A stretch of DNA of 64,000 nucleotides. Origin: a virus. The position numbers and the translations under genes were made by a program. The notes beneath the pieces are model-generated. The model was not told the DNA's origin. It did not search any database and saw nothing but the letters and a program-made list of their open reading frames with translations. Shown here piece after piece: positions 1 to 64,000 of this stretch. Each line of letters starts with the position of its first letter. Positions within the stretch are counted from its first letter, which is position 1. Where the stretch lies: the IMG/VR virus record IMGVR_UViG_3300031452_000163; one strand, written 5' to 3'.

Positions 1-6
1 CGTGAT

Positions 7-282
7 ATGTCACTTGATATCAAACGCGCCTACGCCGAATTTTTGATCCAGCAGGGCCGTGAGCCTACTGCACTGCTGATATCTCACGAGCATATGATTG
101 GGTTGATGCACCTGCCCAACGTCGCGCATCTCTTTCCGTTGAGGACTCCTTCTAAGAGTCTCCCGACCCACTTCATGGGGATGCGGGTGTACTACATCGA
201 CGACATTGAGTGGCCCGAGGTTGCCGCGACCGTGTCCATCACGGCTTACGAGTACTCGGAAAGCAGCAGGCATCAGCCGTGA
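7..282 (+). CDS. hypothetical protein (91 aa)
   Basis: ORF whose stop overlaps the next start (GTGA). Confidence 0.55.
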   Translation: MSLDIKRAYAEFLIQQGREPTALLISHEHMIGLMHLPNVAHLFPLRTPSKSLPTHFMGMRVYYIDDIEWPEVAATVSITAYEYSESSRHQP

Positions 283-563
283 CGCACGGGCTGGAGAAGG
301 TCATGGAGCACGGCCCGCAATATCGGCTCGACGTGTGGGAGACCGGATTCCGTCAGTCTTGCGTCTTTGACCCCAAGGAGATCCACGACCCGTTCCACAA
401 TATCGTGGTGACGCCAGGTCGTCACCCTCGCATCCTGTGGGCCATTCTGCGGGGTCGCTACCAGATCCACATCGCTGTTCGAGGCACTCTGGCCGCCGAC
501 CGTGTCGTCTTCACCGACGACTACACTGCTTCTAAGCCCGTCGCCTCGGTGCGAGATGAGTGA
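279..563 (+). CDS. hypothetical protein
   Basis: GTG start overlaps the upstream TGA; coupled to the downstream HTH gene. Confidence 0.5.
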   Translation: MTHGLEKVMEHGPQYRLDVWETGFRQSCVFDPKEIHDPFHNIVVTPGRHPRILWAILRGRYQIHIAVRGTLAADRVVFTDDYTASKPVASVRDE

Positions 564-921
564 GAATCGTTTGCGTTTCGGCGACTGGCTACGGGCTCGC
601 CGATTGATGCTTGGGCTTACCCAACGAGAGTATGCCGGGCAGAGTGGCGTTGACTTCGTTTGGCTATCCAAGGTCGAGAATAACCGTTTGGCTCCCCCGT
701 ACTTTGTAGTGGAATATCTCATGAGGCCCATTAGGCAGGCGCTTTCCTATGAAGAGGGCGAAATTGTTGAGCGCGAGGCGCTTGAAGCGTTGGAGACGAC
801 CAAACGGTTAGGACTGGATGAACACCAAATCTCTTATCCAACTGCGTGTGCAAAATCCTGTAACGACCTGGCGCAATGGGAAGAAAAGCTTGAAGCGTGG
901 GACAGCATGAATCGAAATTGA
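556..921 (+). CDS. XRE-family helix-turn-helix protein
   Basis: FGDWLRARRLMLGLTQREYAGQSGVDFVWLSKVENN matches the XRE HTH pattern. Confidence 0.8.
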   Translation: MSENRLRFGDWLRARRLMLGLTQREYAGQSGVDFVWLSKVENNRLAPPYFVVEYLMRPIRQALSYEEGEIVEREALEALETTKRLGLDEHQISYPTACAKSCNDLAQWEEKLEAWDSMNRN

Positions 922-987
922 ACGCACAAAAGCTGTCGCTCAGCCTGGAGGCAGTTAGAAATTGTAGTGACGAGAGGAGGTGAGAAT

Positions 988-1197
988 ATGTGCAACATTA
1001 TTGTTGGCCGGTATGGAGTTGATAGCGGCGTTAGAAATAGCGACGGTTCAGGAACCCATGTTTGGCAGGGATGGATTGAACCAAAGGATAAATCGTGGAT
1101 TGCGTTTATTCGCGCAGACGGCAGTCCGCAATTCTTCCTGAACCGCGACCCTGAAACGGGCGCGATCCTGGACGTTTGCCCCGTCGCAACGGCGTGA
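988..1197 (+). CDS. hypothetical protein
   Basis: Strong SD (GGAGGTG) before ATG 988. Confidence 0.6.
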   Translation: MCNIIVGRYGVDSGVRNSDGSGTHVWQGWIEPKDKSWIAFIRADGSPQFFLNRDPETGAILDVCPVATA

Positions 1198-1245
1198 ACT
1201 GCGGTCTGAATGCGGGATGAGCGGGCAGGCCTATTTTTGAAACGC

Positions 1246-1284
1246 AAAAAAGCCGCCGCCCAGCCCGAAGACCAAGACGGCGGC
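1246..1284 (-). terminator. probable intrinsic terminator
   Basis: GCCGCCG..CGGCGGC stem followed by T6 on the minus strand. Confidence 0.45.
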
Positions 1285-1301
1285 AAAGAGAGGAGTTGTC
1301 A

Positions 1302-1583
1302 GTGAGCGAAGTGTTGTACTCGATGGAGGCAGCGATCTGCGGGATTCGGCAAGAATCGAAGGCGACGGGCGGAATCTCCAGGGCGACAATGGTACGTGGC
1401 TCTGCAAATGGCACACTGCGAGTTAGTCGGGAGTTGATGGTCGGGGAGCACGTGCTTCACCTAACCATCTCTCCGACGGATGGGTGCCCATCCGAGGTAA
1501 CGGTCGCCGTTTCCGATTTGATTGAGATGTTGAACGAGTTCAATCTCCTACCCCACCCAGAGAGAGACAACGGCTCGAATTAG
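1302..1583 (+). CDS. hypothetical protein
   Basis: GAGGAG SD, GTG start; converges on the holin stop. Confidence 0.5.
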   Translation: MSEVLYSMEAAICGIRQESKATGGISRATMVRGSANGTLRVSRELMVGEHVLHLTISPTDGCPSEVTVAVSDLIEMLNEFNLLPHPERDNGSN

Positions 1584-2002
1584 ATACGCTGTGCAGGGTC
1601 GGATGCCGGATTGCTCACGGCTTCGACTACCGGAGGATGAACGGGAACAGCGGCGATTGGTGGAGTGGATGAATCTCCAGTTGTGGAGACTGGTGTAGGG
1701 CCAGGCAGTCCAGTGAGCGCATGGTAGACCGAGATGGCGCTGGTTCCGACTGCGAGCACCGCGGCGAGGACGCCGGTAATGAATTGACCAGTGAATACGA
1801 TGGGCGTGGTTGCTGATGAGTAGAGAATGACCACTGCGGCGGCCAGGAGATAGACGTACAATCGTACAAAATTGGTATGATTTGGACTCGTGGGTTTGAT
1901 GAGGTAGTCAACTAAAAATTTCGAGAATTGACAAATTAGCGCGACAGTGGCCGCTGCTGAGACGAGATCAACGAGGGGCTGAGCGTTGGCGAGAGATGTT
2001 AT
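1580..2002 (-). CDS. holin-like membrane protein (probable ATA start)
   Basis: Frame is open 47 codons upstream of the tracked ORF to an ATA 5 nt after AAGGAG, overlapping the upstream TAA; three hydrophobic segments and a Pro-rich tail. Confidence 0.7.
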   Translation of the reverse strand: MTSLANAQPLVDLVSAAATVALICQFSKFLVDYLIKPTSPNHTNFVRLYVYLLAAAVVILYSSATTPIVFTGQFITGVLAAVLAVGTSAISVYHALTGLPGPTPVSTTGDSSTPPIAAVPVHPPVVEAVSNPASDPAQRI

Positions 2003-2373
2003 GGGGACTCCTTGGGTATCGGCTTGCTATCGTAAATCGTCGTGGGCACGTTAAACACTAACTGCGCGGGCACGCGGAGGTCGCCGCCGTCTTCCGTGCG
2101 AATCAACAGGAAACGCCCCTGCAGGCCGGTAATTGTGCCCGCAAACGGCGCGGGTGATTCTATCCATTTGCCGGGTAGTATCCAGCGTTCGGCGCGGAGC
2201 GTTTTCGCATCGAGGACGGCAAGCAAATAGCCGGACAGCGATTGGCTGAGAGCGAGTGCGGCTATGCCGGTGAATATGGCTAATGACGGATTGTGGCTCC
2301 CGGCGTAGATCGCGTAGACGAGTAGGCCAGCGAGGGTGATAGTGGAAACGATGGCGTGGATACGGTGGTTCAA
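1999..2373 (-). CDS. minimal MscS-like mechanosensitive channel protein
   Basis: ALALSQSLSGYLLAVL resembles MscS TM3; GKWIESPAPFAGTITGLQGRFLLIRTEDGGDLRVPAQLV resembles the MscS beta domain; AAAGGA SD before TTG. Confidence 0.65.
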   Translation of the reverse strand: MNHRIHAIVSTITLAGLLVYAIYAGSHNPSLAIFTGIAALALSQSLSGYLLAVLDAKTLRAERWILPGKWIESPAPFAGTITGLQGRFLLIRTEDGGDLRVPAQLVFNVPTTIYDSKPIPKESP

Positions 2374-2463
2374 TGGCGGTCCTTTCGTCGTCTCAGGTTG
2401 GGCAAGCCTAGGTGATCCATGGTATAATGACCATATAAACCATGGCAATTTAGGGGGGCGTAT

Positions 2464-2997
2464 ATGGCTGAAGTTGTGACGTTGCCAGAGTTGGCGACGG
2501 AGTTAGGCATGGATCGATCGAACATGCGCAAGTATGTTTTGAAGAACGGGTTTCAGGTATTGCAGGTGCGCACGCCAGAATCGAAGGGTCAATTGGTTCT
2601 AGCACTGTCCCAGGAAGATGCAGAAGCGGTTAGGGAGTCTCGAATGCGACAGGGCTTCCTCATTTCGGGCGTGTCCGGTGTATCCATCGAAGTGGGAAGT
2701 GGCTCCTTCTACATCGTGCAAATTGTTCCAGACTTGGATGAGCACCGAGTGAAATTCGGATTCGCAACCGACACAATGCGACGACTCGATTCCTACAAAA
2801 CGATTTCACCTTCCGCTCAATTGGTCAAGATGTGGCCATGTCGAGCATCGTGGGAGATAGCGGCTATTGCCAGCATCTGTCGTGTTGGCTGTGTCTCGAT
2901 GGGTGGCGAGGTCTTTACCTGTGACAGTTTGGAAAGCATCGTGGAGCGTGGGGACGCCTTTTTTGAGATCATGCCGTCTATCGCCAAGGACTCCTAG
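2464..2997 (+). CDS. HTH + GIY-YIG-like (T5orf172-type) endonuclease
   Basis: N-terminal TLPELATELGMDRSNMRKY HTH; FYIVQ..RVKFGFATDTMRRLDSYKTISP motif. Confidence 0.7.
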   Translation: MAEVVTLPELATELGMDRSNMRKYVLKNGFQVLQVRTPESKGQLVLALSQEDAEAVRESRMRQGFLISGVSGVSIEVGSGSFYIVQIVPDLDEHRVKFGFATDTMRRLDSYKTISPSAQLVKMWPCRASWEIAAIASICRVGCVSMGGEVFTCDSLESIVERGDAFFEIMPSIAKDS

Positions 2998-3050
2998 CCA
3001 AGTTTCGACCAGCCGGAGCTTGATACAAATACAGTGAAAGCGAGAGCGAA

Positions 3051-3692
3051 GTGAACAACAGCAAATCAGCCATTAAAGTTCCGGCTCTGTCAACGGCTTA
3101 TGGTGGGCGCATCTTTGGGAGTCGTTACAAGGCGCGGTGGGCTCTATTCATGGACCTAATCGGCATAGAGTACGCTTACAGACACGACGGAAATTATCAG
3201 TCTTTTGGCGCATGGGAGCCGGATTTTTGTGTGGATGCTGGAGCCACATACCTTCATGTCTCGCCACTTCCAATTGAATCGGAACGGTTGAATCAGGCGA
3301 AATTTTTTGTTGAAAAAGCAAATGCAGAGCAAGGCTTTACCCAGCTCTTTTTGATTCATGGCCGCATCGGTGCACCTCGGCGCGCGGATGACAGTCCATA
3401 CGTAATGAGGAGGCTTTGTAAGCATGATTCGCGAAGCTTTCCGAAAGACCCGCCAAGTTTCGCGCTTGAGGATATCCGCTATGCGTGGGGTGAGTGCGCG
3501 AATTGTTTCGATGTTTCGCCGAATTTTGCAGATGGCGATCCTTCATGTCGGTTTTGCGGAGAAGACACGACGTGCACCTCGGAAGCCTTGAAGGAAGCCT
3601 ATCGCGCTGCTCAGTCCATCAAGCTAGATTCCTGGGCCAATCTTCGATTGACGTTGGCAGTGAGGCCGACCAAAGTTGAACTTCTAACCTAA
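3051..3692 (+). CDS. PD-(D/E)XK-like phage protein, degenerate active site
   Basis: TAYGGRIFGSRYKARWALFMDLIGIEY..PDF resembles the FRSRLEARWA..YEPE..PDF..EVK family. Confidence 0.55.
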   Translation: MNNSKSAIKVPALSTAYGGRIFGSRYKARWALFMDLIGIEYAYRHDGNYQSFGAWEPDFCVDAGATYLHVSPLPIESERLNQAKFFVEKANAEQGFTQLFLIHGRIGAPRRADDSPYVMRRLCKHDSRSFPKDPPSFALEDIRYAWGECANCFDVSPNFADGDPSCRFCGEDTTCTSEALKEAYRAAQSIKLDSWANLRLTLAVRPTKVELLT

Positions 3693-4556
3693 AAAATCCA
3701 CAGTCATCCACGTCGTACCATTCACCGTCACAATACCGACTCCAACCGATGAATAGGCGCTGCTCAGAATCGAGCAGGCGTGGTTTGAGCCGGACGCGCA
3801 ATACGCCGCGTCGTGTGGTTCGGCCATCATCTGGCTATGGATTGTCTGGAGTGCTTGCTGGACTGGCCCAGTGGCGTAGCCGATATTTTCGCCAGCAGCA
3901 CGAATCGGCGACACGCAGATATCCGCTGGGAACTGGTCGTGTGCCAAAACGTCAGTAGCCGCCATATGTGTCGCGTGACCATGCGAGCCGACACAGGAAC
4001 CGGTACCGTCACTCTCTGTCTGGTTGATCGAGTACGCTGGCAGGCCATAGCTCGCCCTGGTCTGATTCATTAGGTACAGCTCGTAGGCCACCGGATCAGA
4101 CGGTGGGACGGCCTGCGTCGGTTGTGGCGCTGGCGTGTCCGTCGGCTGAGGTGGCGCAATGTACGGTGTCGGCGTTTGGAAAGCAGGTGGAAAGTAGGGT
4201 GTCGATGTTGGTTTCGGCGTTGGCCGAGTGCTGAGAATCGTCACTGTGTCCCGCATGGTGCAGTGCTGAAACCGTTGCGTCCAGGTCATGCCACGGCGAT
4301 GCTCGCGGCTCACTGGTTGACCGCAGGAGCGGTGAGCCGGCCACAGTTGAGCGAAGTGCGTTGTGCCATGTGTGGAATAGCGTTGCCATGCTTGAGCCAG
4401 ATTCGAGGCTTGAGTGCCTGGGGCGGTGTAGGTAACAGCCTCTCCGATGTTGGCGGGTTGTGCCGGCTTATCGGGTCCGGTTGTACTTTTGCCGATGAGC
4501 CAGCCGATAGCGATTAACATTGCAGATGTCACGATGATGGTGCTAAGGGATCTCAG
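3684..4556 (-). CDS. membrane-anchored CAP/SCP domain protein (probable CTG start)
   Basis: MNQTRASYGLP, H..HM, GENIG, NHACSILSSAYSSVGVG, WMTVDF motifs; N-terminal TM; Pro/Thr linker. Confidence 0.85.
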   Translation of the reverse strand: MRSLSTIIVTSAMLIAIGWLIGKSTTGPDKPAQPANIGEAVTYTAPGTQASNLAQAWQRYSTHGTTHFAQLWPAHRSCGQPVSREHRRGMTWTQRFQHCTMRDTVTILSTRPTPKPTSTPYFPPAFQTPTPYIAPPQPTDTPAPQPTQAVPPSDPVAYELYLMNQTRASYGLPAYSINQTESDGTGSCVGSHGHATHMAATDVLAHDQFPADICVSPIRAAGENIGYATGPVQQALQTIHSQMMAEPHDAAYCASGSNHACSILSSAYSSVGVGIVTVNGTTWMTVDFLG

Positions 4557-4566
4557 GGCATCCTCC

Positions 4567-4577
4567 TATACTGGGGC
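4567..4577 (+). promoter_or_regulatory. -10 box of a probable leaderless transcript
   Basis: TATACT 5 nt upstream of ATG 4578, no SD. Confidence 0.5.
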
Positions 4578-4889
4578 ATGGAAGAGGCAGAGTTTCGGAT
4601 TGGGGATGTGGTACGTGTGACAGCGCCTCACATCGCATGGAATGGTGATGTTTATCAGCCTCCACGGCCCGTGCATCCAGAAAAACTAGCGCCAGCGGGT
4701 GCTGAGGGCGTTGTGAAACTCTGCTACTTGTATCCAAGGGGATACGGGAATGCGGAGTGCCCCTCTGAATGGCGCATCGTTGCAATCCCGGAAATGCGGT
4801 GCTTCGTTCATGTCCCAGTTGACCATCTGGAGTTCATCGCGCACCAGTCGTCACCGGAAGAGATCACGGCTATGTATGCTACGGCTTGA
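4578..4889 (+). CDS. small SH3/KOW-like protein, paralogue A
   Basis: FRIGDVVRV..VAIPEMR..LEFIAHQSSPEEITAMYA; clear paralogue at 11666. Confidence 0.7.
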   Translation: MEEAEFRIGDVVRVTAPHIAWNGDVYQPPRPVHPEKLAPAGAEGVVKLCYLYPRGYGNAECPSEWRIVAIPEMRCFVHVPVDHLEFIAHQSSPEEITAMYATA

Positions 4890-5307
4890 GCGGCATCGTT
4901 GGTACCGGTACATCTTGCTGCTCGACCTCGTGGACTTCCATATCCTCCGAGCGGTCGATCAGGAGTTGCAACGCTTGCCGTAGCCAGATTCCGTTTTCGT
5001 GGTCGATGTGCGCCCTGAGTACGTCAAACTTCGCTTCCGCCGCTTGTCCCGCGCCGATCAGCGGCATGAGCATGAGTTGCACAAAATTGCTGAGGAGTAG
5101 GTATATCACCAGCCCCGGCAGTGGGTCGAAGTGTTTGGAGAAGGGCAGGAGTTGCCATGCCACCCAAGCAACCGTCCAGGCGATGATGACTACAAACATC
5201 CAGACGGTAAACACGCGTCGGGTGATAGCCATGCTGAGGCGATCGCTACGAGACATTGCGGCGAGGGTTTCAACGCTGGCATTACGGGAGTCATTGACGT
5301 TACCCAT
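4879..5307 (-). CDS. DUF1003-like membrane protein
   Basis: SDRLS..TVWMF..W..FDPLPGLVIYLLLSN..MPLI..Q..RAHID pattern. Confidence 0.65.
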   Translation of the reverse strand: MGNVNDSRNASVETLAAMSRSDRLSMAITRRVFTVWMFVVIIAWTVAWVAWQLLPFSKHFDPLPGLVIYLLLSNFVQLMLMPLIGAGQAAEAKFDVLRAHIDHENGIWLRQALQLLIDRSEDMEVHEVEQQDVPVPTMPLKP

Positions 5308-5312
5308 TGACG

Positions 5313-5555
5313 CTAGTCCCTGATCAGGTGTTCGACACCGCAAATTGCAGCGGCGATGTAGCCGAGAAATCCCATGGTTATCTGCCCGATAAAGCCTCCA
5401 GCCAGAAAGAGGTCTAACTGCTGGTGGTCATAGCTTGGGCCGATGTTGGCAATCACAATCAGGAAGATGGGCGCGATCAGCCAATTCAGCCCGGCAAATA
5501 TGAAGTAGTGTAATGCTCGTGCGCCGTACTTGTTTGTGTTGGGCGTAGTGTTCAT
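5313..5555 (-). CDS. small two-TM membrane protein
   Basis: Two hydrophobic segments; ATGA coupling. Confidence 0.55.
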   Translation of the reverse strand: MNTTPNTNKYGARALHYFIFAGLNWLIAPIFLIVIANIGPSYDHQQLDLFLAGGFIGQITMGFLGYIAAAICGVEHLIRD

Positions 5556-5809
5556 CGCGTGCCGCTTTTTCTATTGAGCAGGCGGTCAATGAATCCACGT
5601 GGATCACGTACTGGTTCCTGATAGACGATTCCGGCCTTGACTTCCACGGCCAAGAGTCGTTGATGGAATCCAGATACCAGCGTTTCGCACGCATCGACTC
5701 GGCTCTTCAAATCCGAGACGTTCCACTGCTCGGACATAACCTGCGCCTGTGTTCCGCTCAAGACGGCACTCTGGATGTTTTCCTGCATCTGGTCATTTTG
5801 CTCGTTCAC
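5552..5809 (-). CDS. hypothetical coiled-coil protein
   Basis: AAGGAG SD and GTG at 5809 overlapping the upstream TGA. Confidence 0.6.
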   Translation of the reverse strand: MNEQNDQMQENIQSAVLSGTQAQVMSEQWNVSDLKSRVDACETLVSGFHQRLLAVEVKAGIVYQEPVRDPRGFIDRLLNRKSGTR

Positions 5810-6030
5810 GATGTACTCCTTTTGGGTGTATCTTGCGATGAATTGGTAGCGATATTGGTAGCGGTGAGAGAACATGGCGCGTAATTGTCGAGCTGCGGCC
5901 AAGAATGTGGCCAGACATAGATCTCCTGAAAGCGGAATTGATCCAGTTCATATCCGTCCATACCGTGTCGTCTAGCCAGATGGCGTGGATTGCGAGATTT
6001 ATCACGCGGGTCGGGCGGCATGCGGGTCAC
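5806..6030 (-). CDS. 74-aa protein repeating a C-terminal motif of the upstream gene
   Basis: GTGA overlaps at both ends; RRHGMDGYELDQFRFQEIYVWP vs RRGVDGYELDMFRYQQLYWWP. Confidence 0.55.
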   Translation of the reverse strand: MTRMPPDPRDKSRNPRHLARRHGMDGYELDQFRFQEIYVWPHSWPQLDNYAPCSLTATNIATNSSQDTPKRSTS

Positions 6031-7142
6031 CTGTGTGCCTTTCTGTGAGGGCATGGTAGGCCTGGAAGCGATCGACACGGTGCCGTGCGCCAGTGTACGG
6101 ATTTGCGATGCACTGAGCGATGGACCGGATATCCCGCCCACTTCACCGCCCAGTGTGGATGGCGTGGCCACCAGTAGAGTTGCTGGTAGCGGAACATGTC
6201 CAACTCATAGCCGTCCACACCGCGCCGTCCCGCAGGGTGCCATGATTCAGCATGGGTAATGCTGCCCGAGCGCTTGGGGCCGTGCTTTTGCCACTGTACA
6301 GCTGCATAGGTGAGGCGACCGTGAGAACGGTAGGCGATGAGGCGCTTGTGATGGTTGGCGAAGTAACTGTTCCAGAGTTTTGCCGGGAATGCAGCGGGTT
6401 TCGGCGTTGGGCGTGGCTTCGGCTTGACGTAATGGTAGTCGGTGCCATAGAGCACGCGGGTGAACCAACTGTAGGCTGCTTGGTCGACCAACATGCACAA
6501 TTGACTATTGGATGGCCCTGGGTTGCCGTTGCCGTACTGTGCCCAGTCTGGCCAGCGCGAACGGCCCACGTAGTTGCCGCCACTAAAGAGCGTGGCAGTC
6601 GGGGCGGATGGCAGCGTGGAGATGTTGCCGACGGTTAGGGCGGTATCATCCTCGGTTTTGCCACGTTTGTGTGTGTCGATGCTACTGGCCGCATGCGGTG
6701 GTAGCGTTGCCGTTACGCCGCCCGCCACCTGCCCTAGATGCAGCAGCGCCGCATGGCCGCCACCGGGCGTGTGGAACTTGAAGACGTAGCCACTGCCTTG
6801 GACATAGACGCTACCGGCGTAGGGGTAGCGGTCCGCTGAACCGCCGGGCAACGTGACTATCTCCTGTGCCGCGTAGGGCAGCAGGTAGTCGATATCAGCC
6901 ACCGGTGGCGAGCCGTCCAGTAGGTTGGCTTCGTAGGCGTAAGCGCTACTCACCACGCCGGTCACGGCTTGTAGGCCGAAGAGTCGTGAACCAGCACAGG
7001 CGTAGGTCACTGAGCCGCATGAGACGGCGCCGGGCAGGGTTGGCACCGTCTGCACTTGGGTGAGGCGTTGGGCGGAGATGAGGAGTGCCAGGATCAGGCC
7101 GAGGATTGTGCCGAGGAGGAAGCGATTGTGGGAGACGGTCAT
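6027..7142 (-). CDS. secreted cell-envelope protein, possible degenerate M23-like domain
   Basis: Signal/TM segment; ADIDY..GHAALLHL; C-terminal module shared with the endolysin. Confidence 0.6.
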   Translation of the reverse strand: MTVSHNRFLLGTILGLILALLISAQRLTQVQTVPTLPGAVSCGSVTYACAGSRLFGLQAVTGVVSSAYAYEANLLDGSPPVADIDYLLPYAAQEIVTLPGGSADRYPYAGSVYVQGSGYVFKFHTPGGGHAALLHLGQVAGGVTATLPPHAASSIDTHKRGKTEDDTALTVGNISTLPSAPTATLFSGGNYVGRSRWPDWAQYGNGNPGPSNSQLCMLVDQAAYSWFTRVLYGTDYHYVKPKPRPTPKPAAFPAKLWNSYFANHHKRLIAYRSHGRLTYAAVQWQKHGPKRSGSITHAESWHPAGRRGVDGYELDMFRYQQLYWWPRHPHWAVKWAGYPVHRSVHRKSVHWRTAPCRSLPGLPCPHRKAHR

Positions 7143-7561
7143 GATGACCTGTCTAACTTTTCTATCGTCCATTCTGAATTCCACCACTGGGTTTTCGCAC
7201 GTACACGGTTCATGTGAAAAAAGCAGACTTCTATGCCGGGAATGTTCATCGGTTCGCTATTCTGTTGCATTCGGTAGATGCTCCTATACGTGCAGTACTC
7301 GCACTCCCCTGTCGGTTTGCCCGACTGACATCTGGAGTTTGTTCCGATTGATTGCGAAACTGGTACGTACAGCGTCGCGGCCAGCGCCTCAAGGTCGCCT
7401 TCACCCAGCTCACGCGCGGCACGGAGGGCGGCCAGGACGTGCTCTTGCGTGCTGGGGATTGGCGGCGACTGGGTGGCATGTTTCGAGTGTTCGATGACCG
7501 TGTATATGAGGAATAGGAGCGTGATCGCGACCACGGCAAGGCCAACATCTAATACCGCCAC
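7139..7561 (-). CDS. hypothetical membrane-anchored protein
   Basis: N-terminal TM; Cys cluster; coupled to the downstream gene. Confidence 0.55.
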   Translation of the reverse strand: MAVLDVGLAVVAITLLFLIYTVIEHSKHATQSPPIPSTQEHVLAALRAARELGEGDLEALAATLYVPVSQSIGTNSRCQSGKPTGECEYCTYRSIYRMQQNSEPMNIPGIEVCFFHMNRVRAKTQWWNSEWTIEKLDRSS

Positions 7562-7565
7562 AACA

Positions 7566-7703
7566 CTACTCGTCTTCGCTGGGGTCTGGGTCGTGCGGTA
7601 GAGGAGTGGCGTTCTCGTGGATCGAGGCGTAAACCAGCAGCGCGATGATGAGCACGACGGCGGTGCAGATGATAGCGGTGACGATGATGCCGTAGATATC
7701 CAT
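7566..7703 (-). CDS. 45-aa single-TM peptide
   Basis: GAGGAG SD, ATG 7703; MDIYGIIVTAIICTAVVLIIALLVYA plus an acidic tail (not in the ORF track). Confidence 0.6.
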   Translation of the reverse strand: MDIYGIIVTAIICTAVVLIIALLVYASIHENATPLPHDPDPSEDE

Positions 7704-7790
7704 GGTGTGCTCCTCTGGTTAGGGCAAATTGTTTAAAATGGAAGGTGCAAAAAGGTAGTTTTCGGATAGAGTTAAGAAGGAGACGCAGCA

Positions 7791-7991
7791 ATGAAGCTAA
7801 CAGCCGAGGAGCTCGCTCAGTTTTTTCATGAAACCTACGAGAAGCTTGCTCCGGAATTCGGCTATGAGACGAGAGAGGCGAGTCGAACTGCATGGGATGC
7901 AGTACCCGAGAAGAATAAGAAGCTCATGATTGCCGTCTGTATACGGGTGCTCCAGCGCCTGTATACGCTCGATATGTACGGCAATGACTAA
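7791..7991 (+). CDS. conserved small phage protein
   Basis: AAGGAG SD; FHETYEKLAPEFGYETR..KLMIAVC motif. Confidence 0.65.
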   Translation: MKLTAEELAQFFHETYEKLAPEFGYETREASRTAWDAVPEKNKKLMIAVCIRVLQRLYTLDMYGND

Positions 7992-8048
7992 AAGTCGTGT
8001 GGCGACAAGAGGACACCGTATGCATAGAGTTGAGTATGGAGGTGCTCT

Positions 8049-8387
8049 ATGAACTTCAAAGGACGAGTCCGACTGAATAGCTTGGCGGCAAGCAAGGCCG
8101 CTACCCCTGTCATCGTGGATGGGAAACCCGATAGCTCGCGCTATGTGATGAAGCCAAGCGTCCAAGTCGTCTTCAATGCCATCAAAGATGGTGATGAGGC
8201 TGACAGCCTCTACGGGACATATACGCCAAGCGGCGAGATCAAGATGACGATTGCAAACCCAGTGATCGCCGACTATCTCACTAAGGTTTGGCATGAATGT
8301 GTGACCGGTGAGGAGGAGCCTGGCGGGACCTCCTATTTAACAGCAAGCGGTCCACGTTTTGAGATTACGTTTCGTCCTCTCGATTAG
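8049..8387 (+). CDS. conserved phage hypothetical protein
   Basis: GGAGG SD; TPSGEIKMTIANP motif. Confidence 0.65.
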   Translation: MNFKGRVRLNSLAASKAATPVIVDGKPDSSRYVMKPSVQVVFNAIKDGDEADSLYGTYTPSGEIKMTIANPVIADYLTKVWHECVTGEEEPGGTSYLTASGPRFEITFRPLD

Positions 8388-8395
8388 GTGAAACG

Positions 8396-8436
8396 GGACG
8401 TAAACCCTAAGGCTTCGAGTCTTAGGGTTTACGTCC
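8396..8436. terminator. perfect 16-bp hairpin (terminator or processing site)
   Basis: GGACGTAAACCCTAAG / CTTAGGGTTTACGTCC directly after the stop codon. Confidence 0.5.
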
Positions 8437-8656
8437 TTCATTGCCAGTCAAGGCAGAGTAAGCTTACTTTCCGTGCCACTTCGGCGTCCAGGTGGCATGA
8501 CGTGGCCACCAGAACAGATTGAGATAGCGGAAGTTTGGCATGTTGACAGCTCCTCTGCACGGGCTAAAAATGCTAAAATAGAGGGTATAGAAAAGCCTCC
8601 GCGCCCGTGAATCAGACGGACCGGAGGCGTTGAGACAGCCTGTAAGGAGGCCATCT

Positions 8657-9469
8657 GTGACTAGCGTACCAGGAACACGGAGGACGTTCGAGAGACTGCG
8701 TCCACGTGTCGGATTCAAGTTTTGCCGTGACTGCGGAGCCGAAAAGCCGTTAACCGACTTTTACAATGCCACGGGGAACAAAGATGGCAAGCAAACGTCT
8801 TGCCGAGAATGTCAGGACGTCACGAACTACCAGGCTAGAGGTGCATCGGGCAGTTCGCAATTACCGCCTCAAGCACGGGATCGCCTGCTAAGTCGGTGCT
8901 CGCGGCATGGGGATTGTCTGTTATGGACCGGCCCTGTTAGCGTACGAGGTCATGGGAAACTTGAGATCTTAGGCGCTGCTTGGATGGTGCATCGCATGGC
9001 CTATGCACTGGAAGTGGGGTCCATTCCGCCTCGCATGATTGTGTATCAGGTATGCGGGAACAAATTATGCGTAGAGCCATCACACTTGAAGGCCAAACGG
9101 TCAAGAAGCCTGGTTGGTGATGGCACCAAGTTTTGTTCACGATGTGGTGAGGTGTTACCGCTGTCCGAGTTTTATGGACAGAGAGGAGCAAATGGGAGGC
9201 TTCAGGCATACTGCAAAGACTGCCATCGATTTGATGCATATGGCATTACTCAGCGGGAGTACGACGACCTGCTGAAAATACAGGCCGGACTGTGTGCCAT
9301 TTGCGATATGCCATCGAATGGCCGCAGTCTATCTATTGACCACTGTCACTCAAGCGGCGCGGTACGTAGACTATTGTGTTCAAGTTGCAACGTCGCATTG
9401 GGGATGTTGCGAGACGATATCCGTCTATTTCATCGAGCTATCGAGTATTTGTCAAAGGCTAGCGTCTAG
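8657..9469 (+). CDS. free-standing endonuclease: Zn fingers + degenerate HNH + endonuclease VII domain
   Basis: AAGGAGG SD; two C2..FY..C2 fingers; HRMAY..CGNKLCVEPSHL; QAGLCAIC..IDHCH..LLCSSCNVALG. Confidence 0.85.
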   Translation: MTSVPGTRRTFERLRPRVGFKFCRDCGAEKPLTDFYNATGNKDGKQTSCRECQDVTNYQARGASGSSQLPPQARDRLLSRCSRHGDCLLWTGPVSVRGHGKLEILGAAWMVHRMAYALEVGSIPPRMIVYQVCGNKLCVEPSHLKAKRSRSLVGDGTKFCSRCGEVLPLSEFYGQRGANGRLQAYCKDCHRFDAYGITQREYDDLLKIQAGLCAICDMPSNGRSLSIDHCHSSGAVRRLLCSSCNVALGMLRDDIRLFHRAIEYLSKASV

Positions 9470-11276
9470 AAGCCTTGCATCTGTGGGAAGCGGGCCAGCA
9501 GCGTAGGACGCCTCGCCCAAATCGAGTTTGCATATAACCGTGGCTACGTCCATAGAAGTGTCCCCGGTTAAGATCGCGTCCTAGCCATCGGTAATGATTT
9601 AGCCACTCCGATGCCGCCCATGAAAGTCCGCCGTGATACCTATAAGGGAGAGAGCCCCATGCCTTCACAGGGAACGGTTTGGGGGCAGGTTTCGGTGTTG
9701 GTCCGGGCGTTCCTGCGTAGTACGCCTGGGTGTACCTCCACCATGGCAGGAAATTTCCGTAAAAATTGGTATACGCGACTGAACCGTAGGGAAGGTTGAC
9801 GTAGAAGGAGTCGGAATACGCGTAACCGGCATTGTAGAGAGAATACGCGAAGGGGAATTGAACCCGGCCACCGTGATAAGCGATGGCATCGCGGTAGTAT
9901 CGTGCTGCGAGCTCCACGGAGATGGTTGGATTGTCGAGTGCATCACGGATCCCTGAGCAGATGCCATATCCACACGCGGTGCCATTCGTAAATTGGAACG
10001 TTCCCCAACTGGTGTCACCGGGGATGCAGCAGCGGTCGGCGTATTGATTCATACCCGATTCGGTACCCGCCGTGGCAGCGATTCCGAGAGGACTCACGCC
10101 ATAGCGTTTACCCCAGTAATTAATGAGGCTGGAGATGTCGTAGTGCGTGTCGTGGAGAATGACGCCATGTACGGTGTTGCCAACGCCTTCAAGCGCGCCG
10201 GGTGGAATGTTCAGGATAGGCGGGAGATATTTGGGTCCATGGTTTGGCACAAAGGTAGGAGGCTTCGGACCGGCCCGTGGGGCCAGCGGCGCAATCCGCA
10301 TGTACTCCAGTCCAAAGCTGTACTGTCGTACAAAATCGTAGGACAGCCAACCACGACCGGCCAGACCCCATCCGGTGGTCCACTGGTTTTGCACCTCAAC
10401 GCCGCCCACGGCGCCACCGGGGAATCGCTTGGTGTCGTCATAGGCAATGACGACGTTTTCGTGGCCGCCGCGCGACTGTTCGCCGGGTTGAGGTATATCG
10501 ATCAGGCCACTTGTCGCGCTGGCGTTGTCATACTCCGGGTAGACCGGTAGTCCGATGAGTACCGGATGATTGACGGTGATGGCCGCCTTGATACCGTCCA
10601 CCGCACCCTGTCCCGCACCTTGGGCAAAACCTGAGATGTTGGTAAATCCGACATGCATCCGATACACGGCGGCTTCGGCTCGGAGCGTGGGATCAGTCGG
10701 GAACGTTGACGCGACAACGAATGGCGGGTAGGCATACTGCTTGAGCTTGGGAATGCCGAGCGTGTTGACCACTTCGGCATCTTGATCCGGCCATGAGCCA
10801 AAGTCGCCATGTGAGTAGGTTGCTCCGTAATAATCGTACATAAATCTTGGGGAAAATCTTAGCCACGATGTCGGGTGCTGCATGCGATATTCGTAGGTCA
10901 AATCCCAGGCAGTGGCGAAAGCCGCGCAAGCACCAAGTCCATCTTGCGTTGTCACACCGGGATAGCGAGCCAGGTTGATGCTGTTGGCTAGCGGCGCGGT
11001 GACGCGATGATCGGGAATGACGCGAACGGTCGTTGGCACTACGATATTAGCCTGAAAGTGACTGGCGTAGTATTCTGCTCCGGTCTTGCCGGCGAATGCG
11101 CCCAGAGCAAAGACCGCCAAAAAGGCGATAGCCAGCACCAGTGCATGCGGCGTCGCGTAGCCGCCTGCTCTATGCGTCGGGTTGAGGACGTGCTTGAGTG
11201 GGCATGTGTTGCGCCGGAGGATGAGTCCGAGAACAATGAGGGTGGCAATAATGCCGAGAATGGCGAGTGTGTGCAA
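9459..11276 (-). CDS. endolysin: C1A papain-like peptidase + SLT lytic transglycosylase
   Basis: QDGLGAC, GGHENVV, QNQW (Cys-His-Asn triad); GTESG and WGTFQF SLT motifs; two N-terminal hydrophobic segments. Confidence 0.8.
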   Translation of the reverse strand: MHTLAILGIIATLIVLGLILRRNTCPLKHVLNPTHRAGGYATPHALVLAIAFLAVFALGAFAGKTGAEYYASHFQANIVVPTTVRVIPDHRVTAPLANSINLARYPGVTTQDGLGACAAFATAWDLTYEYRMQHPTSWLRFSPRFMYDYYGATYSHGDFGSWPDQDAEVVNTLGIPKLKQYAYPPFVVASTFPTDPTLRAEAAVYRMHVGFTNISGFAQGAGQGAVDGIKAAITVNHPVLIGLPVYPEYDNASATSGLIDIPQPGEQSRGGHENVVIAYDDTKRFPGGAVGGVEVQNQWTTGWGLAGRGWLSYDFVRQYSFGLEYMRIAPLAPRAGPKPPTFVPNHGPKYLPPILNIPPGALEGVGNTVHGVILHDTHYDISSLINYWGKRYGVSPLGIAATAGTESGMNQYADRCCIPGDTSWGTFQFTNGTACGYGICSGIRDALDNPTISVELAARYYRDAIAYHGGRVQFPFAYSLYNAGYAYSDSFYVNLPYGSVAYTNFYGNFLPWWRYTQAYYAGTPGPTPKPAPKPFPVKAWGSLPYRYHGGLSWAASEWLNHYRWLGRDLNRGHFYGRSHGYMQTRFGRGVLRCWPASHRCKASRR

Positions 11277-11286
11277 GGAGTGCTCC

Positions 11287-11298
11287 TATAATGTGGGT
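11287..11298 (+). promoter_or_regulatory. -10 box of a probable leaderless transcript
   Basis: TATAAT 6 nt upstream of ATG 11299, no SD. Confidence 0.55.
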
Positions 11299-11676
11299 AT
11301 GGAAGATGTGGATTTGATGGACGAATTCATCACTGCTTGTGATGCTGCTGCCCCGCTGTATCAGCAGAGCGCCATGCTCGTGCTGAACACTGCAGTGTTC
11401 TCAGTGGTTCCTGAACGAATTTCTGGCGTGGTTCAACTCGTTCCGACGCGGGAACCATCGCCGCTCGGATGGATTCCTACTGGCGCAACAGTGCTTGTGG
11501 TGTCATGGTTTTTAGCCGCTCGTCTCGAACATTTTGGCCAGACCGAATGGGCCTATCTGGTCCGAGACCCAGTAGGTGGGCGGTATGGAGCGGCATGGCA
11601 GGATGGATTGCGGGAACTGAAGCAACAACCGATTGATACGGCATCAGCGATGTGGGCGGCGTTTCATGGCAACTGA
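11299..11676 (+). CDS. hypothetical protein, possible divergent SH3-like paralogue
   Basis: GATVLVV..WAYLV..LRELKQQPIDTASAMWA resembles the C-terminus of paralogues A and B. Confidence 0.55.
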   Translation: MEDVDLMDEFITACDAAAPLYQQSAMLVLNTAVFSVVPERISGVVQLVPTREPSPLGWIPTGATVLVVSWFLAARLEHFGQTEWAYLVRDPVGGRYGAAWQDGLRELKQQPIDTASAMWAAFHGN

Positions 11677-11977
11677 GGCGAAGTTTCGGGTTGGGGATGT
11701 GGTGCGGGTTAGAGGTCCACGGCGTCTAGTCCCAGCGCCTGTCGGAAAGGACTATGAGCCGCGTTGGCGGCCCAATCCTATCCCGGCGGGAGTATACGGC
11801 GTCATCAAGCGAATTCATCTTCTAAGAGATGTGTGGGGAAACCCGAAATTTTGGACCTATTCCGTAGCTATTCCCCCAATGAGATATTATCCGTGGTTTG
11901 TTTCATCTGAACTGGAATTCATCGAGCACCAACCATCGTCAGAAGAGATCGCGGCGATGTATGCGGAGGCAACCTGA
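11666..11977 (+). CDS. small SH3/KOW-like protein, paralogue B
   Basis: FRVGDVVRV..VAIPPMR..LEFIEHQPSSEEIAAMYA. Confidence 0.7.
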   Translation: MATEAKFRVGDVVRVRGPRRLVPAPVGKDYEPRWRPNPIPAGVYGVIKRIHLLRDVWGNPKFWTYSVAIPPMRYYPWFVSSELEFIEHQPSSEEIAAMYAEAT

Positions 11978-12216
11978 TGAACACACGACAGAGCGCTTCG
12001 GCCCGTCGAGTGAGAATGGTTGCGAGGCTTCACCGATTCCTGTGTTGCATTGGCTTCCATGCTTGGGAGGTTCAGATGCTGATATTTACTGGTAGAGCGC
12101 GATGTAGGCGATGCGCGGCAACCGGCATCTACACCTGGGATGGAATTATTGGCGTACAGCGTGCCCCGGAATCGCCCTACTCAGACTCGATAGAACGCCG
12201 CGATATCCGCCGGTGA
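11977..12216 (+). CDS. small Zn-finger-like protein
   Basis: LCCIGFHAW..RCRRC; TGATG coupling. Confidence 0.45.
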   Translation: MNTRQSASARRVRMVARLHRFLCCIGFHAWEVQMLIFTGRARCRRCAATGIYTWDGIIGVQRAPESPYSDSIERRDIRR

Positions 12217-12657
12217 CATCCCGCTGGCATCGTCCGGCCAGATAACACCGAGCCGTTCCAATGCGGCGGCACAAAGACCGCTGCAGATTACCTCGTCACG
12301 CACGCCAAACGTGAAATGGCAATTCATCAATAGCGATAGTCCTATACTCGCAATTGTCCACCAGCCGTATGTATCGTGTTTGGTCAGGCAGGATTCGGCA
12401 AACGCGACGGCGTGGCGACGATCCTCGTCGGAGCCGAGTGTCGGGAGGATGATGTAATCGGCTCGCCCGGTGAGTGTATGACGATGGACGCCACGGCTGG
12501 TGGCCTCAATGGTGTCGCCCTGTGGGGTTACCACCAATCCACAGTGAGTGAAGCGAAAATAGCCGGATCGCCTACCGTAGCGGAGTGATTGCCCCAGACG
12601 TATCCACCAGTCGGAGAACGCATGGCCACGGAAGAGCACGATATCACAACGGGTCAT
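12181..12657 (-). CDS. permuted NlpC/P60 (YiiX/C92-like) hydrolase
   Basis: CDIVLF..THCGLVV..IEA..GV..AVAFA..Y..ICSGLCA..SPADI (His before Cys). Confidence 0.85.
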   Translation of the reverse strand: MTRCDIVLFRGHAFSDWWIRLGQSLRYGRRSGYFRFTHCGLVVTPQGDTIEATSRGVHRHTLTGRADYIILPTLGSDEDRRHAVAFAESCLTKHDTYGWWTIASIGLSLLMNCHFTFGVRDEVICSGLCAAALERLGVIWPDDASGMSPADIAAFYRV

Positions 12658-13232
12658 GAGGCGGCCTGTTCGTGCTGGTCAATCCAGTCCCAGTCCTGGT
12701 CAATGTCGGTTTTGCACGCCTGACAGAGGTCGATTCCCGGCATGATATGCACGACGTTGCTCTGTTCTTCGGCCGACATGGAGATGTTGTAGCTACCATC
12801 CCAGACCACGGGGTATCCGTCCTGTGCCGCGTCGGTCCAGTGGTTGTACTGCTTGGGAATGGGTACCTGATCCGGTGTGAGCGGTACGTTAATCATGATC
12901 AACTTGAGGTGCAAAATCTGGCCGGCCACACTGGAGGTTCCGACGCGGTAGCACTCGGCAAATGGCACCTGTGCCTTGAATCGGGTCAGTTGCACCGCTT
13001 CGACTCGCCCCGCTGATTGGGTTTTGTCGAATACGCCTTTGAGGATGCATCCTTTGGTATGTGCGGCGATGAGCGCATCAAAAAACGCCGGGTCGGTGGC
13101 GCCATACTCGCTGGTATACACCCCTTTACCCGATTGAGCGGCGGCGAGCATCTGGCACATAGTCGGACGAATCAATGCCGCGTCTTGTGGGCTAATCATG
13201 GTGTAGCAGACGGTTACGGTTTCAAGCGGCAT
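12654..13232 (-). CDS. phospholipase D-superfamily (single HKD) protein
   Basis: LHLKLIMIN (HxK, D replaced by N) and WDGSYNIS..Q.N motifs. Confidence 0.75.
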   Translation of the reverse strand: MPLETVTVCYTMISPQDAALIRPTMCQMLAAAQSGKGVYTSEYGATDPAFFDALIAAHTKGCILKGVFDKTQSAGRVEAVQLTRFKAQVPFAECYRVGTSSVAGQILHLKLIMINVPLTPDQVPIPKQYNHWTDAAQDGYPVVWDGSYNISMSAEEQSNVVHIMPGIDLCQACKTDIDQDWDWIDQHEQAAS

Positions 13233-13293
13233 CGATACGCCTTTCATGGTATTGTGGGGCGTTGATAGCGACTACTCCGAGGAGGTATAGGTT

Positions 13294-13542
13294 ATGGCAA
13301 CGAATGCACCAACCGGCGGGAAAGATCCGTTTGACGCGGCATTTGATGGCGCGCAGAATATGCTGACGCAACTTGATCAGACAACGAAGACGTTGGAAGG
13401 ATTAGCGGTGACTGATCTTGATGCCGCGCAACAAGCTGGCGTCGGAACTATTCGCGCCGGGCTCAACGCCGCCCGTGCCGCGATTGATGGCACGATGAAG
13501 GGCGCGGTAGCCGTCACCAAGGCGGCGAAGAACAAACTCTAG
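13294..13542 (+). CDS. hypothetical helical protein (moron)
   Basis: GAGGAGG SD; has its own terminator. Confidence 0.65.
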   Translation: MATNAPTGGKDPFDAAFDGAQNMLTQLDQTTKTLEGLAVTDLDAAQQAGVGTIRAGLNAARAAIDGTMKGAVAVTKAAKNKL

Positions 13543-13589
13543 CGGGTCTCTGGCGCGGCGTTTTGACATGGCCCGCGCTCAAACGCATG

Positions 13590-13626
13590 GAGGGGCTAGT
13601 CGTCCAGGGGCTGGCCCCTCTTTTTT
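13590..13626 (+). terminator. intrinsic terminator
   Basis: GAGGGGCTAG..CTGGCCCCTC followed by T6. Confidence 0.75.
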
Positions 13627-13631
13627 GCGTG

Positions 13632-14624
13632 TTAGTGGAAGTGCGTAATAAACGTCACGATAGCGGCGATGAGGGCGAAGCTGAACGCGCTGATGAGTGC
13701 GGTTTCCCAGGTGGTCAGGCGTCTGCCCCGCACTGAGTTGCGGCTTAGCACTGTACGGACATCGGCTACTTCTAGACCGGTTAATGGTTCACCGACATCC
13801 GCTTTGATGGCGAGCCGGAGTAAACGTCGTATATCGTCAATCTCCGGTTGAAGCAACGCGCCAGGCCGGTCTTTGACCATCTGGAACTTATTGCGGAGAT
13901 CGTGTTCGTTGGTGCGGAGTGATTGCGTTTCGGTCTTCAGTTCGGCAATCTGAGTCAGGAACTTCCCCTGCTCTTCTGGAGATAGAGCCACGGGTCGCAT
14001 TTCCAGTGCTTCGATACGGAGCCGGATGGTGGTTTGATCGACCGGATTGGTGGCCAGTGAGGAGATTTCACGGGTATTTTCGGCTTGACGGGTCTCGATG
14101 ATTAGGACTTGATCCCGGATGGCGGTTACCTGATCTTTTGCCGCAAAAGTAGCAGTGAGGGTGCCTATCTCAACTTTATGACCGTTGAGGATGTCCAGCC
14201 GAGTCATCATAGAGTCTTTGAATTCTTGTTGTGCCATGGCCGCATTTGTCGCGGCCATGTTGACCGCTTTATCTTTTTCCGCTAGTATCTCTTTGAGGGA
14301 TTCCTGCGCCAGACGGGTTGATTTCTCCTGCGCTTCGATATGGTCCATCAGCCCCCTATCAGTTGATGCGGTCTGAATGGCGAGGGCAGAGGCTGCCGCT
14401 TCCACACTGGTGCGCAGCGTTTCGGCTTTTTCGCGAACAGTGGTCTCCTGTGAGACAAAACGTTGCTCGTAGCGTATCTCTCGTTCGGTAGAGAGTCGGT
14501 GTAGGTCCTCAATCTGGGCGGCGAAGTAGTCGCGAATCCAGGCAGCTTCGAGTGATGCAATCTCATTCGCCGCACTCTCGTTTTTTGGCAGTCGTGGTGT
14601 GGCATCAGGCGTAATCTCGGGCAT
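13632..14624 (-). CDS. coiled-coil protein with C-terminal TM (lysis module)
   Basis: Long heptad region; C-terminal ALISAFSFALIAAIVTFI anchor; GGAGG SD. Confidence 0.7.
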   Translation of the reverse strand: MPEITPDATPRLPKNESAANEIASLEAAWIRDYFAAQIEDLHRLSTEREIRYEQRFVSQETTVREKAETLRTSVEAAASALAIQTASTDRGLMDHIEAQEKSTRLAQESLKEILAEKDKAVNMAATNAAMAQQEFKDSMMTRLDILNGHKVEIGTLTATFAAKDQVTAIRDQVLIIETRQAENTREISSLATNPVDQTTIRLRIEALEMRPVALSPEEQGKFLTQIAELKTETQSLRTNEHDLRNKFQMVKDRPGALLQPEIDDIRRLLRLAIKADVGEPLTGLEVADVRTVLSRNSVRGRRLTTWETALISAFSFALIAAIVTFITHFH

Positions 14625-14717
14625 ACGGGTCGCCTCCACTGGCGGGTACAATGGGCGGTGAGGTGGGGGAATGGCACGGCGTCAACGAGCAAGCCAGCTA
14701 CTTGACGAAACGTCGCA

Positions 14718-15056
14718 TTAGTAGTTCACCTTATTCACGACTACACGCTGGCCCGGCGACGATTCCATTACAAGGATTTCGTGTCCCACTTGAGGCCCAC
14801 CGGGATCGTTGATTTTGCTACTGGTGTAGTTGAGGTAGACGGCGACCTCGTAGACGCTGCCTTCCGGGGTACGGACCATGACGGTGCCCGGTGTGCTGCC
14901 CTGCCCCATGACATGGGCACGATGATGGATTTGCAGGGATTGGCCCAGGACATCCCGCACATGATTGGTGACGCCTAGCAGGATGTCCCCCATTACGTGT
15001 GTTCCCCGGTGTGGTGGACCGATTTGGTGGAGATGAGTCAACCATGTTGGCAGCAT
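14718..15056 (-). CDS. small tail-tip-associated protein
   Basis: GGAGGG SD; directly follows the tail-tip genes. Confidence 0.55.
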   Translation of the reverse strand: MLPTWLTHLHQIGPPHRGTHVMGDILLGVTNHVRDVLGQSLQIHHRAHVMGQGSTPGTVMVRTPEGSVYEVAVYLNYTSSKINDPGGPQVGHEILVMESSPGQRVVVNKVNY

Positions 15057-15067
15057 TGAGCCCTCCT

Positions 15068-16360
15068 CTATAGCGCGGTGATACGTGAGGCGGTGACCGA
15101 CATGGCCAGCGTTTGCAGGTCCATGCTCCAGGCCGTGATGAGATAGGGTGTTGCCGCGCTGCTCTGAATCTTGGGAACGCCGCGTGAGGTTTTATTGATG
15201 GTTACGGCGTCATAGGACTGGAAAAATGGGTTGAGCGGGACTGGGAACTGCACCACGTCGCTCACCGAGTCGGCATCTTGTAGCAGAATGGTACACCGTC
15301 GATTGGCTAAATCCTGCGTGGGAATGGTGTCGTCGCGGAGTGAGGTTCGGACCGTTGCGCCCCAGTTCTGGAGATTGATGGCGCTCCCGGTCGAGGTGTT
15401 GGCCTGCTCGGCAAACAGGGCTGGGCCGTTGCTGGGCTGTGAGGATACCTGGGCCACGTTGGCCATTTGGGCCTGGGGAGTGAACTGCTGGACCAGTGGC
15501 CCCGCGATATTGCCGGCTGGACCATCGGCATAGGCCCAGCCAATGGGTGGCGGTCCAAAACTGTATTCCGGGCGGAGTGAGGAATGGAGCATACCCCATT
15601 CGTCAGTCCAGGGATGATAGTAGGTGATTGCGTCGGCCACGCTATTCACCGCCGCCTGAAAGTTGCTGTCGCGGCTATACGTCTGAGGGGTGATGGAGGT
15701 GTGCTGGTCGGGCTGGAACTGCATGCGAGAACGTGGCCAGTTGGGCCCCTCCGAGTCCAGCCCGCCGGGGGTTTTGCCCGGATCGTTGCTGTCTGGCCAC
15801 ACGTAGGGATTGCTGGTAGGCTGCCTGGCCCCCAATGCGCCGCGACTGGCCGCCAGCGCATCCATGGCGCACAGGACGGTCATTAGCTGCACGTAGTTGG
15901 TGTTCATGGGCACGGTGTAGTCATACCCAAACGTGAGCCGGGCCAGGTCCTGCGTCAGATCGAGGCCGTTGATGGCCCAAACAGTCTGGGCGCTACTGAT
16001 TGTGCGGGCGGGGAAGGACGGGCGAAATAGCCCAACTGGCACCTCGAAGCGTGTGTTCCAGTTGACATCACAGAACTGCACCCAGACCTGGAGCAGGTGA
16101 CGGAGCACGTTGACCCCGATTGGTTCTAATAGCGTTGATGAGAGCGAGCGATGGACGGCTTGGGTGGTGTCGCAGGTGATGCTACAGGCTTGCATTAGTG
16201 GCGGAGTTAGCCCCGGAACCGGGAGTCGCGATTTGTCGCTTAACCATTGGTACCTTGTCCTGATTCGCGCTCCGCCGTTAACTCGGTTGATGATGTCGAT
16301 GATCTGAGCTGGCGAGAGGCTGGCCGGATTCTGTGCCGCAGGGAGGTAGAGGGATTGCAT
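15068..16360 (-). CDS. minor tail / hub (Tal-like) protein
   Basis: Position after Dit-like gene; VPVGLFRPSFP..GLDLTQDL..ANVAQV pattern. Confidence 0.7.
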   Translation of the reverse strand: MQSLYLPAAQNPASLSPAQIIDIINRVNGGARIRTRYQWLSDKSRLPVPGLTPPLMQACSITCDTTQAVHRSLSSTLLEPIGVNVLRHLLQVWVQFCDVNWNTRFEVPVGLFRPSFPARTISSAQTVWAINGLDLTQDLARLTFGYDYTVPMNTNYVQLMTVLCAMDALAASRGALGARQPTSNPYVWPDSNDPGKTPGGLDSEGPNWPRSRMQFQPDQHTSITPQTYSRDSNFQAAVNSVADAITYYHPWTDEWGMLHSSLRPEYSFGPPPIGWAYADGPAGNIAGPLVQQFTPQAQMANVAQVSSQPSNGPALFAEQANTSTGSAINLQNWGATVRTSLRDDTIPTQDLANRRCTILLQDADSVSDVVQFPVPLNPFFQSYDAVTINKTSRGVPKIQSSAATPYLITAWSMDLQTLAMSVTASRITAL

Positions 16361-16370
16361 TGCGTCTCTC

Positions 16371-18869
16371 CTATGCTGACCACAGCGCCAGAGGGTTGAG
16401 GGTGGTGGTGGTCTGGATGAGATCAAAGCTCACGTTGTAGCTCACGGCATCGGCTTGACCTTCGGAGAAATTGGTCAGCGTGCAGATAAATGCGTGGTTA
16501 TCCATGTCGCGGTATAGGACCGAGTTCCCACCATCCATGGCAGTCAGTGCGGCGCGTATATCACGCCAAGCCAGGCGAGTGGCGTTGTCTGTATCCAGGG
16601 CGAATACGACGTATTTACGCCCCGTAGCGGTGTAGTAGGAGGTGGGCAGATAGTCCACCGTCGGCATGGTATGGCCCTCATAGAGCATCGAAACCGGACC
16701 GGTGACGTGCTGCCAAGTACTAGCGCCGCCCGCATCGTTGGCCAGTCCCACGGGCACGGACGTGCTCGGGTTTGCGGTGTCGGTAATCCATGCGGTGTAG
16801 CTCCTGCCAAACAGCAGAGGGAGGAGCACGTTGGGGAGCACCTCCAGCGTGCCAATCACGCCTGACGTGTCGATCGTCTGAATCGCGTAGTCAGTCCGGG
16901 TGAGGAGCAGCGGGTACACGGTGAGGTGAGTGACCAGTCCGACGCCCTGAAACTGAACCCACGGGTCGGGTATATGACCGGGCAGCGGTGAGCGCCGCGT
17001 ATAGACGTTGATCCCGGTCATTCCTGGGGGCAATTGCCAGGAGAGGCGAACGGTCCCGGTGACGGGATTGGACAGGGCGGAGAATCCCGTCACCGGTGCG
17101 GGTGGTGGCCAATTGGTACGTACGCGGTACTGTGGCGACAGCGTCACGCCGCCCTGACTATCGGTGGCTTGGATCTGGAACCGGTAGTAGGTGAGGTTGC
17201 TGATCGGCGGGTTTGCACCATCAGTGATGGTCCAGTAGTGGACCGTCGTGGTGCTTCCACTCGACAACGGATTGGCATACGTGGCAGTCTGCTGGGCGTT
17301 GACCAGCGTCACGCCATCGTCGGCGTACAGGAGTCCTTGATACTGAGTATTTGACAGGCCATCGGGATGGGACCAGGAATACGACAGTGTGCAGTTCGCG
17401 CCGGTGATGTCGCCACCCGCCGCCACGTTCAGGCCGTTGGCCGCGACGTTGGTGATGGCGACTGTGCCAGGTCGAGTGACAGTGAAGGTGACTGGACTGC
17501 TGTAGGCGGACGGGCTGTTGAGTACGGTATCCCACTCGCGTACTTGCCATCTGTACTGGACGCCATATGCCAGGCCGGTTGCGGTTGTGGAATAGACAAT
17601 CGAGTGGTTATCGCCAGTGGTCATGCGACCGGTGTCCCACATGGTCACCCCATCCGATACGCGTTGTATCAGAAGCTCTCGTGCCTGGGGCGCATCGCTG
17701 GGCGTTGGGTTGGCTGAGTTCCAGATGAAGGTTGGGAGGAGCGTGGTAATATTGCCGGAGGGTGAGACGGGAACCGGGACGGTGGGTGTCGAGCCATTGG
17801 AGAAGCCACTGTATTGGAGCAGGGTGGTTGATGTCCCCGACAGATACAGCCATTCAGAGGTGCCGGATACGGCGTAACGATTGGTGCTAGGAGACCCGTA
17901 GCCGTTTCCGTCGCCGCCTACCGCCAGTTGCGCCCCACCCCAGCTGCCGCCGCTGCGGAGGATACGCAGTAGCTCACCGTTCGACTGATTGGCTAGCGAC
18001 TGGACATAGACCGTCAGATTCCCGGTGGCGCTATCGTAGGACGTGACCGGGGGCGTGCTGCCCTGTGTGTTGTTGTACAGGATGGTTGGACTATTGTAGG
18101 AGTTCACACCCAGCCGCTTGACGGCTACGATGCTATGCGTGCCAGACGACCGTTCGTCCAGTACCACCAAATCCAGGTTGCCGTTTGCGTCGATTTCGGC
18201 GGAGTAATCGGTACACCCGGGGTAAGCCGTTTCGGGCGTGCCGATGGAGATGGTCGTCCCGGCGATGGTGACGGGTGCGACAAAGAGGCTCGATCCCGAT
18301 TGCTGGTAGGACAGGTAGAGGACGTTACTGGCCGGCCCGGAGGAGGTGAGATGGACACGCGACGCACCTGAGATGCCAGAGAGCGTCACACCTTGACCCG
18401 CGGTGCTGGACGATTCTTGGATTTGGTAGACCGCCACACCAGAAGTGAGGTTGTCCCCTCCGGCGATAATCCAGGCGGAGAGCGTGGTGTTGTAGAGCAC
18501 ATCAATGGAAGTGAGGACGTCATTGAACCCGCTGTACGACGCCGTGCTCATGGTCACCGCGCCCGCGGCGTAGGATAATTTGATCTGATTGACAGTAGCG
18601 CTGGTATTATTTGCAAACAGGGAAACCACATTGCCGTTTTGGCCCAGGCCGTAATACGGATTCAACCCTCCCGCTGGAGTTGCGAACTGTACTGGAGCAC
18701 CCCACGCGCCGCCGGTGCTCCGTACCGCGTACTGGGCTCCATTTGCGCCTTGCCACACCGCCAGCCGCGCACCGTCGCTCATGGCGAACAAGTGGCGACT
18801 GACGGTCGGATTCAGGGCGGAAGCGGCTGGTACGGAATTAGGGTCAACTTGCTGGCCGGTTATCGGCAT
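16371..18869 (-). CDS. minor tail protein (beta-rich, FN3/Ig-like domains, Dit-like C-terminus)
   Basis: Follows the TMP; LLPTFIW..YRWQVREWD and YYRFQIQATD FN3-like motifs. Confidence 0.75.
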   Translation of the reverse strand: MPITGQQVDPNSVPAASALNPTVSRHLFAMSDGARLAVWQGANGAQYAVRSTGGAWGAPVQFATPAGGLNPYYGLGQNGNVVSLFANNTSATVNQIKLSYAAGAVTMSTASYSGFNDVLTSIDVLYNTTLSAWIIAGGDNLTSGVAVYQIQESSSTAGQGVTLSGISGASRVHLTSSGPASNVLYLSYQQSGSSLFVAPVTIAGTTISIGTPETAYPGCTDYSAEIDANGNLDLVVLDERSSGTHSIVAVKRLGVNSYNSPTILYNNTQGSTPPVTSYDSATGNLTVYVQSLANQSNGELLRILRSGGSWGGAQLAVGGDGNGYGSPSTNRYAVSGTSEWLYLSGTSTTLLQYSGFSNGSTPTVPVPVSPSGNITTLLPTFIWNSANPTPSDAPQARELLIQRVSDGVTMWDTGRMTTGDNHSIVYSTTATGLAYGVQYRWQVREWDTVLNSPSAYSSPVTFTVTRPGTVAITNVAANGLNVAAGGDITGANCTLSYSWSHPDGLSNTQYQGLLYADDGVTLVNAQQTATYANPLSSGSTTTVHYWTITDGANPPISNLTYYRFQIQATDSQGGVTLSPQYRVRTNWPPPAPVTGFSALSNPVTGTVRLSWQLPPGMTGINVYTRRSPLPGHIPDPWVQFQGVGLVTHLTVYPLLLTRTDYAIQTIDTSGVIGTLEVLPNVLLPLLFGRSYTAWITDTANPSTSVPVGLANDAGGASTWQHVTGPVSMLYEGHTMPTVDYLPTSYYTATGRKYVVFALDTDNATRLAWRDIRAALTAMDGGNSVLYRDMDNHAFICTLTNFSEGQADAVSYNVSFDLIQTTTTLNPLALWSA

Positions 18870-21800
18870 TTAGGTTGCTCCTCGATTTTGCAGTGCCGCC
18901 ATGTCCATCATTTGCGCGGTACTGCTATATGCCGTGCCGTTATGCGTGGAGAGGTTCAACGCTTCGGTGTTCTGACGCTGAAGTTCTTTCAACGTCAGCG
19001 TGTCCTGAATGGCGTGGGCCAGCTGTTCGGCTTGCAGAGCGTTGGCTGCCTGTAGAGCTGCTATTTGGGCGTTGCTCGCTGCTTGGGCGGCTGCCGTCTG
19101 CGCTTGGAGCTGGGTGAGTTGGGACTGCATCGCCGTGGTCTGGGAGGCAGACATGCTGGTGGGGGTCACATAGACCGGGTTGGATGGTGAGGCTCCCGCT
19201 GCGCCACTCGATGGCCCGACATAGCCGGAGGAGGTGCCGCCGATGGGTTGTGTCCTGATGGGATGGAGCCGCGAGTTGAGGAACGCTTGGGACAGGCTCC
19301 CCGGCGCGGTACTGCCGCTGGCACTGCCCATGTTCGGCACTGAGGCGCTAGTGGAGCGACCATAGGCGTCAAGGCCGCCGAATCCTTGTGGATTCAGAGA
19401 ATTGGTCTGGCCAGGATTGGAGTGGTAGGTTATGCCGGTTGTTTTGTCGAGGAAGGTTCCGCCTGGGTAGGAGTCGGGATTGCCACCGGTAATGTACGCA
19501 CCAGTCGGCAATGCGGGGTTGTTGAAATTTCCGCCGCCACCATTGGCCATACTCGCGTTCTGGTTGAGCATGTCCATGGTGAGGACGCCGCCGTTGGCTA
19601 CGAATAGGTTTGTGGCCTTGTCAAAATAGGGCAGTCCGGTGACAGAAGGGCCATTGGAGTACGTCTGCCCATTAATGACCCCGGTTGAGCCGGACGCACC
19701 ACCAGGCATAGCGCCGGTGGGCACACCTTGGGCCTGACCAGGAGCATTGCCAGGATTGGCCGGGTTGGTCAGTCCAGCGCCACCCGGTTGGCCAACTCCG
19801 GTATTACCACCAGAACCAGGCGAGCCGTAGCCAAACGGACCGGTGGGGGCATACTGGCCGGTTGGAGCATAGCCGGCACCACCTACATAACCGGGTGGGG
19901 GACCATGGTAGCCGGAGGTGGCAGCTGAGTTAATCCCGGCAATTCCAGCGTTGATGCTGCCGATTGCCCCGGTGATGGCGGTGGCCAATCCGCTCGCAGT
20001 GCCTTGCAGGCCAGCCAATGACACACCAGCATCAACGGCTTTCTGGAAGAGATCGGCGAGAGCCTGACCGGTCATACCGTCCTGTTTGGCGTTTTCGTAA
20101 GTGGCGGCGGTTGACGCCGCCAGGGCTTGGGCGTTTAAAATCGCGGCGTCGTAGGACCCCACGCCAGCTTCGGCAACGCGACGAGACTCGTCACCAAGGG
20201 CCTGTACGCCCTGCGTGGCCGACTGAATCGCGGTGATATCCGCTTCGAGATTGCCAGTATGGTTGTGGAGATCGTAGGCATATTTGGCGTTTGCGTCAGT
20301 CAGCGGCCCATTGATTTGAGCGGTAAAGGTGGCGACGCTGGAGGTATAACTGCCTGTGATCCGGTTCTGAGAATCAATGTTGGCGGTGACTGACGCGTTA
20401 TGGCTTTTCAGCGCTTGGCTTGAGGCGAGCAGATCGGAGATATCCTGCTGCGTCGCCCCGGACTGCTGGCCCGAATCGTACAGGAACTTATCACTAGCCG
20501 TGGTGTAGGTATCGCTAACTTTTTTTTGAGAATCGGCCAGGCTGGTTCCGAAGTTGCCGAGCAACTGGTCGGCGAGGAGATGCGCTTGATTGGTTCGCTC
20601 GACAGCCGCTTTGTCTGCCTGCGCGGTGGATACCATGGTAGCAGCGAGAGTCTTGGTGTCGCCGGTGCTCTTGACGACGCTGTATGTAAACGCGTCCATG
20701 GCGAGCTTGGCTGGCCCAGAGGTCTGACCCGCTAATGAGGTCAGGCTGGTACCGAAAACTCCGACAGACCGATTCGCCGCGTCTTGGGCCGCCTGAGTTT
20801 TTGCGATGTTGGCCTGCTGCTTGGCATAGGTCGCGTCGTATTTAGCTAGATCTTTCGGCAGAGCGGCGGTTCCACCACCTAGACCACCCGGCCCGCCCTT
20901 TGGATGCAATGAGTCGTAGATAAATTTGTTGAGGCTATCAGAGACCTTGCCAGCCAAGAGTGTCGTAGTTGCCGCTAGACTCTTGCCAAAATCACCCGCC
21001 GCCGCCGCCGCTCGTGCGGTTGCTGCCGTCATGGCGTCGGACATGGCTTTTTGCTTACGGATTGACTCGGCCAGTGATGCCATGAGCGGCGCGTTATTGG
21101 CCACCTGCGTGATGGTGTTTCCGGTCCCGCCGTCGGTATTCATGCCGCCGGGCCGTACCGCGTGCGTCTGGTCTGCCGTGCCCTTGAGTATCTGGTAGGC
21201 GAGGTCTTTGGTTCCCTTGCCGATGACGTTGGATAGATGAGCGGCCAGCCCGTCCCACAGCGCGTGGTCGGTCAGGGCTTCTTTCATCTTTGCGACTAAG
21301 GCGGCATTGGCCGCACTCAGCCCGTTGAGATGCGCTGTCAAGCCGGACTTCAGCCCGGCAATATGCTTGTCAAACCCCTTCCCCTCTGAGTCGAGGTGAC
21401 CTGCCAGAATGGTTTTGTGCTGAGTCAGCCATTTGTCATTAGCCTTGCTTAACTTTTCGTTTGCCGCCCCGTAGTCCTTGACATGGGCTTGCGTCAAGTA
21501 TCCCATTTGTAGGGTATGCTGGCGTGTCGCTTTGTCAAATGAGGTCACGTGCGCGTGGGCGGCCTTCTGCCAGGCGTTGGTGTGGGCTTGCGTAATCCGG
21601 TCCAACGCCGTGACATGGGAGCCGGTGACAGCGGCCATCTTGACCGGGTGCTTTGCCAGATCCGTGGCTAGCTTGTCGCTATGGGTCTGGGTGATCGCCT
21701 TCAGCCGCGTAGTATGGGCACGGAGCTGGGCATCGGTGGCCGTGCCATGGTCTTTCAGGATGCCCTTGTAGCGGTCGTTTTCCTTTTTGGTGTCTTGGGT

Positions 21801-24800
21801 GAATTTGCTGTTCGCTGCTGTGTTGGCCTTGGTCAGGGCCGAATTACTATTGGCCTGCCGGGTGGCTTCGGTCTGAGAGAGACGAGCCAGGGCTTGAGTC
21901 TGGGCACGATCCGCATTGTTTCGCGCGGTTTGGAGGGAGGTACCCTCGTTGATTTGGGCGGTTTGGAAGCGATCGTTGATTTTGCCTTGGGCTTTGATGA
22001 ACTTCTCATGCGCCGCAGCGGTCTGGGTAATCGCGCTCTTGTTATTAGCAGCGATGGCTGCGTGGTAGATGCCCTCCTGCTTGACAGTCTGGGAAGCATT
22101 GTCGCTGTAGATTTTGGCTACCGCAGTGACGTGACGGCTGTTCTCAGTCGCATAGTCGCTGTTGTACTTGCTGGTGTACCCCTGCATCTGGGCCGCTTCA
22201 GCGACGATAGCCGCCTTCATGGTCTTGGCCACTTCAGGAGACAGCTTGTCCAGCGAGCCGGTCAGCTTGACGATACTGGCGGAGAGGTTGCCGGTATCGG
22301 CCTGTGCCGCGCCAAACGAACTGTATTTATGCTGAGGAGACTGGGCAGCCAGTGCGCCTAATGCACCAGTGCTGGAGCCGGTTCCAACGAAGCCGCCCAT
22401 GTACTGGTTGCGTTGCGCTTGGTTGTAGTCGGTTTGCACGCCGCCGGCGTAGTGTTCGCCACCACGTGGCATGGAAAAGGCGTAGTCCGCCCGTACACCC
22501 GGCAGGTTATGCTCGCCGCCGAGGATGTGCGGTGTGGGCGACCAGGTGCCGCCACGTTGTCGAGCCGCCAGTGCGCCGCCACCGCCAGCATGTGCGCCTC
22601 TGGCCGATGCCGCTGTCATCTGAGCGCCGGAGAGCCATTCACGTTCACCTGCATCGTTGACCACGCAGAGATGCCAAAACGAGGGGTCATTGCCATATGC
22701 GGTGGTGAGGGCGTGGCCCGACATGCCGACGGTGGTTCCACCCGCCACGGTATCGCCGACTTTATGACCGGATTCCTGCAAGGCATGCAGGAACATCTCG
22801 ACGCCACCGTTGATTTTGTTTCGCCACACCTCATAGCCGCCCACGTCCGAGCTGGTTCCCTGTTTCTCCAGTTGATAGGAACCACCGGGTGGTAATCGGA
22901 AGGCCTGAGAGTTGCCACTGCCGGTGGCGAAGTCGGTATCCATCAGACCACCGGAATAGCCGACGCCCAGAGATTGCAGCATTGCGGGGTCGCCACTGCT
23001 GGGGCTCAGGTAGTTGGCCGAAAAATTGCCGTAATGACCGTACTGGTCACCACGGGTATATCCGCCGCCGCCGGTCGCTGAACCACCAGCCGAGCCGAGG
23101 TGCCCGCCTACTGCACTACTGATTCCACTGCCGATTCCGCCCAGGAATCCAGTAATATCGCCCACGGCGTTTTTGGCTTGATCCACCAGCCCTGAAAACG
23201 GGTTATGGCTGGTGAAGAAGGTTTTGATGGTGTCGAAAATAGCTGTGGCGATTTTGGTTGCTTCGGATATCAGCGACTGGATTTTATCGCCGAGCCCGGT
23301 AACCATGGAGGCAACCCAGCTATGAGCGGCAGTGGTGAATTGCGTGACGCGTTCGGATATCCAGGAGGCGATTTTGTCCTTGGTCGAGCCAAACCAGCCC
23401 ATCACGTCGCTGGTTTTGCTGGTCAGACCAGAGACCAGGTTTGTGACGAACGATGCGCCGGCGGAGAGGAGATCGGCAGCTCGATCCTTTTCCCAGGTCA
23501 TGATGGTGGCGGCCTGAGCTGCATACCATCCGATCAAATCGCCGGTTTTGCTGGTCAGACCAGTCACCAAATTGGTCGCAAACGACGCGCCTGCGGTCAA
23601 CAGGTCGCCTGCGCGGGTAGTGATCCACGTTGTGATTGATGTGGCGGTTGATCCGAGCCAGCCGAGCACGTCCCCGGTTTTGCCAACCAGGCCACTGACC
23701 AGATTTGTGACAAATCTCGCGCCGGCGTTGAGCATATCCCCGGCGCGGTCTGCCACCCAGCCGGCCATGCGATTCGTCACGTCCGTATACCAGGACCAGA
23801 GATGGCCGATTTGGGAGCCGAGACCGCCAACCAAGCCGCCAATCCAAGCGACTGCGGCATTGCCGAAATCACCAGCACGATCAGCGAGCCAACCGGTCAT
23901 TCGGTCGGAAAATCCTTGCAACTTGGCCATACCAGCTGTCGCTAGTTGGCCGAGCGCATCTGTCCCCTTTTGGGTTATGTCCATCCAGCCTTGACCGAGC
24001 CGAGCTGGCAGACCCTCGATAAACGCAACAAACGCATGACCAAAATCGCCCAACCCGGCCAGTACGACCGTGGCTCCCGCGCTGAACGCTTTCTGAACCA
24101 GCACCCAGAGATCGTTTTCGAGCTTCGCTACGATTGGGTTGAGGTCAACAAACAGCTTCTTGATCTTGCCCCAAACAGCCTCCAAATCGGCGTGGACCTT
24201 CTCGCCGTTTCCGTGGAAGATGTCAGTAATGAGCTTCCAGGTATCCTGGACAATTGGCACCAAATCTTTGATGGTCGCTGCCACGACTTTGATGACGTCG
24301 CCGATGACGCGGAAGGCGGCGACGATGGTTGGCACAGCCGCCTCAATGACCTTGGCCAGCACAGTGATCGCCCCAACCAGCAGATTCGTGACGATTCCCG
24401 CCATGACCGTCGCGCTTTTGCCACCGTCGTCGCTCGATTTGCTGAACAGTCCGAGCGAACCAACCACCTGCTGAATTGCTGTAAAGACCGGTTGGAGTGC
24501 TGTGCCGAGCTTGCCTAAGACGTCGCTCAGTGCCTTGCTCTGTACCACGCCCTTTAAAACGGCAGACTCAAAGGTATAAATCCAGGTAATCATCGTTGAC
24601 CAGACTGTAATGTAGAAGCCTATGGTCTTCCCGATGAGTTCGAATACGCCTGCTAGCGCCTTCCCGCCACCCTTTGAAAACTCTGTTGCCTTTTGGCCAA
24701 TGGTGTCGAGAATTGTGGAGACGTTCGCGATAACCGGCTTGAACCGATTGAAGGCTGCAACTAGATCGTTTTCGACCAGGTTCTTGAGCATGGTGAATCC

Positions 24801-27344
24801 AGGCATCAGCGCTGAGAAGACCTTGCCGATTACTGATCCGATTTTGTCGAAGAATCCCTGAATGACGCCGCCCTTGGAGGCAACCCAATCAGACAGGTGC
24901 ATCAGACCGTCCAGGACTGCACCCACCGCTGGGAGCATCTTGCTCCCGAGGGCAATCGCGCCAATCTCGACCTTGTTTTTGAAGGTCTCGAATTTGGCCC
25001 CGGTGGTGTCCATCATGCCCTTGAACGATTCGTTCAGCGCAGTGGTTCCGGCGTGCGTCTTCTTCATGATGTCGTTGTAGCCGGACCAGCCCGAGGTCAT
25101 CAGATTCAACGCACCGACGCCGCCACGCAATCCACCGAAGATGGTCATGATCGCCGCCGCCTGCCCGTGACTCACGGTGTTGGCTTCCTTCATGAAGGCC
25201 GTTTGCGACATGGTTCCCGCGCCCAATTTGGCGTAATCTTCCTGCAGCTTGTTTGCGGCAGACGAGTTGAGGCCGAGTGCCTTACGGGTCAGCGCTAACA
25301 CGTCATGCTGGCTCATTGCGCCATCACTGAACTTCTTGAAGGCTCCCACCAGATCAATGCCGCTGACTCTGCCCAGTTCCACCAATGCGGCATGTGCCGG
25401 CTTGACGACATTAATCATATGAGTCGTCATGCCGGTCCATAGGGTCTGCGCCTGTGCCGCGTCACCCGTGGCCCGTGTTAACGCGGAAAATGAAGCAACA
25501 GCGTCTTGCAACGGCATATGGATACCCGAGGCGATGATACCGAGCTTGGACATATGAGCGGCCATGTCGGGGAGACGGGTATTGGCGTTCTGCGCTCCGG
25601 CTAACAGTGTCGAAACGGCCAGCGCCGCGTTTTTCGCCGGAATGTGGAAGTTGGACATGGCGAGGGCGACGGTATTCGTCACCCCGGCCACATCCGCCCC
25701 GGTTGCGACGGCGGCCTTCACCGAAGCAGATACCAGCTTCATGGCATCTGCTCCCTTAAATCCCATATTTGCGGCGCGTTCAAAGCCCTTGGCGATATCG
25801 TCCAGCTTGGCCGGGGTTTCGCTGCCGAGTTTCATGGTTTCGGCACGCATCTTGGCTATTTCATCGGTCGTAGCTCCGGTATTGCCCCGAATCAGGGCAA
25901 AGGTCGTTTCCATCTTGTCGGCCATGTGAATCGTTTCGCCCACCGCCAGACCCACGCCCAGAATCAGCCCCAGCGGACCTTCCATCATCATGGCCCCGGC
26001 TTCACCGGTCTTGACGCCAGCCGAAACCGCCGCGTCACCGATCAGTTTGAAGCTCTCAGCGGCCTTGGCGTTCCGCTCTTCGATGACTTTGTCCGATTCG
26101 GCCACCTTAGCGCTGGTTGCCGTGACCTCGGATGAGACGCCTTTGAGGGAACTCGCGGCCTTGGCTCCGGCTGCCTCAGTTGCCGCGGCGAATCGCTCCA
26201 TTGAGGCGGCTGCCGAGGTCATGGCCGTCTCAATGGAGCCCATGGCGGTTCCCGAGATGCCAGCCGCCGATTCTAGGGAGGAACCAACCTTACTCCCAGC
26301 GATCCCCGCTGATCCGGCCAGGGCGTCAAACCGGGTGGAGACGGTATTCACCGAATCCGACATGGTTTTTGACGCGGCGTCAACCACGCTACCGGCCGCC
26401 GTGGCCCTGTCCCCTAATCCTTGCAACGATGCCTTTTCGGCATCGACGCTGACCGATGTCTCGGCGCTTGCCTTTTTTGCAGCAGCCCCAACCAATTTGA
26501 AGCTCTCCGCTGCCTTGACATTTGATGCTTCGATGCGTGTGGCGGATTCTCCGATTTTTTCGGCATTAGTGCTCGCTGCCGCACCGACACCTGCTCCTCT
26601 CACGGCATCACCGACTAATTTGAAGGTTTCAGCGGCCTTGAGATTCGATTCTCCGATACGTGCGTCAGACAGTGAGACCGTTTCAGCGGCGGCGCTTGTT
26701 GCCGCGCCAACACGTTCCAGCGACGTGGACGCCTTGAGGCCGGCCTCGGATGCAGCCGCGGCAAAGCTCCCCATCTCTGTTGACGCCGCGGTCATTGCCG
26801 TACCGATACGCCCGCTGGCTCCGGTTGCAGCGCCGGCGGCAGTGTCCATTGACCCGCCGATTTTTCCTCCGGTTGCAGCGGCGGAACCGGCCAATCCATC
26901 GAACTTTGCCGATGTGGCAGTCATTGCCGCACCCATTCGACCTGTCGCTCCGGTCGTGGTGCTAGCAGCAGTATCCATTGAACCGGCGATTTTGCCGCTG
27001 GCCACTCCAACGGAACCCGCAAGTCCATCAAACCGCGCTGAAGCGGCGGTCGTTGCCGCGTCGATGCGTGCAGCCGCCCCAGCCACGGTGGATGCCGCTG
27101 CTTCCACGCTGCCAGATACCTTACCGCTGCTTTGGGCTCCCGCTTCCCCCCATGCTCTGAACTTTGCATCGAGGCTCTGCATGGTCTCCGCCATGGTTTT
27201 GAAGGTCACATCGACCAAACCGCCGGTTTCCGTGGCCTTGTCGCCCAGACCACGGAGAGAAGCCGCCGCCGCGCCAGCCGGGGCACTCAGTTCATCCGTA
27301 CCTCTGAGGACAATGCGCGTGACCAGATCGTCAACCATTCCCAT
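18870..27344 (-). CDS. tape measure protein (2824 aa)
   Basis: TP901-type TMP core (GATTDEIAKMR..LDDIAKG..AGADV), Trp-periodic repeats, position after the chaperones. Confidence 0.95.
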   Translation of the reverse strand: MGMVDDLVTRIVLRGTDELSAPAGAAAASLRGLGDKATETGGLVDVTFKTMAETMQSLDAKFRAWGEAGAQSSGKVSGSVEAAASTVAGAAARIDAATTAASARFDGLAGSVGVASGKIAGSMDTAASTTTGATGRMGAAMTATSAKFDGLAGSAAATGGKIGGSMDTAAGAATGASGRIGTAMTAASTEMGSFAAAASEAGLKASTSLERVGAATSAAAETVSLSDARIGESNLKAAETFKLVGDAVRGAGVGAAASTNAEKIGESATRIEASNVKAAESFKLVGAAAKKASAETSVSVDAEKASLQGLGDRATAAGSVVDAASKTMSDSVNTVSTRFDALAGSAGIAGSKVGSSLESAAGISGTAMGSIETAMTSAAASMERFAAATEAAGAKAASSLKGVSSEVTATSAKVAESDKVIEERNAKAAESFKLIGDAAVSAGVKTGEAGAMMMEGPLGLILGVGLAVGETIHMADKMETTFALIRGNTGATTDEIAKMRAETMKLGSETPAKLDDIAKGFERAANMGFKGADAMKLVSASVKAAVATGADVAGVTNTVALAMSNFHIPAKNAALAVSTLLAGAQNANTRLPDMAAHMSKLGIIASGIHMPLQDAVASFSALTRATGDAAQAQTLWTGMTTHMINVVKPAHAALVELGRVSGIDLVGAFKKFSDGAMSQHDVLALTRKALGLNSSAANKLQEDYAKLGAGTMSQTAFMKEANTVSHGQAAAIMTIFGGLRGGVGALNLMTSGWSGYNDIMKKTHAGTTALNESFKGMMDTTGAKFETFKNKVEIGAIALGSKMLPAVGAVLDGLMHLSDWVASKGGVIQGFFDKIGSVIGKVFSALMPGFTMLKNLVENDLVAAFNRFKPVIANVSTILDTIGQKATEFSKGGGKALAGVFELIGKTIGFYITVWSTMITWIYTFESAVLKGVVQSKALSDVLGKLGTALQPVFTAIQQVVGSLGLFSKSSDDGGKSATVMAGIVTNLLVGAITVLAKVIEAAVPTIVAAFRVIGDVIKVVAATIKDLVPIVQDTWKLITDIFHGNGEKVHADLEAVWGKIKKLFVDLNPIVAKLENDLWVLVQKAFSAGATVVLAGLGDFGHAFVAFIEGLPARLGQGWMDITQKGTDALGQLATAGMAKLQGFSDRMTGWLADRAGDFGNAAVAWIGGLVGGLGSQIGHLWSWYTDVTNRMAGWVADRAGDMLNAGARFVTNLVSGLVGKTGDVLGWLGSTATSITTWITTRAGDLLTAGASFATNLVTGLTSKTGDLIGWYAAQAATIMTWEKDRAADLLSAGASFVTNLVSGLTSKTSDVMGWFGSTKDKIASWISERVTQFTTAAHSWVASMVTGLGDKIQSLISEATKIATAIFDTIKTFFTSHNPFSGLVDQAKNAVGDITGFLGGIGSGISSAVGGHLGSAGGSATGGGGYTRGDQYGHYGNFSANYLSPSSGDPAMLQSLGVGYSGGLMDTDFATGSGNSQAFRLPPGGSYQLEKQGTSSDVGGYEVWRNKINGGVEMFLHALQESGHKVGDTVAGGTTVGMSGHALTTAYGNDPSFWHLCVVNDAGEREWLSGAQMTAASARGAHAGGGGALAARQRGGTWSPTPHILGGEHNLPGVRADYAFSMPRGGEHYAGGVQTDYNQAQRNQYMGGFVGTGSSTGALGALAAQSPQHKYSSFGAAQADTGNLSASIVKLTGSLDKLSPEVAKTMKAAIVAEAAQMQGYTSKYNSDYATENSRHVTAVAKIYSDNASQTVKQEGIYHAAIAANNKSAITQTAAAHEKFIKAQGKINDRFQTAQINEGTSLQTARNNADRAQTQALARLSQTEATRQANSNSALTKANTAANSKFTQDTKKENDRYKGILKDHGTATDAQLRAHTTRLKAITQTHSDKLATDLAKHPVKMAAVTGSHVTALDRITQAHTNAWQKAAHAHVTSFDKATRQHTLQMGYLTQAHVKDYGAANEKLSKANDKWLTQHKTILAGHLDSEGKGFDKHIAGLKSGLTAHLNGLSAANAALVAKMKEALTDHALWDGLAAHLSNVIGKGTKDLAYQILKGTADQTHAVRPGGMNTDGGTGNTITQVANNAPLMASLAESIRKQKAMSDAMTAATARAAAAAGDFGKSLAATTTLLAGKVSDSLNKFIYDSLHPKGGPGGLGGGTAALPKDLAKYDATYAKQQANIAKTQAAQDAANRSVGVFGTSLTSLAGQTSGPAKLAMDAFTYSVVKSTGDTKTLAATMVSTAQADKAAVERTNQAHLLADQLLGNFGTSLADSQKKVSDTYTTASDKFLYDSGQQSGATQQDISDLLASSQALKSHNASVTANIDSQNRITGSYTSSVATFTAQINGPLTDANAKYAYDLHNHTGNLEADITAIQSATQGVQALGDESRRVAEAGVGSYDAAILNAQALAASTAATYENAKQDGMTGQALADLFQKAVDAGVSLAGLQGTASGLATAITGAIGSINAGIAGINSAATSGYHGPPPGYVGGAGYAPTGQYAPTGPFGYGSPGSGGNTGVGQPGGAGLTNPANPGNAPGQAQGVPTGAMPGGASGSTGVINGQTYSNGPSVTGLPYFDKATNLFVANGGVLTMDMLNQNASMANGGGGNFNNPALPTGAYITGGNPDSYPGGTFLDKTTGITYHSNPGQTNSLNPQGFGGLDAYGRSTSASVPNMGSASGSTAPGSLSQAFLNSRLHPIRTQPIGGTSSGYVGPSSGAAGASPSNPVYVTPTSMSASQTTAMQSQLTQLQAQTAAAQAASNAQIAALQAANALQAEQLAHAIQDTLTLKELQRQNTEALNLSTHNGTAYSSTAQMMDMAALQNRGAT

Positions 27345-27363
27345 ATCGCACCTCCTCGAAGAA

Positions 27364-28361
27364 TTAGTTCAGAACATGAGGCCCCGGCCAGGGGTTTCGT
27401 TGGACGCCAGACGCCTCCGCCTCACGGATGAGACGGTGCGTTTCCTCGTCGTACCGTGGCTCACTGGGAGTTCCCATCGGCTCGCGCCCAGTCGGCCGGG
27501 GCAGTTCGGCCAGCTCCCGTTCACGCCGTAGCGTCAGTTGGGCTTCTGCCACAAAGGACGCGGGACGCGAGTGGTACTCAGACTCCGCCTGAAAGTAGCT
27601 ACAGTGCCAGTACTCGGCTAATTCGCGGATGACGAGTTGCTGGGGGTGTCCGTCGAGTCCGAGCCATCGGGCACGAGTGCCAGGCCCGTGCCGTTCGTCA
27701 CACCAGGGGTCGAGGCTGGCGTCGATCCGCTGCTGGAGGCGTCGTTGGTCCGCTTCCGTGCCAAAGGGTCGGCAGTCAGACTGTTAATCTCGCCCGCGAT
27801 GAACTCAATGACACTATCCGGCAGATACGACAGCGCGTCAATGCGCGCCGCATACATGGCGCGACGCGTCTTGTCGTCGGCGTTGTGCGGTGGCAGTTTG
27901 GGCAACGCATAGGCCGCACCGGTTTCGGGGTCGAGGAATGCCGAACCTTCGAAACGCACCACCATCACCGCGCAACCAATCAGAGCACCGGTGTTCCAGG
28001 CCGCTTCAATCGCCTGCACGCCTTCAGCGCCGAACTTGGGCTGGCCCTTGAGCGGCAGATTGCGCGCGTCGTTAATATCGCCGGCGCTGGGCACCGCCTT
28101 GATGTGGACCTTGCTGTCTTTTGGCCACGGCGTTCGTTCGGTTGCGCCAAAGGGAGCCAGGAGCGCACGGCGAGTGTCGTCGCGTTGGTTGCGCAGGGTC
28201 AGAGCATTGCTGCTCGGGTCGTCTCTGGCCGTTCGATAGACCGTCAGACTCTCAATGGCGCTTTGCAGCGCCTCTTCTTCTCCGACGGCTTCCTGGCCGT
28301 CATCACGAACGGGAATGGTGTCGATGGTGCTGCGGGATGGGATGAAACTGAATAATTCCAT
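27364..28361 (-). CDS. tail assembly chaperone G-T fusion via -1 frameshift
   Basis: -1 frame is open from the slippery site to TAA 27364 with no start of its own (..LVIRELAEYWHCSY..). Confidence 0.75.
27618..28361 (-). CDS. tail assembly chaperone G
   Basis: Located between the tube and TMP genes. Confidence 0.8.
   Translation of the reverse strand: MELFSFIPSRSTIDTIPVRDDGQEAVGEEEALQSAIESLTVYRTARDDPSSNALTLRNQRDDTRRALLAPFGATERTPWPKDSKVHIKAVPSAGDINDARNLPLKGQPKFGAEGVQAIEAAWNTGALIGCAVMVVRFEGSAFLDPETGAAYALPKLPPHNADDKTRRAMYAARIDALSYLPDSVIEFIAGEINSLTADPLARKRTNDASSSGSTPASTPGVTNGTGLALVPDGSDSTDTPSNSSSAN
27762..27768 (-). other. -1 ribosomal slippery heptamer C CCT TTG
   Basis: Exact X XXY YYZ in the zero frame (GAC CCT TTG); -1 frame has a TAA just upstream. 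Confidence 0.75.
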
Positions 28362-28436
28362 GGGATATCCTCCTCTAGTGGCAAAAACCGGGGACGTATT
28401 GTTAGGCCCCGCCCCCGCGATTGATGGGCCAAGTGG

Positions 28437-29717
28437 TCACCAGATATACGTTGAGGCCGCGCCGGTGATGGCGTAGATGGTAAATTCGGGCAAGCCGTTG
28501 CGTTTCATACCAGCGCCGGCGACGTGCTCTTCGAGGGTGTTGGCCGCGGGGTCGAGATCAGTGGCCACGTCGGTATTGACACTCGGCGCGTAGGCGCTGA
28601 AGCCTACCCACACGGGGGCGGTTGCGGTGCCGACATTTTCAGTGACACTCATAAAAAACGGCGTCTCTCGGTCGGTAATCAGCAGATCCTGGTAGGCGGC
28701 GGAACGGTTGGCCTGGTTAATCAGATCCCAACTCACCATGACATCGCGAGGACCAGGATAGTAGTGCGCCACATTGGTGCCGTCCATCAGTTGATCTTTT
28801 TTGATCAGGTGGTTATCGACGGTGATGTCCACGTTGGTTGCCAGAATCGTCTGGAGGGTGGAAGTTCCGGTGGCTGCGGGGTCGCTCCAGACCCTGATAT
28901 AGCCGTCGTTGTAGTTGTAGGGAGTGTGCATATCTTGGGCGAGGTTGGCGGTTGCGTTAAACGCCGTCGGTGTGGTCGCTGCGATACGCTGTGTCGAAGC
29001 GGAGACATCAACCGCCAGAGCGAAATGGTCACCTGACCCCTTGAGGTTGAGCTTGCCCACCAGGCAATTCGGATACTGCCAGGAGAACAGCCCAGCCATG
29101 TTGTCCTCGATGGACAAGGTAGGGAGCTGGTTGGCGAAGGCGCTGTTGGCGGGATTGATGGTGCTACCAGAACGCTGCGCCTGACCCACAATGGTGCAGG
29201 TGGTTGGAGCATGGACTAGACTGAGGGCCTTGACCATCATGGTTTTGGTCCCAATGACCCACGACTCGACCACTCGAATCTCCTGAGCGGCGGCGGTGTC
29301 AATCAGGACGAACTGGCCGTTCTGGTAGTTGCCGGTTCCACCGGTGAGTACCATGGTGGTCACGCCGGCGGCGGTGGCGAAACTGGTGACGGTATCGGAG
29401 GCGACGGCGGCCACGGCGGTACTCTGCCCCAGCGCCGCGGACCAAGCCTTCATGCCGGCCGTGGGAAAGAGATACTGTGTGAAGGCCCCGGCCTGGTCGC
29501 GTTTGCCAGAGCGTCTCACCTGCATGGTCGCGCGGTCTCCCTGCATGGTACTGGGCTTGGCCTTTACCACCGTGGAGGCCAGAGTTTTGCTCTCAACTGG
29601 GATGAAATCGGTGGGAGTGACAAAGAGTCCGGGGGTGCCGGTGCCGCCGGGCAGGCTCTCGGTTTCAATGCCGATGTAGCCCATGGCCCCAATAGAGATT
29701 CCTGTTGCACTAGCCAT
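28437..29717 (-). CDS. major tail tube protein with an inserted beta domain
   Basis: YIGIETES..PTDFIP..LPTLSIE..VGKLNL..ITVDN tube pattern. Confidence 0.85.
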   Translation of the reverse strand: MASATGISIGAMGYIGIETESLPGGTGTPGLFVTPTDFIPVESKTLASTVVKAKPSTMQGDRATMQVRRSGKRDQAGAFTQYLFPTAGMKAWSAALGQSTAVAAVASDTVTSFATAAGVTTMVLTGGTGNYQNGQFVLIDTAAAQEIRVVESWVIGTKTMMVKALSLVHAPTTCTIVGQAQRSGSTINPANSAFANQLPTLSIEDNMAGLFSWQYPNCLVGKLNLKGSGDHFALAVDVSASTQRIAATTPTAFNATANLAQDMHTPYNYNDGYIRVWSDPAATGTSTLQTILATNVDITVDNHLIKKDQLMDGTNVAHYYPGPRDVMVSWDLINQANRSAAYQDLLITDRETPFFMSVTENVGTATAPVWVGFSAYAPSVNTDVATDLDPAANTLEEHVAGAGMKRNGLPEFTIYAITGAASTYIW

Positions 29718-29720
29718 TGA

Positions 29721-30023
29721 TTACGCTCCTGCCGGCTGAGCCGGCGTGGGATTGGTGGAGGTGTCCTTGGCGTCCTTGGCTGCCGCTCTATCGGCGGCGG
29801 CAGCAACCCGTTTGGCGTCCTTAGCCAGGGCGAAACGGGCACGGGTGAGGTTGGCATTTTGCGTGGCGAGAAAATGATCGACAATGGCCTGGACGGATTC
29901 GTGGCCCTGCCCCGCGGCATAGTTGACATCGAAGCTACGTGTCTCGCCATCGGGCCACTCGCCAAAGGGGTCAACGTACTGTGTCTCGCCGGAAATGTTT
30001 TGAAGGTCGGTACTACTGGACAT
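29721..30023 (-). CDS. hypothetical virion-module protein
   Basis: GGAG SD; position in the operon. Confidence 0.55.
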   Translation of the reverse strand: MSSSTDLQNISGETQYVDPFGEWPDGETRSFDVNYAAGQGHESVQAIVDHFLATQNANLTRARFALAKDAKRVAAAADRAAAKDAKDTSTNPTPAQPAGA

Positions 30024-30041
30024 GGGAAACTCCTGGACGCT

Positions 30042-30746
30042 TTACGGTTGATTGGGGAGAAGGCTATCGGCGATGTAGATTTGGAGCACCCCTAGGTAGT
30101 GGGGGATAGAGTCGATCTCGACCAGATGACGGGAGGACTCGCGAATTCGCGTAATGCCCGAAATCACCGGTCCGGTATCGTCGTGTAATTTGCTGTGAGT
30201 GAGCAGGGTGGTGGAGATGGTCTCGCAGGCGGTGGCCACCTGGTGTTGACGGCTGCGACTCCACATCAATGCATCCATATGCGTGGCATCGGGGGGCTGG
30301 TCGGCGGTGAGCTGATAGGCCATGGATAGGGGGTCCGGTTTGGTCCAATAAGCCCCCATGCCCTTGGTGAAAATGTCTCGATCCCAGAGGAAAGCGGAGA
30401 TCACCGGCCAGCCCGAGAGACGCATCGCCGATGTATCCGTCGGATAAGCGTCGAGCAGATTGGTGGCAATGGTGGCCCCGGCGGCGTGTGCCACGGTGAG
30501 CGGTGTGGCCAGGTTGATGGTGTTCCCGCTCACCGAGTTCATGAACAGAAAATCTTCACCGCTGGCATCCCAAAACGAGATAATCCCGCCGTCAACGAAT
30601 CCCGTCGCGCTCCCGGTTATGGTTAGCGTGATATCGCCAACCTTGGCCGCTGCAATGGTGGTCAGGGGCACCGGGCAGGGCGAGAGATTGACGACCTGCT
30701 GGAGGGCGGCGCGTTGGAGTCGCACCACGAATGATTGAGTGGCCAT
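30042..30746 (-). CDS. tail terminator-like protein with an inserted beta domain
   Basis: Position before the tube gene; insert homologous to that in the tube protein. Confidence 0.6.
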   Translation of the reverse strand: MATQSFVVRLQRAALQQVVNLSPCPVPLTTIAAAKVGDITLTITGSATGFVDGGIISFWDASGEDFLFMNSVSGNTINLATPLTVAHAAGATIATNLLDAYPTDTSAMRLSGWPVISAFLWDRDIFTKGMGAYWTKPDPLSMAYQLTADQPPDATHMDALMWSRSRQHQVATACETISTTLLTHSKLHDDTGPVISGITRIRESSRHLVEIDSIPHYLGVLQIYIADSLLPNQP

Positions 30747-30776
30747 AAAGCCTCCTCAGAGAGGCGGTGAGCGCGG

Positions 30777-31232
30777 CTAGGACGCGGTGAGCAGAGCGCG
30801 GATGACACCGCCGGTCTGTTCGTTCAGCAGCGCGTCAATCGGCGTCCGCATGTTGTCCGCCGCTGTTTGGGCGAACGGGTTAGGCACCAGGAGCGCCTGC
30901 TGCCAGCCTTCGAGGAAGGGCTTGACATACTGGTAGCCGCCGCCGCTGCCTTTTTTGCTGGGGGCGCTCTCGGCGGGCTCACGGAATTCAATCGCTAGAC
31001 CGTCGCCGTCGGGGAGAATGGCAGACTCGACTGAATCGCGCAGTGTGCCCCGGTGTGGGTCGCCCAGCGGGGCAATCGGTGTCGCCTCAACCAGGATTGG
31101 CTGGGCGATGTCGCGTATCTCTGGCGCGAACTGTCCCAGCAGTGCGCGCAACAGTGCCGGGGCGGAACCGGCCAGACGGTCCACCTGCGCGGTGGCGGCG
31201 TCCAGGCCAGCGGTATCGATGGACATGGGCAT
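30777..31232 (-). CDS. HK97 gp10-like neck protein
   Basis: EATPI..GTLRDSV..YQYVKPF..PNPFAQTA pattern. Confidence 0.65.
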   Translation of the reverse strand: MPMSIDTAGLDAATAQVDRLAGSAPALLRALLGQFAPEIRDIAQPILVEATPIAPLGDPHRGTLRDSVESAILPDGDGLAIEFREPAESAPSKKGSGGGYQYVKPFLEGWQQALLVPNPFAQTAADNMRTPIDALLNEQTGGVIRALLTAS

Positions 31233-31272
31233 AGGCAGCCTCCCGAAGCGAGGAATAGGGCGGTGGAGGACT

Positions 31273-34263
31273 CTACGCTGCTGAAACGGTCTTGAAGGTC
31301 GCGGCTGTGCCAGTCCCGGCGACGGTGCAGATATACAGCGTGCCCGCGCTGTCTACGTAGAGTTGCCCTACCTGGTAGGTCCCCGTGGTAGGCTTCCCTA
31401 CGGCTGCTGCAGGGGCAACGATGATACCATTATCGCCTTGGAGCGGGGAGCCGCCGGCAAGGTGGGTCACGTTACCGTCATAGAAGAGTCCGGTACCCTG
31501 TTGCCCTAACCAGACTGCCCCCCCTACCCCCGAGACGCGCGCGGTGGTTACGTCCCCAAACTGCTGCTGGGGGCTGATCCCCGCCCCCACCACGAGAGAC
31601 GACACGATAAACTGCACTCCGCCATAGACCTGGAGCGTCGCGCCGTCTAGCTGGAGACCCACCCCCCGGGTACCAAGCCATACGGCTCCCTGCGTTGGGC
31701 TGCGTGCTACCGTTATGTCGCCCGGCCCTTGGCTGCTACTGGGTCCGAGCGTTCCCGCCGCAAGCGCGTTCGCGGTCAGGTTGCCAAACTCGTCTATCCC
31801 ACCCAACACTGAGCCGTCCACCGGGCTGACCACCTGCACCCCAGTTTTGACCCGGTTGCTTGCCGTGCCGAGCGACAGGCCCAGTGTTCCGTTCAGCCCA
31901 TAGATTCGGTTGCTGGGCGAGTAGGTGACGGTGGACAGGCTAGCCGAGGCGCTGTAGACGCTGACGGCATTGCATACTCGTGTCGCTACCGGCCAGGTGT
32001 CGGTGACCATGTTCCCGTCGAGGGCCACATCAACGAATCCGGCGCTGTCCGTGGCTAAGAGCGAGATGCCCTGCCGGTTCGCCAGCGGTAGAGCGAGGTT
32101 GCTGCCTGCGTTGGTGATGAGGTTGCCGGTGATGAGACTCCGGGCGACGATGTTCGACGCCGCGCCCTGGATGCCCAGGAAAATCCCCTTGAGCGGCGCT
32201 TTGTCAACCAGGTTATTGGTAACGACCAGGCCATCAACCGGTGCGCCGACAGCATTGATGTAGATACCCGCGCCGCCGTAGATAGGATCAATGGCGACAC
32301 TGGTTGGCAGTGCGCTGACGTTTTGGGCATACCCGTTGGCGCGGCCCAGCCCCTCGTCCTGCATCTGCACGATGTTGCCGTCAATCGTGACGTTTTTGAG
32401 CGGCAGTGCATGGTTGTAGCCGATGCCGAAGGCTAGGTTGTAGTTCCAGTCGGCGTTGCTCACGCCAACCACATTGTCGGTAATGACCAGATTGGTGGTG
32501 GGTCGTGCCGTTACCGTGATTCGAATACCTTCGTTGCACGCAGTGAGCACGTTACCGGTGCATACCGCCTCACCGTTGCCGATAAACGAGTCGTACTGCT
32601 GCGGTGGGATGGAGGTCGTGAGCACCGTTGCATGTGAACTGTTATCGGTAAACGCCGTGCCGGTGTTGTTCTGGAGCGTCCCAACTAAGAAGAAAGTCGC
32701 GCCTCCATCGTCGGACCGGTAGACCCGACGCGCGGTGCAAATCGCCCCGCCGAAACTCGGCCCGGTGGGTATGGTCATGGATACCGAGGCGGCGCTGCCG
32801 GATATGACGTGGGACAGGACCGGACTCAGCAGCGACTCGCCGTAGTTGGACACGTAGCTGTAGGCCCACTGATGGGCGGTAGTACTGATATCGACGTTGC
32901 CGGCGGTAATCGCACCCTGCGTGGGAGCAGCCGTCGGAGTGGATACGCTCAGCACCAGGTCGCTGGACATGAGGATGATCGGGCAGAAATAGCCGTTAGC
33001 CCGGTTACCACGTACAACGTAGTTAGCGGCGTGGACCTCAACCCCCGTCTGAGCCGGACGCTGCTGATTGATGCCGCCAACCGAGATGAAATCGTTCTCG
33101 ATAATACTGGTTCGATCCGCTGAAACATAGATGGCGCTATTGTCATAAGGAACGGTGTTTCGGGCGTTTTGGGCGAAGCTAAAGATACTGCTGCCGATCC
33201 ACACGTCGGTCATGTGTGGGCCACCAGCATCAACGATATTCACACCCTGCGCATTGAGGAACTGGCACTCATCAACAATCAGGCCATGGCCATCGGTGTT
33301 GCACTGAATGCCGTACTGGTAGTGGCCATTTGTCTGTCCGACGCTGGTACTGGTGTTGTTCTGGCCGTTCTGATCCAGAATCAACCCCAGAAAGGCCACA
33401 TTGCTGATGACGCCACCAGCGGTATGGAACACGGCCTGATAGTCAACCACGGACGGGTTGACACGAAAGGTGACGCCGCGTAAATCCCAGACAATGTTTG
33501 AGGCTAGTTCAATGGCGACGCCGAGGGAAGTCGGGGTGATGATATAGACACCGGGAGAGGCGATGATGCGTCCTCCACCAGCAGCATTGGCCGCGGCTTG
33601 GGCGGCGATAATGGCGGCGGTGGCGTCGGTTGCGCCGTCCGGGATGGCACCCCGTGTTGAGCCGTATTGGGCGTTGATGGAGAAGGTCGCGCCGCCTCGG
33701 TCGAAAAGTTTGGAGTCACGAGTCCAGGCAATGGGGTGTGCGCCACTAGGAGCGGTATCGACCAACACTGAACCGGTAGCGGTGATGGTGGCATCGGGGG
33801 CACCTGCGCCCGGAGCTCCCTGCTGGCCGGGCGCTCCCGGCGTTCCATCCTTGCCTGCCATACCCTGGACTACTGGTAAGGTTTGCGGGGTTTGCGCCCG
33901 TGTCCAGCCATAGTAGGTCATCAGGTCGTAGATGCCGACGTTGCCAGGGACACCCTCTGGTACCAAGCCCGCATAGGCGGTGCCGTCTGGCAAGAAAATA
34001 GTCCAGGTCACCGTTAAACCAGGAGTGAGTTCCGACGGCCAGGGAAGGTAGAGTCTCCACACGCCACCGCTAATCGGGTCACTCTGCGGGTAGGGGCCGC
34101 TGACCACGATGGGGTTGAGGTAGGGACTGCCCGCGAGATCCTTTTCAAACAGCGCCGCGGACGGGGCTGTGGTAACGAGCACGCCCTCATAGGGAGAATT
34201 TCCATAGGCGTCCAGCAGAGAGGACGAGATCATGATTGTTTTCGCGGGCTGCGTTTGTGGCAT
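31273..34263 (-). CDS. fibre/spike with collagen-like linker and pectate-lyase-like beta-helix
   Basis: GxxGxxG run; GAIPDGATDATAAI..A..AGGGRI..PGVYII Pectate_lyase_3 start; many GN/DN beta-helix turns. Confidence 0.85.
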   Translation of the reverse strand: MPQTQPAKTIMISSSLLDAYGNSPYEGVLVTTAPSAALFEKDLAGSPYLNPIVVSGPYPQSDPISGGVWRLYLPWPSELTPGLTVTWTIFLPDGTAYAGLVPEGVPGNVGIYDLMTYYGWTRAQTPQTLPVVQGMAGKDGTPGAPGQQGAPGAGAPDATITATGSVLVDTAPSGAHPIAWTRDSKLFDRGGATFSINAQYGSTRGAIPDGATDATAAIIAAQAAANAAGGGRIIASPGVYIITPTSLGVAIELASNIVWDLRGVTFRVNPSVVDYQAVFHTAGGVISNVAFLGLILDQNGQNNTSTSVGQTNGHYQYGIQCNTDGHGLIVDECQFLNAQGVNIVDAGGPHMTDVWIGSSIFSFAQNARNTVPYDNSAIYVSADRTSIIENDFISVGGINQQRPAQTGVEVHAANYVVRGNRANGYFCPIILMSSDLVLSVSTPTAAPTQGAITAGNVDISTTAHQWAYSYVSNYGESLLSPVLSHVISGSAASVSMTIPTGPSFGGAICTARRVYRSDDGGATFFLVGTLQNNTGTAFTDNSSHATVLTTSIPPQQYDSFIGNGEAVCTGNVLTACNEGIRITVTARPTTNLVITDNVVGVSNADWNYNLAFGIGYNHALPLKNVTIDGNIVQMQDEGLGRANGYAQNVSALPTSVAIDPIYGGAGIYINAVGAPVDGLVVTNNLVDKAPLKGIFLGIQGAASNIVARSLITGNLITNAGSNLALPLANRQGISLLATDSAGFVDVALDGNMVTDTWPVATRVCNAVSVYSASASLSTVTYSPSNRIYGLNGTLGLSLGTASNRVKTGVQVVSPVDGSVLGGIDEFGNLTANALAAGTLGPSSSQGPGDITVARSPTQGAVWLGTRGVGLQLDGATLQVYGGVQFIVSSLVVGAGISPQQQFGDVTTARVSGVGGAVWLGQQGTGLFYDGNVTHLAGGSPLQGDNGIIVAPAAAVGKPTTGTYQVGQLYVDSAGTLYICTVAGTGTAATFKTVSAA

Positions 34264-34357
34264 AAATCTAGCCTCGTGCGCGTGGCAATTCGAATAGGAG
34301 GACGGCCCGGCGGGGGAGGAGGTGAAACCCACCGGGCCGAACGAGTTATCAAGCGAA

Positions 34358-34831
34358 TTAGTAACCGGTGAGAATAGCTACCCGGTCGAATCCCTCATCG
34401 AGGAGTCGGCTGCGTGTTTCGGTGACTTTCTCATGGCACCGTCGCAACACCGCCGGTAGAAAGGGCGTCTCGCGCATCGAATCGCGATACACGGCAACGC
34501 TGTAGGGCGTATCGAGCAGCACGGCGTGGACAGTGTAGCCGTGCTGATGGCCACGATAGAGCAGGCGAGCACGGGTAGCAGGGTCGAGCGAGGTCCGGTC
34601 GGTGACGATATCGGTGTTCCGGCTCAACTGTGTTTCCAGCAGCATCCAGAACAGATGTTCACCGTCGGTACTGGTATATGTTCGTTCCCAGCAGGCGTCA
34701 ATCGAGATGATGGCCGATGCCGGGAAGTGTGCGGTGGCATAGGTGGTTTTGCCGCTGCCGGGCATGCCGATTAGGACGGTGAGAATAGGCGATTCGAGCG
34801 GTAATTGTGCCAAGCGTTTCCGCCGGGTCAC
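34358..34831 (-). CDS. AAA_33 / polynucleotide-kinase-like P-loop kinase
   Basis: LIGMPGSGKTT Walker A; ISID, VTDRTSL, LDTP..RDSMR Pnk-like motifs. Confidence 0.8.
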   Translation of the reverse strand: MTRRKRLAQLPLESPILTVLIGMPGSGKTTYATAHFPASAIISIDACWERTYTSTDGEHLFWMLLETQLSRNTDIVTDRTSLDPATRARLLYRGHQHGYTVHAVLLDTPYSVAVYRDSMRETPFLPAVLRRCHEKVTETRSRLLDEGFDRVAILTGY

Positions 34832-35451
34832 GACAGTGATTCGCTAAACAGCGAGACCGCAAAGTTGACAGGGCCGACATAGACGGCGGGCCGGTTGAGG
34901 ATGGCGCGGCCTGATTTGAGACCACTCCAAACGATGAGGTCCTCCGCCGCGATTGGGACGCCGCTGATGGCGGTATCGCTGGGGAAATACACGCGCCAGG
35001 AGAAGTTCACCAAATTGAGCACTAGCCGCTCCTCGTCACGGAGTGGCTGAATATAGACCGGTGTCGCCGCGCTCGAGGTCACGACTCCGGCAATGCGCCG
35101 GCTAAACGTGACGGTGGCGTTGGCCACAATGGCATTGGTATTGAGTTTGACGGTATAGGCCACGGTTTGGACTACGTTACTGTCAGAAGCGTCTAACTGG
35201 AGCACCTCGAACACGCCACCGCCGCCACGGTCGAGTTGGTCTCCTACTCGCACATCCGCGGTGTACGGCATGGTAAAGTCCCAGCGGGTTGGGGCCATGA
35301 AAAACGGCAATCCAGGGACTCGCACGGTTTTCGTCTGGATATCGACCAAGCAGTGAATCGTGAGGCCGGTGCGACTATTGACGCAGGTTTCGGGCAGTAG
35401 GGCATCGACTGAGGTGCGAATACCGGCCAGATCAGAGGCGGAAATAACCAC
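34828..35451 (-). CDS. head closure / stopper-like protein (apparently two tandem domains)
   Basis: LPETC..DVRVGDQL..FEVL, then a second TVTFSR..IAAEDLIV unit. Confidence 0.6.
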   Translation of the reverse strand: MVISASDLAGIRTSVDALLPETCVNSRTGLTIHCLVDIQTKTVRVPGLPFFMAPTRWDFTMPYTADVRVGDQLDRGGGGVFEVLQLDASDSNVVQTVAYTVKLNTNAIVANATVTFSRRIAGVVTSSAATPVYIQPLRDEERLVLNLVNFSWRVYFPSDTAISGVPIAAEDLIVWSGLKSGRAILNRPAVYVGPVNFAVSLFSESLS

Positions 35452-36053
35452 TAGGAGCCACCCACCTGACCACTGGCCATATTCGGGAACAGGATATCGG
35501 TTGCATCCAATCCACCGGCATAGTCGTCGTTCATGATGGATACCTGGGACATGGCTTGCGCACGGTATTTTTTGGCCAGCTCAACAATCATGGTGAACTT
35601 CTGCTGTCGTTGATAGGCGCTGGTTCCGGTGGTTACCGAGAAATCGAGCTTGACCTGTGCCGCCCAGGATTCCAGTAGATCGGCGGCGGCGGCGTAGATG
35701 TCATAGGTTTTGCCGGTGGCACGCACCGCCAGTGCGCCGGGCTGAGTGGCAAAGGCCCAGTGGCCCACAATGTTTTCGGAGAGTGTCGGCGTCAGGACGG
35801 TATAGCTCACGTCCTGCAACTGGATATCGTCCTCCCAGTTCTGGATATTCGAGTAGTAATCCAGAAAGAAGATTGTGCCGCCGCCCGAAAACGTCGGCTG
35901 TGCTCGTAGCGGAATATATCGTTGATCGGTGCGATGTATATCAAGTGCGTCTTGGCACTGAAGTGGCGTGAAGGCCGTGGCCGTGGGGTCGGCTATGAGG
36001 GTCTGTACCCGAGCAATCAGGCTAGACATAGAAGAACGTAGCGCCATGGGCAA
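35451..36053 (-). CDS. head-tail adaptor-like protein
   Basis: VQTLIAD..FT..DIYAAAADLLESWA..Y.RQQ adaptor pattern. Confidence 0.7.
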   Translation of the reverse strand: MPMALRSSMSSLIARVQTLIADPTATAFTPLQCQDALDIHRTDQRYIPLRAQPTFSGGGTIFFLDYYSNIQNWEDDIQLQDVSYTVLTPTLSENIVGHWAFATQPGALAVRATGKTYDIYAAAADLLESWAAQVKLDFSVTTGTSAYQRQQKFTMIVELAKKYRAQAMSQVSIMNDDYAGGLDATDILFPNMASGQVGGS

Positions 36054-36112
36054 ACCTCACGCGGGATAGAAACGACGCCGGCGTGGAATGTTGACCACGC
36101 CGGCGTCTCCTG

Positions 36113-36331
36113 TCACGCCGGTTGATCCGCCTGGAGTGGCGGCGGCGCAATGGTTGGGGTGTCGAGTGGGGGTGCCTGGGGATAGCCCTGCGAACCGCCG
36201 TAGGGGTCGGCTGCATTCCAGGCCGTAATCTGAGCGGCAGTCGCTTGCACCCAACCAGCGGCCAGGTAGTCAGACAGCGCACTATCCGGCACGAATACCA
36301 GATTGGTGGACGGCTGCACAATCACCGCCAT
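36113..36331 (-). CDS. small capsid-associated protein, paralogue 2
   Basis: Similar to the N-terminus of the 36334-36783 protein. Confidence 0.6.
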   Translation of the reverse strand: MAVIVQPSTNLVFVPDSALSDYLAAGWVQATAAQITAWNAADPYGGSQGYPQAPPLDTPTIAPPPLQADQPA

Positions 36332-36333
36332 GA

Positions 36334-36783
36334 CTAGCGGCTCTTGTGGTCAGTCTGATGGGGGTTCGTCTGACGCGCTTCTTCAATCCGGTGTTCGGAC
36401 TGCTTCACCGCGGCCTTGTCAGACTTCTCCTCAGCCTTGTGCTGGGCGGGAGTTTCCTTCTTGGCTTCAGGCGGTCGCACCCGGTTGGCCTCGGCGGTGG
36501 ATCGAGCCTCATGCGGTAGCGTATCGGTTCGTTCCGACTCACCCTCGAAAATCGGGATGCTGGTCGGTCCAACCTTGGTTTCCTGAGTGACGCGGGTCTG
36601 CGCGCGATGGTGCTCCAGATCAGGAATCACCGGCGCACTCTGCTCACCGTGATAGACGTCAGTGGCTTTCCACTGCTCAATCTCGGACGGCGTGGCAATC
36701 TTCCAGCCGGCGGAAACCACCGACTCCGCGACTTCGTCCGGTGCGTAGTGCATCCCGGAGCCGATTTTGTGTACGAAGGGCAT
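36334..36783 (-). CDS. capsid-associated protein, paralogue 1, with charged tail
   Basis: AAGGTG SD, ATG 36783. Confidence 0.6.
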   Translation of the reverse strand: MPFVHKIGSGMHYAPDEVAESVVSAGWKIATPSEIEQWKATDVYHGEQSAPVIPDLEHHRAQTRVTQETKVGPTSIPIFEGESERTDTLPHEARSTAEANRVRPPEAKKETPAQHKAEEKSDKAAVKQSEHRIEEARQTNPHQTDHKSR

Positions 36784-36806
36784 GTTTATCACCTTGCGGG
36801 GAATGA

Positions 36807-36840
36807 GCACGCCGCCTACCGTATGTGGTAGACGGCGTGC
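36807..36840 (-). terminator. 14-bp hairpin downstream of the capsid gene
   Basis: GCACGCCGTCTACC / GGTAGGCGGCGTGC (one G-U), weak U tract. Confidence 0.45.
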
Positions 36841-36871
36841 AAGGACTGTTGGTTGAACGGCCGTACAGGTA

Positions 36872-36948
36872 TTCCGTATACGCATACTATCAAATGTATA
36901 CATTTTCATCAAACATATACATTTTGCACGTTCGTATACTAAATGCAG
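36872..36948. repeat. four phased RTATAC repeats (19-20 bp period) in an AT-rich island
   Basis: Cores at 36876, 36896, 36915, 36934; palindrome AAATGTATACATTT at 36892-36905. Confidence 0.65.
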
Positions 36949-38387
36949 CTAAGCATCAATCAGGACTGCCTGATTGGGACGAAGCACCACAGTTCCGTAT
37001 AAAATATCTAGATTTACGCCGATGCCCACCGCGTTTATGTCGTATTGTGCCGAAACACGTAATGCCAGCCCAGAAGCTCCATCCATGGCCGTCGCGCTCC
37101 TCACTCCGAAACCATCGGGAATGGCGGTGAACGGTCGCGAGGCGAACAGGAGGGCATTCTTCTGAAAGGCCAAGTTCTTCTGCGCGATGGCAGTCGTTAA
37201 TCCGCCGCCAGTCAACGCGACGACTACTGTGGAGGTAACTGCCTGACCAGCCGCGGCCCCGGTGAGGACCACGGAGTAGGTACCACCAGCAGCGGGGCCA
37301 GAGGCGTAGCCGTTGCCGACACCCACCGTTGAGAGACCCTGTACGGCGGCCTGCACGGCGGCGGGAGTGGAGTTGTAGGCCAACGCGGCAGTGGTCTGAT
37401 TACCAACGGTAATCGAGAAGCTACCGGCGGTAGCCCCGCCGACGCTGATAGTGACACCCATCGGGGCCAGCTGCGACATGTAAGCATTGAGGCCAAAAAG
37501 TTCGCCAAAACCTCCGGTCTTGATGTTGTCCGGCTGCGAAAATGCGAAGTACGTCGCCAGCGCGCTATCGCTCAAGATGCCGCCCTTGTCCTTCGGAGAG
37601 AAGACCAGGGAACGGTCATTCATGGGGGCCTTGGCCACGTCGAGTGCGGTCATGGCCCGTCGGGCGGTCAGCGAGGTCAGGTCGGTACCTGGGGTGCCGA
37701 GAGGTGCAGTGGTACCAGCACTCATGGCGGTAGCCCACAGATCCATTTCGACCTGCTCGACCAGCGCAATCGCAGCCGGCTCCACGTACACGTCCATTAG
37801 TTCGGTGTTGACCTGCGCTCGTGCAAAGTCTTCAACTTCGAATGGAACGATTTGGTGACGGTTGCATTCTGTTACACACCGGCTCTTTATCCGGTGCTCT
37901 CCTCGTTTCCAAGGAGAATCGGACTATCTAATATTCCATGCATCTGCACGGAACCCACGCGCTCGTGCGGCTTCGTCGCCCGTTCTGGGCTGTATGCCGT
38001 AGTCTCTACGCCTGCCGCTCATTCCTGAACGGATTGGCACGGGATTACCCACGAAGGGCTTCCCCGTTTCACGTGGTTTTCATCGAATCGTTACCGATTC
38101 GCGCCCCCAACGTTATCAAGGGTGAGCGGTACAGACGCGCCATTGAGCGGCGTCTGACGAGTGACTGGTGTGTTCGTGACTTTACTCTGCGCCACGAATG
38201 TGCCCGGATAAGGGATGTTGAGTGTTTTGCCGCGAGAGAAGTTCGGCCCACCATTGGTGAAGTCCGAATCCCGCGCGACGAGGTTGAGCAGGACGATCTT
38301 TGAGCGGAGCACATCGAGTGCTCGGTTGGCCCAAAATTGAGGCACAAAGCCGCTGGCATCAGCCGCGGCCAAATTGATATTTGCCAT
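36949..38387 (-). CDS. major capsid protein (P22 coat-like), spliced: join(38387..38119, 37864..36949), 394 aa
   Basis: Splicing restores ..VPLTLNRHQIVPFEVEDFARAQ..; N-terminal FVPQFWANRAL..GKTLNIP capsid motif. Confidence 0.9.
37865..38118 (-). ncRNA. group I self-splicing intron (254 nt, no ORF)
   Basis: Exon ends in U, intron ends in G; P1 CCCU/GGGG, P10 GUUG/CAAC; P, Q, R (GUAGAGACUA) and S (UAGAUAGUCC) elements; P7 GACUA/UAGUC; P9 with GAAA loop. Confidence 0.92.
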
Positions 38388-38443
38388 CTTGTTATTCCTG
38401 GCGTATGTGTTATTGTACTACTTCAGGTGGAAGTAGGTGGTGG

Positions 38444-39184
38444 TTATGCGGTAATTCGCCCTTCCTTAACGGCCAGGGTGATGTCCTTTTTATTGGCGAG
38501 ATAGAACTGGTAATCGCCCATCTCGGCAACGGAGTAGGTTCGCGATCCGGGTGCTGGGGTATGGGTAGACGGATTGGTAGTAGCGGCTGATCGTGCTTGC
38601 CGCTCGGCTTTCGGTGTCTCCTGGGCAGCCTTCAGCCAGGGCTTGGCTTCAACCAGCTCGTTTAGTGCCGCTTCGACGTTTTGCGGTTTGCCGTCGGCGG
38701 CATAGTCAATGAAGCCCCAGTCCAGCAGCTTGACTGCGGCTTCGGGGTCGACCAGTCCGAGCTTAGCCGCGTGCAATTGCACCTCGTATCGGTTAGTCCG
38801 GTCCTGGTGGTCATGTCGCACGCGGATCAGTTCGGCGTCACGTTCGGCCAGCTGTTTCGACAGGCGCTCCTGCTCGGAGAGTTTGGCCATCTCGGCTTCT
38901 TTTTCGCGAGTTTCAAACTCCTGGATGCGTTTCTGCTGGTCGCGGTTCGAACGCTCCAAGTCCTTGGCCTGCTTCTCGTAGCCGCGCATGTTGGCGATGG
39001 TCTTCATGGCGCGGTCACGGTCGAAGGGCTCTTCGTCGGACTGCTGGTTCTTTGGCGCTTCGTTCTCTCGAGGTGCCGTATGCTCGCGCGTGGTCGGCTG
39101 GGGTGTCGTGGTTGTCTTTACCATCGTTTCGGTATCGGTTGTGGTTTCTTCGGACGCCTGGTCCTTGATCTCGTCGTCAGCCAT
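38444..39184 (-). CDS. capsid scaffolding protein
   Basis: Coiled coil, MAKLSEQERL, AAKLGLVDPEAA..LVEAKPWL; located between MuF and MCP. Confidence 0.85.
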   Translation of the reverse strand: MADDEIKDQASEETTTDTETMVKTTTTPQPTTREHTAPRENEAPKNQQSDEEPFDRDRAMKTIANMRGYEKQAKDLERSNRDQQKRIQEFETREKEAEMAKLSEQERLSKQLAERDAELIRVRHDHQDRTNRYEVQLHAAKLGLVDPEAAVKLLDWGFIDYAADGKPQNVEAALNELVEAKPWLKAAQETPKAERQARSAATTNPSTHTPAPGSRTYSVAEMGDYQFYLANKKDITLAVKEGRITA

Positions 39185-39224
39185 GTCAACCTCCTGGGTT
39201 GATCGGTAATAGGTTTAAGGCAAT

Positions 39225-39252
39225 AAAAAACGCGCCCGTCTCAGGCGCGTTG
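39225..39252 (-). terminator. intrinsic terminator
   Basis: AACGCGCC..GGCGCGTT followed by T6. Confidence 0.7.
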
Positions 39253-39274
39253 ATGGATTGTTGAAGATTCGTTG

Positions 39275-40207
39275 TTAGACGGGATGCAACTCGCAATCAC
39301 AACCCAAATGGCAGGATGGTGCGCTCCCCGCAATACCGATTAAGGTATCTAGTGGCGCCGGGCTCGCGTCTTCTGCTGCCTGGCAATCATCGTATTTCCA
39401 TTCGGTATTACGTATCCATTCCCACTGCACGGCGTCGGCCATGGATACACCTGGTGTGGCACTCTCGACTGATTGGTAGGTGTCAATCAACGCCGCGTGA
39501 ACCGTGGTGGAATCCATGAATGGCCCCAGTGTCCCGGCGTGGTAGTCATGGATGGATTGCTTCAACGCTTCATGTGCCGCTGCTCGTTCCTGGTTGGTTG
39601 CCGCACCCTCTAAGTCGGACAGCGCATCTCGTACCGGCTTGGGTAAACTGTTGGTCGCTGCGACACATTCAGCGGTACTCGACCCGGAAGACAGTGCTGT
39701 CTTCAGTTGCGCAATCCGAGCATTGATACCCGCCTGAATCAACTGGGCACGATCCGCCACAAAGGTATGCAGTGTTGCCAGCGCGTCACTCGACATGCTG
39801 AACAATCCACTCTGACTCAGTGCCGCGCGTGCTTCGGAGGTTCGACCGAGGTAGACCAGCAACAGCGCCGCCAGGAGTGCGGCTTGCAGTGCGTCACGAT
39901 GCTGGTCGGACACGCCCGGCTGATCTCCGGCAAACGCGGCATCGGTGACGGTGGTCAGTGCTCCCGCCATTTGCGCCCGTCCCTGGGCCATCTGGTGATT
40001 CTGCCAGGCCGAGGGTAGGGCGAGGTGGTGCGAGGTGGCCAGTGCAATCGCCTGCTCTTTTACCGCGTCTGGCGTGCCCGGTTTGGAGAGTACCCGGTAA
40101 GCAGCGTCGAGTTCGGCTTGAGTCCGAACTGGCAGCCAGCGATGGGCCGGGTCGGCAAACTGATTGCTAGGGATAGCCTGCTGTCGCTTCAGGGAGGGCG
40201 ACAGCAC
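39275..40207 (-). CDS. MuF-like minor head protein with an extra N-terminal domain
   Basis: C-terminal WEW..C..PSCHLGCDCEL; N-terminal FADPAHRWLP module. Confidence 0.65.
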   Translation of the reverse strand: MLSPSLKRQQAIPSNQFADPAHRWLPVRTQAELDAAYRVLSKPGTPDAVKEQAIALATSHHLALPSAWQNHQMAQGRAQMAGALTTVTDAAFAGDQPGVSDQHRDALQAALLAALLLVYLGRTSEARAALSQSGLFSMSSDALATLHTFVADRAQLIQAGINARIAQLKTALSSGSSTAECVAATNSLPKPVRDALSDLEGAATNQERAAAHEALKQSIHDYHAGTLGPFMDSTTVHAALIDTYQSVESATPGVSMADAVQWEWIRNTEWKYDDCQAAEDASPAPLDTLIGIAGSAPSCHLGCDCELHPV

Positions 40208-40220
40208 GGTTGTTCCTGTC

Positions 40221-40382
40221 TCATGATTGTGCCTTCTGAGCGAAGTAAGCTACGACGATAATCCCAATGCCAATGAGCGTAGGGATGTCATAGGCAAGTT
40301 GTGATCGGGGTAAAACAAACGTGGCCAGCACTCCAAGCAACAGGAAGGCGTATCCGAAAAATACGCACCACACCCCTCTCAC
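40221..40382 (-). CDS. 53-aa two-TM peptide
   Basis: GTGA coupling; MRGVWCVFFGYAFLLLGVLATFVL..LIGIGIIVVAYFA (not in the ORF track). Confidence 0.55.
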   Translation of the reverse strand: MRGVWCVFFGYAFLLLGVLATFVLPRSQLAYDIPTLIGIGIIVVAYFAQKAQS

Positions 40383-40603
40383 GATTGCGGCTCTCCTCCG
40401 GTTAGTCCTTCGCGATGCGCCATGCTCGCGGCAATCGCGTCCGCCATGGCCAGGGTTCGTGTGGCGCTTACCGATTCAGCACGTGCCGTAGCGAGCCGAA
40501 TACTCGCCGCTTCATGCTCCATCCGTGCCGCCTCGTACCGCAGTCGGGTAATAGCCCGTTCGTCGATGTTCGTGCCGATATTCATGGTCTCTGCCATAGG
40601 CAT
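40379..40603 (-). CDS. hypothetical protein
   Basis: AGGGAG SD; coupled to the downstream gene. Confidence 0.5.
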   Translation of the reverse strand: MPMAETMNIGTNIDERAITRLRYEAARMEHEAASIRLATARAESVSATRTLAMADAIAASMAHREGLTGGEPQS

Positions 40604-40606
40604 TCT

Positions 40607-40798
40607 CTAGCTCCCTTCTGGCCAGCATGAAATTCTTTTGCCAACTTCAAATTCCTGCATCTGGTAGACGCGTCCTAGCCACATTTTTCAGATGCAGAAG
40701 ATCGTCCTACCACCCTGGTTTCCCCTCGCACTTCGATCAACAACGGCGAAATAGGTGAGCGGGAAGAGTTGTTTGACATACCACTGTAGTTTTTGCAC
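40607..40798 (-). pseudogene. small phage gene interrupted by an in-frame TGA
   Basis: AAGGAGG SD + GTG; MQKLQWYVKQLFPLTY..IFCI*KMWLGRVY; the stop sits where Trp is expected. Confidence 0.5.
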
Positions 40799-40837
40799 GG
40801 TGAGCGCCTCCTTGATTATTTTAGCCATTAATAATTT

Positions 40838-41041
40838 CTAGATATGGATACTTGTTCCGGTTCGGGATGATAGCTCCTCCAGAAGTAGCTTACCTACATC
40901 GAGTCGGTCCAACGTCTGGCATAAATCCGCCACAACATCCGGGCTGTGACCTGCGGCAATTTGTCTGAGTGTTATCGCGATGGATCGATCCACGTTGTCT
41001 AGCGCCTGCGCACAGAGTTTCTTGTCAACCATATCCCTCAT
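40838..41041 (-). CDS. hypothetical protein
   Basis: Coupled to the portal stop codon. Confidence 0.5.
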   Translation of the reverse strand: MRDMVDKKLCAQALDNVDRSIAITLRQIAAGHSPDVVADLCQTLDRLDVGKLLLEELSSRTGTSIHI

Positions 41042-42432
41042 GGCGTAACCGGTACGCTCTTAGCGACGTTCGGCAATGGCCCTAACAACGGCGCAGGTGG
41101 TAGCGCACCCAATCCCTGTTCATCTGGCGGTAGGGCTAAACCCGCCGCTACTGCCTCGTCATGCTCCACGATAATCTGGGCCTGCTCTTTGTCGTAGTCG
41201 TAGCCCAGACGGGCGGCAATGGTCTGCTTGGACACAACCCCCAGCGACTCGTCGAGGATGAGGGCTTGCCGTTCGCTCATGGGATCAGCAGGCATCACTT
41301 CCGGCCAGTGCAAGGCCGTGCCGATGGCGTCGCCGAATCCGCCCATGGCGAATAAACAGCGGTCAATCTCGATCAGCAAATCACCGTAGCCGGTGCGTTT
41401 ACTCTCGGTCTTCTCCAGCAATGGTTGATAGCGAATCTGGAGCGCCACGCCGGACAGTGCGCCCATCTGATCCGGCTGCCCCAGTGCCACGAGCGGGATG
41501 CGAACCATCATGGCCAGGATGTCGAGCAGCTTTTCCAGGAGCGCCATGGTACTGCCGAGGTCGCTCTGCATCTCCAAGGCGTGGAGTTCAGCGGTGTCAG
41601 ATGGCAGGTGAATCACTGCGTCAATGGAGGCGTCAATGGACCGACTGCCCATGCCACGGGTCCAGAGTTTCGGATGCGCGTACAGGCGGATAATACGATT
41701 GTAGTTCGAGGCCACGCGGGTGATGGCGTCCATCACGTGCCGTACATCGCCGGGTAGGTCAGACTCACCCCAAAAATCATTCGCTCGGGGTAGATTCTGA
41801 CAACCCAATACCGGCGGGAACTCATACGGCCATGGCGTGGTCACGGTATCGACCCAGGCGCCGCCATGGAGTTCCTGATCGTGAACAATCCACTCCAGTG
41901 GTCCATCGACCAGGTAGCCAGCTGCTCCACTCGGGGTCTGCATCAACGTACGATGTTGCACAGATGCCTCGCCATTTGCCAGTGGTGCATTTAGCGGCGG
42001 CGTGATGGCGTACGCCCAGATATCCTCGATGTCGTCCGGGTTGGTGGTCACATCCACCGTCTGCGGATCGAGAATCACCACTCGTGGGTAGGGATCGTTT
42101 TCGACCAATCGCACGAAGGCATGACCACAAATACCGCCGTTGGTGGCGAGTTTTTGCAGGGTTGGCGCGCGTTTATTCCGTCTCCAACATTCATCGAGCC
42201 ATATCTGTTTCGGCTCGGGCTCGGCACTGGTCACCTGTGAGACAACTGGGCGGCCAAACAGGAATGAAACGCCCTTATCGACCACTACTCGCGCCAGAGA
42301 GATGATGAGATTGTCGTCGACACCGGCGCGTTGTGACCGGAAGGGCACGGATGATGCGCCCAGATAGGCGCGGTATGCCTGCTGCATGGATTGGACGCGC
42401 TCAGAGGTAACCGGCGATAGCAGTGTAGCCAA
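41038..42432 (-). CDS. portal protein (SPP1 gp6-like)
   Basis: NLIISLARVVVDKGVSFLFG..FWGESDL..SGVALQIRYQPL..VSKQT. Confidence 0.92.
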   Translation of the reverse strand: MATLLSPVTSERVQSMQQAYRAYLGASSVPFRSQRAGVDDNLIISLARVVVDKGVSFLFGRPVVSQVTSAEPEPKQIWLDECWRRNKRAPTLQKLATNGGICGHAFVRLVENDPYPRVVILDPQTVDVTTNPDDIEDIWAYAITPPLNAPLANGEASVQHRTLMQTPSGAAGYLVDGPLEWIVHDQELHGGAWVDTVTTPWPYEFPPVLGCQNLPRANDFWGESDLPGDVRHVMDAITRVASNYNRIIRLYAHPKLWTRGMGSRSIDASIDAVIHLPSDTAELHALEMQSDLGSTMALLEKLLDILAMMVRIPLVALGQPDQMGALSGVALQIRYQPLLEKTESKRTGYGDLLIEIDRCLFAMGGFGDAIGTALHWPEVMPADPMSERQALILDESLGVVSKQTIAARLGYDYDKEQAQIIVEHDEAVAAGLALPPDEQGLGALPPAPLLGPLPNVAKSVPVTP

Positions 42433-42478
42433 GGGGACTCCTCAGAAGCGCGAGAATCAGCAGAGAGCCGGGATAAAT

Positions 42479-43159
42479 CTAGAGATTGGCGCTAGGCAGC
42501 GCATCAGGACTCACGTCATAGCGCACAGCGGCATACTCGCAACTGCACGCTAATGCCAGTGCCCGAAACAGCATCCCACTGGTATCACCGGCGTGGAGTG
42601 CGTCACGTATCCCATCCATAGCCGGAGTTGCCGGGTAGTGTAAACGGCCACCCTGCAGGATTGCCTGCAGCCGGCTCACCAGATAGGTGATGCCCACCTT
42701 CGACTCACTCCGCCAGAGTAACGAGGTATCGCCAGCATCGCCAGCGCTCACGATCACAGCAGACACCGCCGCCTGCGGGATCACGCTGTCACGGATTGCG
42801 TCAACCACCGGGCGTCCCACGTCAGAGGCATCAACCAGAACATGGTAGTCACCACGGCTGTCGGCATTGTAGAGACGGCGCGCCAGCGTATTCACACGTG
42901 CCGCCACGCCGGGATAGGCCAGCCCAGGCAGCAGCAGCTCGCTACCGAGCACGGTGTAATGGGTCTCGTAGATGGTCGCCTCGCCAAAGAGCGGATCACC
43001 AGCATGGATGATGCGTGGCTCGAAGCGAATGGCACACAACGTCGGAGCAACCTGCGCGCTACTCACCACGACGCCTAGTACGGTGGTCTGCGGTAAGCGG
43101 CCAGTGAGTCGAGCAAATCCTTGAGGTGTGGTAGGCAGGTCATCGAGCAATGTGGTCAA
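42479..43159 (-). CDS. stand-alone terminase RNase-H-like nuclease-domain paralogue, catalytically degenerate
   Basis: LGVVV, LPGLAYPGVAARV, LVDASDVGRPVVD, YLVSRLQAILQGGRL, FRALALA. Confidence 0.65.
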   Translation of the reverse strand: MTTLLDDLPTTPQGFARLTGRLPQTTVLGVVVSSAQVAPTLCAIRFEPRIIHAGDPLFGEATIYETHYTVLGSELLLPGLAYPGVAARVNTLARRLYNADSRGDYHVLVDASDVGRPVVDAIRDSVIPQAAVSAVIVSAGDAGDTSLLWRSESKVGITYLVSRLQAILQGGRLHYPATPAMDGIRDALHAGDTSGMLFRALALACSCEYAAVRYDVSPDALPSANL

Positions 43160-44724
43160 GGATCGAATAACCCCGCTGGTACAGCCAGGTCATAGTCGGC
43201 GGCGGCGGCAATATCCGCCGCGCGGAAGGCGTGAATATCGCCAAAGAGACGCGAGAGTGCTAACGATGAATTATCCACCTGATCGTCATGCGCCCCATTG
43301 GGGAAGGCTGTATGCTCTTCAATCCAATCATTAACCCACGGCGCTGATTCGGGCAGTGCCACGCGACCGGATTCGATGTACGGCGTGACGGCGGTGAACC
43401 GGGAAACCTTGCTCTCACTGCCAACACTCACCGCAATCACCGGTATGAACGTTTCGCGTTGGAGTGTTTGAATCAGCGATTGACCCGACGCCGCCTTTTC
43501 CACCAGTACCGCGCTGGGCTGCCACTTGGCAAACTGGTCCTTTGCCACCCGAACTAATTCGGGGAACTCTATGCGCTGCCGGTAAACATCCAGCACATAG
43601 GCGCGGTTCTGAGAGAGCGCCCAAGTGGAGCACACACTGTAGTCGGCGGTTTGATTGGCCTGGAATGCGGTATCCCAGACCTGGATAATTTGCGATGCCT
43701 GCGAACGGTCAAATGCCCCATATCGCTGCCACCATTCCCGTTTGACGATGCCACCCTCGGTGGCCTGCACTTCCTGCTGCGACTCGCTGAGGAAGGCACG
43801 TAGGCCGTAGGTGTCTATCGCATGCTGGCAGGCATCCAGGCCCTGCCCGGCCCACAATGGCGTCCCGGCAATGATCACCGAGCGCCCATCACACCGTTCA
43901 GTGACCAACCCCTGCACAGCCGGAAACGGGCCGGAGACAATGCGCCCAACCAGGAAGTCGGCGGTGTTGGAAGAACGGCCGGCCAGACGGCTGAAGATGG
44001 AATCGGGATGGATGAGATTCTGCACGGCCAGCACGGCCAGATCGGTTGATCCGGCGGGGAGCAGCGATTGAGTCAGCGTAGCAATTTTGCGTTCGGTGGC
44101 ACGCTGCGAATCATGCACGTTATCCACATCATCAATAACGATGAAGTCTGGCCGGTCATCGGCCATTTTGATGCCACGTGCCGCTGTATCCAGTCCCACT
44201 GAGTCAAGCGTGAAGCCGGCTCCGGTGCTCAGTCGGTTGCGTCGCCAGCCCCGTGATGCGCCGTATTTGCCAATGTTCCGTGCGCCCAGTGACGGGTAGT
44301 GCCGACTGAGTGCGTCTGACTCCAGCAGAGCGGCAACCGACAGCACATGTTTGTCTGCTAAGTCCTGTGTCTCGGATATGTACAGCCCATAGCGTCGCAC
44401 CCGACGAGCACCAACCGCCACACAGGCCAACTCCGCCGAACTCGATTTTGCTCCACCCCTGGGCCATATCGCTACCAGCGGAGGCGGTCCCACGCCGCCT
44501 TTAATCTTCCACACCCATTCCCAAAATGCCTCATGATGTGGGCCGAAGCCGGCGGTGACGTTGCGCGGAAAAAGCGTGGTGAGCCACAAGCGCCAGTCCG
44601 ACTCAAACAGCGGAGCGGGGTCATGTGCGTGGGGATCATCACTCGGATTGCCGGAGACCTGGGCGAGTATATGCCCCCATTGGGCTACGCTGTCGAAGGG
44701 CGCTGGTAATGGCATCGTGTACAT
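43156..44724 (-). CDS. terL: terminase large subunit
   Basis: WPRGGAKSS Walker A, FIVIDD Walker B, QVWDTA and AHDDQVD nuclease motifs. Confidence 0.95.
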   Translation of the reverse strand: MYTMPLPAPFDSVAQWGHILAQVSGNPSDDPHAHDPAPLFESDWRLWLTTLFPRNVTAGFGPHHEAFWEWVWKIKGGVGPPPLVAIWPRGGAKSSSAELACVAVGARRVRRYGLYISETQDLADKHVLSVAALLESDALSRHYPSLGARNIGKYGASRGWRRNRLSTGAGFTLDSVGLDTAARGIKMADDRPDFIVIDDVDNVHDSQRATERKIATLTQSLLPAGSTDLAVLAVQNLIHPDSIFSRLAGRSSNTADFLVGRIVSGPFPAVQGLVTERCDGRSVIIAGTPLWAGQGLDACQHAIDTYGLRAFLSESQQEVQATEGGIVKREWWQRYGAFDRSQASQIIQVWDTAFQANQTADYSVCSTWALSQNRAYVLDVYRQRIEFPELVRVAKDQFAKWQPSAVLVEKAASGQSLIQTLQRETFIPVIAVSVGSESKVSRFTAVTPYIESGRVALPESAPWVNDWIEEHTAFPNGAHDDQVDNSSLALSRLFGDIHAFRAADIAAAADYDLAVPAGLFDP

Positions 44725-45364
44725 CGGGCGCCGCCTCCGCTATCGTCCGTAACAACGCCGTCTGAAATGCTTCCATCTCCTGCGCGTTATACAACTTGTC
44801 CAACACGGACAGGAGCAACGTCATTTGGCCCTTGATGCTGTCTGATGCTTTGAGCAGCAGCTCTCGCGGGTCGGCGTGTTTGGTTTCCACGTGATCGACA
44901 ATCCAGCCCGCGCCCTCTATCTCTCCAATAATCTCCGAGAGGCGACGCTTCCGGCGGATTGGTCTGCCATCCTCACCGGGGCTATGGTAAATGACGGAAA
45001 TGTCCCCGGCGCGTGGATCAATGCTGTATCGGGTCAAATCCTCCGGGTCACGGAGCCAGCGATCCAGGGCGTCAGAGAGCAGATTGGCGCGTTCGACCTG
45101 GCGTGTTAGCTGCTGGAGAAGATCGAGCGCATGGATCTGATGATCTTCGTTCTGGCGCGCCAATTCTGTCTGTGCAGTACTATTTTTTTTGGTGCGTTCC
45201 GCCTCAGCCAACAGCTGGGCCAAATGCTCTTTTTTATGCCGTCTAACGCATGTTTCAGTGAGCGAATAATCCGCCGCTATTCGTTGATTCGATTCGCCAT
45301 GAATCAACGATTTGTCTATATCTTTCCGTTTCGGGTGAGTACAAACAGTGCATTGACGAGACAT
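44639..45364 (-). CDS. probable terminase small subunit (N-terminal HTH)
   Basis: CTVCTHP.R..ID..L..GES.Q.IA..Y..RRH..EH; overlaps terL. Confidence 0.7.
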   Translation of the reverse strand: MSRQCTVCTHPKRKDIDKSLIHGESNQRIAADYSLTETCVRRHKKEHLAQLLAEAERTKKNSTAQTELARQNEDHQIHALDLLQQLTRQVERANLLSDALDRWLRDPEDLTRYSIDPRAGDISVIYHSPGEDGRPIRRKRRLSEIIGEIEGAGWIVDHVETKHADPRELLLKASDSIKGQMTLLLSVLDKLYNAQEMEAFQTALLRTIAEAAPDVHDAITSALRQRSPMGAYTRPGLRQSE

Positions 45365-45592
45365 GATCCACCTCAATCGTCACAATCGCACTCATAGCAC
45401 TCATGACCCAGACGATGGACCAGCCACTCGACACAGCGATAGTACCGAAAACACGTCACGGTGAATGGAGTACAGCCAGTAGAGAGACGCAGAAGAGTTA
45501 GCATTTGCAAGCCCTATTCCCGTAGACCACCTCCTGCCGCCTGAAACAGATCGCCAGCGTGGAGCGCCAGAGATGTTTCCACAGCGCACCAT

Positions 45593-45632
45593 AATAAGAC
45601 AGAATAAGACGGAGAATAAGACGGAATAAGAC
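45593..45632. repeat. four AATAAGAC direct repeats spaced 10-12 bp apart
   Basis: Copies at 45593, 45603, 45615, 45625. Confidence 0.8.
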
Positions 45633-45646
45633 GGCGGAGAGATGCG

Positions 45647-45880
45647 ATGATAGACGCTCCCGACCCGACATGGACAACAGAACAATGTCTGGCATGGGCG
45701 GATCTGATAGACCTAAAGGCCGCGGAGTATGCAGCGATACTCCCGATACTGGAAAGCGAAATAGAACGGCGAACGAGAGATCTGGCCGAATTAATAGCGG
45801 GGCTTGAGGCTGTGAAGGCCGCGCTCAATGCATACAACCATCTGTGCCGTACAGCATCAGAGCGGTGTCAACAAAATTGA
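45647..45880 (+). CDS. hypothetical coiled-coil protein (counter-oriented)
   Basis: GGAG SD; amphipathic helix. Confidence 0.5.
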   Translation: MIDAPDPTWTTEQCLAWADLIDLKAAEYAAILPILESEIERRTRDLAELIAGLEAVKAALNAYNHLCRTASERCQQN

Positions 45881-45909
45881 GGAATCGATCAGCCGGGTAG
45901 GACTCGCAC

Positions 45910-46215
45910 CTACGTACCGCTAAAACGGACCCACTCTACGGGCGGTGCGCATTTACCGGTGTTCACCCAACGGGTCACTGGGTGTAGGAACACATGAATA
46001 CGCCCGCGACAGTAGAGAGCCCACCATGAGCCAGGCCATCCGTGTCCCGCGCCCCACTGCGCCACGTCGGTCAGGAAGATGTTGAATGTAGGGGTTCGCA
46101 TGGGTAGCGACTGAACGGGAATACCGTGCTGGTCTCCCCAAAACAAGAGCTCTATCTCAACACGACCGCAGAGATGGACGATAGACCGTGCTAACCACCG
46201 TAACGGATTGCTCAT
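45910..46215 (-). CDS. hypothetical Trp-rich protein
   Basis: GAGGAG SD before ATG 46215. Confidence 0.55.
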   Translation of the reverse strand: MSNPLRWLARSIVHLCGRVEIELLFWGDQHGIPVQSLPMRTPTFNIFLTDVAQWGAGHGWPGSWWALYCRGRIHVFLHPVTRWVNTGKCAPPVEWVRFSGT

Positions 46216-46364
46216 AGATACTCCTCTGAGGAGAAGCGACCCGACAGGCGAAAGGAAACCTGCCGGGCCAGAATGAAAGGCGTCGGGACTAAAACCCGAA
46301 CGGGTGTCAACCGCACCGCCCTTGACAGGGGCGATCCTGGAGAGGACCGCCATTTCACCAAATG

Positions 46365-46475
46365 TTAATGGCTATTGCGGCTCAAGCGAGCAATGCAGAC
46401 CGCGATGACGACCTGCATCAGGAACATGAGTCCAACAGCAACAGCCAGGAGCAGGCGCGCGGTGTCTTCGCCCAT
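46365..46475 (-). CDS. 36-aa single-TM micropeptide
   Basis: TGATG coupling; MGEDTARLLLAVAVGLMFLMQVVIAVCIARL. Confidence 0.45.
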   Translation of the reverse strand: MGEDTARLLLAVAVGLMFLMQVVIAVCIARLSRNSH

Positions 46476-46576
46476 CAGGCCAGTGCCGCGCGAACCATAC
46501 ACCAGGCCCAGTAGCCAAGAGACGCAATCGCCAGCACCGGCCAGGCAAGAGTCAGAGCGGAATCAAAGCCAATCAT
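46475..46576 (-). CDS. 33-aa single-TM micropeptide
   Basis: ATGA coupling to the 3D gene; MIGFDSALTLAWPVLAIASLGYWAWCMVRA. Confidence 0.45.
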   Translation of the reverse strand: MIGFDSALTLAWPVLAIASLGYWAWCMVRAALA

Positions 46577-47040
46577 CGGTACACCGTCACAGTCTGATAG
46601 TGAGTCGGGAGCGGGATCCCGAATATGTCCACATGAAAAAAAGGTCGGAATCCTATACGGTCCCCACATGTAAACAGGCCATATCCGGCGATAAAAACAC
46701 GGGCCCCAAGTGCGACATCGTAGCCACATGCAGCCCACCCGATGGACGGGTAAATGCCATTTGCCATGGGCGATCCAGTAGCGGCATACCACGTAATCCA
46801 CCAAGTTTGCTGATACCCTGCCGCTCTGGCCGGCTGACCGCCATTTGTTTTGTTTCTATTTTTTATAGTTCCGCGGACAATTTGCCGCTTGAAGCCGTAC
46901 CTATGTGGATGCAGCACTCGACAGTGCGGCCAGCAGTGCGCCACGACCGAAACAGCTGGCCGGCCAGGATACGCGTCAGCGCGGCCCGGCCAGAATACGG
47001 CCAGTATCATGGCGGCTGCCAACATGAGTTGTGAGCGAAT
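46573..47040 (-). CDS. secreted 3D-domain (double-psi beta-barrel) cell-wall protein
   Basis: Signal peptide; ITWY..MANG..LGARVFIAGYG..CGDR..VDIF; start ATT 47040 or ATG 47025. Confidence 0.75.
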   Translation of the reverse strand: MRSQLMLAAAMILAVFWPGRADAYPGRPAVSVVAHCWPHCRVLHPHRYGFKRQIVRGTIKNRNKTNGGQPARAAGYQQTWWITWYAATGSPMANGIYPSIGWAACGYDVALGARVFIAGYGLFTCGDRIGFRPFFHVDIFGIPLPTHYQTVTVYR

Positions 47041-47059
47041 AGAGCGCCTCCAGTGCCAC

Positions 47060-47190
47060 GAAAAACGAAGGCCCGGCGGAGCTACACTCCAACCGGGCAC
47101 GGATTCGCAAGCACAAAAAATGCGCGCCGGTTTCGACGCGCTGTCGTGAGGCTACACCTCAACTCCTTAGAGTAACATACCCGCTAAACC
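47060..47190 (-). promoter_or_regulatory. structured late leader: two UGUAG-loop hairpins and two terminators
   Basis: GAGG-TGTAG-CCTC (47160-47148), GGAG-TGTAG-CTCC (47090-47078), GCGCG..CGCGC-T6. Confidence 0.5.
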
Positions 47191-47390
47191 GAAGAATACG
47201 ACACTCCGCCCACTCCCTCTGAATCGAGCTGGACGCCAACTATCGTACAGCAAAAGCCGCAATCGTAATCGCAAGTCACTTCGATATCGACAGCCTGCCC
47301 GGCGAACTTTGGATAGCGGATTTTGCCCTGGCATAGCCGGGCAGGTTCAGGTCCGACATGGCAAAGCTTTTTCATCGTCATTCCTCTCAT
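47184..47390 (-). CDS. small Cys-rich protein
   Basis: Coupled ORF. Confidence 0.45.
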   Translation of the reverse strand: MRGMTMKKLCHVGPEPARLCQGKIRYPKFAGQAVDIEVTCDYDCGFCCTIVGVQLDSEGVGGVSYSSV

Positions 47391-47575
47391 TTTTCCTGCA
47401 TCAGCCTCACGACAACCTCATAGGGCGGCACCGGAAAGAAGCGCGGCTCTACGACTATCACGCCACATGATTCGCACGTATAGACACGCCACCTCTTCAG
47501 GTCTCCACTATAAATCGACTCGGTATATCCCATGGCCACAACCTCGAAATCATTCGTGCATCTCGGACAAATCAT
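47387..47575 (-). CDS. zinc-ribbon protein
   Basis: CPRC..CESC. Confidence 0.6.
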   Translation of the reverse strand: MICPRCTNDFEVVAMGYTESIYSGDLKRWRVYTCESCGVIVVEPRFFPVPPYEVVVRLMQEK

Positions 47576-48230
47576 GGCCTTCCTCCTCCTCGTCAGTATT
47601 CCTCAAGGAAATAGCCGCTACCTCTTCCCGCTCTCGCTTCCTCTCTGCGATCACCTCCGTCGGCACTTCCTCTCGGTTATCGTCCCGCACCTGCCGGCGA
47701 CGGCGCACCGCATACCAGTAACCATCACCCAACACAGCGCGACCACGACTCGCCAGGTGCTCTACCCGATCCACCGTAATATGCTGCATCTCCGCTATCT
47801 GCTCCTGGCGGTAGCCGTGCTCTCGTAGCTCCAGTACCGTGGATACCTCCGGGGAATGCACTCGCAGCCAAGCCAGGCGCGCATCATCACCTCGCGCCTC
47901 TCTCCACTCCTCCGGCGCAACGAACTGCCGGCCACGGCGCACTAACCGCTGGGCCGTGCGTACCGACACTCCCATAGCCGCCGCTATCTGCGCCATGCCA
48001 TGTTTGGCCTGATGCAGCGTGTACGCGCGAGAGGCTCGCGGGTCAAACTCCTGCAATCGCAGCAACTGTTCCGCCGGACTCCATCCACACCGGGCATGAT
48101 CGAGGTAACGCACGAACTCACCGCTCAACTCCGGGCCGACGATGGTATTCTGATGCCGATCCGCCGACGCGGGGCCTTCAGCCGGAGCACGGCCAACCGT
48201 GAGCCGCATGGGTATATCCGTGGTGCTCAT
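47550..48230 (-). CDS. tandem sigma70 region-4-like HTH regulator (probable late activator/antiterminator)
   Basis: GMAQIAAAMGVSVRTAQRLVRRGR and GYRQEQIAEMQHITVDRVEHLASRGR; sits just before the late operon. Confidence 0.7.
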   Translation of the reverse strand: MSTTDIPMRLTVGRAPAEGPASADRHQNTIVGPELSGEFVRYLDHARCGWSPAEQLLRLQEFDPRASRAYTLHQAKHGMAQIAAAMGVSVRTAQRLVRRGRQFVAPEEWREARGDDARLAWLRVHSPEVSTVLELREHGYRQEQIAEMQHITVDRVEHLASRGRAVLGDGYWYAVRRRRQVRDDNREEVPTEVIAERKREREEVAAISLRNTDEEEEGHDLSEMHE

Positions 48231-48415
48231 GCTGCCACCTCCTCAACATCCGTCACCGCATGGCACCAGACATGATGCCAGCCAACCTCGCGAAACACGA
48301 CTATCACCGCTATCTGCGCCGCGGTGAGACCGCCACAAGCCGCAACTCTGACAACGTGCGTGGCCTCTGTCTCCTGGTTGTGAACCGTAACCCGATACCA
48401 CTGCTCAGCGTTCAC
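48227..48415 (-). CDS. hypothetical protein
   Basis: Coupled ORF. Confidence 0.5.
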   Translation of the reverse strand: MNAEQWYRVTVHNQETEATHVVRVAACGGLTAAQIAVIVVFREVGWHHVWCHAVTDVEEVAA

Positions 48416-48810
48416 CTGGTCACCTCACGCCGCGCCGGTATCTCGCGTGGCTGATGCGCGAGGCCCGCCAAGTCCTGGTGTCCATCGCTACGGCAAGTGA
48501 CGGTATCAAACCGCTCGAACATCCACTGGGCCTGCTCAGCACTCAGCCAATCAAACGTGACCACGCCCAAACGCAGCATGTCCAGCGCGTGGTCCGTGAG
48601 CGGAAAACTGTCGAGCCGATAGCCACATTGCAGTCGCAGCTCGATATCCTCGATATCGAAAAACGCCGCCAACGAACGACCCTCTCGGCATCGTTTGCCG
48701 GTACACCGCCAGGCGTTGCGACCGTCCCACAGCAACACGCCACGCTCGCAAATGAAACAACGCATCAGCCATTCGGGCAATGGCAACATAAATCCCTGGT
48801 AGCGGATCAT
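48412..48810 (-). CDS. hypothetical protein with Cys pairs
   Basis: Coupled ORF. Confidence 0.5.
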   Translation of the reverse strand: MIRYQGFMLPLPEWLMRCFICERGVLLWDGRNAWRCTGKRCREGRSLAAFFDIEDIELRLQCGYRLDSFPLTDHALDMLRLGVVTFDWLSAEQAQWMFERFDTVTCRSDGHQDLAGLAHQPREIPARREVTR

Positions 48811-49286
48811 CGGGGCTGTATCGGGTCACCAAACGACCAGTCGTAGACCGGACAGCCACCACAGCTCTTTACGCCATGCAGGACTTTGTATAAGCCCTTA
48901 TCCTCCGTCGGGCAGGAAAACAGTGGCGACCGCAACTGAAACAGCAGTGGATAGAGCATCGTTGGATGCTGATCCGCCCACACCACATCGTGACGTGTCG
49001 TAAGCATGGCCAGACAGCTATAGGCACGTGCAACGTCACCAAACAACGCAGTGAATTGGGAGTCAAACGGCCAGGCCGCAAACGTATCGCAGCAGGCATC
49101 AGAGCAGAGAGGAAACGCGGATCGCTCAGAGTGCGTCCCGCCGTACACGTGTCGCTTCCAGACCTGCACCTCACGGCCTTTCTCGTACCGAGTCTGTGGT
49201 GCGCGATTTGTTCCGCAGACTAGACACACGTAGTCGGCCCCGGTGGGCTTGTCGAGCATGGCTACTCCCACCGGTGACCACAACAC
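48807..49286 (-). CDS. hypothetical Cys-rich protein
   Basis: CLVC..CSDACC; coupled ORF. Confidence 0.5.
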   Translation of the reverse strand: MLWSPVGVAMLDKPTGADYVCLVCGTNRAPQTRYEKGREVQVWKRHVYGGTHSERSAFPLCSDACCDTFAAWPFDSQFTALFGDVARAYSCLAMLTTRHDVVWADQHPTMLYPLLFQLRSPLFSCPTEDKGLYKVLHGVKSCGGCPVYDWSFGDPIQPR

Positions 49287-49468
49287 ATGCAGTGCATGTG
49301 GTTGTTCAGATCACGGACGTAGCGGTGTCCGGTACGATGCAGACAATCGTACACATCGGTTGGGCGGTACGGATGTTTGGCGGTAAGCGCCGGCGGGAGC
49401 GCATCGTTTTCGTCGCCCTGGTCGGCATGGGGATGAAGGTAATTCACGGTTGATCTCCCTGCGGTCAA
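49262..49468 (-). CDS. small Zn-ribbon-like protein
   Basis: CLHRTGH..CMCCG. Confidence 0.45.
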   Translation of the reverse strand: MTAGRSTVNYLHPHADQGDENDALPPALTAKHPYRPTDVYDCLHRTGHRYVRDLNNHMHCMCCGHRWE

Positions 49469-49521
49469 CTGTTGCCAAGCACACCCTCCACTACGCTACT
49501 AATTCAAAAGCAACGATGAAC

Positions 49522-49716
49522 TTACTCCGAGAAGATGATTCCCTTTTCAGCCCACATAAAGACCTCTTCTAACTTCGTAACGGCGACGGATCTCCTCCGA
49601 TTATCGGGCAAAACAGATAATATGTCCATTAAAGCCACGCACCCTGCCCGAACACTCTTGATGTTTTCTCTCTGCGATTCAGTTGGTTCCCGGACCTCAA
49701 GCGGATCAGCGTACAT
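49522..49716 (-). CDS. Acb2/Tad1-like helical hairpin (candidate cyclic-nucleotide sponge)
   Basis: PTESQRENIKSVR..LPDNRRRSVAVTKLEEVFMWAEKGI resembles T4 Vs.4/Acb2 (AKTKLKEASMWA); AGGAGG SD. Confidence 0.7.
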   Translation of the reverse strand: MYADPLEVREPTESQRENIKSVRAGCVALMDILSVLPDNRRRSVAVTKLEEVFMWAEKGIIFSE

Positions 49717-49888
49717 GCGTTTCCTCCTTCACGGGCATCTCACCCCATAGTTTCGCGTCGAACGCTCGCAACCGTGCCCATCTGCACGTTTCGCGTCCAT
49801 CTGGCCCCAGCGACTTTTCTTCGATTGGATGGAACCGTCCTCTTTCCTCAGCGCCCATGTGGTCCATGATTTCCTTTGCCTGATGCAT
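49706..49888 (-). CDS. hypothetical protein
   Basis: AAGGAG SD. Confidence 0.45.
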   Translation of the reverse strand: MHQAKEIMDHMGAEERGRFHPIEEKSLGPDGRETCRWARLRAFDAKLWGEMPVKEETHVR

Positions 49889-49964
49889 GACTCAATACTC
49901 CTTCGATTTATTCATTATGGTCAAGTCTAAACGGTCTACACTCCGTCGATGAAAAACATAGCAA

Positions 49965-50351
49965 TCAATTCAGGCATGTAGCCGTCACCCAGACTTGGAA
50001 ATGCTGGTCTCTCTTTGCTGGCGTGACAACCTTTTGTGCACGAAAATCAAATACATAGCGATCATCAACCCCCAAGCGACGACAGAGCACATCCTGTATG
50101 ACTTTCGAGCCGGAGTCAACATCGCGTGGTTCAGGGATATGCATCACCAGGTGGATGGCAAGCGTCCAATTACCAGGCGGTAGCGGTTTCCAGCCAGCAG
50201 CCATCAAGAGATCGTAGGCGTTCTGTTTCCACTGTTTCACCGGGGGGTTCGAGTAGAAACGTTTTTGCGCGGCGTTGAAGGCATAGGTGCGGTTAATCGA
50301 CGGCGGGAGCGGGAGCGTTGCGGTGAAAGGTTCTAGAGAAAACTCGATCAT
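49965..50351 (-). CDS. rusA: RusA-family Holliday junction resolvase
   Basis: LPLPPSIN..RDVDSGSKVIQDVL..GVDDRYV. Confidence 0.85.
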   Translation of the reverse strand: MIEFSLEPFTATLPLPPSINRTYAFNAAQKRFYSNPPVKQWKQNAYDLLMAAGWKPLPPGNWTLAIHLVMHIPEPRDVDSGSKVIQDVLCRRLGVDDRYVFDFRAQKVVTPAKRDQHFQVWVTATCLN

Positions 50352-50358
50352 GACCCCG

Positions 50359-50874
50359 CTATGACAGATGAGATTGAACATGGGAGACCATGGCCTGGAT
50401 ATCAACATCGTGAGACTCAAGCATATCCCACCAATCGCGTGAACGGAGCAGCTTTATCCATTCTCGATGACAGATCGAGCAAGATATACTCACCGGCTTA
50501 TAGATATCGTTGTTTTCATCGTCCACCGGCGAATGGAATTGCAGCGCCGGAAGCGCCGCGTCCTCAATCGGCGAAGACGCCTCATCATTGACTGGAAAAT
50601 CCGCATCAACAAAAGCCCAAGCGCGCTTCTTGATATCGTCGTCTACTCGATAGAAATGACGACGATATGTGCATACATAGTGTGTCGACGGCTGGTTTAT
50701 CGGTAGACCGTAAAATCCTTCATCTCCACAAGTCGGACAGGTTAACGGTAACCCATCAATTGCTTGCCGCATTAATGCTACGCACTCGAACACGGACAGT
50801 GGCAACCCGCCGTATTCATCCCTTACCGTCATCCCGTCTCCTACGGCCTCCATGGCAGCGCATGGCGTGGTCAA
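50359..50874 (-). CDS. hypothetical protein with Zn-ribbon motifs
   Basis: CPTC, CSIC; coupled ORF. Confidence 0.5.
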   Translation of the reverse strand: MTTPCAAMEAVGDGMTVRDEYGGLPLSVFECVALMRQAIDGLPLTCPTCGDEGFYGLPINQPSTHYVCTYRRHFYRVDDDIKKRAWAFVDADFPVNDEASSPIEDAALPALQFHSPVDDENNDIYKPVSISCSICHREWIKLLRSRDWWDMLESHDVDIQAMVSHVQSHLS

Positions 50875-51155
50875 GATAGTCTCGTACGCTCTTCGTCCAA
50901 AAATCGCATTGCCTCGCGCAATCCAGCGGCCTTGCCACGTAGATAGTCAGAGTCCTCAAAATTACCCGAATTATCGCTACCGACTGCGTTGAAGTTCATG
51001 CGACTGACCGCATTGACAACGCAATCTCGCTCAGTTTCTGGCACTGGCAACAACTGACCAGTGTGCACTATGGAATTCATCTCAATCCACCCTCCACAGG
51101 AGCGAAATACTGCTAGAGTATCGCGCCGAAACGTGACGAGTGTCAAATATAACAC
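50871..51155 (-). CDS. hypothetical protein
   Basis: GGAG SD; YLRGKAAGLREAM motif. Confidence 0.5.
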   Translation of the reverse strand: MLYLTLVTFRRDTLAVFRSCGGWIEMNSIVHTGQLLPVPETERDCVVNAVSRMNFNAVGSDNSGNFEDSDYLRGKAAGLREAMRFLDEERTRLS

Positions 51156-51235
51156 CCGTTAGAGCGGAGACAGGGCGGCGGCGACTCGACAATAAATACG
51201 ACAAATTCGCTGAAAACTCGGACCGAAACACTCGC

Positions 51236-51263
51236 TATATTCTATGGATATCTGTATAATATA
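51236..51263 (+). promoter_or_regulatory. 28-bp imperfect palindromic operator overlapping a TATAAT -10 box
   Basis: TATATTCTATGGATATCTGTATAATATA is 22/28 self-complementary; TATAAT at 51255-51260. Confidence 0.7.
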
Positions 51264-51296
51264 GGTATCAGAACACAACAGAGAGAGGAACCACCA

Positions 51297-51665
51297 ATGA
51301 CCACCGAGACCGCAACCGAAACAACCATCTCCAGCCGCTCACGCAATCTTGGCTACGGCTGGACCAATCAACCACGCCAGTACCGCAACAGTCGCGGCGA
51401 TAGTCTCCTGAGCGTCTCACGCTCTACAGGCCCGGATGTCAGCGGCGGTCTGAAAACAATCCTCACCGAGCGGGCGCGGGCACAACGCGGCAACGCGGGC
51501 AACGACTGGAGCGAGGCGCTGTTCGTCGCCGGGCGTCGCATCGCGTACGCCACCAGCGACACGACATACATCTACAATGGCAACTCCCACGCCTCTGTAG
51601 GAGACATCATCCTGGCACTGCGAGAGGGACACACGGTCGCCGTCCGCCTGGAGCACCCCGAGTGA
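51297..51665 (+). CDS. 122-aa orphan protein, candidate anti-CRISPR/anti-defence
   Basis: GAGGA SD; first gene of the cassette, GTGA-coupled to cse2-HTH; function inferred from context only. Confidence 0.6.
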   Translation: MTTETATETTISSRSRNLGYGWTNQPRQYRNSRGDSLLSVSRSTGPDVSGGLKTILTERARAQRGNAGNDWSEALFVAGRRIAYATSDTTYIYNGNSHASVGDIILALREGHTVAVRLEHPE

Positions 51666-52318
51666 CCACCGCCGCATTCCTCGACGCCCTGAGCCAGCTC
51701 TCACGACGAGAGCTGGCCCTCATCAAAAAGAGCAGCGGGGAGGCGATCCCCCCAGGCACCGCGTTGGAGATACCCGAAGGCGCGGACGAACGCCCCTATG
51801 GAATGGTGGCCTTCCTGTACGCCCGCTATCCGGTTGTAGCCGGGGAACGTGGAGACCTGGGCGCACTCATGCGGGTAATCAACGTCCGTAATCCCGACCA
51901 GGGGGCCGAACAGCGATTTATGGAGATGCTCAATCGCGATCTCGACGGTCTCCGCAAACCGCTGGAATGGACGCTAGCCATGGCGGAGATAGAAAAACTC
52001 AGCGTTGACTGGGGCCAGCTCCTCGATGACCTCACCCACTGGGAGGAGCCGGACCGCCCGGTGCAGCGAGCATGGGCGCGATCGTTCTGGGGCCAAACTC
52101 TGCCAGACGACGATGACCCTGAGATGACCATGGCGGATGCAGTGGTCGCGTTTGGCCTCGATCCCGGCTATCAGCAGCAACTCAGCCGAGCCGCAGCTAC
52201 CGAACAGTTTTCAGCACGCCGCGTAGGGAGAGCGTGGGTCACTCGGCATTCAGCGATACAGGAGTGGTTGGAGAATCGAGCCGGCCCCGGTAAACGGGCG
52301 AAACGAGTCACAGAGTAG
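51662..52318 (+). CDS. cse2: orphan type I-E Cse2 (CasB/Cas11) fused to a C-terminal excisionase/MerR-like HTH
   Basis: FLDALSQL, YGMVAFLYA, GAEQRFMEML..D, VDWGQLLDDLTHWEEPDRPVQRAWARSFWG match Cse2; MTMADA..ARRVGRAWV..IQEWL is a winged HTH. Confidence 0.88.
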   Translation: MTTAAFLDALSQLSRRELALIKKSSGEAIPPGTALEIPEGADERPYGMVAFLYARYPVVAGERGDLGALMRVINVRNPDQGAEQRFMEMLNRDLDGLRKPLEWTLAMAEIEKLSVDWGQLLDDLTHWEEPDRPVQRAWARSFWGQTLPDDDDPEMTMADAVVAFGLDPGYQQQLSRAAATEQFSARRVGRAWVTRHSAIQEWLENRAGPGKRAKRVTE

Positions 52319-52351
52319 AAAAACGCGCCTAGCGGCAATGCATTAGGCGCG
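52319..52351. terminator. terminator between convergent operons
   Basis: CGCGCCTA..TAGGCGCG stem; T5 tract on the minus strand. Confidence 0.65.
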
Positions 52352-52472
52352 CCGTTTGGGACTCGGCCCAAACTCCCCTCAGTGTAAACAGAACCGCCGG
52401 TCGCTGGCCCAAAACGGGGCAACGACTGGCGGTTACTGCGCGTTATGAGCACCTGCTTGCAGACGCCTTAGT

Positions 52473-52613
52473 CTAGCGCGACCGCTGCCACTCCGTAACC
52501 CACTCAGGATGAATCCGCGGATCGCAGCTCATCCATGCCAGCAGCCGGTCGATGCGTGCCTGATAGGCGAGGCAGTGACGGAGGAAGGCACCCTCGCGGT
52601 CGTCAGGCGTCAC
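52473..52613 (-). CDS. 46-aa hypothetical protein
   Basis: GTGA coupling to the DUF4352 gene. Confidence 0.4.
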   Translation of the reverse strand: MTPDDREGAFLRHCLAYQARIDRLLAWMSCDPRIHPEWVTEWQRSR

Positions 52614-53347
52614 CCGTGGATGGTCCAGTTGGCCGTGAAATCTGATGGTTTGTAGATGATCGTCGCCGGTGCTCCCGAGGATATTTGGAAGACGATATCG
52701 CGCCGAATGGTGCCGCCAGGCGCAAGCGTCGTGCCAGACGAGCCGAGATCGTTGCTAGTCAGAGACGACGCGAATTCGGGGTTGGTGATAACGCCATTTG
52801 ACTGCGCCGTAAATCCGGTATCCGCCACATCGGTATTATCTGTTCGGTAGTTGTGAAAGGTCCAGTGAGTCACTGCGTATTCATTCCCCGGATGTGGCTT
52901 CTCAAATTCAGTCCCGCTAGAGAGCGTCACCCCAGTGAGTGTCACATCGAGATTATCCGGCACATGGATCAGTGACCCAACCCCAGCGGTCTTCGAGGTA
53001 GGCGGTGACGTCGGAGGTGGCGATGTCGGGAGAGGCCGACTCGTTGCAGATGGATGATTCGGAACAACCGCGCCAGTGTTTGGCGTTAAAGTGGAACTAC
53101 TGGAGCCTGATTTACTGCCACCGCCAATGGCCGTCGCGATAATCGCAATTACTACGATCAAGACAATCAGACCGAGGCAACCGATACCAGCCTTCCGAAA
53201 GAAGCCACCCTTTTTCTGCTGAACCACCACCACCGGCGTGGCTCCTGACTGATTGCCAGCCACCGGAAACGCCGTGTTGCACTTCTGGCAGACCACCGCG
53301 TCAGGCTTACTCTTCGCGCCACAGTTTGAACAAAACTTATCCGCCAT
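52610..53347 (-). CDS. zinc-ribbon + TM + DUF4352 protein (candidate superinfection exclusion)
   Basis: FCSNCG..CQKC; GCLGLIVLIVV TM; LDVTLTGV..YAVTHWTF.N..TLAPGG..DIVFQI. Confidence 0.8.
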   Translation of the reverse strand: MADKFCSNCGAKSKPDAVVCQKCNTAFPVAGNQSGATPVVVVQQKKGGFFRKAGIGCLGLIVLIVVIAIIATAIGGGSKSGSSSSTLTPNTGAVVPNHPSATSRPLPTSPPPTSPPTSKTAGVGSLIHVPDNLDVTLTGVTLSSGTEFEKPHPGNEYAVTHWTFHNYRTDNTDVADTGFTAQSNGVITNPEFASSLTSNDLGSSGTTLAPGGTIRRDIVFQISSGAPATIIYKPSDFTANWTIHG

Positions 53348-53350
53348 AGC

Positions 53351-53830
53351 CTAATGTCCGTAGCAGATATATTTAATGTCGATCCAGGCGAGCGACATAG
53401 CATACCTAGACGCATCAGCATCGGTTGCCGCCTGATCTTTCCAGAACGTAGAGGTATCGTCATACGACTGCTGAGAGTTTTGTTGATCCTCGTACGCCGC
53501 TTCTCCGGCCTTTGACATGGAGGTGGTCAGATCGGTCACGAGTTCGTACCACCCGTTCGGATCTCCGTAACGACCAGCCAGTGTACTTATTTGCTCAGGG
53601 ATAATCGACTGATCCCGTTGGGCATCGTCGATGTCAAACTCGTTCGGAGCGAGTTTGGCATGACTCGATGCCGCCTGAACCAACGACCACGCCTGATGCT
53701 TAAACTTGCATGCTTTGGACTGGCCCCGCTGTGTCGGCGCCGCGTGTGCAACGGTGCTTTGAGCGCCACCCATGAGCGGGATCGCGCCAAAAAACACTAT
53801 CGCTAGACCAATGTTTCGCATCATCTTCAT
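53351..53830 (-). CDS. secreted hypothetical protein
   Basis: Signal peptide ending AHA; GGAGGG SD. Confidence 0.6.
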   Translation of the reverse strand: MKMMRNIGLAIVFFGAIPLMGGAQSTVAHAAPTQRGQSKACKFKHQAWSLVQAASSHAKLAPNEFDIDDAQRDQSIIPEQISTLAGRYGDPNGWYELVTDLTTSMSKAGEAAYEDQQNSQQSYDDTSTFWKDQAATDADASRYAMSLAWIDIKYICYGH

Positions 53831-53848
53831 GTCGTCGCCCTCCGTTTC

Positions 53849-54184
53849 TTACGCTACGCCTATTGTGTCAACATCTCCATAATGCCGTACCGCCCACCAG
53901 TGCGCCCTTTCCTCCGATGGTCCAACCCAAGCATGTGCCAGCTCATGGCAGAGGATCGCCCGTAAATGCCAGGGCCAGGCCCAATACAGCCACAGCGCGA
54001 GCACGATTCGCCTGTGGTGGCAATCGCAGAAGGCCGCTTGCTCTGGCGGCAAGTCGGCCCACACCACATCGACGCCGGCGGCAAGCGCATCCCGCGCGAG
54101 CACGTCCAAGCCAAACACGTGATGCCCTGGCCGCCCATGCGCGTTATAGAGGTACCCGTCTGTGTCGATCACACTAACGCTCAT
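53849..54184 (-). CDS. ImmA/IrrE-family metallopeptidase (anti-repressor)
   Basis: LCHELAH (HExxH), SEERA..WA; coupled to the repressor. Confidence 0.85.
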   Translation of the reverse strand: MSVSVIDTDGYLYNAHGRPGHHVFGLDVLARDALAAGVDVVWADLPPEQAAFCDCHHRRIVLALWLYWAWPWHLRAILCHELAHAWVGPSEERAHWWAVRHYGDVDTIGVA

Positions 54185-54660
54185 GGCGCTTCCTCGTCCG
54201 TCCAGCCGACGGACTCGCGATAGGCATCATCCGCAATATCGGGGCGGTTGTAAGCGGCATGTTCCGCCTCCTCTAAACGTTCGGCGGCGTACAACTCCTG
54301 CATCTCCCGTACTAGCCGGAGATGACCCAGAGCGACACGACGCGCATGGGGCGGTAAGGCACTGTAGATCCTGGTCACTTCCGGCGGTGGCGGTTCTTCA
54401 TCAGCGTCGCCCCACAGTCCTAGCACGCCGAATATCACATTGGGACTCACCCCAAACGCTCTAGCAATGCCGGCTGCCTGAAGCACCGTCGGCTGAGGAG
54501 CACCACGGAGCAGAGACCCGACTGTTTGCGGCATAAGGTCGGACTGGCGAGCTAGCTCCGATAGGCTCCATCCTCGCGCTCGCAGATTATCCTCAATCCA
54601 CTGAGCATAGCGAGCAGCGGCCTCACGCGACAGATTGCCCCGCTTCTCCGGCTTATCCAT
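54181..54660 (-). CDS. XRE-family immunity repressor (probably leaderless)
   Basis: LRARGWSLSELARQSDLMPQTVGSLLRG..IARAFGVS; TATCAT 5 nt before ATG. Confidence 0.9.
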   Translation of the reverse strand: MDKPEKRGNLSREAAARYAQWIEDNLRARGWSLSELARQSDLMPQTVGSLLRGAPQPTVLQAAGIARAFGVSPNVIFGVLGLWGDADEEPPPPEVTRIYSALPPHARRVALGHLRLVREMQELYAAERLEEAEHAAYNRPDIADDAYRESVGWTDEEAP

Positions 54661-54820
54661 ACGGTATGATACTCACTTCTCCATTATAAAACTGCTGCAT
54701 TAACTACACATTTGAAAAGTTCCGAACTTTCTGCCAGAACTCTTGACTGGAAGTGCAGCACTCTGTATACTGATTACAGAGACATGAAGTATTCTGAAGA
54801 GTTCAGAACGAGGGGGGCAG
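54661..54820. promoter_or_regulatory. divergent lysis/lysogeny switch
   Basis: TTGACT(54743)-17 bp-TATACT(54766); palindromes AAAGTT-CCG-AACTTT, CTCTGTA-N7-TACAGAG, TTCTGAA-GAG-TTCAGAA. Confidence 0.8.
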
Positions 54821-55036
54821 ATGATCCAGCGGAGACGGAACGCACAGCGTGGGGCAAGCAAAAAACACCGCATGACCATCTCACTGCCGCCCCACCTCGC
54901 GCGGTATATCCGGGCAATAGCAAACGGCTCGCGTCCGAAACGATCCATGAGCAGCGTTGCCCTGGAAATTATCGAGACAGCGGTCGAAGGAACAACCGCG
55001 AATACCGTCGAAACGCCCATCGAGCAGGCCGGCTAG
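54821..55036 (+). CDS. ribbon-helix-helix (Arc/CopG-like) protein in the Cro position
   Basis: RMTISLPPHLARYIRAIA..RSMSSVALEIIE. Confidence 0.75.
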   Translation: MIQRRRNAQRGASKKHRMTISLPPHLARYIRAIANGSRPKRSMSSVALEIIETAVEGTTANTVETPIEQAG

Positions 55037-55039
55037 TCA

Positions 55040-55387
55040 ATGAGAGAGGAAACCACGGCTATGGCAATCACAACATCGCACCGCGTCCCAGCACCCAGCC
55101 AGTACGTGACCGAAAAGGCCCGCAGCTACGAGGCAGCCGGTAACCGCGCCACGTGGATCGGCGTCGAGTGGATTGAGGGCGAACTGACACACATGTACCG
55201 GATACCTTCTGCAACAACCCCCGACCGCAACTACACCGTGGGCGTGGTGAGTCTCAAGCGTGGCGGGTACATGCTGCTCTGCTCCTGCCGCGCGGGTCGC
55301 AGAGACAGCCGCGCAACGTCCTGTACTCACCGCGTCGCACTCACCCGGCAGCTCGGGCAGTTTTCGCTTGACGAGGTGGTGGCATGA
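55040..55387 (+). CDS. SWIM zinc-finger protein
   Basis: YTV..CSCRAG..CTHRVA. Confidence 0.75.
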   Translation: MREETTAMAITTSHRVPAPSQYVTEKARSYEAAGNRATWIGVEWIEGELTHMYRIPSATTPDRNYTVGVVSLKRGGYMLLCSCRAGRRDSRATSCTHRVALTRQLGQFSLDEVVA

Positions 55388-55566
55388 TGGACATGGATGC
55401 AACAGCCATCACAACCAAGCGCTGCATCATCTGCGGCCTGCCCATCGGTCGGAGGGCGTATTTCTACAGCACATCCGGCCAGCCCGCCCATCGCAGTTGT
55501 GGTGCGATGCGAGACGCACAGGGACATGAGGTGCCGCAGCTACGGAACGACGGGCGGTGGATATGA
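55384..55566 (+). CDS. small Zn-finger protein
   Basis: CIICG..AH.SC; coupled. Confidence 0.5.
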   Translation: MMDMDATAITTKRCIICGLPIGRRAYFYSTSGQPAHRSCGAMRDAQGHEVPQLRNDGRWI

Positions 55567-55775
55567 TGAACATCCTGTCAGACCATGCTGCCCGAATATT
55601 CAAAGAATCCCACAGACTCACCGAAACCCTGAATCCTTACCTTAGCGTCGATTGCGCCGCTTTGGTTTCTGCGATGGACGCTATTGTATTCGCAATCGAG
55701 GGCCTCACGATCCAGTTGGCAGAGAACGCCGAGCGTACTCAGAGCGTGGATGCACATGTGGAGACCGGGTTTTGA
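55563..55775 (+). CDS. hypothetical protein
   Basis: ATGA coupling. Confidence 0.5.
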   Translation: MMNILSDHAARIFKESHRLTETLNPYLSVDCAALVSAMDAIVFAIEGLTIQLAENAERTQSVDAHVETGF

Positions 55776-56536
55776 GCGAGGTGTACTACAAGCTGCTAAA
55801 CCGGGACGGCACGACGCCGCTGGGGCATGGAAAATGGCCGCTGCCGGACGGGTACCAACCGGGTGAATGGCTGCCACCAATCGAGGGCGTACTTTTGCCA
55901 TGCATGAATGGCTACCACATCCTCACCTGGGATCAACTGCTCACATTGTTTTGGAACGGCGAGCACCTCTACGAGATTGGGGTGGATGGTGAGGTGATAG
56001 ATGCCGGTGCCAAATGCGTCTGCCGTCACGCACGAACAATTCGGCGGATCAAAACGTGGAATGACCGAAATCTGCGATTGTTCGTCTGTGATTGTGTTGA
56101 GCGAGTCTTGCACGTATTCGAAAATCAGGCGCCGGACGACGCAAGACCTCGGCGCACAATCGAAACTGCGCGACGATTTGCGCTCGGGCTAGCAACATCG
56201 AGTGAGCTAACCGCGGCCAAGGCCGCTGCCAGGGCCGCTGCCGAGAACGTTGCCCTGACCGCTGCCGGGGCCGCTGCCGAGAACGTTGCCCTGACCGCTG
56301 CCGGGGCCGCTGCCGAGAACGTTGCCCTGACCGCTGCCGGGGACGTTGCCTGGGCCGCTGCCGGGGCCGTTGCCGGGGGCGTTGCCCTGGCCGCTGCCGG
56401 GGCCGTTGCCGGGGGCGTTGCCCTGGCCGCTGCCGGGGACGTTGCCTGGGCCGCTGCCGGGGACGTTGCCTGGGCCGCTGAACGGCAATGGCAGCGAGAT
56501 CATCTCGCCTCCTACCTCACCGGAGCTATCGCATGA
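55772..56536 (+). CDS. DUF7666-like + Imm5-like protein with Ala-rich repeats
   Basis: C.NGYH..W..LYE; LRLFVCDCVERVL..PDDARPR..IE.AR. Confidence 0.7.
   Translation: MSEVYYKLLNRDGTTPLGHGKWPLPDGYQPGEWLPPIEGVLLPCMNGYHILTWDQLLTLFWNGEHLYEIGVDGEVIDAGAKCVCRHARTIRRIKTWNDRNLRLFVCDCVERVLHVFENQAPDDARPRRTIETARRFALGLATSSELTAAKAAARAAAENVALTAAGAAAENVALTAAGAAAENVALTAAGDVAWAAAGAVAGGVALAAAGAVAGGVALAAAGDVAWAAAGDVAWAAERQWQRDHLASYLTGAIA
56207..56480 (+). repeat. in-frame coding tandem repeats (33- and 24-nt units)
   Basis: AAAENVALTAAG x3, AAAGAVAGGVAL x2, AAAGDVAW x3. Confidence 0.85.
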
Positions 56537-56706
56537 GCCTGACCTACAGCGATGCCGCAATTCAACTCGGCCGCGAAATCATCGACAGCGAACCGGAGTT
56601 ATTCCGCCGCATGACACCCGAGGAAACGGCGGCGTACAACACTCGCATGGCTACCGTTGACACCAAAATCGTGGCGCTGATAACCACCGAAATCGAGCCG
56701 TCCTAG
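56533..56706 (+). CDS. hypothetical protein
   Basis: ATGA coupling. Confidence 0.5.
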   Translation: MSLTYSDAAIQLGREIIDSEPELFRRMTPEETAAYNTRMATVDTKIVALITTEIEPS

Positions 56707-56794
56707 TGGACTGGCTAGACCCCGAGTCATTTGAGAGGAGGCGCGCAGACACCAGAACCGACGACCCAATGATCATCACGAGAAAGGAAACATC

Positions 56795-56962
56795 ATGGCA
56801 ACGTATCCAAGCGAACAGTCCGAACACGAGAAACCGGAGCGCACACCGATGCATCCCGGCACGCGCCGCCCAACCGAGCGCCCGGACCACGTGCCCGAGC
56901 GCCGGCCACCAGAGCGCGAGCCGGAGCATCGCCCAGAACACGACAAGCCGCCGCGCGGCTAA
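56795..56962 (+). CDS. 55-aa Pro/Glu/Arg/His-rich disordered peptide
   Basis: AAAGGA SD; MATYPSEQSEHEKPERTPMHPGTRRPTERPDHVPERRPPEREPEHRPEHDKPPRG (not in the ORF track). Confidence 0.55.
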   Translation: MATYPSEQSEHEKPERTPMHPGTRRPTERPDHVPERRPPEREPEHRPEHDKPPRG

Positions 56963-57131
56963 TCAGCGAGTAGAGGGGGCTGCCGGGTCGCTTACGGCGG
57001 CCCCCCAGGCGAGCAATAGAGAGAGGCCCCGGATTACTCCGGGGCCCTTAGGAAACCATGTAGAGACTCCACCACAGAGCCGACTACGTCCTAGTGTACC
57101 GCATGCGCGGTACGGAAACGGAAACCACCCC

Positions 57132-57332
57132 ATGAACAGACTGCAAACAGAAAGCTCCGGCCATCGCATTCTCTACAGTGTTTGCCAAACACCGCTGACG
57201 TGCGATCATCCACGTCGATTCGACCTCCCCGCCTGCCTGCAATCGCTCCTCACCGGCATGCTGATTATCCTGACAGCCGGCCTGATCTACGGATTCCTGC
57301 TGATCTTGGTGCTCCAGGTGGTGACTCAATGA
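57132..57332 (+). CDS. small protein with C-terminal TM
   Basis: ATG 57132; coupled to the downstream gene. Confidence 0.45.
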   Translation: MNRLQTESSGHRILYSVCQTPLTCDHPRRFDLPACLQSLLTGMLIILTAGLIYGFLLILVLQVVTQ

Positions 57333-57634
57333 TCCGGCAGATTGGAGAGATCAGTGTGTGGCACGACATAAGCCTTGAGCACATGGTTCACCCGCGATGG
57401 AGCACGACGCACCTGCGCGATATCGAACCGGCGGCCACATGGTCACCCAGCACGCCCTACGACGTGTTAGAGGAGCTGGATGTAGCTCTGGCCGCCATGG
57501 GAGACCTCTACGCCACCTTACGTGAGTTTCCGCTCACGAATGCCACGGCGCTGGAGATCCACGGACACGTTCTGCAGCGACTGGTCCGTGCGCATGTCGA
57601 CTACCAGGACGAGACGGGAGATCGCTATGAATGA
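57329..57634 (+). CDS. hypothetical protein
   Basis: ATGA coupling. Confidence 0.5.
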   Translation: MIRQIGEISVWHDISLEHMVHPRWSTTHLRDIEPAATWSPSTPYDVLEELDVALAAMGDLYATLREFPLTNATALEIHGHVLQRLVRAHVDYQDETGDRYE

Positions 57635-57845
57635 GCAATCAAACCCACTCCACCGAGCAGCCATCTGCGATGAACTGCTGTACCAGTTACAACGCTCAGA
57701 CATGCAGATCGAGATCATGCGCGCACTCATTCGACGCGGCAAATCGCTCGACCGAATACGGCGCGAACTATTGGTGCTGGCTCGGTCGAATCTGGCGGCG
57801 CAGCAACTGCGCTGGAACGAGTTGAGCGGGGAGGCATCGTCATGA
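57627..57845 (+). CDS. hypothetical helical protein
   Basis: Overlaps both neighbours; GGAG SD. Confidence 0.5.
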   Translation: MNEQSNPLHRAAICDELLYQLQRSDMQIEIMRALIRRGKSLDRIRRELLVLARSNLAAQQLRWNELSGEASS

Positions 57846-58717
57846 GCGAGCAACTAACCACAAATCAGCCATTGCCAGCGGAACTAGCCGAGAAGGTCTT
57901 CATCGGCGGCGACCTGAAGTCCCTGGGCGCAGCAGAACGGCTGCTGTACTACACAAGCTTGTGTGAGTCACTGCACGTCAACGCGCTGAGCCGGCCGTTT
58001 GAGTACATCACGCTGAACGGAAAACTGACGCTCTATGGCACGAAGGAGTTGGCGAACCAGCTGCGACGACGGGACAGCGTGAGCATCACTGAGGTTGATA
58101 CGCGACAAGTCGGCGACTTGATCGTGGTGACGGTGAAGGCCCAAACGCATAGCGGTCGCACCGATGTCGATGTGGGAGTTGTCACCACCAAGGGGCTCCA
58201 GGGCGAGGCACTAGCAAACGGGACCATGAAGGCCATAACAAAGGCGAAACGTCGCGTCACGCTCTCGATCTGTGGCGTGGGATTCCTGGACGAAACCGAG
58301 GTTGACTCAATCCCCGGAGCACGACGCGAAATTTCGGCCACAACAGAGCCGCGCCTGGTCGGATCGCCTCCGCCCACAGTCGCCTCTCCGCGCACTGTGG
58401 ACACACAAACCGGTGAGGTCATCGAGACACAACCAGTGAACACGAATCGGCATACAGCCATTGAGCAGTCCTCTGACGGTTGGAAATCAACCACCATCGC
58501 CGGATTGCGCACCTACGCCGGACAGGACCCGACAAATAAGCACGCCATGCTGGAGTTCATCCGCGACCATCTCGGACATCCCCAGGGAATGGCGCTCGAT
58601 CAACTCGTAGAGCGCGAGCTTACGGCACTACGGGATGAGTTCACGCCGATCACGCCCGTAGCCGAAACGACGCAACCGAACAGTACGCCGGACGACGAGT
58701 TAATCACCACGATTTGA
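57842..58717 (+). CDS. RecT/Bet-like single-strand annealing protein
   Basis: GDLKSL..YY..LC..PFEYITLNGKLTLY..ANG.MKAITKAKRRVTLSICG..LDETEV. Confidence 0.8.
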   Translation: MSEQLTTNQPLPAELAEKVFIGGDLKSLGAAERLLYYTSLCESLHVNALSRPFEYITLNGKLTLYGTKELANQLRRRDSVSITEVDTRQVGDLIVVTVKAQTHSGRTDVDVGVVTTKGLQGEALANGTMKAITKAKRRVTLSICGVGFLDETEVDSIPGARREISATTEPRLVGSPPPTVASPRTVDTQTGEVIETQPVNTNRHTAIEQSSDGWKSTTIAGLRTYAGQDPTNKHAMLEFIRDHLGHPQGMALDQLVERELTALRDEFTPITPVAETTQPNSTPDDELITTI

Positions 58718-58998
58718 AGGGCGGCATGACGATCATGGGCAGAGGACACCGTTTCACCGAAATCGACTATCAACGCGAGTACTACGGACGGATGGCAGCC
58801 GAAGCGGCACTAGGATATCGAGACCGGCCGGCAACCAGAAATCAAATCGAGAGCCTGCGGCAACTCGCCGACAGAATCGGTATCCGCGTCTACATCGGTG
58901 AATGTCTGACAGCAGAGCAAGCGAGCCGCGAACTGGCCACCCTCACGCTGGTGCTCCACTGGATAGAATCACAGCATCGGGAGTGCTCCGGCCAGTGA
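58714..58998 (+). CDS. hypothetical protein
   Basis: PAT.NQIESL..LA motif; coupled. Confidence 0.55.
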   Translation: MKGGMTIMGRGHRFTEIDYQREYYGRMAAEAALGYRDRPATRNQIESLRQLADRIGIRVYIGECLTAEQASRELATLTLVLHWIESQHRECSGQ

Positions 58999-59834
58999 AC
59001 ATCGACCCTAGCCAACGAGTCGCCCGGTCACGCCCGTGTCGAATCTGCGGGGGCTTTAACGAGGCCCCTCGCGGGCATAGAGTGCGCTGTGCCGGGTTTC
59101 TCTCGAAAGACGGCGAGTGGTCCCACTGCACTCGCGAAGAGCACGCGGGGGGGCTGCCCATGGACACGAATTCGTGCATGCCAACCTACGCGCACCGACT
59201 CACCGGGACCTGCAAATGCGGGGTGACTCACGACAGAGCAGTGTCGCCGGTATCGGTAGAGGGGCTGGAGAGCATAGGTTCCCACCAGTCAAGACAACGA
59301 AAAAGAGATCGGGGAACATGGGACCGCTGTTACGTGTATACGGATGAGCACGGTATAGGTCGTCATCGTACCGTCCGATTGCGTCCGAAGGGTTTTTTCC
59401 AACAGCACAATGTAGACGGTGAATGGGAGCGCGGGCTCGGCGACATCGAGACCGTACCCTACGGACTGCCACGGCTCATCAGGGCTGATCCGAGAGACCC
59501 GACCTTTATGACCGAGGGCGAAAAAGACTGTGAATCCCTCTGGTTTGTGGGACTGAACGCCACGACGTACACAAACGGAGTATGGAAGGCGCACTATAAC
59601 CAGTGGATCGTCGGGCGGCACGTGGTGATCGTGGAGGATAACGACGACGCTGGGCGGGCGCGAACACGCCGGCTCTTACGCCACCTAAAAGACGTGGCGG
59701 AGACGGTGCGCATTGTGTCGTTTCCCGATTTGCCTGTCGGCGGCGATGTGAGCGACTGGCTGGCCGGCGGCGGAACTGCGGAACAGCTGCTGACACCGGT
59801 TGGCAATCCTTATATAGGAGCGATCCGGGCATGA
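58995..59834 (+). CDS. Zn-finger + TOPRIM primase
   Basis: PCRICG; FMTEGEKD; VIVEDNDDAG; GGDVSDWL. Confidence 0.9.
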   Translation: MNIDPSQRVARSRPCRICGGFNEAPRGHRVRCAGFLSKDGEWSHCTREEHAGGLPMDTNSCMPTYAHRLTGTCKCGVTHDRAVSPVSVEGLESIGSHQSRQRKRDRGTWDRCYVYTDEHGIGRHRTVRLRPKGFFQQHNVDGEWERGLGDIETVPYGLPRLIRADPRDPTFMTEGEKDCESLWFVGLNATTYTNGVWKAHYNQWIVGRHVVIVEDNDDAGRARTRRLLRHLKDVAETVRIVSFPDLPVGGDVSDWLAGGGTAEQLLTPVGNPYIGAIRA

Positions 59835-61255
59835 CGGCAAATCGAAATCAACTGAGGGTGGTAGTGCGAGATGGGAATGAGGATGTCAATGATGTACCAA
59901 CCGGCGGCTATCCACTCACAGACCTCGGCAATGGGGAGCGATACTCGGCACTGCACGGCGCGGATGTACGCTACATCGGCAACTGGGATCGGTACTACGT
60001 GTGGGACGGTGTGTACTGGCACCACGATACCACCGGTGAGGTACTACGACGCGCCAAGCTGACTGCCCGCTCCATCCGAGACGAGGCAACCGCAATCCGT
60101 GAGAGCGGCGAGGATGACCGGGCCACAGAGACACTCAAACACGCGCTGAGGAGCGAGAGCGGTAGTCGCATCCGAGAGATGGTCAACTGCGCACGAGTCG
60201 AGACCACCATTGCCTCCACGCCGGACGTGTTTGACAACGATCCACTCCTGCTCACCTGCCCGAACGGGACGGTTGATTTGCGGACCGGTGAACTCGGAGC
60301 GTATCGTCGCGAGGATCTCATTACCAAATGCACCAGCGCGGCCTACGAGCCTGGCGGGTCAGCGGATTTGTGGTTGGCGTGTATTGAGCGGTGGATGGGT
60401 GGAAACGATCGACTGATGCTGTTCCTACAACGGGCGCTAGGGGCGAGTATCACGGGGCTCACCGGCGACCGGGTGCTCTATTTTTGTTTCGGACCCGGTG
60501 CCAATGGCAAATCCGTCCTCATTGACACCATCCAGGACATTTTCGGAGATTACGCTAAATCGGTCCGTCCTGAGGCGTTGATGGTCAAACAGGGGAACGA
60601 TATTCCCAACGAGATCGCGGCGCTGGTGGGCGCGCGCTTTGTAGCCACCACGGAGATCGAGGAGGGCTCACGTCTGGCAGAGAGCCTGGTCAAACAGTTG
60701 ACGGGTGGCGACCGGATTAGCGCCCGATTCATGCGTGCGGAATTTTTCGAATTCCGGCCGGTGATGAAAATCTGGATGGCCGGTAACCATAAGCCCAATG
60801 TACGCGGGACGGATCAGGCGATATGGGATCGGATACTGACCATCCCATTTACCGAGGTCATTCCACCGGCGGAACGCGACCCAAATCTCCGCGCCAAACT
60901 TCGGGATGAATGGCCGGGAATCCTGGCATGGATCGTTCAGGGCTGTTTGATGTGGCAGCGTGACGGGCTCAATCCACCGGACGATGTGCGAGCCGCAACA
61001 AATGAATACCGCCGAGAAATGGATGAGTTGGGCCAGTTCCTGGAGGATTGCTGTGAGTTTGACCCGCAGCTCCTCGTATCGGCGGGGAAGCTCTATGAAC
61101 GGTACACCCAGTGGGCATCTGATGCCGGAGAGAAACGGGCGTGGACGAAAACTATGCTCGGCCGCAAGCTTCATGAACGCGGCTATACCGACAATCGCGC
61201 CAATTCCACCCGCTTTTGGGAGGGGTTGGACCTGAAGTCGGGCGGCTCCGCGTGA
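59831..61255 (+). CDS. P4-family (D5-like) primase/SF3 helicase
   Basis: LTDLGNGER D5_N; FGPGANGKS Walker A; LVKQLTGGDRISARF; GNHKP. Confidence 0.93.
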   Translation: MTANRNQLRVVVRDGNEDVNDVPTGGYPLTDLGNGERYSALHGADVRYIGNWDRYYVWDGVYWHHDTTGEVLRRAKLTARSIRDEATAIRESGEDDRATETLKHALRSESGSRIREMVNCARVETTIASTPDVFDNDPLLLTCPNGTVDLRTGELGAYRREDLITKCTSAAYEPGGSADLWLACIERWMGGNDRLMLFLQRALGASITGLTGDRVLYFCFGPGANGKSVLIDTIQDIFGDYAKSVRPEALMVKQGNDIPNEIAALVGARFVATTEIEEGSRLAESLVKQLTGGDRISARFMRAEFFEFRPVMKIWMAGNHKPNVRGTDQAIWDRILTIPFTEVIPPAERDPNLRAKLRDEWPGILAWIVQGCLMWQRDGLNPPDDVRAATNEYRREMDELGQFLEDCCEFDPQLLVSAGKLYERYTQWASDAGEKRAWTKTMLGRKLHERGYTDNRANSTRFWEGLDLKSGGSA

Positions 61256-61361
61256 CGGGTGTGACACGTTTATCTATTTTTACCACCACAAAAAAAATCA
61301 TGAAAAACAATAGGAAAATGACGCGTTTTTTACCCAAACGCGTCACGGGTAGGAGATTGGC
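61256..61361. other. AT-rich intergenic region with inverted repeat (candidate replication origin)
   Basis: A-tracts; TGACGCGTTT-N7-AAACGCGTCA; directly follows the helicase gene. Confidence 0.4.
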
Positions 61362-61745
61362 ATGACCGCAACATACTCGATCACACAATCCGCTGAAACG
61401 GCACTGGCCGTAATGATGGACCTGGGCCGTACCGTGTGGCCTGAAAATGGCTCGCTGCAGGTCCAGGGCGCCATCTCCGACCGGATACACGACATGCTCG
61501 CCCGGAACAAGGCAGCCATCATTCAGGCGCTCACGGTAACGACCGAAATGGCGCCGCTGGTCGATTCTGAGGCGACACTGTACCACTTGATGGGACGGCG
61601 CTGGATGCTGCTCCAGGAGATGGAAACGGGTGGCTCTACTGGTACTCCCAGGTATGAGCGGACGTTCTACTGGTTTCGGATATTCGACATCATGTATCGC
61701 CGGATTGTCAACAAGCGGATGAACCGTGAGGCAGCGGCGGCGTGA
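61362..61745 (+). CDS. TubC-N-like hypothetical protein
   Basis: LQVQGAISDRIHDMLARNKAAIIQAL. Confidence 0.55.
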   Translation: MTATYSITQSAETALAVMMDLGRTVWPENGSLQVQGAISDRIHDMLARNKAAIIQALTVTTEMAPLVDSEATLYHLMGRRWMLLQEMETGGSTGTPRYERTFYWFRIFDIMYRRIVNKRMNREAAAA

Positions 61746-62110
61746 AATCCGTCCAGTGCCCCACCTGCGGCCAGCTCCGGCCTGATGTGCTCGCCGAGTA
61801 TCTCTCGGCGGCGTTGCGTCTGGTTGAGGGTGCAGAGCAGGAGGAGGCGGTGACATTTGCACGGGCTGCCGAACTGCTCGCGGTTAGCGAGACCACAATA
61901 CGCGGGTTGGTCGCATCCGGGCAGCTCCCGGCGGTCACCATCGCGGATACTCGGAGCAGGAGGATTCGCCGTGCGGCGATCTCCGAGTATCTACGGCAGG
62001 CCGAGACCAGGAGTGTGCGATGGCAGGACGACGAGGCAGCAGCGACGATGTTTGCACCGGGCAAGACCAGAGGACGGCAGCTGAAAAAAGCCACAGGAAA
62101 AAGCGCGTGA
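61742..62110 (+). CDS. xis: excisionase-like HTH_17 protein with N-terminal Zn ribbon
   Basis: VTFARAAELLAVSETTIRGLVASGQLPAV..RRIRRAAISEYL; coupled to int. Confidence 0.75.
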   Translation: MKSVQCPTCGQLRPDVLAEYLSAALRLVEGAEQEEAVTFARAAELLAVSETTIRGLVASGQLPAVTIADTRSRRIRRAAISEYLRQAETRSVRWQDDEAAATMFAPGKTRGRQLKKATGKSA

Positions 62111-63213
62111 ATAAGCAGGGCACGGTGTACGAGCGAAAGGACGGGCGCTGGGTGGCGGCGCTCTCGCTCGATTCACGGCAACGGGTCACCCGGTACTGTG
62201 CCACCAGAGCCGCGGCGGAGGAGGCATTGGCGCAACTGGTGCAACTGCGCGAACGTGGCCGGCTCTCGCAGACTGGACGGCAGACGCTCGCGACGTATCT
62301 CGCGCAGTGGCTGGCCAACAAACACGCCAGTGTGCGGGACCATACATTTGTCATGTACCGGGCCCAACTAGCTCACGTCATTATTCGCCTGGGCCATGTT
62401 CGTCTTTCCGACCTCCAGCCGGGTCAGATACGTGCACTAGGCACGGCATTGCTCGATACTGGCTATGCGACGGCGACGGTCAACCAGTGCCTGGTGATTC
62501 TAAAAATGGCGCTACGGGATGCCGAGGCGGATGGATTGATTGATCGGTCACCGGGGGCACATGTGCGACCACCACGCATCAATCAGGAGGAGCGGCGTTG
62601 GCTGTCCTCATCACAGGTTCGTGCGTTTCTGCGATCCTCAACGGAGTCGGAGTGGTATGCGCTCTGGATGCTGCTACTGGATACCGGTATGCGGATCGGG
62701 GAGGCGACGGCGTTGCGATGGAGTGAGGTCGACAGCGATGCTGGCACAATCCTGGTGTTGGCCACGGTGACACATCGCACTGGTCAAGGGGCAGTGCGTG
62801 GCGAGCCGAAAACGCCCTGCTCACGCCGCTTGCTCCATCTTGGACCGGATACGCTCGCCGCGCTCAAAACGCATAGCCCAGCGGTAAAGCGTCGTCGGGC
62901 GAGTACACGGGGTTGGGTCGATCAAGATTTAGTGTTCCCCAATACACACGGCGGGTTTCTGTGCGTCAAACAGGTCAACATCTGCCTGATGCGTGACCTG
63001 GGAATAGCGGGCCTGCCGCGCTTCACCGCGCATGAGTTGCGGCATACCATGGCCAGTCAGTGGCTCAACGACGGAGAGGACGTGCGTGTGGTGCAGGAGC
63101 GGCTCGGTCATGCCAGTGCCGCCATGACCTTGGACATTTACGGCCATGTCGCACCAGCCATGCATCGGGAGGCGGCGCAACGTGCAGCGAATCGGAGGAG
63201 GCAGACGTCGTGA
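62107..63213 (+). CDS. int: tyrosine integrase
   Basis: Arm-binding GTVYERKDGRWVA; TGMRIGEA (R), PKT (K), AHELRHT (HxxR), LGH, DIYGH (Y). Confidence 0.95.
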   Translation: MNKQGTVYERKDGRWVAALSLDSRQRVTRYCATRAAAEEALAQLVQLRERGRLSQTGRQTLATYLAQWLANKHASVRDHTFVMYRAQLAHVIIRLGHVRLSDLQPGQIRALGTALLDTGYATATVNQCLVILKMALRDAEADGLIDRSPGAHVRPPRINQEERRWLSSSQVRAFLRSSTESEWYALWMLLLDTGMRIGEATALRWSEVDSDAGTILVLATVTHRTGQGAVRGEPKTPCSRRLLHLGPDTLAALKTHSPAVKRRRASTRGWVDQDLVFPNTHGGFLCVKQVNICLMRDLGIAGLPRFTAHELRHTMASQWLNDGEDVRVVQERLGHASAAMTLDIYGHVAPAMHREAAQRAANRRRQTS

Positions 63214-64000
63214 GCGACAGCATAGATATCGGTGTGTTGCGTGACTACCAGGACAGAGGGCTCTTGCAATCAGCACGGCATCCAGTTCGTGACCTCACTA
63301 TCTGGAATTACACGCAGCTATGCCAGCATGAGTGCGAGTGGGACAGTGTTACGATCGCCTGCCGTGGCTTGGTGACTGATAGCACGGGAAAAGTATGGGC
63401 ACGGCCATTCCAAAAGTTTTTCAATCTAGGCGAGCATGAGGCTTTGGGCCCGTCGATTCCTGATGAGCCGTTCGATGTGTTCGAGAAAATCGACGGGTCC
63501 CTGATTATCATCTTCATGTATAAGGGGAAATGGGTGGTTGCGTCGCGCGGATCGTTCGTATCCGGTCAAGCGGATACCGTCCGATGCATGCTCCATGCCA
63601 ATTACTACGCGGCCTTGCGTGGGCTTGATCCGTCCTACACCTACATGTTCGAGGTTATCTATCCCGGCAACCGCATTGTGGTGGATTACGGTGAGCGGCA
63701 GGAGTTGGTCTACCTCGGGATGATTGAGACTAAAACTGGGGTCGAACAATTTGGGATAGAGCCAAGAGGCTTCCCGCGTGCGCGGAAATTAGAGCACACA
63801 GGCGGATTCCGCGAGTTGCCCCAACAGCCGAATGAGGAGGGCTACGTTATCCGTTTCAAGAGTGGCCTTCGACTGAAGATTAAAAATGCCGAGTATCTGC
63901 GGCTCCATCGAATTGTCACGCAGACCTCCGAGAAGACGATTTGGGAGGCCATGCGCGATGGAGTGTCGATGGATGAGTTCCTGACCGGCGTGCCGGATGA
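63210..64000 (+). CDS. T4 Rnl1-family RNA ligase (3' truncated by the window end)
   Basis: GGAGGAGG SD, GTGA overlap; CRGLV..ARPFQKFFN, EKIDGS (motif I), ASRGSF, MFEVIYP, EGYVI, LKIK; absent from the ORF track because it is open-ended. Confidence 0.9.
   Translation, partial: MSDSIDIGVLRDYQDRGLLQSARHPVRDLTIWNYTQLCQHECEWDSVTIACRGLVTDSTGKVWARPFQKFFNLGEHEALGPSIPDEPFDVFEKIDGSLIIIFMYKGKWVVASRGSFVSGQADTVRCMLHANYYAALRGLDPSYTYMFEVIYPGNRIVVDYGERQELVYLGMIETKTGVEQFGIEPRGFPRARKLEHTGGFRELPQQPNEEGYVIRFKSGLRLKIKNAEYLRLHRIVTQTSEKTIWEAMRDGVSMDEFLTGVPD

What the first reader, a model, noticed from the sequence alone, without database searches (positions are those of the whole stretch)
1580..2373. Minimal MscS-like channel translationally coupled to the holin
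Seen: a 124-aa protein with two TMs, the second aligning with the MscS pore helix (ALALSQSLSGYLLAVL vs GLALQGSLSNLAAGVL), then the MscS beta domain, but no C-terminal cage. Its stop overlaps the holin start. Inference: a phage-borne tension-gated pore, or a dominant-negative subunit for host MscS, that tunes lysis timing or osmotic bursting. Not a standard lysis-cassette component to my knowledge.
Basis: partly seen in the sequence, partly recalled or inferred. Interest (0 to 1): 0.62.

Follow-up and report, generated by a model that had tools for sequence, protein, structure and literature searches.

The report
Miniature MscS channel in phage lysis cassette
A temperate phage carries a 124-residue, stripped-down relative of the bacterial pressure-release channel MscS, joined gene-to-gene to a three-helix membrane protein at the end of its late (lysis-position) genes; this suggests, but does not show, that the phage uses a borrowed ion channel to help time or trigger host-cell bursting.

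Summary
ORF 2373..1999 (minus strand, TTG start, 124 aa) has two TM helices and a beta domain. It is a true but very diverged homologue of the MscS core (EcMscS residues about 60-183: TM2, TM3a/b, beta domain). It lacks TM1 and the alpha/beta cage. Pfam misses it directly. A 9-sequence family profile hits only MscS-family structures (E 4e-8), hhalign to E. coli MscS gives 91% probability, and the AF2 model matches MscS/YnaI/TcMscS (Z 10-11).

Two corrections:
The correct register puts invariant L40 on gate residue L105 and invariant Q44 on L109.
- The overlapped start of the downstream gene is ATA here (ATAA). It is ATG (ATGA) in the related phage.

The downstream 140-150-aa 3-TM protein is conserved and always co-occurs with the MscS-like gene. 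It matches no known holin family, so "holin" rests on position and topology only. In a related phage the pair directly follows TM-anchored peptidase and CAP genes at the end of the tail/late operon.

Best reading: a heptameric, low-threshold channel that works with the 3-TM protein to depolarise the membrane at lysis (inferred). Closest known architecture: the miniature TcMscS of Trypanosoma cruzi. I found no phage precedent in the sources searched. A first-reader note from this same scan describes the same cassette on other DNA.

The parts
1999..2373 (-). CDS of the miniature MscS-like protein (124 aa; TTG start 2373-2371, TAA stop 2001-1999)
   Evidence: homologues share the start; MscS homology and fold; dN/dS 0.20 against L002
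2380..2386 (-). Shine-Dalgarno-like GAAAGGA, 6 nt before the TTG start
   Evidence: read from the sequence
2299..2370 (-). helix 1 (aa 2-25), equivalent to MscS TM2
   Evidence: AF2 H2-25; VIA alignment to EcMscS from residue ~59; hydropathy
2191..2289 (-). helix 2 (aa 29-61), equivalent to the pore helix TM3a plus TM3b. L40 (2254-2256) aligns with L105, Q44 (2242-2244) with L109, G48 with G113, R63 with R128.
   Evidence: both alignments give the same register; L40 and Q44 are invariant in all 9 family members
2026..2178 (-). MscS beta domain (aa ~66-116)
   Evidence: (strands 70-114). Relatives P0018 and P0014 hit PF00924 here and NCBIfam MscS/MscM models.
1580..2002 (-). CDS of the conserved 3-TM partner protein (140 aa if started at ATA 2002-2000; stop 1582-1580). 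It overlaps the MscS-like stop as ATAA. The first canonical start (TTG 1861) would give only 93 aa and has no SD.
   Evidence: all 11 homologues start MT(S/P)L at this codon; three hydrophobic segments; dN/dS 0.14; three helices, low pLDDT
2008..2013 (-). Shine-Dalgarno AAGGAG inside the end of the MscS-like gene, 5 nt before the ATA. L002 has AGGAG 6 nt before its ATG.
   Evidence: junction sequences of both loci
2399..2448 (.). divergent sigma70-like promoter matches (+: 2399-2428, 10/12 with TG; -: 2448-2419, 9/12), with a 10-nt inverted repeat at 2417-2445 lying across them
   Evidence: consensus matches only, not evidence of function
2464..3692 (+). two plus-strand genes (177 aa and 213 aa, no family match) that separate the pair from the CAP gene in this phage. 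They are absent in L002, so they are an insertion.
3684..4532 (-). exported/anchored CAP-domain protein (282 aa). In L002 its homologue ends 3-12 nt before the MscS-like start.
6027..7187 (-). TM-anchored 386-aa protein. It shares only its C-terminal ~104 aa with L002's TM-anchored C39/C1-like peptidase. Candidate lysis enzyme.

Best explanation
The 124-aa gene encodes the bare core of an MscS channel: TM2, the pore helix TM3a/TM3b and the beta domain. This is the same minimal architecture as the 165-aa TcMscS of Trypanosoma cruzi, which is a functional heptameric mechanosensitive channel without a cage.

Inferred mechanism:
- The protein inserts N-in/C-in into the host cytoplasmic membrane and assembles into a heptamer whose pore is lined by TM3a.
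- One of the two hydrophobic gate rings is kept (L40 = L105). The other is an invariant glutamine (Q44 = L109), a position where a polar residue (L109S) makes E. coli MscS gain-of-function and lethal. The channel should therefore open at low tension or leak.
- It is made late, in fixed ratio with the translationally coupled 3-TM partner, next to lysis-position enzymes that carry their own membrane anchors or signal sequences.
- Its opening dissipates the membrane potential. That triggers or sharpens lysis, as a pinholin does for exported endolysins, and possibly couples wall weakening (rising membrane tension) to depolarisation.

Shown: homology, fold, domain content, gene coupling, co-occurrence, purifying selection, synteny. 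Inferred: heptamer, conduction, low threshold, role in lysis.

In this particular provirus the partner's start codon is ATA, so the partner is probably made at a much lower level or not at all.
For: Homology and fold: and 61 (Atlas structure rows are all MscS families); relatives pass PF00924 and NCBIfam MscS.

A minimal architecture can be a working channel: TcMscS paper PMC12334622.

Gate register and invariance of L40 and Q44. L109S is gain-of-function and lethal: PMC3386975.

Coupling: ATGA in L002, ATAA here, SD conserved.

Selection: dN/dS 0.20 and 0.14.

Position: in L002 the order is tail genes, then TM-anchored peptidase, then TM-anchored CAP, then MscS-like, then 3-TM, then convergent early genes. 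L002 has no other small TM gene in that stretch.

Lysis-position enzymes carry N-terminal TM segments. Pinholins are heptameric ~2 nm channels that act by collapsing the PMF for exported endolysins: PMC9636201.

No defence-system match.
Against: - There are no functional data.
- No multimer model could be made.
- The 3-TM partner matches no holin family, and its C-terminus is Pro-rich and acidic rather than basic.
- The enzymes nearby are not proven endolysins. Most of their anchors are strongly hydrophobic rather than SAR-like.
- In this window the pair is cut off from the late operon by two plus-strand genes and has its own promoter-like site, which would also fit moron-type expression.
- This window also has other small TM genes (5316-5555, 4882-5343) that could be the real holins.
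- Context is known for only two phage genomes.
- dS is saturated (>1), so dN/dS is rough.
- The Q44 = L109 register rests on profile alignments of moderate confidence.
Confidence: 0.5

Rival explanations
1. Lysogenic-conversion cargo (moron). The channel serves the lysogen, for example as an extra osmotic safety valve or a superinfection-exclusion membrane protein, and is expressed from its own promoter in the prophage rather than at lysis.
For: In this window the pair is isolated between plus-strand genes, with sigma70-like promoter matches and an operator-like inverted repeat just upstream. The element is temperate: integrase and a LexA-like DNA-binding gene. An earlier scan note reports lambda-like prophages carrying a full-length YnaI next to the lysis genes as cargo (unchecked AI note).
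Against: - In L002 the gene sits 3-12 nt after the CAP gene inside the late operon.
- The protein is not a host-type channel. It is a stripped, highly diverged core with a polar gate residue that would be harmful if constitutively expressed.
- It is always coupled to a phage-specific 3-TM protein.
- No relatives were found in 185,579 species genomes.
- No PADLOC match.
Confidence: 0.2
2. Regulator rather than pore. The MscS core acts as an antiholin or scaffold that binds the 3-TM protein (the true holin) and holds or releases it, without itself conducting. Alternatively it poisons host MscS by mixed assembly.
For: Translational coupling implies a fixed stoichiometry. The most conserved part of the partner is its first loop, K-F..D-Y..K-P..N-H.N.V-R-L-Y-V-Y, which by the positive-inside rule faces the same side as the beta domain. 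Holin/antiholin pairs are common (paper).
Against: - Pore-helix features are kept: G36 = G101, L40 = L105, G48 = G113 kink, R63 = R128. This is unnecessary for a mere scaffold.
- Identity to canonical MscS is about 20-27%, which makes mixed heptamers with a host channel unlikely.
- There is no host genome to compare.
Confidence: 0.2
3. Decaying remnant. The pair is a non-functional leftover in a defective provirus.
For: The partner's start codon is ATA in this record. The record is an 84%-complete provirus.
Against: Both frames are intact. dN/dS is 0.14-0.20 against a 70%-identical relative. The SD sequences are kept. Nine family members keep their length and invariant residues. ATA with a strong SD and coupling can still initiate weakly (general knowledge, not tested).
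Confidence: 0.1

Closest known systems
TcMscS, the miniature MscS of Trypanosoma cruzi (165 aa; PDB 9BGQ/9BGT/9BGU; PMC12334622)
   Same: Same minimal domain set: TM2, kinked pore helix TM3 and beta domain, with no TM1 and no alpha/beta cage. VIA Z 10.3 over model residues 1-114 against chain residues 18-137, nearly the whole resolved chain. The family profile hits it at E 1.5e-4. TcMscS is a working heptameric mechanosensitive channel.
   Different: - Only about 18% identity, with no sign of a specific relationship, so the reduction was probably independent.
- The phage protein is shorter (124 aa) and has no N-terminal amphipathic helix and no long C-terminal tail.
- The gate differs (L40/Q44 here).
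- It is viral, encoded in a late operon and coupled to a 3-TM protein.
E. coli MscS and YnaI (PF21088/PF00924/PF21082; PDB 2OAU, 6RLD, 5Y4O)
   Same: Homologous over EcMscS ~60-183. Conserved: G101, L105, G113, R128 and G133 equivalents, and the beta-domain fold.
   Different: - Lacks the N-terminal cap and TM1 (the tension-sensing paddle partner), the alpha/beta domain with its side portals, and the C-terminal barrel.
- L109 is replaced by an invariant Gln.
- The P129-F130 motif is not kept (W64-I65).
- The window protein itself is below Pfam detection.
Pinholins (phage 21 S21-68) with SAR or exported endolysins
   Same: Small phage membrane proteins that form heptameric nanometre-scale channels whose job is to collapse the PMF rather than let endolysin through. 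The genomic position is next to membrane-anchored wall enzymes.
   Different: No sequence or fold relationship. Pinholins are two-helix proteins without a cytoplasmic domain. The functional analogy is inferred only.
MscS/MscL-like genes of large eukaryotic DNA viruses (Aureococcus anophagefferens virus 261 aa; Sylvanvirus 651 aa)
   Same: Virus-encoded MscS-family proteins. They are the only BFVD matches at E<1e-3 and are listed in PMC6163359.
   Different: They have the cage domains, come from eukaryotic giant viruses rather than phages, and are not in a lysis context. Their function is also unknown.

Membership tests
MscS superfamily (mechanosensitive channel of small conductance) | Sequence homology to the conserved core (TM3 + beta domain; Pfam PF00924 MS_channel_2nd) | tested here: met
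   Direct Pfam scan of the window protein: no hit. Family profile vs PDB: E 4e-8, the first 31 hits are all MscS family. hhalign to EcMscS: 91%, E 1e-6. Family members P0018 (31.8 bits, above the 20.2 cut-off) and P0014 (19.5 bits) hit PF00924 and NCBIfam MscS/MscM.
MscS superfamily (mechanosensitive channel of small conductance) | Fold: TM2-TM3a-kink-TM3b followed by the beta domain | tested here: met
   AF2 model pLDDT 77.5. Foldseek top ~45 hits are all MscS family. VIA Z 10-11.3 for 46 MscS-family entries, next Z 6. The monomer model shows TM3 as one straight helix, so the kink itself is not modelled.
MscS superfamily (mechanosensitive channel of small conductance) | Hydrophobic gate rings (L105 and L109 in EcMscS) in a Gly/Ala-rich pore helix | tested here: inconclusive
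   L40 = L105 is invariant. L109 is replaced by an invariant Gln44. The Gly/Ala pattern is only partly kept: G36, A38, A39, A41, G48. This is compatible with a pore but with an altered gate.
MscS superfamily (mechanosensitive channel of small conductance) | Cytoplasmic alpha/beta cage with side portals (PF21082) and TM1 | tested here: not met
   The protein ends at the equivalent of EcMscS ~183 and begins at ~60. The next gene is a 3-TM protein. TcMscS shows that these parts are not required for channel function.
MscS superfamily (mechanosensitive channel of small conductance) | Homoheptamer with tension-gated conductance | not testable with these tools
   Only single-chain prediction was available. 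This needs a multimer model, BN-PAGE or cryo-EM, and patch clamp.
Holins (for the 3-TM neighbour 1580-2002) | Match to a described holin family | tested here: not met
   No Pfam, PHROG or NCBIfam match. The Atlas's nearest Pfam-bearing clusters carry Phage_holin_5_2 in 19-23% of members, at a score of 0.84-0.85, which is below the level to trust.
Holins (for the 3-TM neighbour 1580-2002) | Small protein with one or more TMDs, encoded in the lysis cassette beside the endolysin, with a charged C-terminal tail | tested here: inconclusive
   It is 140-151 aa with three hydrophobic helices. It is the last gene of the late operon, after anchored peptidase and CAP genes in L002. However, the tail is Pro-rich with net charge -1, and the neighbouring enzymes are not proven endolysins.
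Pinholin-type lysis trigger (functional class, for the MscS-like protein) | Lethal PMF-collapsing small channel that activates exported or SAR endolysins | not testable with these tools
   Only context is available: N-terminal TM segments on the neighbouring enzymes. This needs lysis and depolarisation assays.

The most novel reading that the evidence does not exclude
A lineage of temperate phages has turned the core of a host mechanosensitive channel into a lysis protein. It would be a 124-aa heptameric MscS-derived 'pinholin' with a polar gate. Together with a coupled 3-TM partner, it would convert wall weakening or membrane tension into sudden depolarisation and lysis. This would be a new holin-like class that arose by exaptation of a cellular channel, and also the smallest MscS known. 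Atlas and BFVD leads hint that small MscS-core proteins may be widespread in uncultured phages.
Probability: 0.3. Interest if true: 0.85.

Novelty: new variant of a known kind. Interest (0 to 1): 0.62.

Why it matters
Three reasons, if the reading is true.

1. It would add a new origin for phage lysis-control proteins. This would be a cellular mechanosensitive channel cut down to its pore and beta domain. It would also add a physically attractive mechanism, with membrane tension or depolarisation as the trigger.

2. It would give MscS research a natural 124-aa minimal channel with a polar residue at the L109 gate position. That complements TcMscS for asking which parts are needed for assembly and tension sensing.

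3. Mechanosensitive-channel genes have been reported in giant eukaryotic viruses but, in the sources searched here, not in phages. A phage family, possibly a much larger hidden class, would extend the list of virus-encoded ion channels.

Tried and rejected
**Searches that found nothing**
- Direct Pfam, PHROG, NCBIfam and PADLOC scans of the window protein gave no MscS, holin or defence hit. PF00924 against the whole provirus gave nothing at E<=0.001.
- tblastn of the protein, and of distant relatives P0018 and P0050, against 50,697 phage records found no phage match.
- E. coli MscS has no PHROG. Against the phage collection it hits 16 records. The three Salmonella/E. coli 'phage' fragments and seven 'Bacteriophage sp.' faecal-metagenome contigs among them carry no annotation. 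The only one examined, MT840054, is an unverified faecal-metagenome fragment with a glycosidase-like ORF, a ParB-like ORF and a full-length MscS.

**More genomic contexts**
- Viral contigs, metagenome contigs and genome-contig scans with A2, A3, P0014, P0018 and P0050 gave only one other phage locus (L002 = L003 = L006) and nothing in 185,579 species genomes.
- The record behind L003 could not be searched for host genes, so the host is unknown.

**Readings rejected**
- The 149-aa version from TTG 2448: homologues start at 2373, and there is an SD there.
- The 93-aa version of the partner from TTG 1861: the 47 codons upstream are conserved, homologues start at the ATA position, and there is no SD before 1861.
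- The long repeat proteins that phmmer ranks high (E down to 1e-13). These are secreted multi-repeat beta proteins. Most match only residues ~72-119 by summed repeats (the top hit's best stretch is 23-83). I treat them as motif-level likeness, not as evidence about function.

**Low-confidence results**
- The AF2 model of the partner has pLDDT 53, too poor for fold search.
- The Atlas feature hits (viral clusters of 108-176 aa, one of 813 members with 18% carrying PF00924) and the weak BFVD hits to ~100-aa phage proteins could not be followed up because no sequences are returned. They are leads only.

Full report
**What is there**

The window is bases 5669-69668 of a 69,957-bp IMG/VR provirus record. 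It has a tyrosine integrase at the right end. A long minus-strand structural block holds terminase, portal, major capsid and tail genes. Plus-strand early-type genes (helicase-methylase, LexA-like) lie to the left.

At 2373..1999 on the minus strand is a 124-codon ORF with a TTG start. GAAAGGA lies 6 nt upstream, and the stop is TAA. The longer 149-aa reading from TTG 2448 is not supported. All close homologues are 124-129 aa and begin at the 2373 position. The 90-bp gap up to the divergent gene at 2464 holds promoter-like sites for both strands.

**Is it MscS-like?**

Curated family models do not see the protein: Pfam gives no MS_channel hit at E<=1, and PF00924 against the whole record finds nothing. 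Four independent lines nevertheless agree.
- phmmer against PDB sequences puts 13 MscS/YnaI entries on top, weakly (E~0.01), all in one register.
- An exhaustive phmmer over 1.8 billion representatives finds a small family of same-sized proteins. Its distant members P0018 and P0014 hit PF00924 (31.8 bits, above the 20.2 cut-off, and 19.5 bits). They also hit NCBIfam MscS/MscM models over exactly the core region.
- A profile of nine family members (A1) hits 31 PDB sequences that are all MscS family, best E 4e-8. hhalign against E. coli MscS gives 91% probability and E 1e-6, with residues 25-119 on EcMscS 90-183.
- The AlphaFold2 model (pLDDT 77.5; helices 2-25 and 29-61, then five strands) retrieves only MscS-family chains in Foldseek (about 45 top hits). 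It gives Z 10-11.3 to 46 MscS-family entries before dropping to Z 6. That includes EcMscS 59-188 and nearly the whole resolved chain of the miniature T. cruzi channel (Z 10.3, 18-137).

So the protein is TM2 + TM3a/TM3b + beta domain. TM1, the alpha/beta cage and the C-terminal barrel are absent, and nothing downstream encodes them.

**Register and gate**

Both profile alignments run from TM3a through TM3b without a gap, with a single one-residue gap before the beta-domain strands. They give these equivalences:

| Phage protein | EcMscS |
|---|---|
| G36 | G101 |
| L40 | L105 |
| Q44 | L109 |
| G48 | G113 (the kink) |
| R63 | R128 |
| G68 | G133 |

L40 and Q44 are invariant in all nine family members. 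L105 and L109 form the hydrophobic seal of EcMscS, and L109S is a gain-of-function lesion that is lethal when expressed (PMC3386975). An invariant glutamine at that position therefore suggests a channel that hydrates and opens easily. This is an inference.

**The neighbour and the coupling**

Its first canonical start (TTG 1861) would give 93 aa, but the 47 codons upstream are conserved.

In the one related phage locus I could fetch, the gene starts with ATG overlapping the MscS-like stop as ATGA, with AGGAG 6 nt upstream. That locus is L002 = L003, IMGVR_UViG_3300031471_000119 / JAABUL010000526.1. All 11 database homologues begin MT(S/P)L at that codon.

In this window the same codon is ATA (ATAA overlap), with AAGGAG 5 nt upstream. 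The coupling is therefore real, but here the start is a near-cognate codon. The partner is probably made at a much lower level or not at all, unless this is a sequencing error.

The partner is 140-151 aa and has three hydrophobic helices. It has a highly conserved first loop and a Pro-rich tail ending in a conserved S-D-P-A-Q-R-I. It matches no Pfam, PHROG, NCBIfam or PADLOC family. The only hint of 'holin' beyond position is a sub-threshold Atlas similarity to clusters partly annotated Phage_holin_5_2.

Both are under purifying selection between the window and L002 (dN/dS 0.20 and 0.14, with dS saturated).

**Context**

L002 is syntenic with the window's tail region. After it, on one strand, L002 carries a 423-aa TM-anchored peptidase (PHROG 'peptidase', weak C39-like), a TM-anchored CAP-domain protein, the MscS-like gene (3-12 nt after the CAP stop) and the 3-TM gene. 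Convergent genes follow. No other small membrane protein lies in that stretch. The pair therefore occupies the place where holin genes sit in many phages whose lysis genes follow the tail genes.

The window has the same elements with extra material:
- a 605-aa protein with two TM helices, a papain-like domain and an SLT domain;
- an HNH/Endo VII gene;
- a DUF1003 protein and an 80-aa 2-TM protein;
- two plus-strand genes (2464-3692) inserted between CAP and the MscS-like gene.

Because of that insertion, the pair here must use its own promoter. The lysis-position enzymes all carry N-terminal hydrophobic segments. They are therefore probably exported without needing large holin holes. That is the situation in which small PMF-collapsing channels (pinholins, heptamers with a ~2 nm lumen) suffice (PMC9636201).

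**How it most likely works**

Shown: an MscS-core homologue, coupled to a conserved 3-TM protein, at the end of the late gene block of a temperate phage group.

Inferred:
- It forms a heptameric pore like TcMscS, which has the same domain set and is a working mechanosensitive channel without a cage (PMC12334622).
- The polar gate lowers the opening threshold.
- When the protein accumulates late, alone or with the partner, it depolarises the membrane and so triggers or sharpens lysis.
- It possibly responds to the tension rise caused by wall damage.

I put about 0.5 on this overall: about 0.9 on MscS-core homology, about 0.6 on channel function, and about 0.5 on a lysis role. Rivals are a lysogen-serving moron (0.2), a non-conducting regulator/antiholin or a poison of host MscS (0.2), and a decaying remnant (0.1).

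**Comparison with what is known**

The closest architecture is TcMscS. The closest sequences are bacterial MscS and YnaI (about 20-27% identity).

Virus-encoded MscS-like genes are on record for giant eukaryotic viruses. These are the only significant BFVD matches, and PMC6163359 lists mechanosensitive channels only for large DNA viruses. I found no report of a phage MscS-like lysis component, no PHROG for MscS and no match in 50,697 phage records.

Earlier notes of this scan mention lambda-like prophages carrying full-length YnaI as cargo. They also include a first-reader note on other DNA describing the same peptidase-CAP-MscS-like-3-TM cassette. The first I did not test. The second agrees with what I verified in L002.

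Atlas leads suggest larger viral clusters of ~110-aa proteins, partly carrying PF00924. I could not check this.

**Verdict**

This is a new variant of a known kind, a phage-borne miniature MscS in lysis position. Its function is unproven.

**Limits**

Noticed in passing
window 2000-2002 (minus strand): The 3-TM partner gene has ATA where all 11 relatives have a Met start, and L002 has ATG in an ATGA overlap. The SD AAGGAG is retained. Either this is a weak near-cognate start under translational coupling, or an inactivating point change, or a sequencing error in this provirus.
   Followed up: partly
window 2417-2445: A 10-nt inverted repeat (CCATGGTATA / TAAACCATGG, 9 nt apart) lies across both divergent promoter-like sites between the MscS-like gene and the plus-strand gene at 2464. 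It is operator-like.
   Followed up: partly
window 2464-3692 (+): Two plus-strand genes (177 and 213 aa, no family or PDB match) are inserted between the CAP gene and the MscS-like gene, relative to the related phage L002. They look like a mobile or moron insertion that split the late operon.
   Followed up: partly
window 6030-7187 (-) and L002:5816-7087: The window's 386-aa TM-anchored protein and L002's 423-aa TM-anchored peptidase share only a C-terminal ~104-aa domain rich in basic residues, Trp and His (66% identity). Their N-terminal parts are unrelated. This is the domain-swap pattern typical of lysins with a common wall-binding module.
   Followed up: partly
window 9462-11276 (-): A 605-aa protein with two N-terminal TM helices, a papain-family (Peptidase_C1) domain and an SLT lytic transglycosylase domain. 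It is absent from the L002 locus and is followed by an HNH/Endonuclease VII gene on the other strand (8630-9469).
   Followed up: partly
window 4882-5902 (-): Three overlapping small genes absent from L002: 116 aa with no TM, 80 aa with 2 TM, and 154 aa DUF1003 with 2 TM. They could be an alternative holin-like set in this phage.
   Followed up: no
residues 72-119 of the 124-aa protein (window 2017-2160): phmmer finds long secreted repeat proteins (repeat G-G-T-V-S-G-L-x-G-x-G-L-V-L-Q-N-N-x-G-D-D-L, weak DUF4369 hits), mostly over this beta-domain stretch. Summed E-values reach 1e-13, better than for real small homologues. This is a motif-level likeness of unknown meaning.
   Followed up: partly
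window 1580-1583: The convergent plus-strand gene 1296-1583 and the 3-TM gene end on overlapping stop codons (TAG at 1581-1583 and TAA at 1582-1580). There is no room for a terminator between them.
   Followed up: no

Follow-up and report, generated by a model that had tools for sequence, protein, structure and literature searches.

A minimal hairpin-only protein of the Acb2 family with an altered peripheral pocket: a candidate nucleotide-signal sponge of a temperate phage

We describe a small protein of the Acb2 family, here called acb2-like, which is encoded in a 64,000-nt stretch of viral DNA (the window) from an IMG/VR record. Its family membership is secure from sequence profiles and structure, and apart from a missing stacking tyrosine it is unremarkable within a family whose known homologues number in the thousands. 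Judged from its residues, a hexameric sponge for nucleotide signals is the most likely function of acb2-like. As the more specific reading, which we consider likely though by no means settled, we propose a minimal, hairpin-only anti-defence sponge of the Acb2 family, whose hexamer would trap cyclic trinucleotides and whose peripheral pocket has changed. The finding adds a confidently assigned Acb2-family candidate anti-signalling sponge to a temperate phage of a poorly studied host group. Since a candidate Cse2-based anti-CRISPR cassette is present in the same phage, counter-defences appear to be stacked. The features discussed are compiled in Table 1.

Table 1. Features of the acb2-like gene and of its surroundings in the window
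Feature	Coordinates	Strand	Basis
Sigma-70 region 4/HTH protein	47550-48230	-	
acb2-like CDS, minimal Acb2/Tad1-hairpin protein (64 aa)	49522..49716	-	ORF listing; PF24729; phrog_1454; AlphaFold
Codons R40-K58, R-x6-T cyclic-trinucleotide dyad and hexamer-interface motif	49543..49599	-	Alignment
Codon R23, equivalent to PaMx33 K26, T4 K23 and Acb2_43 K19 (phosphate contact)	49648..49650	-	Alignments
Codons D4-T12 (DPLEVREPT), segment lining the peripheral ligand pocket in Acb2 proteins	49681..49707	-	Alignment of 115 sequences
Upstream 60-aa ORF	49706..49888	-	ORF listing; minus-strand sequence
Shine-Dalgarno sequence AAGGAGG, 6 nt 5' of the ATG	49723..49729	-	Direct reading of the minus-strand sequence
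RusA-like resolvase	49965-50420	-	
Cse2-domain protein	51662-52318	+	Pfam match
D5-type primase-helicase	59831-61255	+	
Tyrosine integrase	62020-63213	+	

Family membership and predicted fold

The Acb2/Tad1 hairpin profile PF24729 (gathering cut-off 27 bits) covers residues 9-60 of acb2-like with its positions 3-56 of 58, reaching 50.8 bits (E 1.9e-13), and the match was repeated on the provirus record. The protein is also hit by phrog_1454, whose function is not annotated (E 1.4e-13); NCBIfam held no matching model. Among 1.84 billion representatives, phmmer found 134 homologues at E<=1e-3, mostly of 60-90 aa; the matches P0064 (TPR/DUF6362) and P0080 (RCC1) in this search were treated as spurious, being without PF24729. 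A profile built from about 105 of the closest homologues aligned end to end with Acb2 homolog 43 (Acb2_43; 9ptq, E 3e-10) in the PDB, and further with CmTad1 (8kbb, 1.5e-5), T4 Vs.4 (7uq2, 1e-4) and CbTad1 (7uav, 1.4e-4), the alignment to Tad1 being confined to around residues 87-116. Several homologues carry additional modules. P0020 (190 aa) joins the hairpin (residues 6-59) to a RyR domain at its C-terminus (PF02026, E 2e-12), whereas P0125, P0065, P0011 and P0047 (120-300 aa) have the hairpin C-terminally and no recognised domain ahead of it.

The first-pass annotation had called the protein shorter than characterised members, which is only partly so: the solved and characterised Acb2_43 has 76 aa, and 39 of 136 proteins (acb2-like, its 134 representative homologues and two references, JBD67 and T4) have 60-69 aa. 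With its 64 aa, acb2-like is typical of a large "minimal" hairpin-only clade of 60-90 aa.

The AlphaFold model, computed with the homologue alignment as input, has a mean pLDDT of 95.3 and consists of an extended N-terminal segment (residues 1-12) followed by helices 13-34 and 40-62, with no strands predicted; the two-helix protein anticipated from the sequence is thus borne out. Acb2 chains occupy all top four ranks in Foldseek (T4 Vs.4 chains at 1-3, 9ptq at 4), albeit with all E-values above 0.001; the top match, T4 Vs.4 (7uq2), has a probability of 1.00 and a TMq of 0.74. VIA-align gave a Z of 8.0 for 9ptq_A (rmsd 1.4 A over 59 residues), 7.3 for 7uq2_D and 6.7 for 8h2x_E. Since a two-helix hairpin is small and common, and unrelated helical hairpins score Z 6-6.7 as well, structure alone is weak for family assignment; we therefore based the family call on the sequence profiles and took the structure as agreement. 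The suggested Acb2/Tad1-like identity holds on both counts, with PF24729 above its cut-off and 9ptq, 7uq2 and 8h2x as the best structural matches. The likeness to Tad1, however, extends to the shared hairpin alone. Tad1 proteins (123-138 aa) bear their gcADPR/dinucleotide pocket in an N-terminal antiparallel beta-sheet domain, which is absent from acb2-like, whereas their C-terminal hairpin is homologous, with the dyad and hexamer-interface residues discussed below in the same register.

Helix 2: trinucleotide dyad and hexamer interface

Residues 40-60 of acb2-like read RRRSVAVTKLEEVFMWAEKGI, and the stretch from R40 to K58 (RRRSVAVTKLEEVFMWAEK) holds every helix-2 residue that is near-invariant across the family: R40, T47, K48, L49, E50, E51, M54, W55 and K58. 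Residue counts refer to 115 aligned sequences of <=110 aa, that is 113 (acb2-like plus family homologues) and two references from annotated records, JBD67 Acb2 (L002:486-812) and T4 vs.4 (L005:5079-5345). The arginine is found in 108 of these, the threonine in 104 and the tryptophan in 114. The register is the same in the HMM alignment and in the structural alignment to 9ptq. In this register, R40/T47 correspond to PaMx33 R67/T74 and to CmTad1 R88/T95, and K48, E50, E51, M54, W55 and K58 match CmTad1 K96, Q98, E99, M102, W103 and K106, respectively. A helix motif of the type A.TKL.EA.MW, which the first-pass annotation had given for T4 Vs.4 and Tad1, is indeed present: it reads IAKTKLKEASMWA in the former and AITKLQECLMW in CmTad1.

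Mutational data are available for most of these positions. The binding of cA3 by PaMx33 Acb2 is abolished by R67A and sharply reduced by T74A (PMC10312549). In CmTad1, R88 and T95 take part in trinucleotide binding and help to build the hexamer, which falls into dimers when Q98, E99, M102, W103 and K106 are mutated (10.1101/2023.11.15.567273). T4 Vs.4 shares the helix-2 motif AKTKLKEASMWA with acb2-like, but presents the opposite pattern in its pockets: dinucleotides are stacked by Y8 and F82, the arginine position is taken by an aspartate (D61), and cA3 is not bound, whereas acb2-like has the arginine and lacks the tyrosine. As T4 Acb2 D61R still fails to bind cA3 for reasons of pocket and helix geometry, the R/T dyad has to be regarded as necessary, but not sufficient. 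With this reservation, the conserved residues suggest that the trinucleotide pocket of acb2-like probably works.

N-terminal segment and peripheral pocket

The N-terminal segment deviates from the family. The consensus D-P-F-E-Y reads D-P-L-E-V in acb2-like, with L6 in place of a phenylalanine that is present in 85 of the 115 aligned sequences, and V8 in place of a tyrosine present in 78. About a fifth of the sequences (25/115) are non-aromatic at position 8, valine occurring in just two. Homologues from Dormibacterota and Verrucomicrobiota are likewise without the aromatic pair in this segment; all 11 intact relatives from genome assemblies that span it have one (PF[ED]Y, AFEY, AFTY or NFKY). 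V8 aligns with T4 of Acb2_43, Y8 of T4 Vs.4 and Y11 of JBD67/PaMx33, and dinucleotide binding is abolished by Y11A in PaMx33 (PMC10312549) and by Y8A in T4 (PMC12657218). The phosphate-contacting position, in contrast, is kept basic: R23 is the family majority residue (R in 89/115). As judged from these alignments, the peripheral pocket of acb2-like is altered and non-canonical. With both aromatic residues lost, the pocket probably binds canonical cGAMP-type ligands less well or has been retuned to a different signal; it may also have decayed. The expectation in the first-pass annotation that ligand specificity may differ is hence reasonable, the reason being the replacement of the cyclic-dinucleotide stacking tyrosine by valine and not the protein's length.

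Proposed function and alternatives

According to our proposal, acb2-like would be transcribed together with the leftward early genes of the prophage, the protein being made during lytic growth. To judge from its homologues, six protomers of about 7 kDa would form a trimer of dimers, with the helix-2 motif T47-K-L-E-E-x-x-M-W-x-x-K58 as the interface. The hexamer would contain two central pockets, each combining R40 with the T47 of a different protomer, in which CBASS cyclic trinucleotides of the cA3/cAAG type would be trapped. At the dimer interfaces, the N-terminal segment and R23 would line three further, peripheral pockets; with Val for Tyr and Leu for Phe, these would probably bind cGAMP-type ligands less well or would be retuned.

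A narrower version of this proposal, to which we assign a minor but real chance, takes acb2-like for a minimal Acb2, Tyr-less by nature, which has given up the capture of cyclic dinucleotides and retained the central trinucleotide pockets. What might have been gained thereby can be pictured in two ways. The peripheral pocket could have been retuned to a signal new to Acb2, or loss of the tyrosine could let the phage escape Panoptes-type, sponge-sensing defences; these are set off by the sequestration of a decoy dinucleotide by Acb2, but no longer by T4 Y8A and F82C (PMC12657218). The combination of a present arginine and an absent tyrosine makes acb2-like a convenient natural case for testing if the two kinds of pocket in the Acb2 hexamer evolve independently.

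We regard as improbable that acb2-like is a canonical broad-spectrum Acb2, binding cGAMP-type dinucleotides in the peripheral pocket in addition to trinucleotides, with Y2 or F62 supplying the stacking. R23 at the K26 position would fit such a function, as would F62, which lies one residue off the position aligned to T4 F82, a residue that stacks on the bound dinucleotide (PMC12657218); the register at this point is tentative. Moreover, when Hadary et al. tested 46 of 4,204 non-redundant Acb2 homologues from IMG/VR, most of them inhibited at least one CBASS (10.1101/2025.08.24.671296). Against this stand the PaMx33 and T4 tyrosine mutants and the rarity of valine at the position concerned, the additional absence of the neighbouring phenylalanine, and the lack of a proline matching PaMx33 P90. 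The Acb2 proteins of PaMx33 and JBD67 (8h2x, 8h2j; PMC10312549) have the same PF24729 hairpin (59.6 bits for JBD67), including counterparts of R40/T47 (R67/T74) and R23 (K26). They differ from acb2-like by their length of 94-108 aa, a long inter-helix insert, a C-terminal QPE tail containing P90 and the presence of Y11, and the structural Z of 6.7 for PaMx33 Acb2 is no higher than that of generic hairpins.

The closest solved structure by sequence and by fold is Acb2_43 (9ptq). This protein, with threonine at the tyrosine position, binds 3'cADPR and does not inhibit CBASS (10.1101/2025.08.24.671296), which raises the question if acb2-like could similarly be a Thoeris-directed sponge that binds 3'cADPR and not CBASS signals. 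Both are of the minimal hairpin type, lack the canonical tyrosine and have the R-x6-T dyad, and the basic pocket residues K19 and K55, through which Acb2_43 contacts phosphate, align with R23 and K58. Yet the beta-1 residues T4, H5, L6 and V7, by which Acb2_43 contacts 3'cADPR, correspond to the dissimilar V8, R9, E10 and P11. The 76-aa Acb2_43 has N- and C-terminal beta strands, whereas acb2-like ends with helix 2 at residue 64, and so lacks beta-2, and is predicted to have no strand at all. Acb2_43 has MFF where acb2-like retains the family MW(A), and the two proteins are just 24-28% identical. Because the contact residues differ and the terminal strands are absent, acb2-like is no near functional equivalent of Acb2_43 either, and we consider a role against Thoeris quite improbable.

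Very improbable, finally, is a decayed or repurposed hairpin that sequesters no immune signal and serves, e.g., as a small oligomeric scaffold or regulator. In favour of this reading, neither of the two aromatic pocket residues is left, the lineage is a singleton for which no close relatives were found, and the hairpin does occur fused to other modules such as the RyR domain of P0020; against it, the ORF is intact with a strong Shine-Dalgarno sequence, helix 2 retains every near-invariant family residue, and the identical protein is recorded on four contigs.

Gene structure and prophage context

The acb2-like ORF runs uninterrupted from the ATG at 49716 on the minus strand, encoding a protein with the N-terminus MYADPLEV; there is no in-frame start farther upstream. 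The first-pass annotation had the ORF boundaries right but let the protein end too early, as it extends four residues farther, to KGIIFSE. A plus-strand ORF overlapping it (49535-49750) was rejected as a gene, since the family match sits in the minus-strand frame. The ATG is preceded by a near-perfect Shine-Dalgarno sequence, and the acb2-like reading frame begins 11 nt before the end of the 60-aa ORF upstream, overlapping its TGA stop codon (49708-49706). With this spacing and overlap, the gene looks translated, and the arrangement suggests translational coupling with the upstream neighbour, for which no match was obtained in Pfam, PHROG or NCBIfam. A promoter and terminator scan around the gene stayed at chance level.

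Directly 3' of the acb2-like gene, a small minus-strand ORF (49262-49468) has an internal GTG that follows a GGGAG, and is rich in Cys and His at its C-terminus (HMHCMCCGH), which suggests a small zinc-binding protein; neither PHROG nor NCBIfam contained a match.

The window comprises most of a provirus record of 69,957 bp with an estimated completeness of 84%. As this record carries integrase, RusA and terminase genes, acb2-like is prophage-encoded, and its gene sits in a leftward early, nin-like operon of the integrated prophage. Some 80-140 bp separate the operon's first ORF (50871-51155) from the point where the divergent Cse2 cassette begins (51236-51297). The distance of roughly 1.6 kb between this cassette and acb2-like, as originally estimated, is accurate for the cassette start (about 1.5-1.6 kb), the Cse2-domain gene itself being about 1.9 kb away. 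A long block of large minus-strand ORFs occupies the region between roughly 45 kb and 12 kb; a 245-aa ORF in this block (44639-45376) could not be assigned to a Pfam family with confidence.

Some further genes of the record deserve mention. A minus-strand ORF (52610-53347), flanked by the Cse2 cassette on one side and the repressor region on the other, codes for a 245-aa protein in which a zinc ribbon at the N-terminus is combined with a linker rich in Ser, Thr and Pro and a DUF4352 domain (E 3.3e-12); with what appears by eye to be a hydrophobic, transmembrane-like stretch, it may be a surface or exclusion protein. In the early region, near a Cro/C1-type HTH gene (54181-54660), a plus-strand ORF of 294 aa (55652-56536) has an Imm-5-like putative immunity domain (PF21805, E 8.5e-9). 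Elsewhere in the window, a 279-aa fusion of HNH_3 and endonuclease VII (8630-9469, plus strand) adjoins a 605-aa protein (9459-11276, minus strand) that has both a papain-type peptidase and an SLT lytic transglycosylase domain and is likely a lysis or virion-associated hydrolase. At the provirus edge, left of the window, bases 1029-3311 of the provirus record (L006) encode 760 aa with an N6/N4 DNA methylase domain above cut-off (E 2.5e-18), the N-terminal half resembling DEAD/DEAH and Helicase_C domains weakly (E about 1e-4, slightly under the cut-offs).

Relatives in other genomes

A word-index homologue search returned the query alone, meaning that no relative above about 55-60% identity was found. 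In tblastn against GenBank phages there was one weak match, to the Mycobacterium prophage prophiT37-1 (43% identity), and the IMG/VR scan for relatives yielded two distant loci. In a related-loci search made with an alignment of 14 sequences, the nearest homologues came from Chthonomonadaceae and Fimbriimonas MAGs (Armatimonadota), Deinococcus and Melainabacteria. The closest relative, in a Fimbriimonas MAG, adjoins a terminase and a Mu-type portal gene.

Two of the related loci show peculiarities of their own. In Deinococcus aquatilis DSM 23025 (L016:3905-4193), the homologue is normal up to ...SLAVTKLE, after which HQAGRGQHVGEQSHRFQ replaces the EVSMWANK motif; this copy looks frameshifted and is probably inactivated. 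In the Chthonomonadaceae MAG (L008:3854-4000), the frame upstream of the closest genome-borne homologue contains tandem REMN(P/K) pentapeptides, corresponding to a short tandem DNA repeat just before or overlapping the start of the homologue.

Follow-up and report, generated by a model that had tools for sequence, protein, structure and literature searches.

We find that a temperate phage carries a gene for a 218-aa protein whose residues 1–150 are a true Cse2/Cas11e domain, the small subunit of the type I-E Cascade, and whose C-terminal part has the predicted fold of an excisionase/BldC/MerR-type winged helix-turn-helix (HTH). By analogy with published anti-CRISPR (Acr) proteins, this protein could be a Cas11e-derived decoy that also controls its own promoter, a reading that we hold with about even confidence. 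The window analyzed here, a stretch of 64,000 nucleotides, corresponds to bases 5669–69668 of a 69,957-bp IMG/VR entry of the provirus class with a completeness estimate of 84%. The fused gene lies in a short rightward cassette of this window, with the following features:

51117–51146, minus strand: leftward sigma-70-like promoter (TTGACA, 18 nt, GATACT; 10 of 12 matches) of the divergent early/middle operon
51235–51264: candidate operator, an imperfect 30-bp palindrome (15 + 15 nt, no spacer, 80% complementary)
51255–51260, plus strand: TATAAT, the −10 box from which the cassette would be transcribed, within the palindrome's right arm
51297–51665, plus strand: 122-aa gene, with the invariant N-terminal motif TISSRSRNLGYGW
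51662–52102, plus strand: Cse2/Cas11e domain (aa 1–147 of the 218-aa protein), from profiles, fold and PDB sequence matches
52121–52276, plus strand: excisionase/BldC/MerR-type winged HTH (aa 154–205), from fold and sub-threshold profiles
52324–52351, either strand: GC-rich hairpin between the convergent units, with a 5' A-run and a 3' GUUU, common to the convergent cI operon

The two domains of the 218-aa protein

Three profile libraries assign residues ~35–145 of the 218-aa protein to Cse2/Cas11e. Two of the matches exceed curated cut-offs, namely PF09485 (53.5 bits, cut-off 24.6) and TIGR02548 (39 bits, cut-off 28.5); the third is to the PADLOC Cas11e model (1.6e-17). When compared with PDB sequences, a profile of the family retrieves Cse2 chains at values from 4.6e-16 (T. 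thermophilus Cse2) to 3.4e-7, including those from Thermus (2zca and 4h7a), 3wa8 (titled M. ruber CasB), the T. fusca Cascade (5u07) and a type I-E HNH Cascade (8yb6). An AlphaFold2 model of the protein, built on an 81-sequence alignment, reaches a pLDDT of 92, and the top 12 matches of this model in a Foldseek search of the PDB are all Cse2/CasB, with TM-scores by target of 0.60–0.76. The named top matches in AFDB clusters and ESM-Atlas are likewise Cse2/CasB, over residues 1–151. The homology to Cse2 that the sequence-only reading had proposed for the first ~146 residues is therefore borne out by both profiles and folds. With any cellular Cse2, identity is no more than ~22–35%, and the domain was thus not copied recently from a host. 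A search of BFVD at E ≤ 0.001 gave no viral protein of this fold, no fold cluster in AFDB covers both domains, and a language-model search of the Atlas returned no usable match.

Residues 154–205 adopt a beta-alpha-alpha-beta-beta-alpha topology in the AlphaFold2 model. In the PDB, Foldseek matches this fold to BldC (TM-score by target 0.65–0.68, rmsd 2.5 Å over 55 residues) and also to the RdfS excisionase; further matches are to phage excisionase/HTH proteins in BFVD and to HTH_17 clusters in the Atlas. Sequence profiles point in the same direction at lower scores: HTH_17 (PF12728) gives 15–23 bits in four of five members, below its cut-off of 27, and the TIGR01764 excisionase model matches four of the eight members, with a best E of 6.7e-6. 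When the C-terminal domain was searched by itself against PDB sequences, only chance-level rows were returned. The winged HTH that had been recognized from the letters of the sequence thus stands on its fold, with a sub-threshold HTH_17 score. Compared with BldC and excisionase proteins (6ama, 8dgl; PF12728, TIGR01764), residues 154–205 have the same fold but form the C-terminal domain of a larger protein, score below the Pfam gathering threshold and have no integrase adjoining them.

Seven full-length relatives of the 218-aa protein, 34–76% identical to it, occur in related temperate phages. Four of these (70–75% identity) come from an index of 5.8 billion proteins, and three more (34–40% identity) from an exhaustive search of 1.84 billion representatives. 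The remaining matches among the best 150 extend only to query position ~190, nearly all ending by ~170, and are ordinary Cse2 proteins (160–200 aa), tandem Cse2 or Cse1–Cse2 fusions. For two such short Cse2 matches, P0020 and P0021, the contigs are too short for their context to be judged. None of the cellular Cse2 proteins seen carries the C-terminal fusion, and the two cellular matches examined (P0013 and P0011) lie in full cas3-cse1-cse2-cas7-cas5-cas6e-cas1-cas2 operons. Linker-motif scans of genome, viral and metagenome contigs recovered no additional fused members; the fused family is rare and has so far been seen only in rock and soil metagenomes.

Maximum-likelihood analysis of the Cse2 domain groups all eight fused proteins in a single clan (99/98 support) that stands apart from cellular Cse2 and is separated from it by a long branch. 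Pairwise dN/dS among the four closest genes is 0.17–0.34 in each domain, and both domains are therefore maintained by selection in these genes.

The cassette, its control region and its surroundings

The 122-aa ORF (51297–51665, plus strand) and the 218-aa ORF (51662–52318, plus strand) form a rightward two-gene unit in which the second ORF starts at a GTG within its GTGA overlap with the first. We note that the unit had been described from sequence as self-contained, and that both ORFs, the GTGA coupling, the palindrome/TATAAT and the 3' hairpin were all recovered in our analysis. The 122-aa protein has only seven relatives. At least three of these are encoded together with a Cse2–HTH gene, on the contigs of L002, L006 and P0004 (the last 6,212 bp long). 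Its AlphaFold2 model is an alpha/beta structure (pLDDT 79) with no fold match in the PDB or AFDB clusters, and its sequence has no match in Pfam, PHROG, NCBIfam or PADLOC.

Upstream of the 122-aa gene, the palindrome at 51235–51264 occurs once in the 64-kb window, with 0 occurrences expected by chance. The TATAAT box that it overlaps has no good −35 element, and hence the consensus promoter scan made no full-promoter call here. The leftward promoter lies upstream of this TATAAT, so that the intergenic region contains two back-to-back promoters, with the palindrome ~110 bp from the divergent one. The bases of the leftward promoter (51117–51146) are kept in the intergenic regions of L002–L005. 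At the other end of the cassette, the hairpin at 52324–52351 (z = −3.1; −26.3 kcal/mol for a 66-nt stretch) has a weak U-tract on the plus strand and, owing to this short T-run, was not called by the terminator scan; we consider it a probable two-way terminator. No Rfam family was found in 50800–52700.

The control region is well kept among close relatives. The 75 nt 5' of the cassette, which include the 30-bp palindrome, the −10 box and the leader, are 82–92% identical among four relatives, compared with 77–82% for the gene itself, and in L005 the palindrome pairs at 14 of its 15 arm positions. This palindrome/−10 module stands before differing first genes, namely the 122-aa gene here, a 150-aa gene in L003–L005 and a 79-aa gene in L002. 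No inverted repeat was found upstream in L006, and the distant L007 has a different one immediately 5' of its −10 box. Consequently, conservation of the operator is seen for close relatives only.

The fused gene resides in a rightward cassette at all seven related loci, and is the last gene in six of them; in L003 it is followed by three more small genes. The genes upstream of it vary in number (from one to four) and kind across cassettes, the one directly 5' of the fused gene being of the 122-aa type in five of the seven loci. Genes of the relatives' cassettes match only PHROGs of unknown function, and scans with Pfam, PHROG and PADLOC recognized no known acr gene in any cassette. Where the contigs of the relatives are long enough, the cassette is found beside a leftward HTH_31/HTH_3 (cI-like) repressor module. 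The resemblance to acr–aca operons seen in the single cassette therefore extends to its relatives, with an HTH-bearing gene that is last in six of seven cassettes, variable genes before it and, in the close relatives, an inverted repeat that covers the −10 box; the solo cse2–HTH gene proves to be recurrent, occupying the same slot in related temperate phages.

The gene content of the window is that of a temperate siphovirus-like phage from rock metagenomes. The nearest named terminases, 40–57% identical, are from Acidimicrobiales, Actinomycetota and Chloroflexota, and contigs of the same phage from other samples terminate within phage DNA. On one side of the cassette is the leftward cI module, and on the other an operon, also leftward, that starts at ~51155 and includes a RusA-like gene. 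The main landmarks around it are:

41038–42432, leftward: SPP1-type portal
43156–44724, leftward: terminase
leftward: tape-measure protein, 2,824 aa
leftward: SLT/C1-peptidase lysin
49522–49716, minus strand: Acb2/Tad1 hairpin-domain gene, 64 aa (PF24729, 50.9 bits against a cut-off of 27)
52610–53347: DUF4352/zinc-ribbon membrane protein, weakly matching a superinfection-exclusion family in PHROG
53849–54184: 111-aa gene with an HExxH motif, adjoining the cI-like repressor gene
54181–54660: cI-like repressor, in the leftward cI module
rightward: replication module with a D5-type primase
61742–63213: HTH_17 gene (61742–62110), then tyrosine integrase

Acb2/Tad1 is a sponge family with anti-CBASS/Thoeris activity. 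The gene of this family lies 1.6 kb from the Cse2–HTH cassette, and the family is also found close to the cassette in the relative L005.

The absence of a cas operon or array, first noted for the window, holds for the whole 69,957-bp record, in which Cas7e, Cse1, Cas5, Cas6e and Cas3-HD give no match over cut-off and no CRISPR array is found. Similarly, no cas genes are present in the DNA around the seven related loci (up to 8 kb per side, with two contigs shorter than 2.5 kb). A Cas3_HD match in the tape-measure gene (15 bits, below cut-off) was dismissed as chance.

Retained and altered residues of the Cse2 domain

In E. coli, Cse2 residues R27 and R101 form salt bridges with Cas7 D22, the single mutation R101A abolishes immunity, and R107/R119 take over once the target is bound (van Erp et al., PMC4787809). 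To map these residues, E. coli CasB (NC_000913) was added to the 81-sequence alignment. The equivalent of R101 is R85 in the phage protein, and this arginine is kept in all eight fused proteins, while the position of R27 reads K, H, H, R, H, E, K and Q. Also kept from cellular Cse2/CasB (PF09485, TIGR02548; 2zca, 3wa8, 5u07), alongside the common helical-bundle fold, are the motifs E-x-R-F, D-W-x-x-L-L-x-D-L and V-Q-x-x-W-A. Nearly all highly conserved Cse2 columns are kept even among fused members that are only 34–40% identical. We note that retention of R85 and of the Trp/Gln residues could reflect folding alone.

Other features of the cellular subunit have been lost. The helix with the L-R-Q/H motif carries an Arg in 71 of 73 cellular Cse2 proteins (97%), whereas the same column reads E, E, E, E, E, E, Q and R in the eight fused proteins; in the 218-aa protein it is occupied by E102. 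The change that the sequence-only reading had remarked on, RLRQ reading PLEW, is thereby confirmed and placed in a family-wide context. Two independent HMM alignments to PDB Cse2 chains give the same placement of this column, which aligns to E. coli R118, adjacent to R119; it is R119 for which a role has been published. Degradation is also seen in the N-terminal R-R-G-L-G motif of the fused family. The net charge of the Cse2 domain is acidic, not basic, at −6 in the 218-aa protein and −6 to +2 across the fused family, compared with a mean of +3.3 in 73 cellular domains, and its pI is ~5–6 in six of the eight fused proteins against a cellular median of 9.2. The phage protein further differs from cellular Cse2 in its extra 70-aa C-terminal DNA-binding domain and in being an orphan, the cellular gene lying between cse1 and cas7. 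An anchor that is kept, together with a later contact and a basic groove that are lost, fits a subunit that may dock but would be unable to hold DNA.

Candidate roles and relation to known systems

Virus-borne homologues of Cascade subunits have been described before. AcrIB3 and AcrIB4 of Listeria phages are homologues of I-B Cascade subunits that assemble into a defective Cascade, in a study that also tabulated 358 orphan viral cas genes from IMG/VR; its Table S3 has rows for I-E cas3, cas8e/cse1 and the type IV 'gr11' small subunit, and none for cse2 (Katz et al., 10.1101/2023.06.24.545427). A later preprint proposes that AcrIB4 replaces Cas11 in the I-B Cascade (10.1101/2025.06.06.658234). 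Like AcrIB3 and AcrIB4, the phage protein is a Cascade-subunit homologue found among anti-defense genes with no operon or array, and the mode proposed for it is poisoning of the complex through replacement of a subunit. Unlike them, it relates to subtype I-E rather than I-B, has direct and strong homology to Cas11 and carries a fused HTH.

The second analogy is with acr–aca operons. Like them, the cassette is short, has genes that vary ahead of one constant gene with an HTH, and bears an inverted repeat that overlaps its promoter. The described Aca families run from Aca1 to Aca13, and Aca12 is also found as a domain of AcrIIA36 (PMC13551039). As in such Acr–Aca fusions, a candidate effector and a regulator would be united in one polypeptide; in contrast to the Aca families, the HTH here belongs to the excisionase/BldC (HTH_17) class, and the tools used matched it to no described Aca family. 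Since Cas-derived Acrs forming a defective Cascade (Katz et al., 10.1101/2023.06.24.545427) and Acr–Aca fusions are already published, the phage gene is not a new category, and the near-complete novelty first claimed for it was overstated. As a candidate, it would be the first case for the Cas11 of subtype I-E and the first with an excisionase-type winged helix.

Based on these analogies and on the residue patterns above, poisoning of Cascade combined with autorepression is plausible, and could proceed as follows. A lineage of temperate phages would have acquired a Cas11e and joined it to a winged helix of the excisionase type. The TATAAT promoter at 51255–51260 would yield a bicistronic mRNA, comprising the 122-aa gene and the coupled cse2–wHTH gene and ending at the hairpin at 52324–52351. 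The winged helix, probably as a dimer, would bind the 30-bp palindrome over the −10 box and limit transcription in the manner of Aca proteins and Acr–Aca fusions. The Cse2 domain, in turn, would dock onto the Cas7 backbone of the host complex through R85, the equivalent of E. coli R101. A Cascade poisoned in this way would then fail to stabilize or lock the R-loop, owing to the missing Arg of the L-R-Q/H helix, the mostly acidic domain and the ~70 residues added on its Cse1-facing end.

Several of the same observations would suit an exapted transcription factor, a possible but somewhat unlikely alternative in which the Cse2 bundle does no more than dimerize or scaffold the winged helix; the targets of the protein would be phage genes, either in its own cassette or in the divergent operon, and it would make no contact with CRISPR–Cas. 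The C-terminal domain has a good DNA-binding fold, the palindrome lies over a promoter and ~110 bp from the divergent leftward one, and the branch to cellular Cse2 is long; loss of the basic character and of the near-universal Arg is, moreover, as expected once Cascade function has been abandoned. A mere scaffold, however, is harder to reconcile with retention of the R101-type Arg and of nearly all conserved Cse2 columns at 34–40% identity, and the palindrome occurs once only, with no wider regulon, in a neighborhood of accessory and anti-defense genes. The effectors might instead be the upstream genes (here the 122-aa gene), with the Cse2–wHTH protein mainly an Aca-like regulator whose Cse2 domain is perhaps a sensor titrated by Cascade. 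We judge this arrangement unlikely: it would account for a fused gene that is constant and last in six of seven cassettes behind variable upstream genes, for a 122-aa protein that, like many Acrs, combines a strictly conserved motif with the lack of a known fold, and for the palindrome, given that Aca proteins bind inverted repeats over acr promoters (PMC13551039), but no upstream gene matches a known anti-defense family, and a plain HTH would suffice for regulation, so that the 150-aa Cse2 domain, which purifying selection preserves, should have some separate function. The Cse2 domain could also be both sensor and decoy, docking onto Cascade titrating the repressor off its operator so that the cassette is induced in proportion to Cascade. 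This combination seems to us quite improbable; in a variant of it, the protein would tether Cascade at the operator while itself bound to the DNA.

Two further roles, suggested by one domain each, are far less credible. The matches of the C-terminal domain to TIGR01764 and to the RdfS fold could indicate a recombination directionality factor (excisionase) whose N-terminal domain is unusual. The phage has, however, a separate HTH_17 gene (61742–62110; 39 bits, above threshold) directly upstream of its integrase and 10 kb away, the two HTH domains show no pairwise similarity, and the palindrome lies at the protein's own promoter rather than at an attachment site; because of the separate integrase-adjacent gene, we reject an excisionase role as very unlikely. 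Most improbable of all is that the protein works as a small subunit in its own right, supplementing a CRISPR–Cas system of the host or the phage. Although the Cse2 profile and fold matches are good, no partner cas gene or array is present in the record or in the flanks of the relatives, both the 97%-conserved Arg and the basic character of the surface have disappeared, and no cellular Cse2 seen has the C-terminal fusion.

If active as the proposed decoy, the 218-aa protein would, among anti-CRISPRs, be the first to derive from the small subunit of type I-E, and would offer a clear example from nature of Cascade being poisoned at its Cas11 position. Cas11 is an already known weak point of Cascade, as AcrIE8.1 binds it (PMC12883894). 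Its excisionase-type winged helix would represent a new class of built-in Acr regulator, and the variable upstream genes, including that of the 122-aa protein, would become candidate anti-defense proteins. Were the sensor reading true, the phage would possess a regulator that measures the very immune complex it counteracts. With the R101-type Arg kept and the L-R-Q/H Arg lost, the protein is a natural mutant for separating Cse2 docking from R-loop stabilization.

First genes of the cassettes and solo Cse2 proteins

The 122-aa protein encoded by the first gene of the window's cassette (51297-51665) and the 150-aa first-gene proteins of two related phage loci that also carry the Cse2-HTH gene (L003:587-1039 and L005:2505-2957) have their first ~22 residues in common (MTTETAT...RNLG..W), but are otherwise unrelated, with no significant pairwise BLASTP similarity between the 122-aa and 150-aa proteins. 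Recombination between these similar 5' ends may have produced the window's two-gene cassette as a deletion derivative. In an ESM Atlas cluster of 166-aa Cse2/CasB proteins (n = 82), Uroviricota is the commonest known phylum among the eight labelled members, which hints that further phage-borne solo Cse2 genes lacking the HTH exist.

Lysogeny module and other neighbors of the cassette

Features of the window on either side of the cassette are as follows.

47550-48230, minus strand: 226-aa protein with two sigma-70 region 4 matches (PF08281, 43 bits)
49522-49716, minus strand: 64-aa Acb2/Tad1 hairpin-domain gene (PF24729, 50.9 bits versus 27)
52610-54660, minus strand: lysogeny module of four proteins, namely
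52610-53347, minus strand: zinc-ribbon/TM/DUF4352 protein, weak match to a superinfection-exclusion PHROG
53351-53830, minus strand: 159-aa protein with hydrophobic N-terminus
53849-54184, minus strand: 111-aa protein with HExxH motif
54181-54660, minus strand: cI-like XRE repressor
56227-56480: tandem repeat (periods 24, 36 and 60) inside ORF 55652-56536
61742-63213, plus strand: HTH_17 gene (39 bits, over threshold), then tyrosine integrase

Within the lysogeny module, the HExxH motif of the 111-aa protein is reminiscent of ImmA/IrrE proteases, while a Pfam search returned no match for this protein; the N-terminus of the 159-aa protein looks like a signal peptide. The 64-aa Acb2/Tad1-type protein is likely a cyclic-nucleotide sponge countering CBASS/Thoeris, and a member of the same family also lies near the cassette in L005. 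The 226-aa protein, homologues of which occupy the same relative position in the related loci L004 and L007, is possibly a sigma-like or late-gene regulator of the phage. The tandem repeat, whose 24-nt unit recurs in ~10 copies with 79-84% matches, is not a CRISPR array.

Excision and the left end of the record

The HTH_17 gene lies immediately 5' of the tyrosine integrase and is likely the true excisionase of the phage; pairwise comparison of its product with the winged-helix domain fused to Cse2 revealed no similarity. Just left of the window, the same phage record encodes a 760-aa fusion of a SNF2/DEAD-type helicase and an N6/N4 DNA methylase (L013, G000:C1:1029-3311). Because 70-74 kb contigs of other samples carry an identical protein and terminate nearby, what is recorded as a 'provirus' may be an entire phage genome that lacks flanking host DNA.
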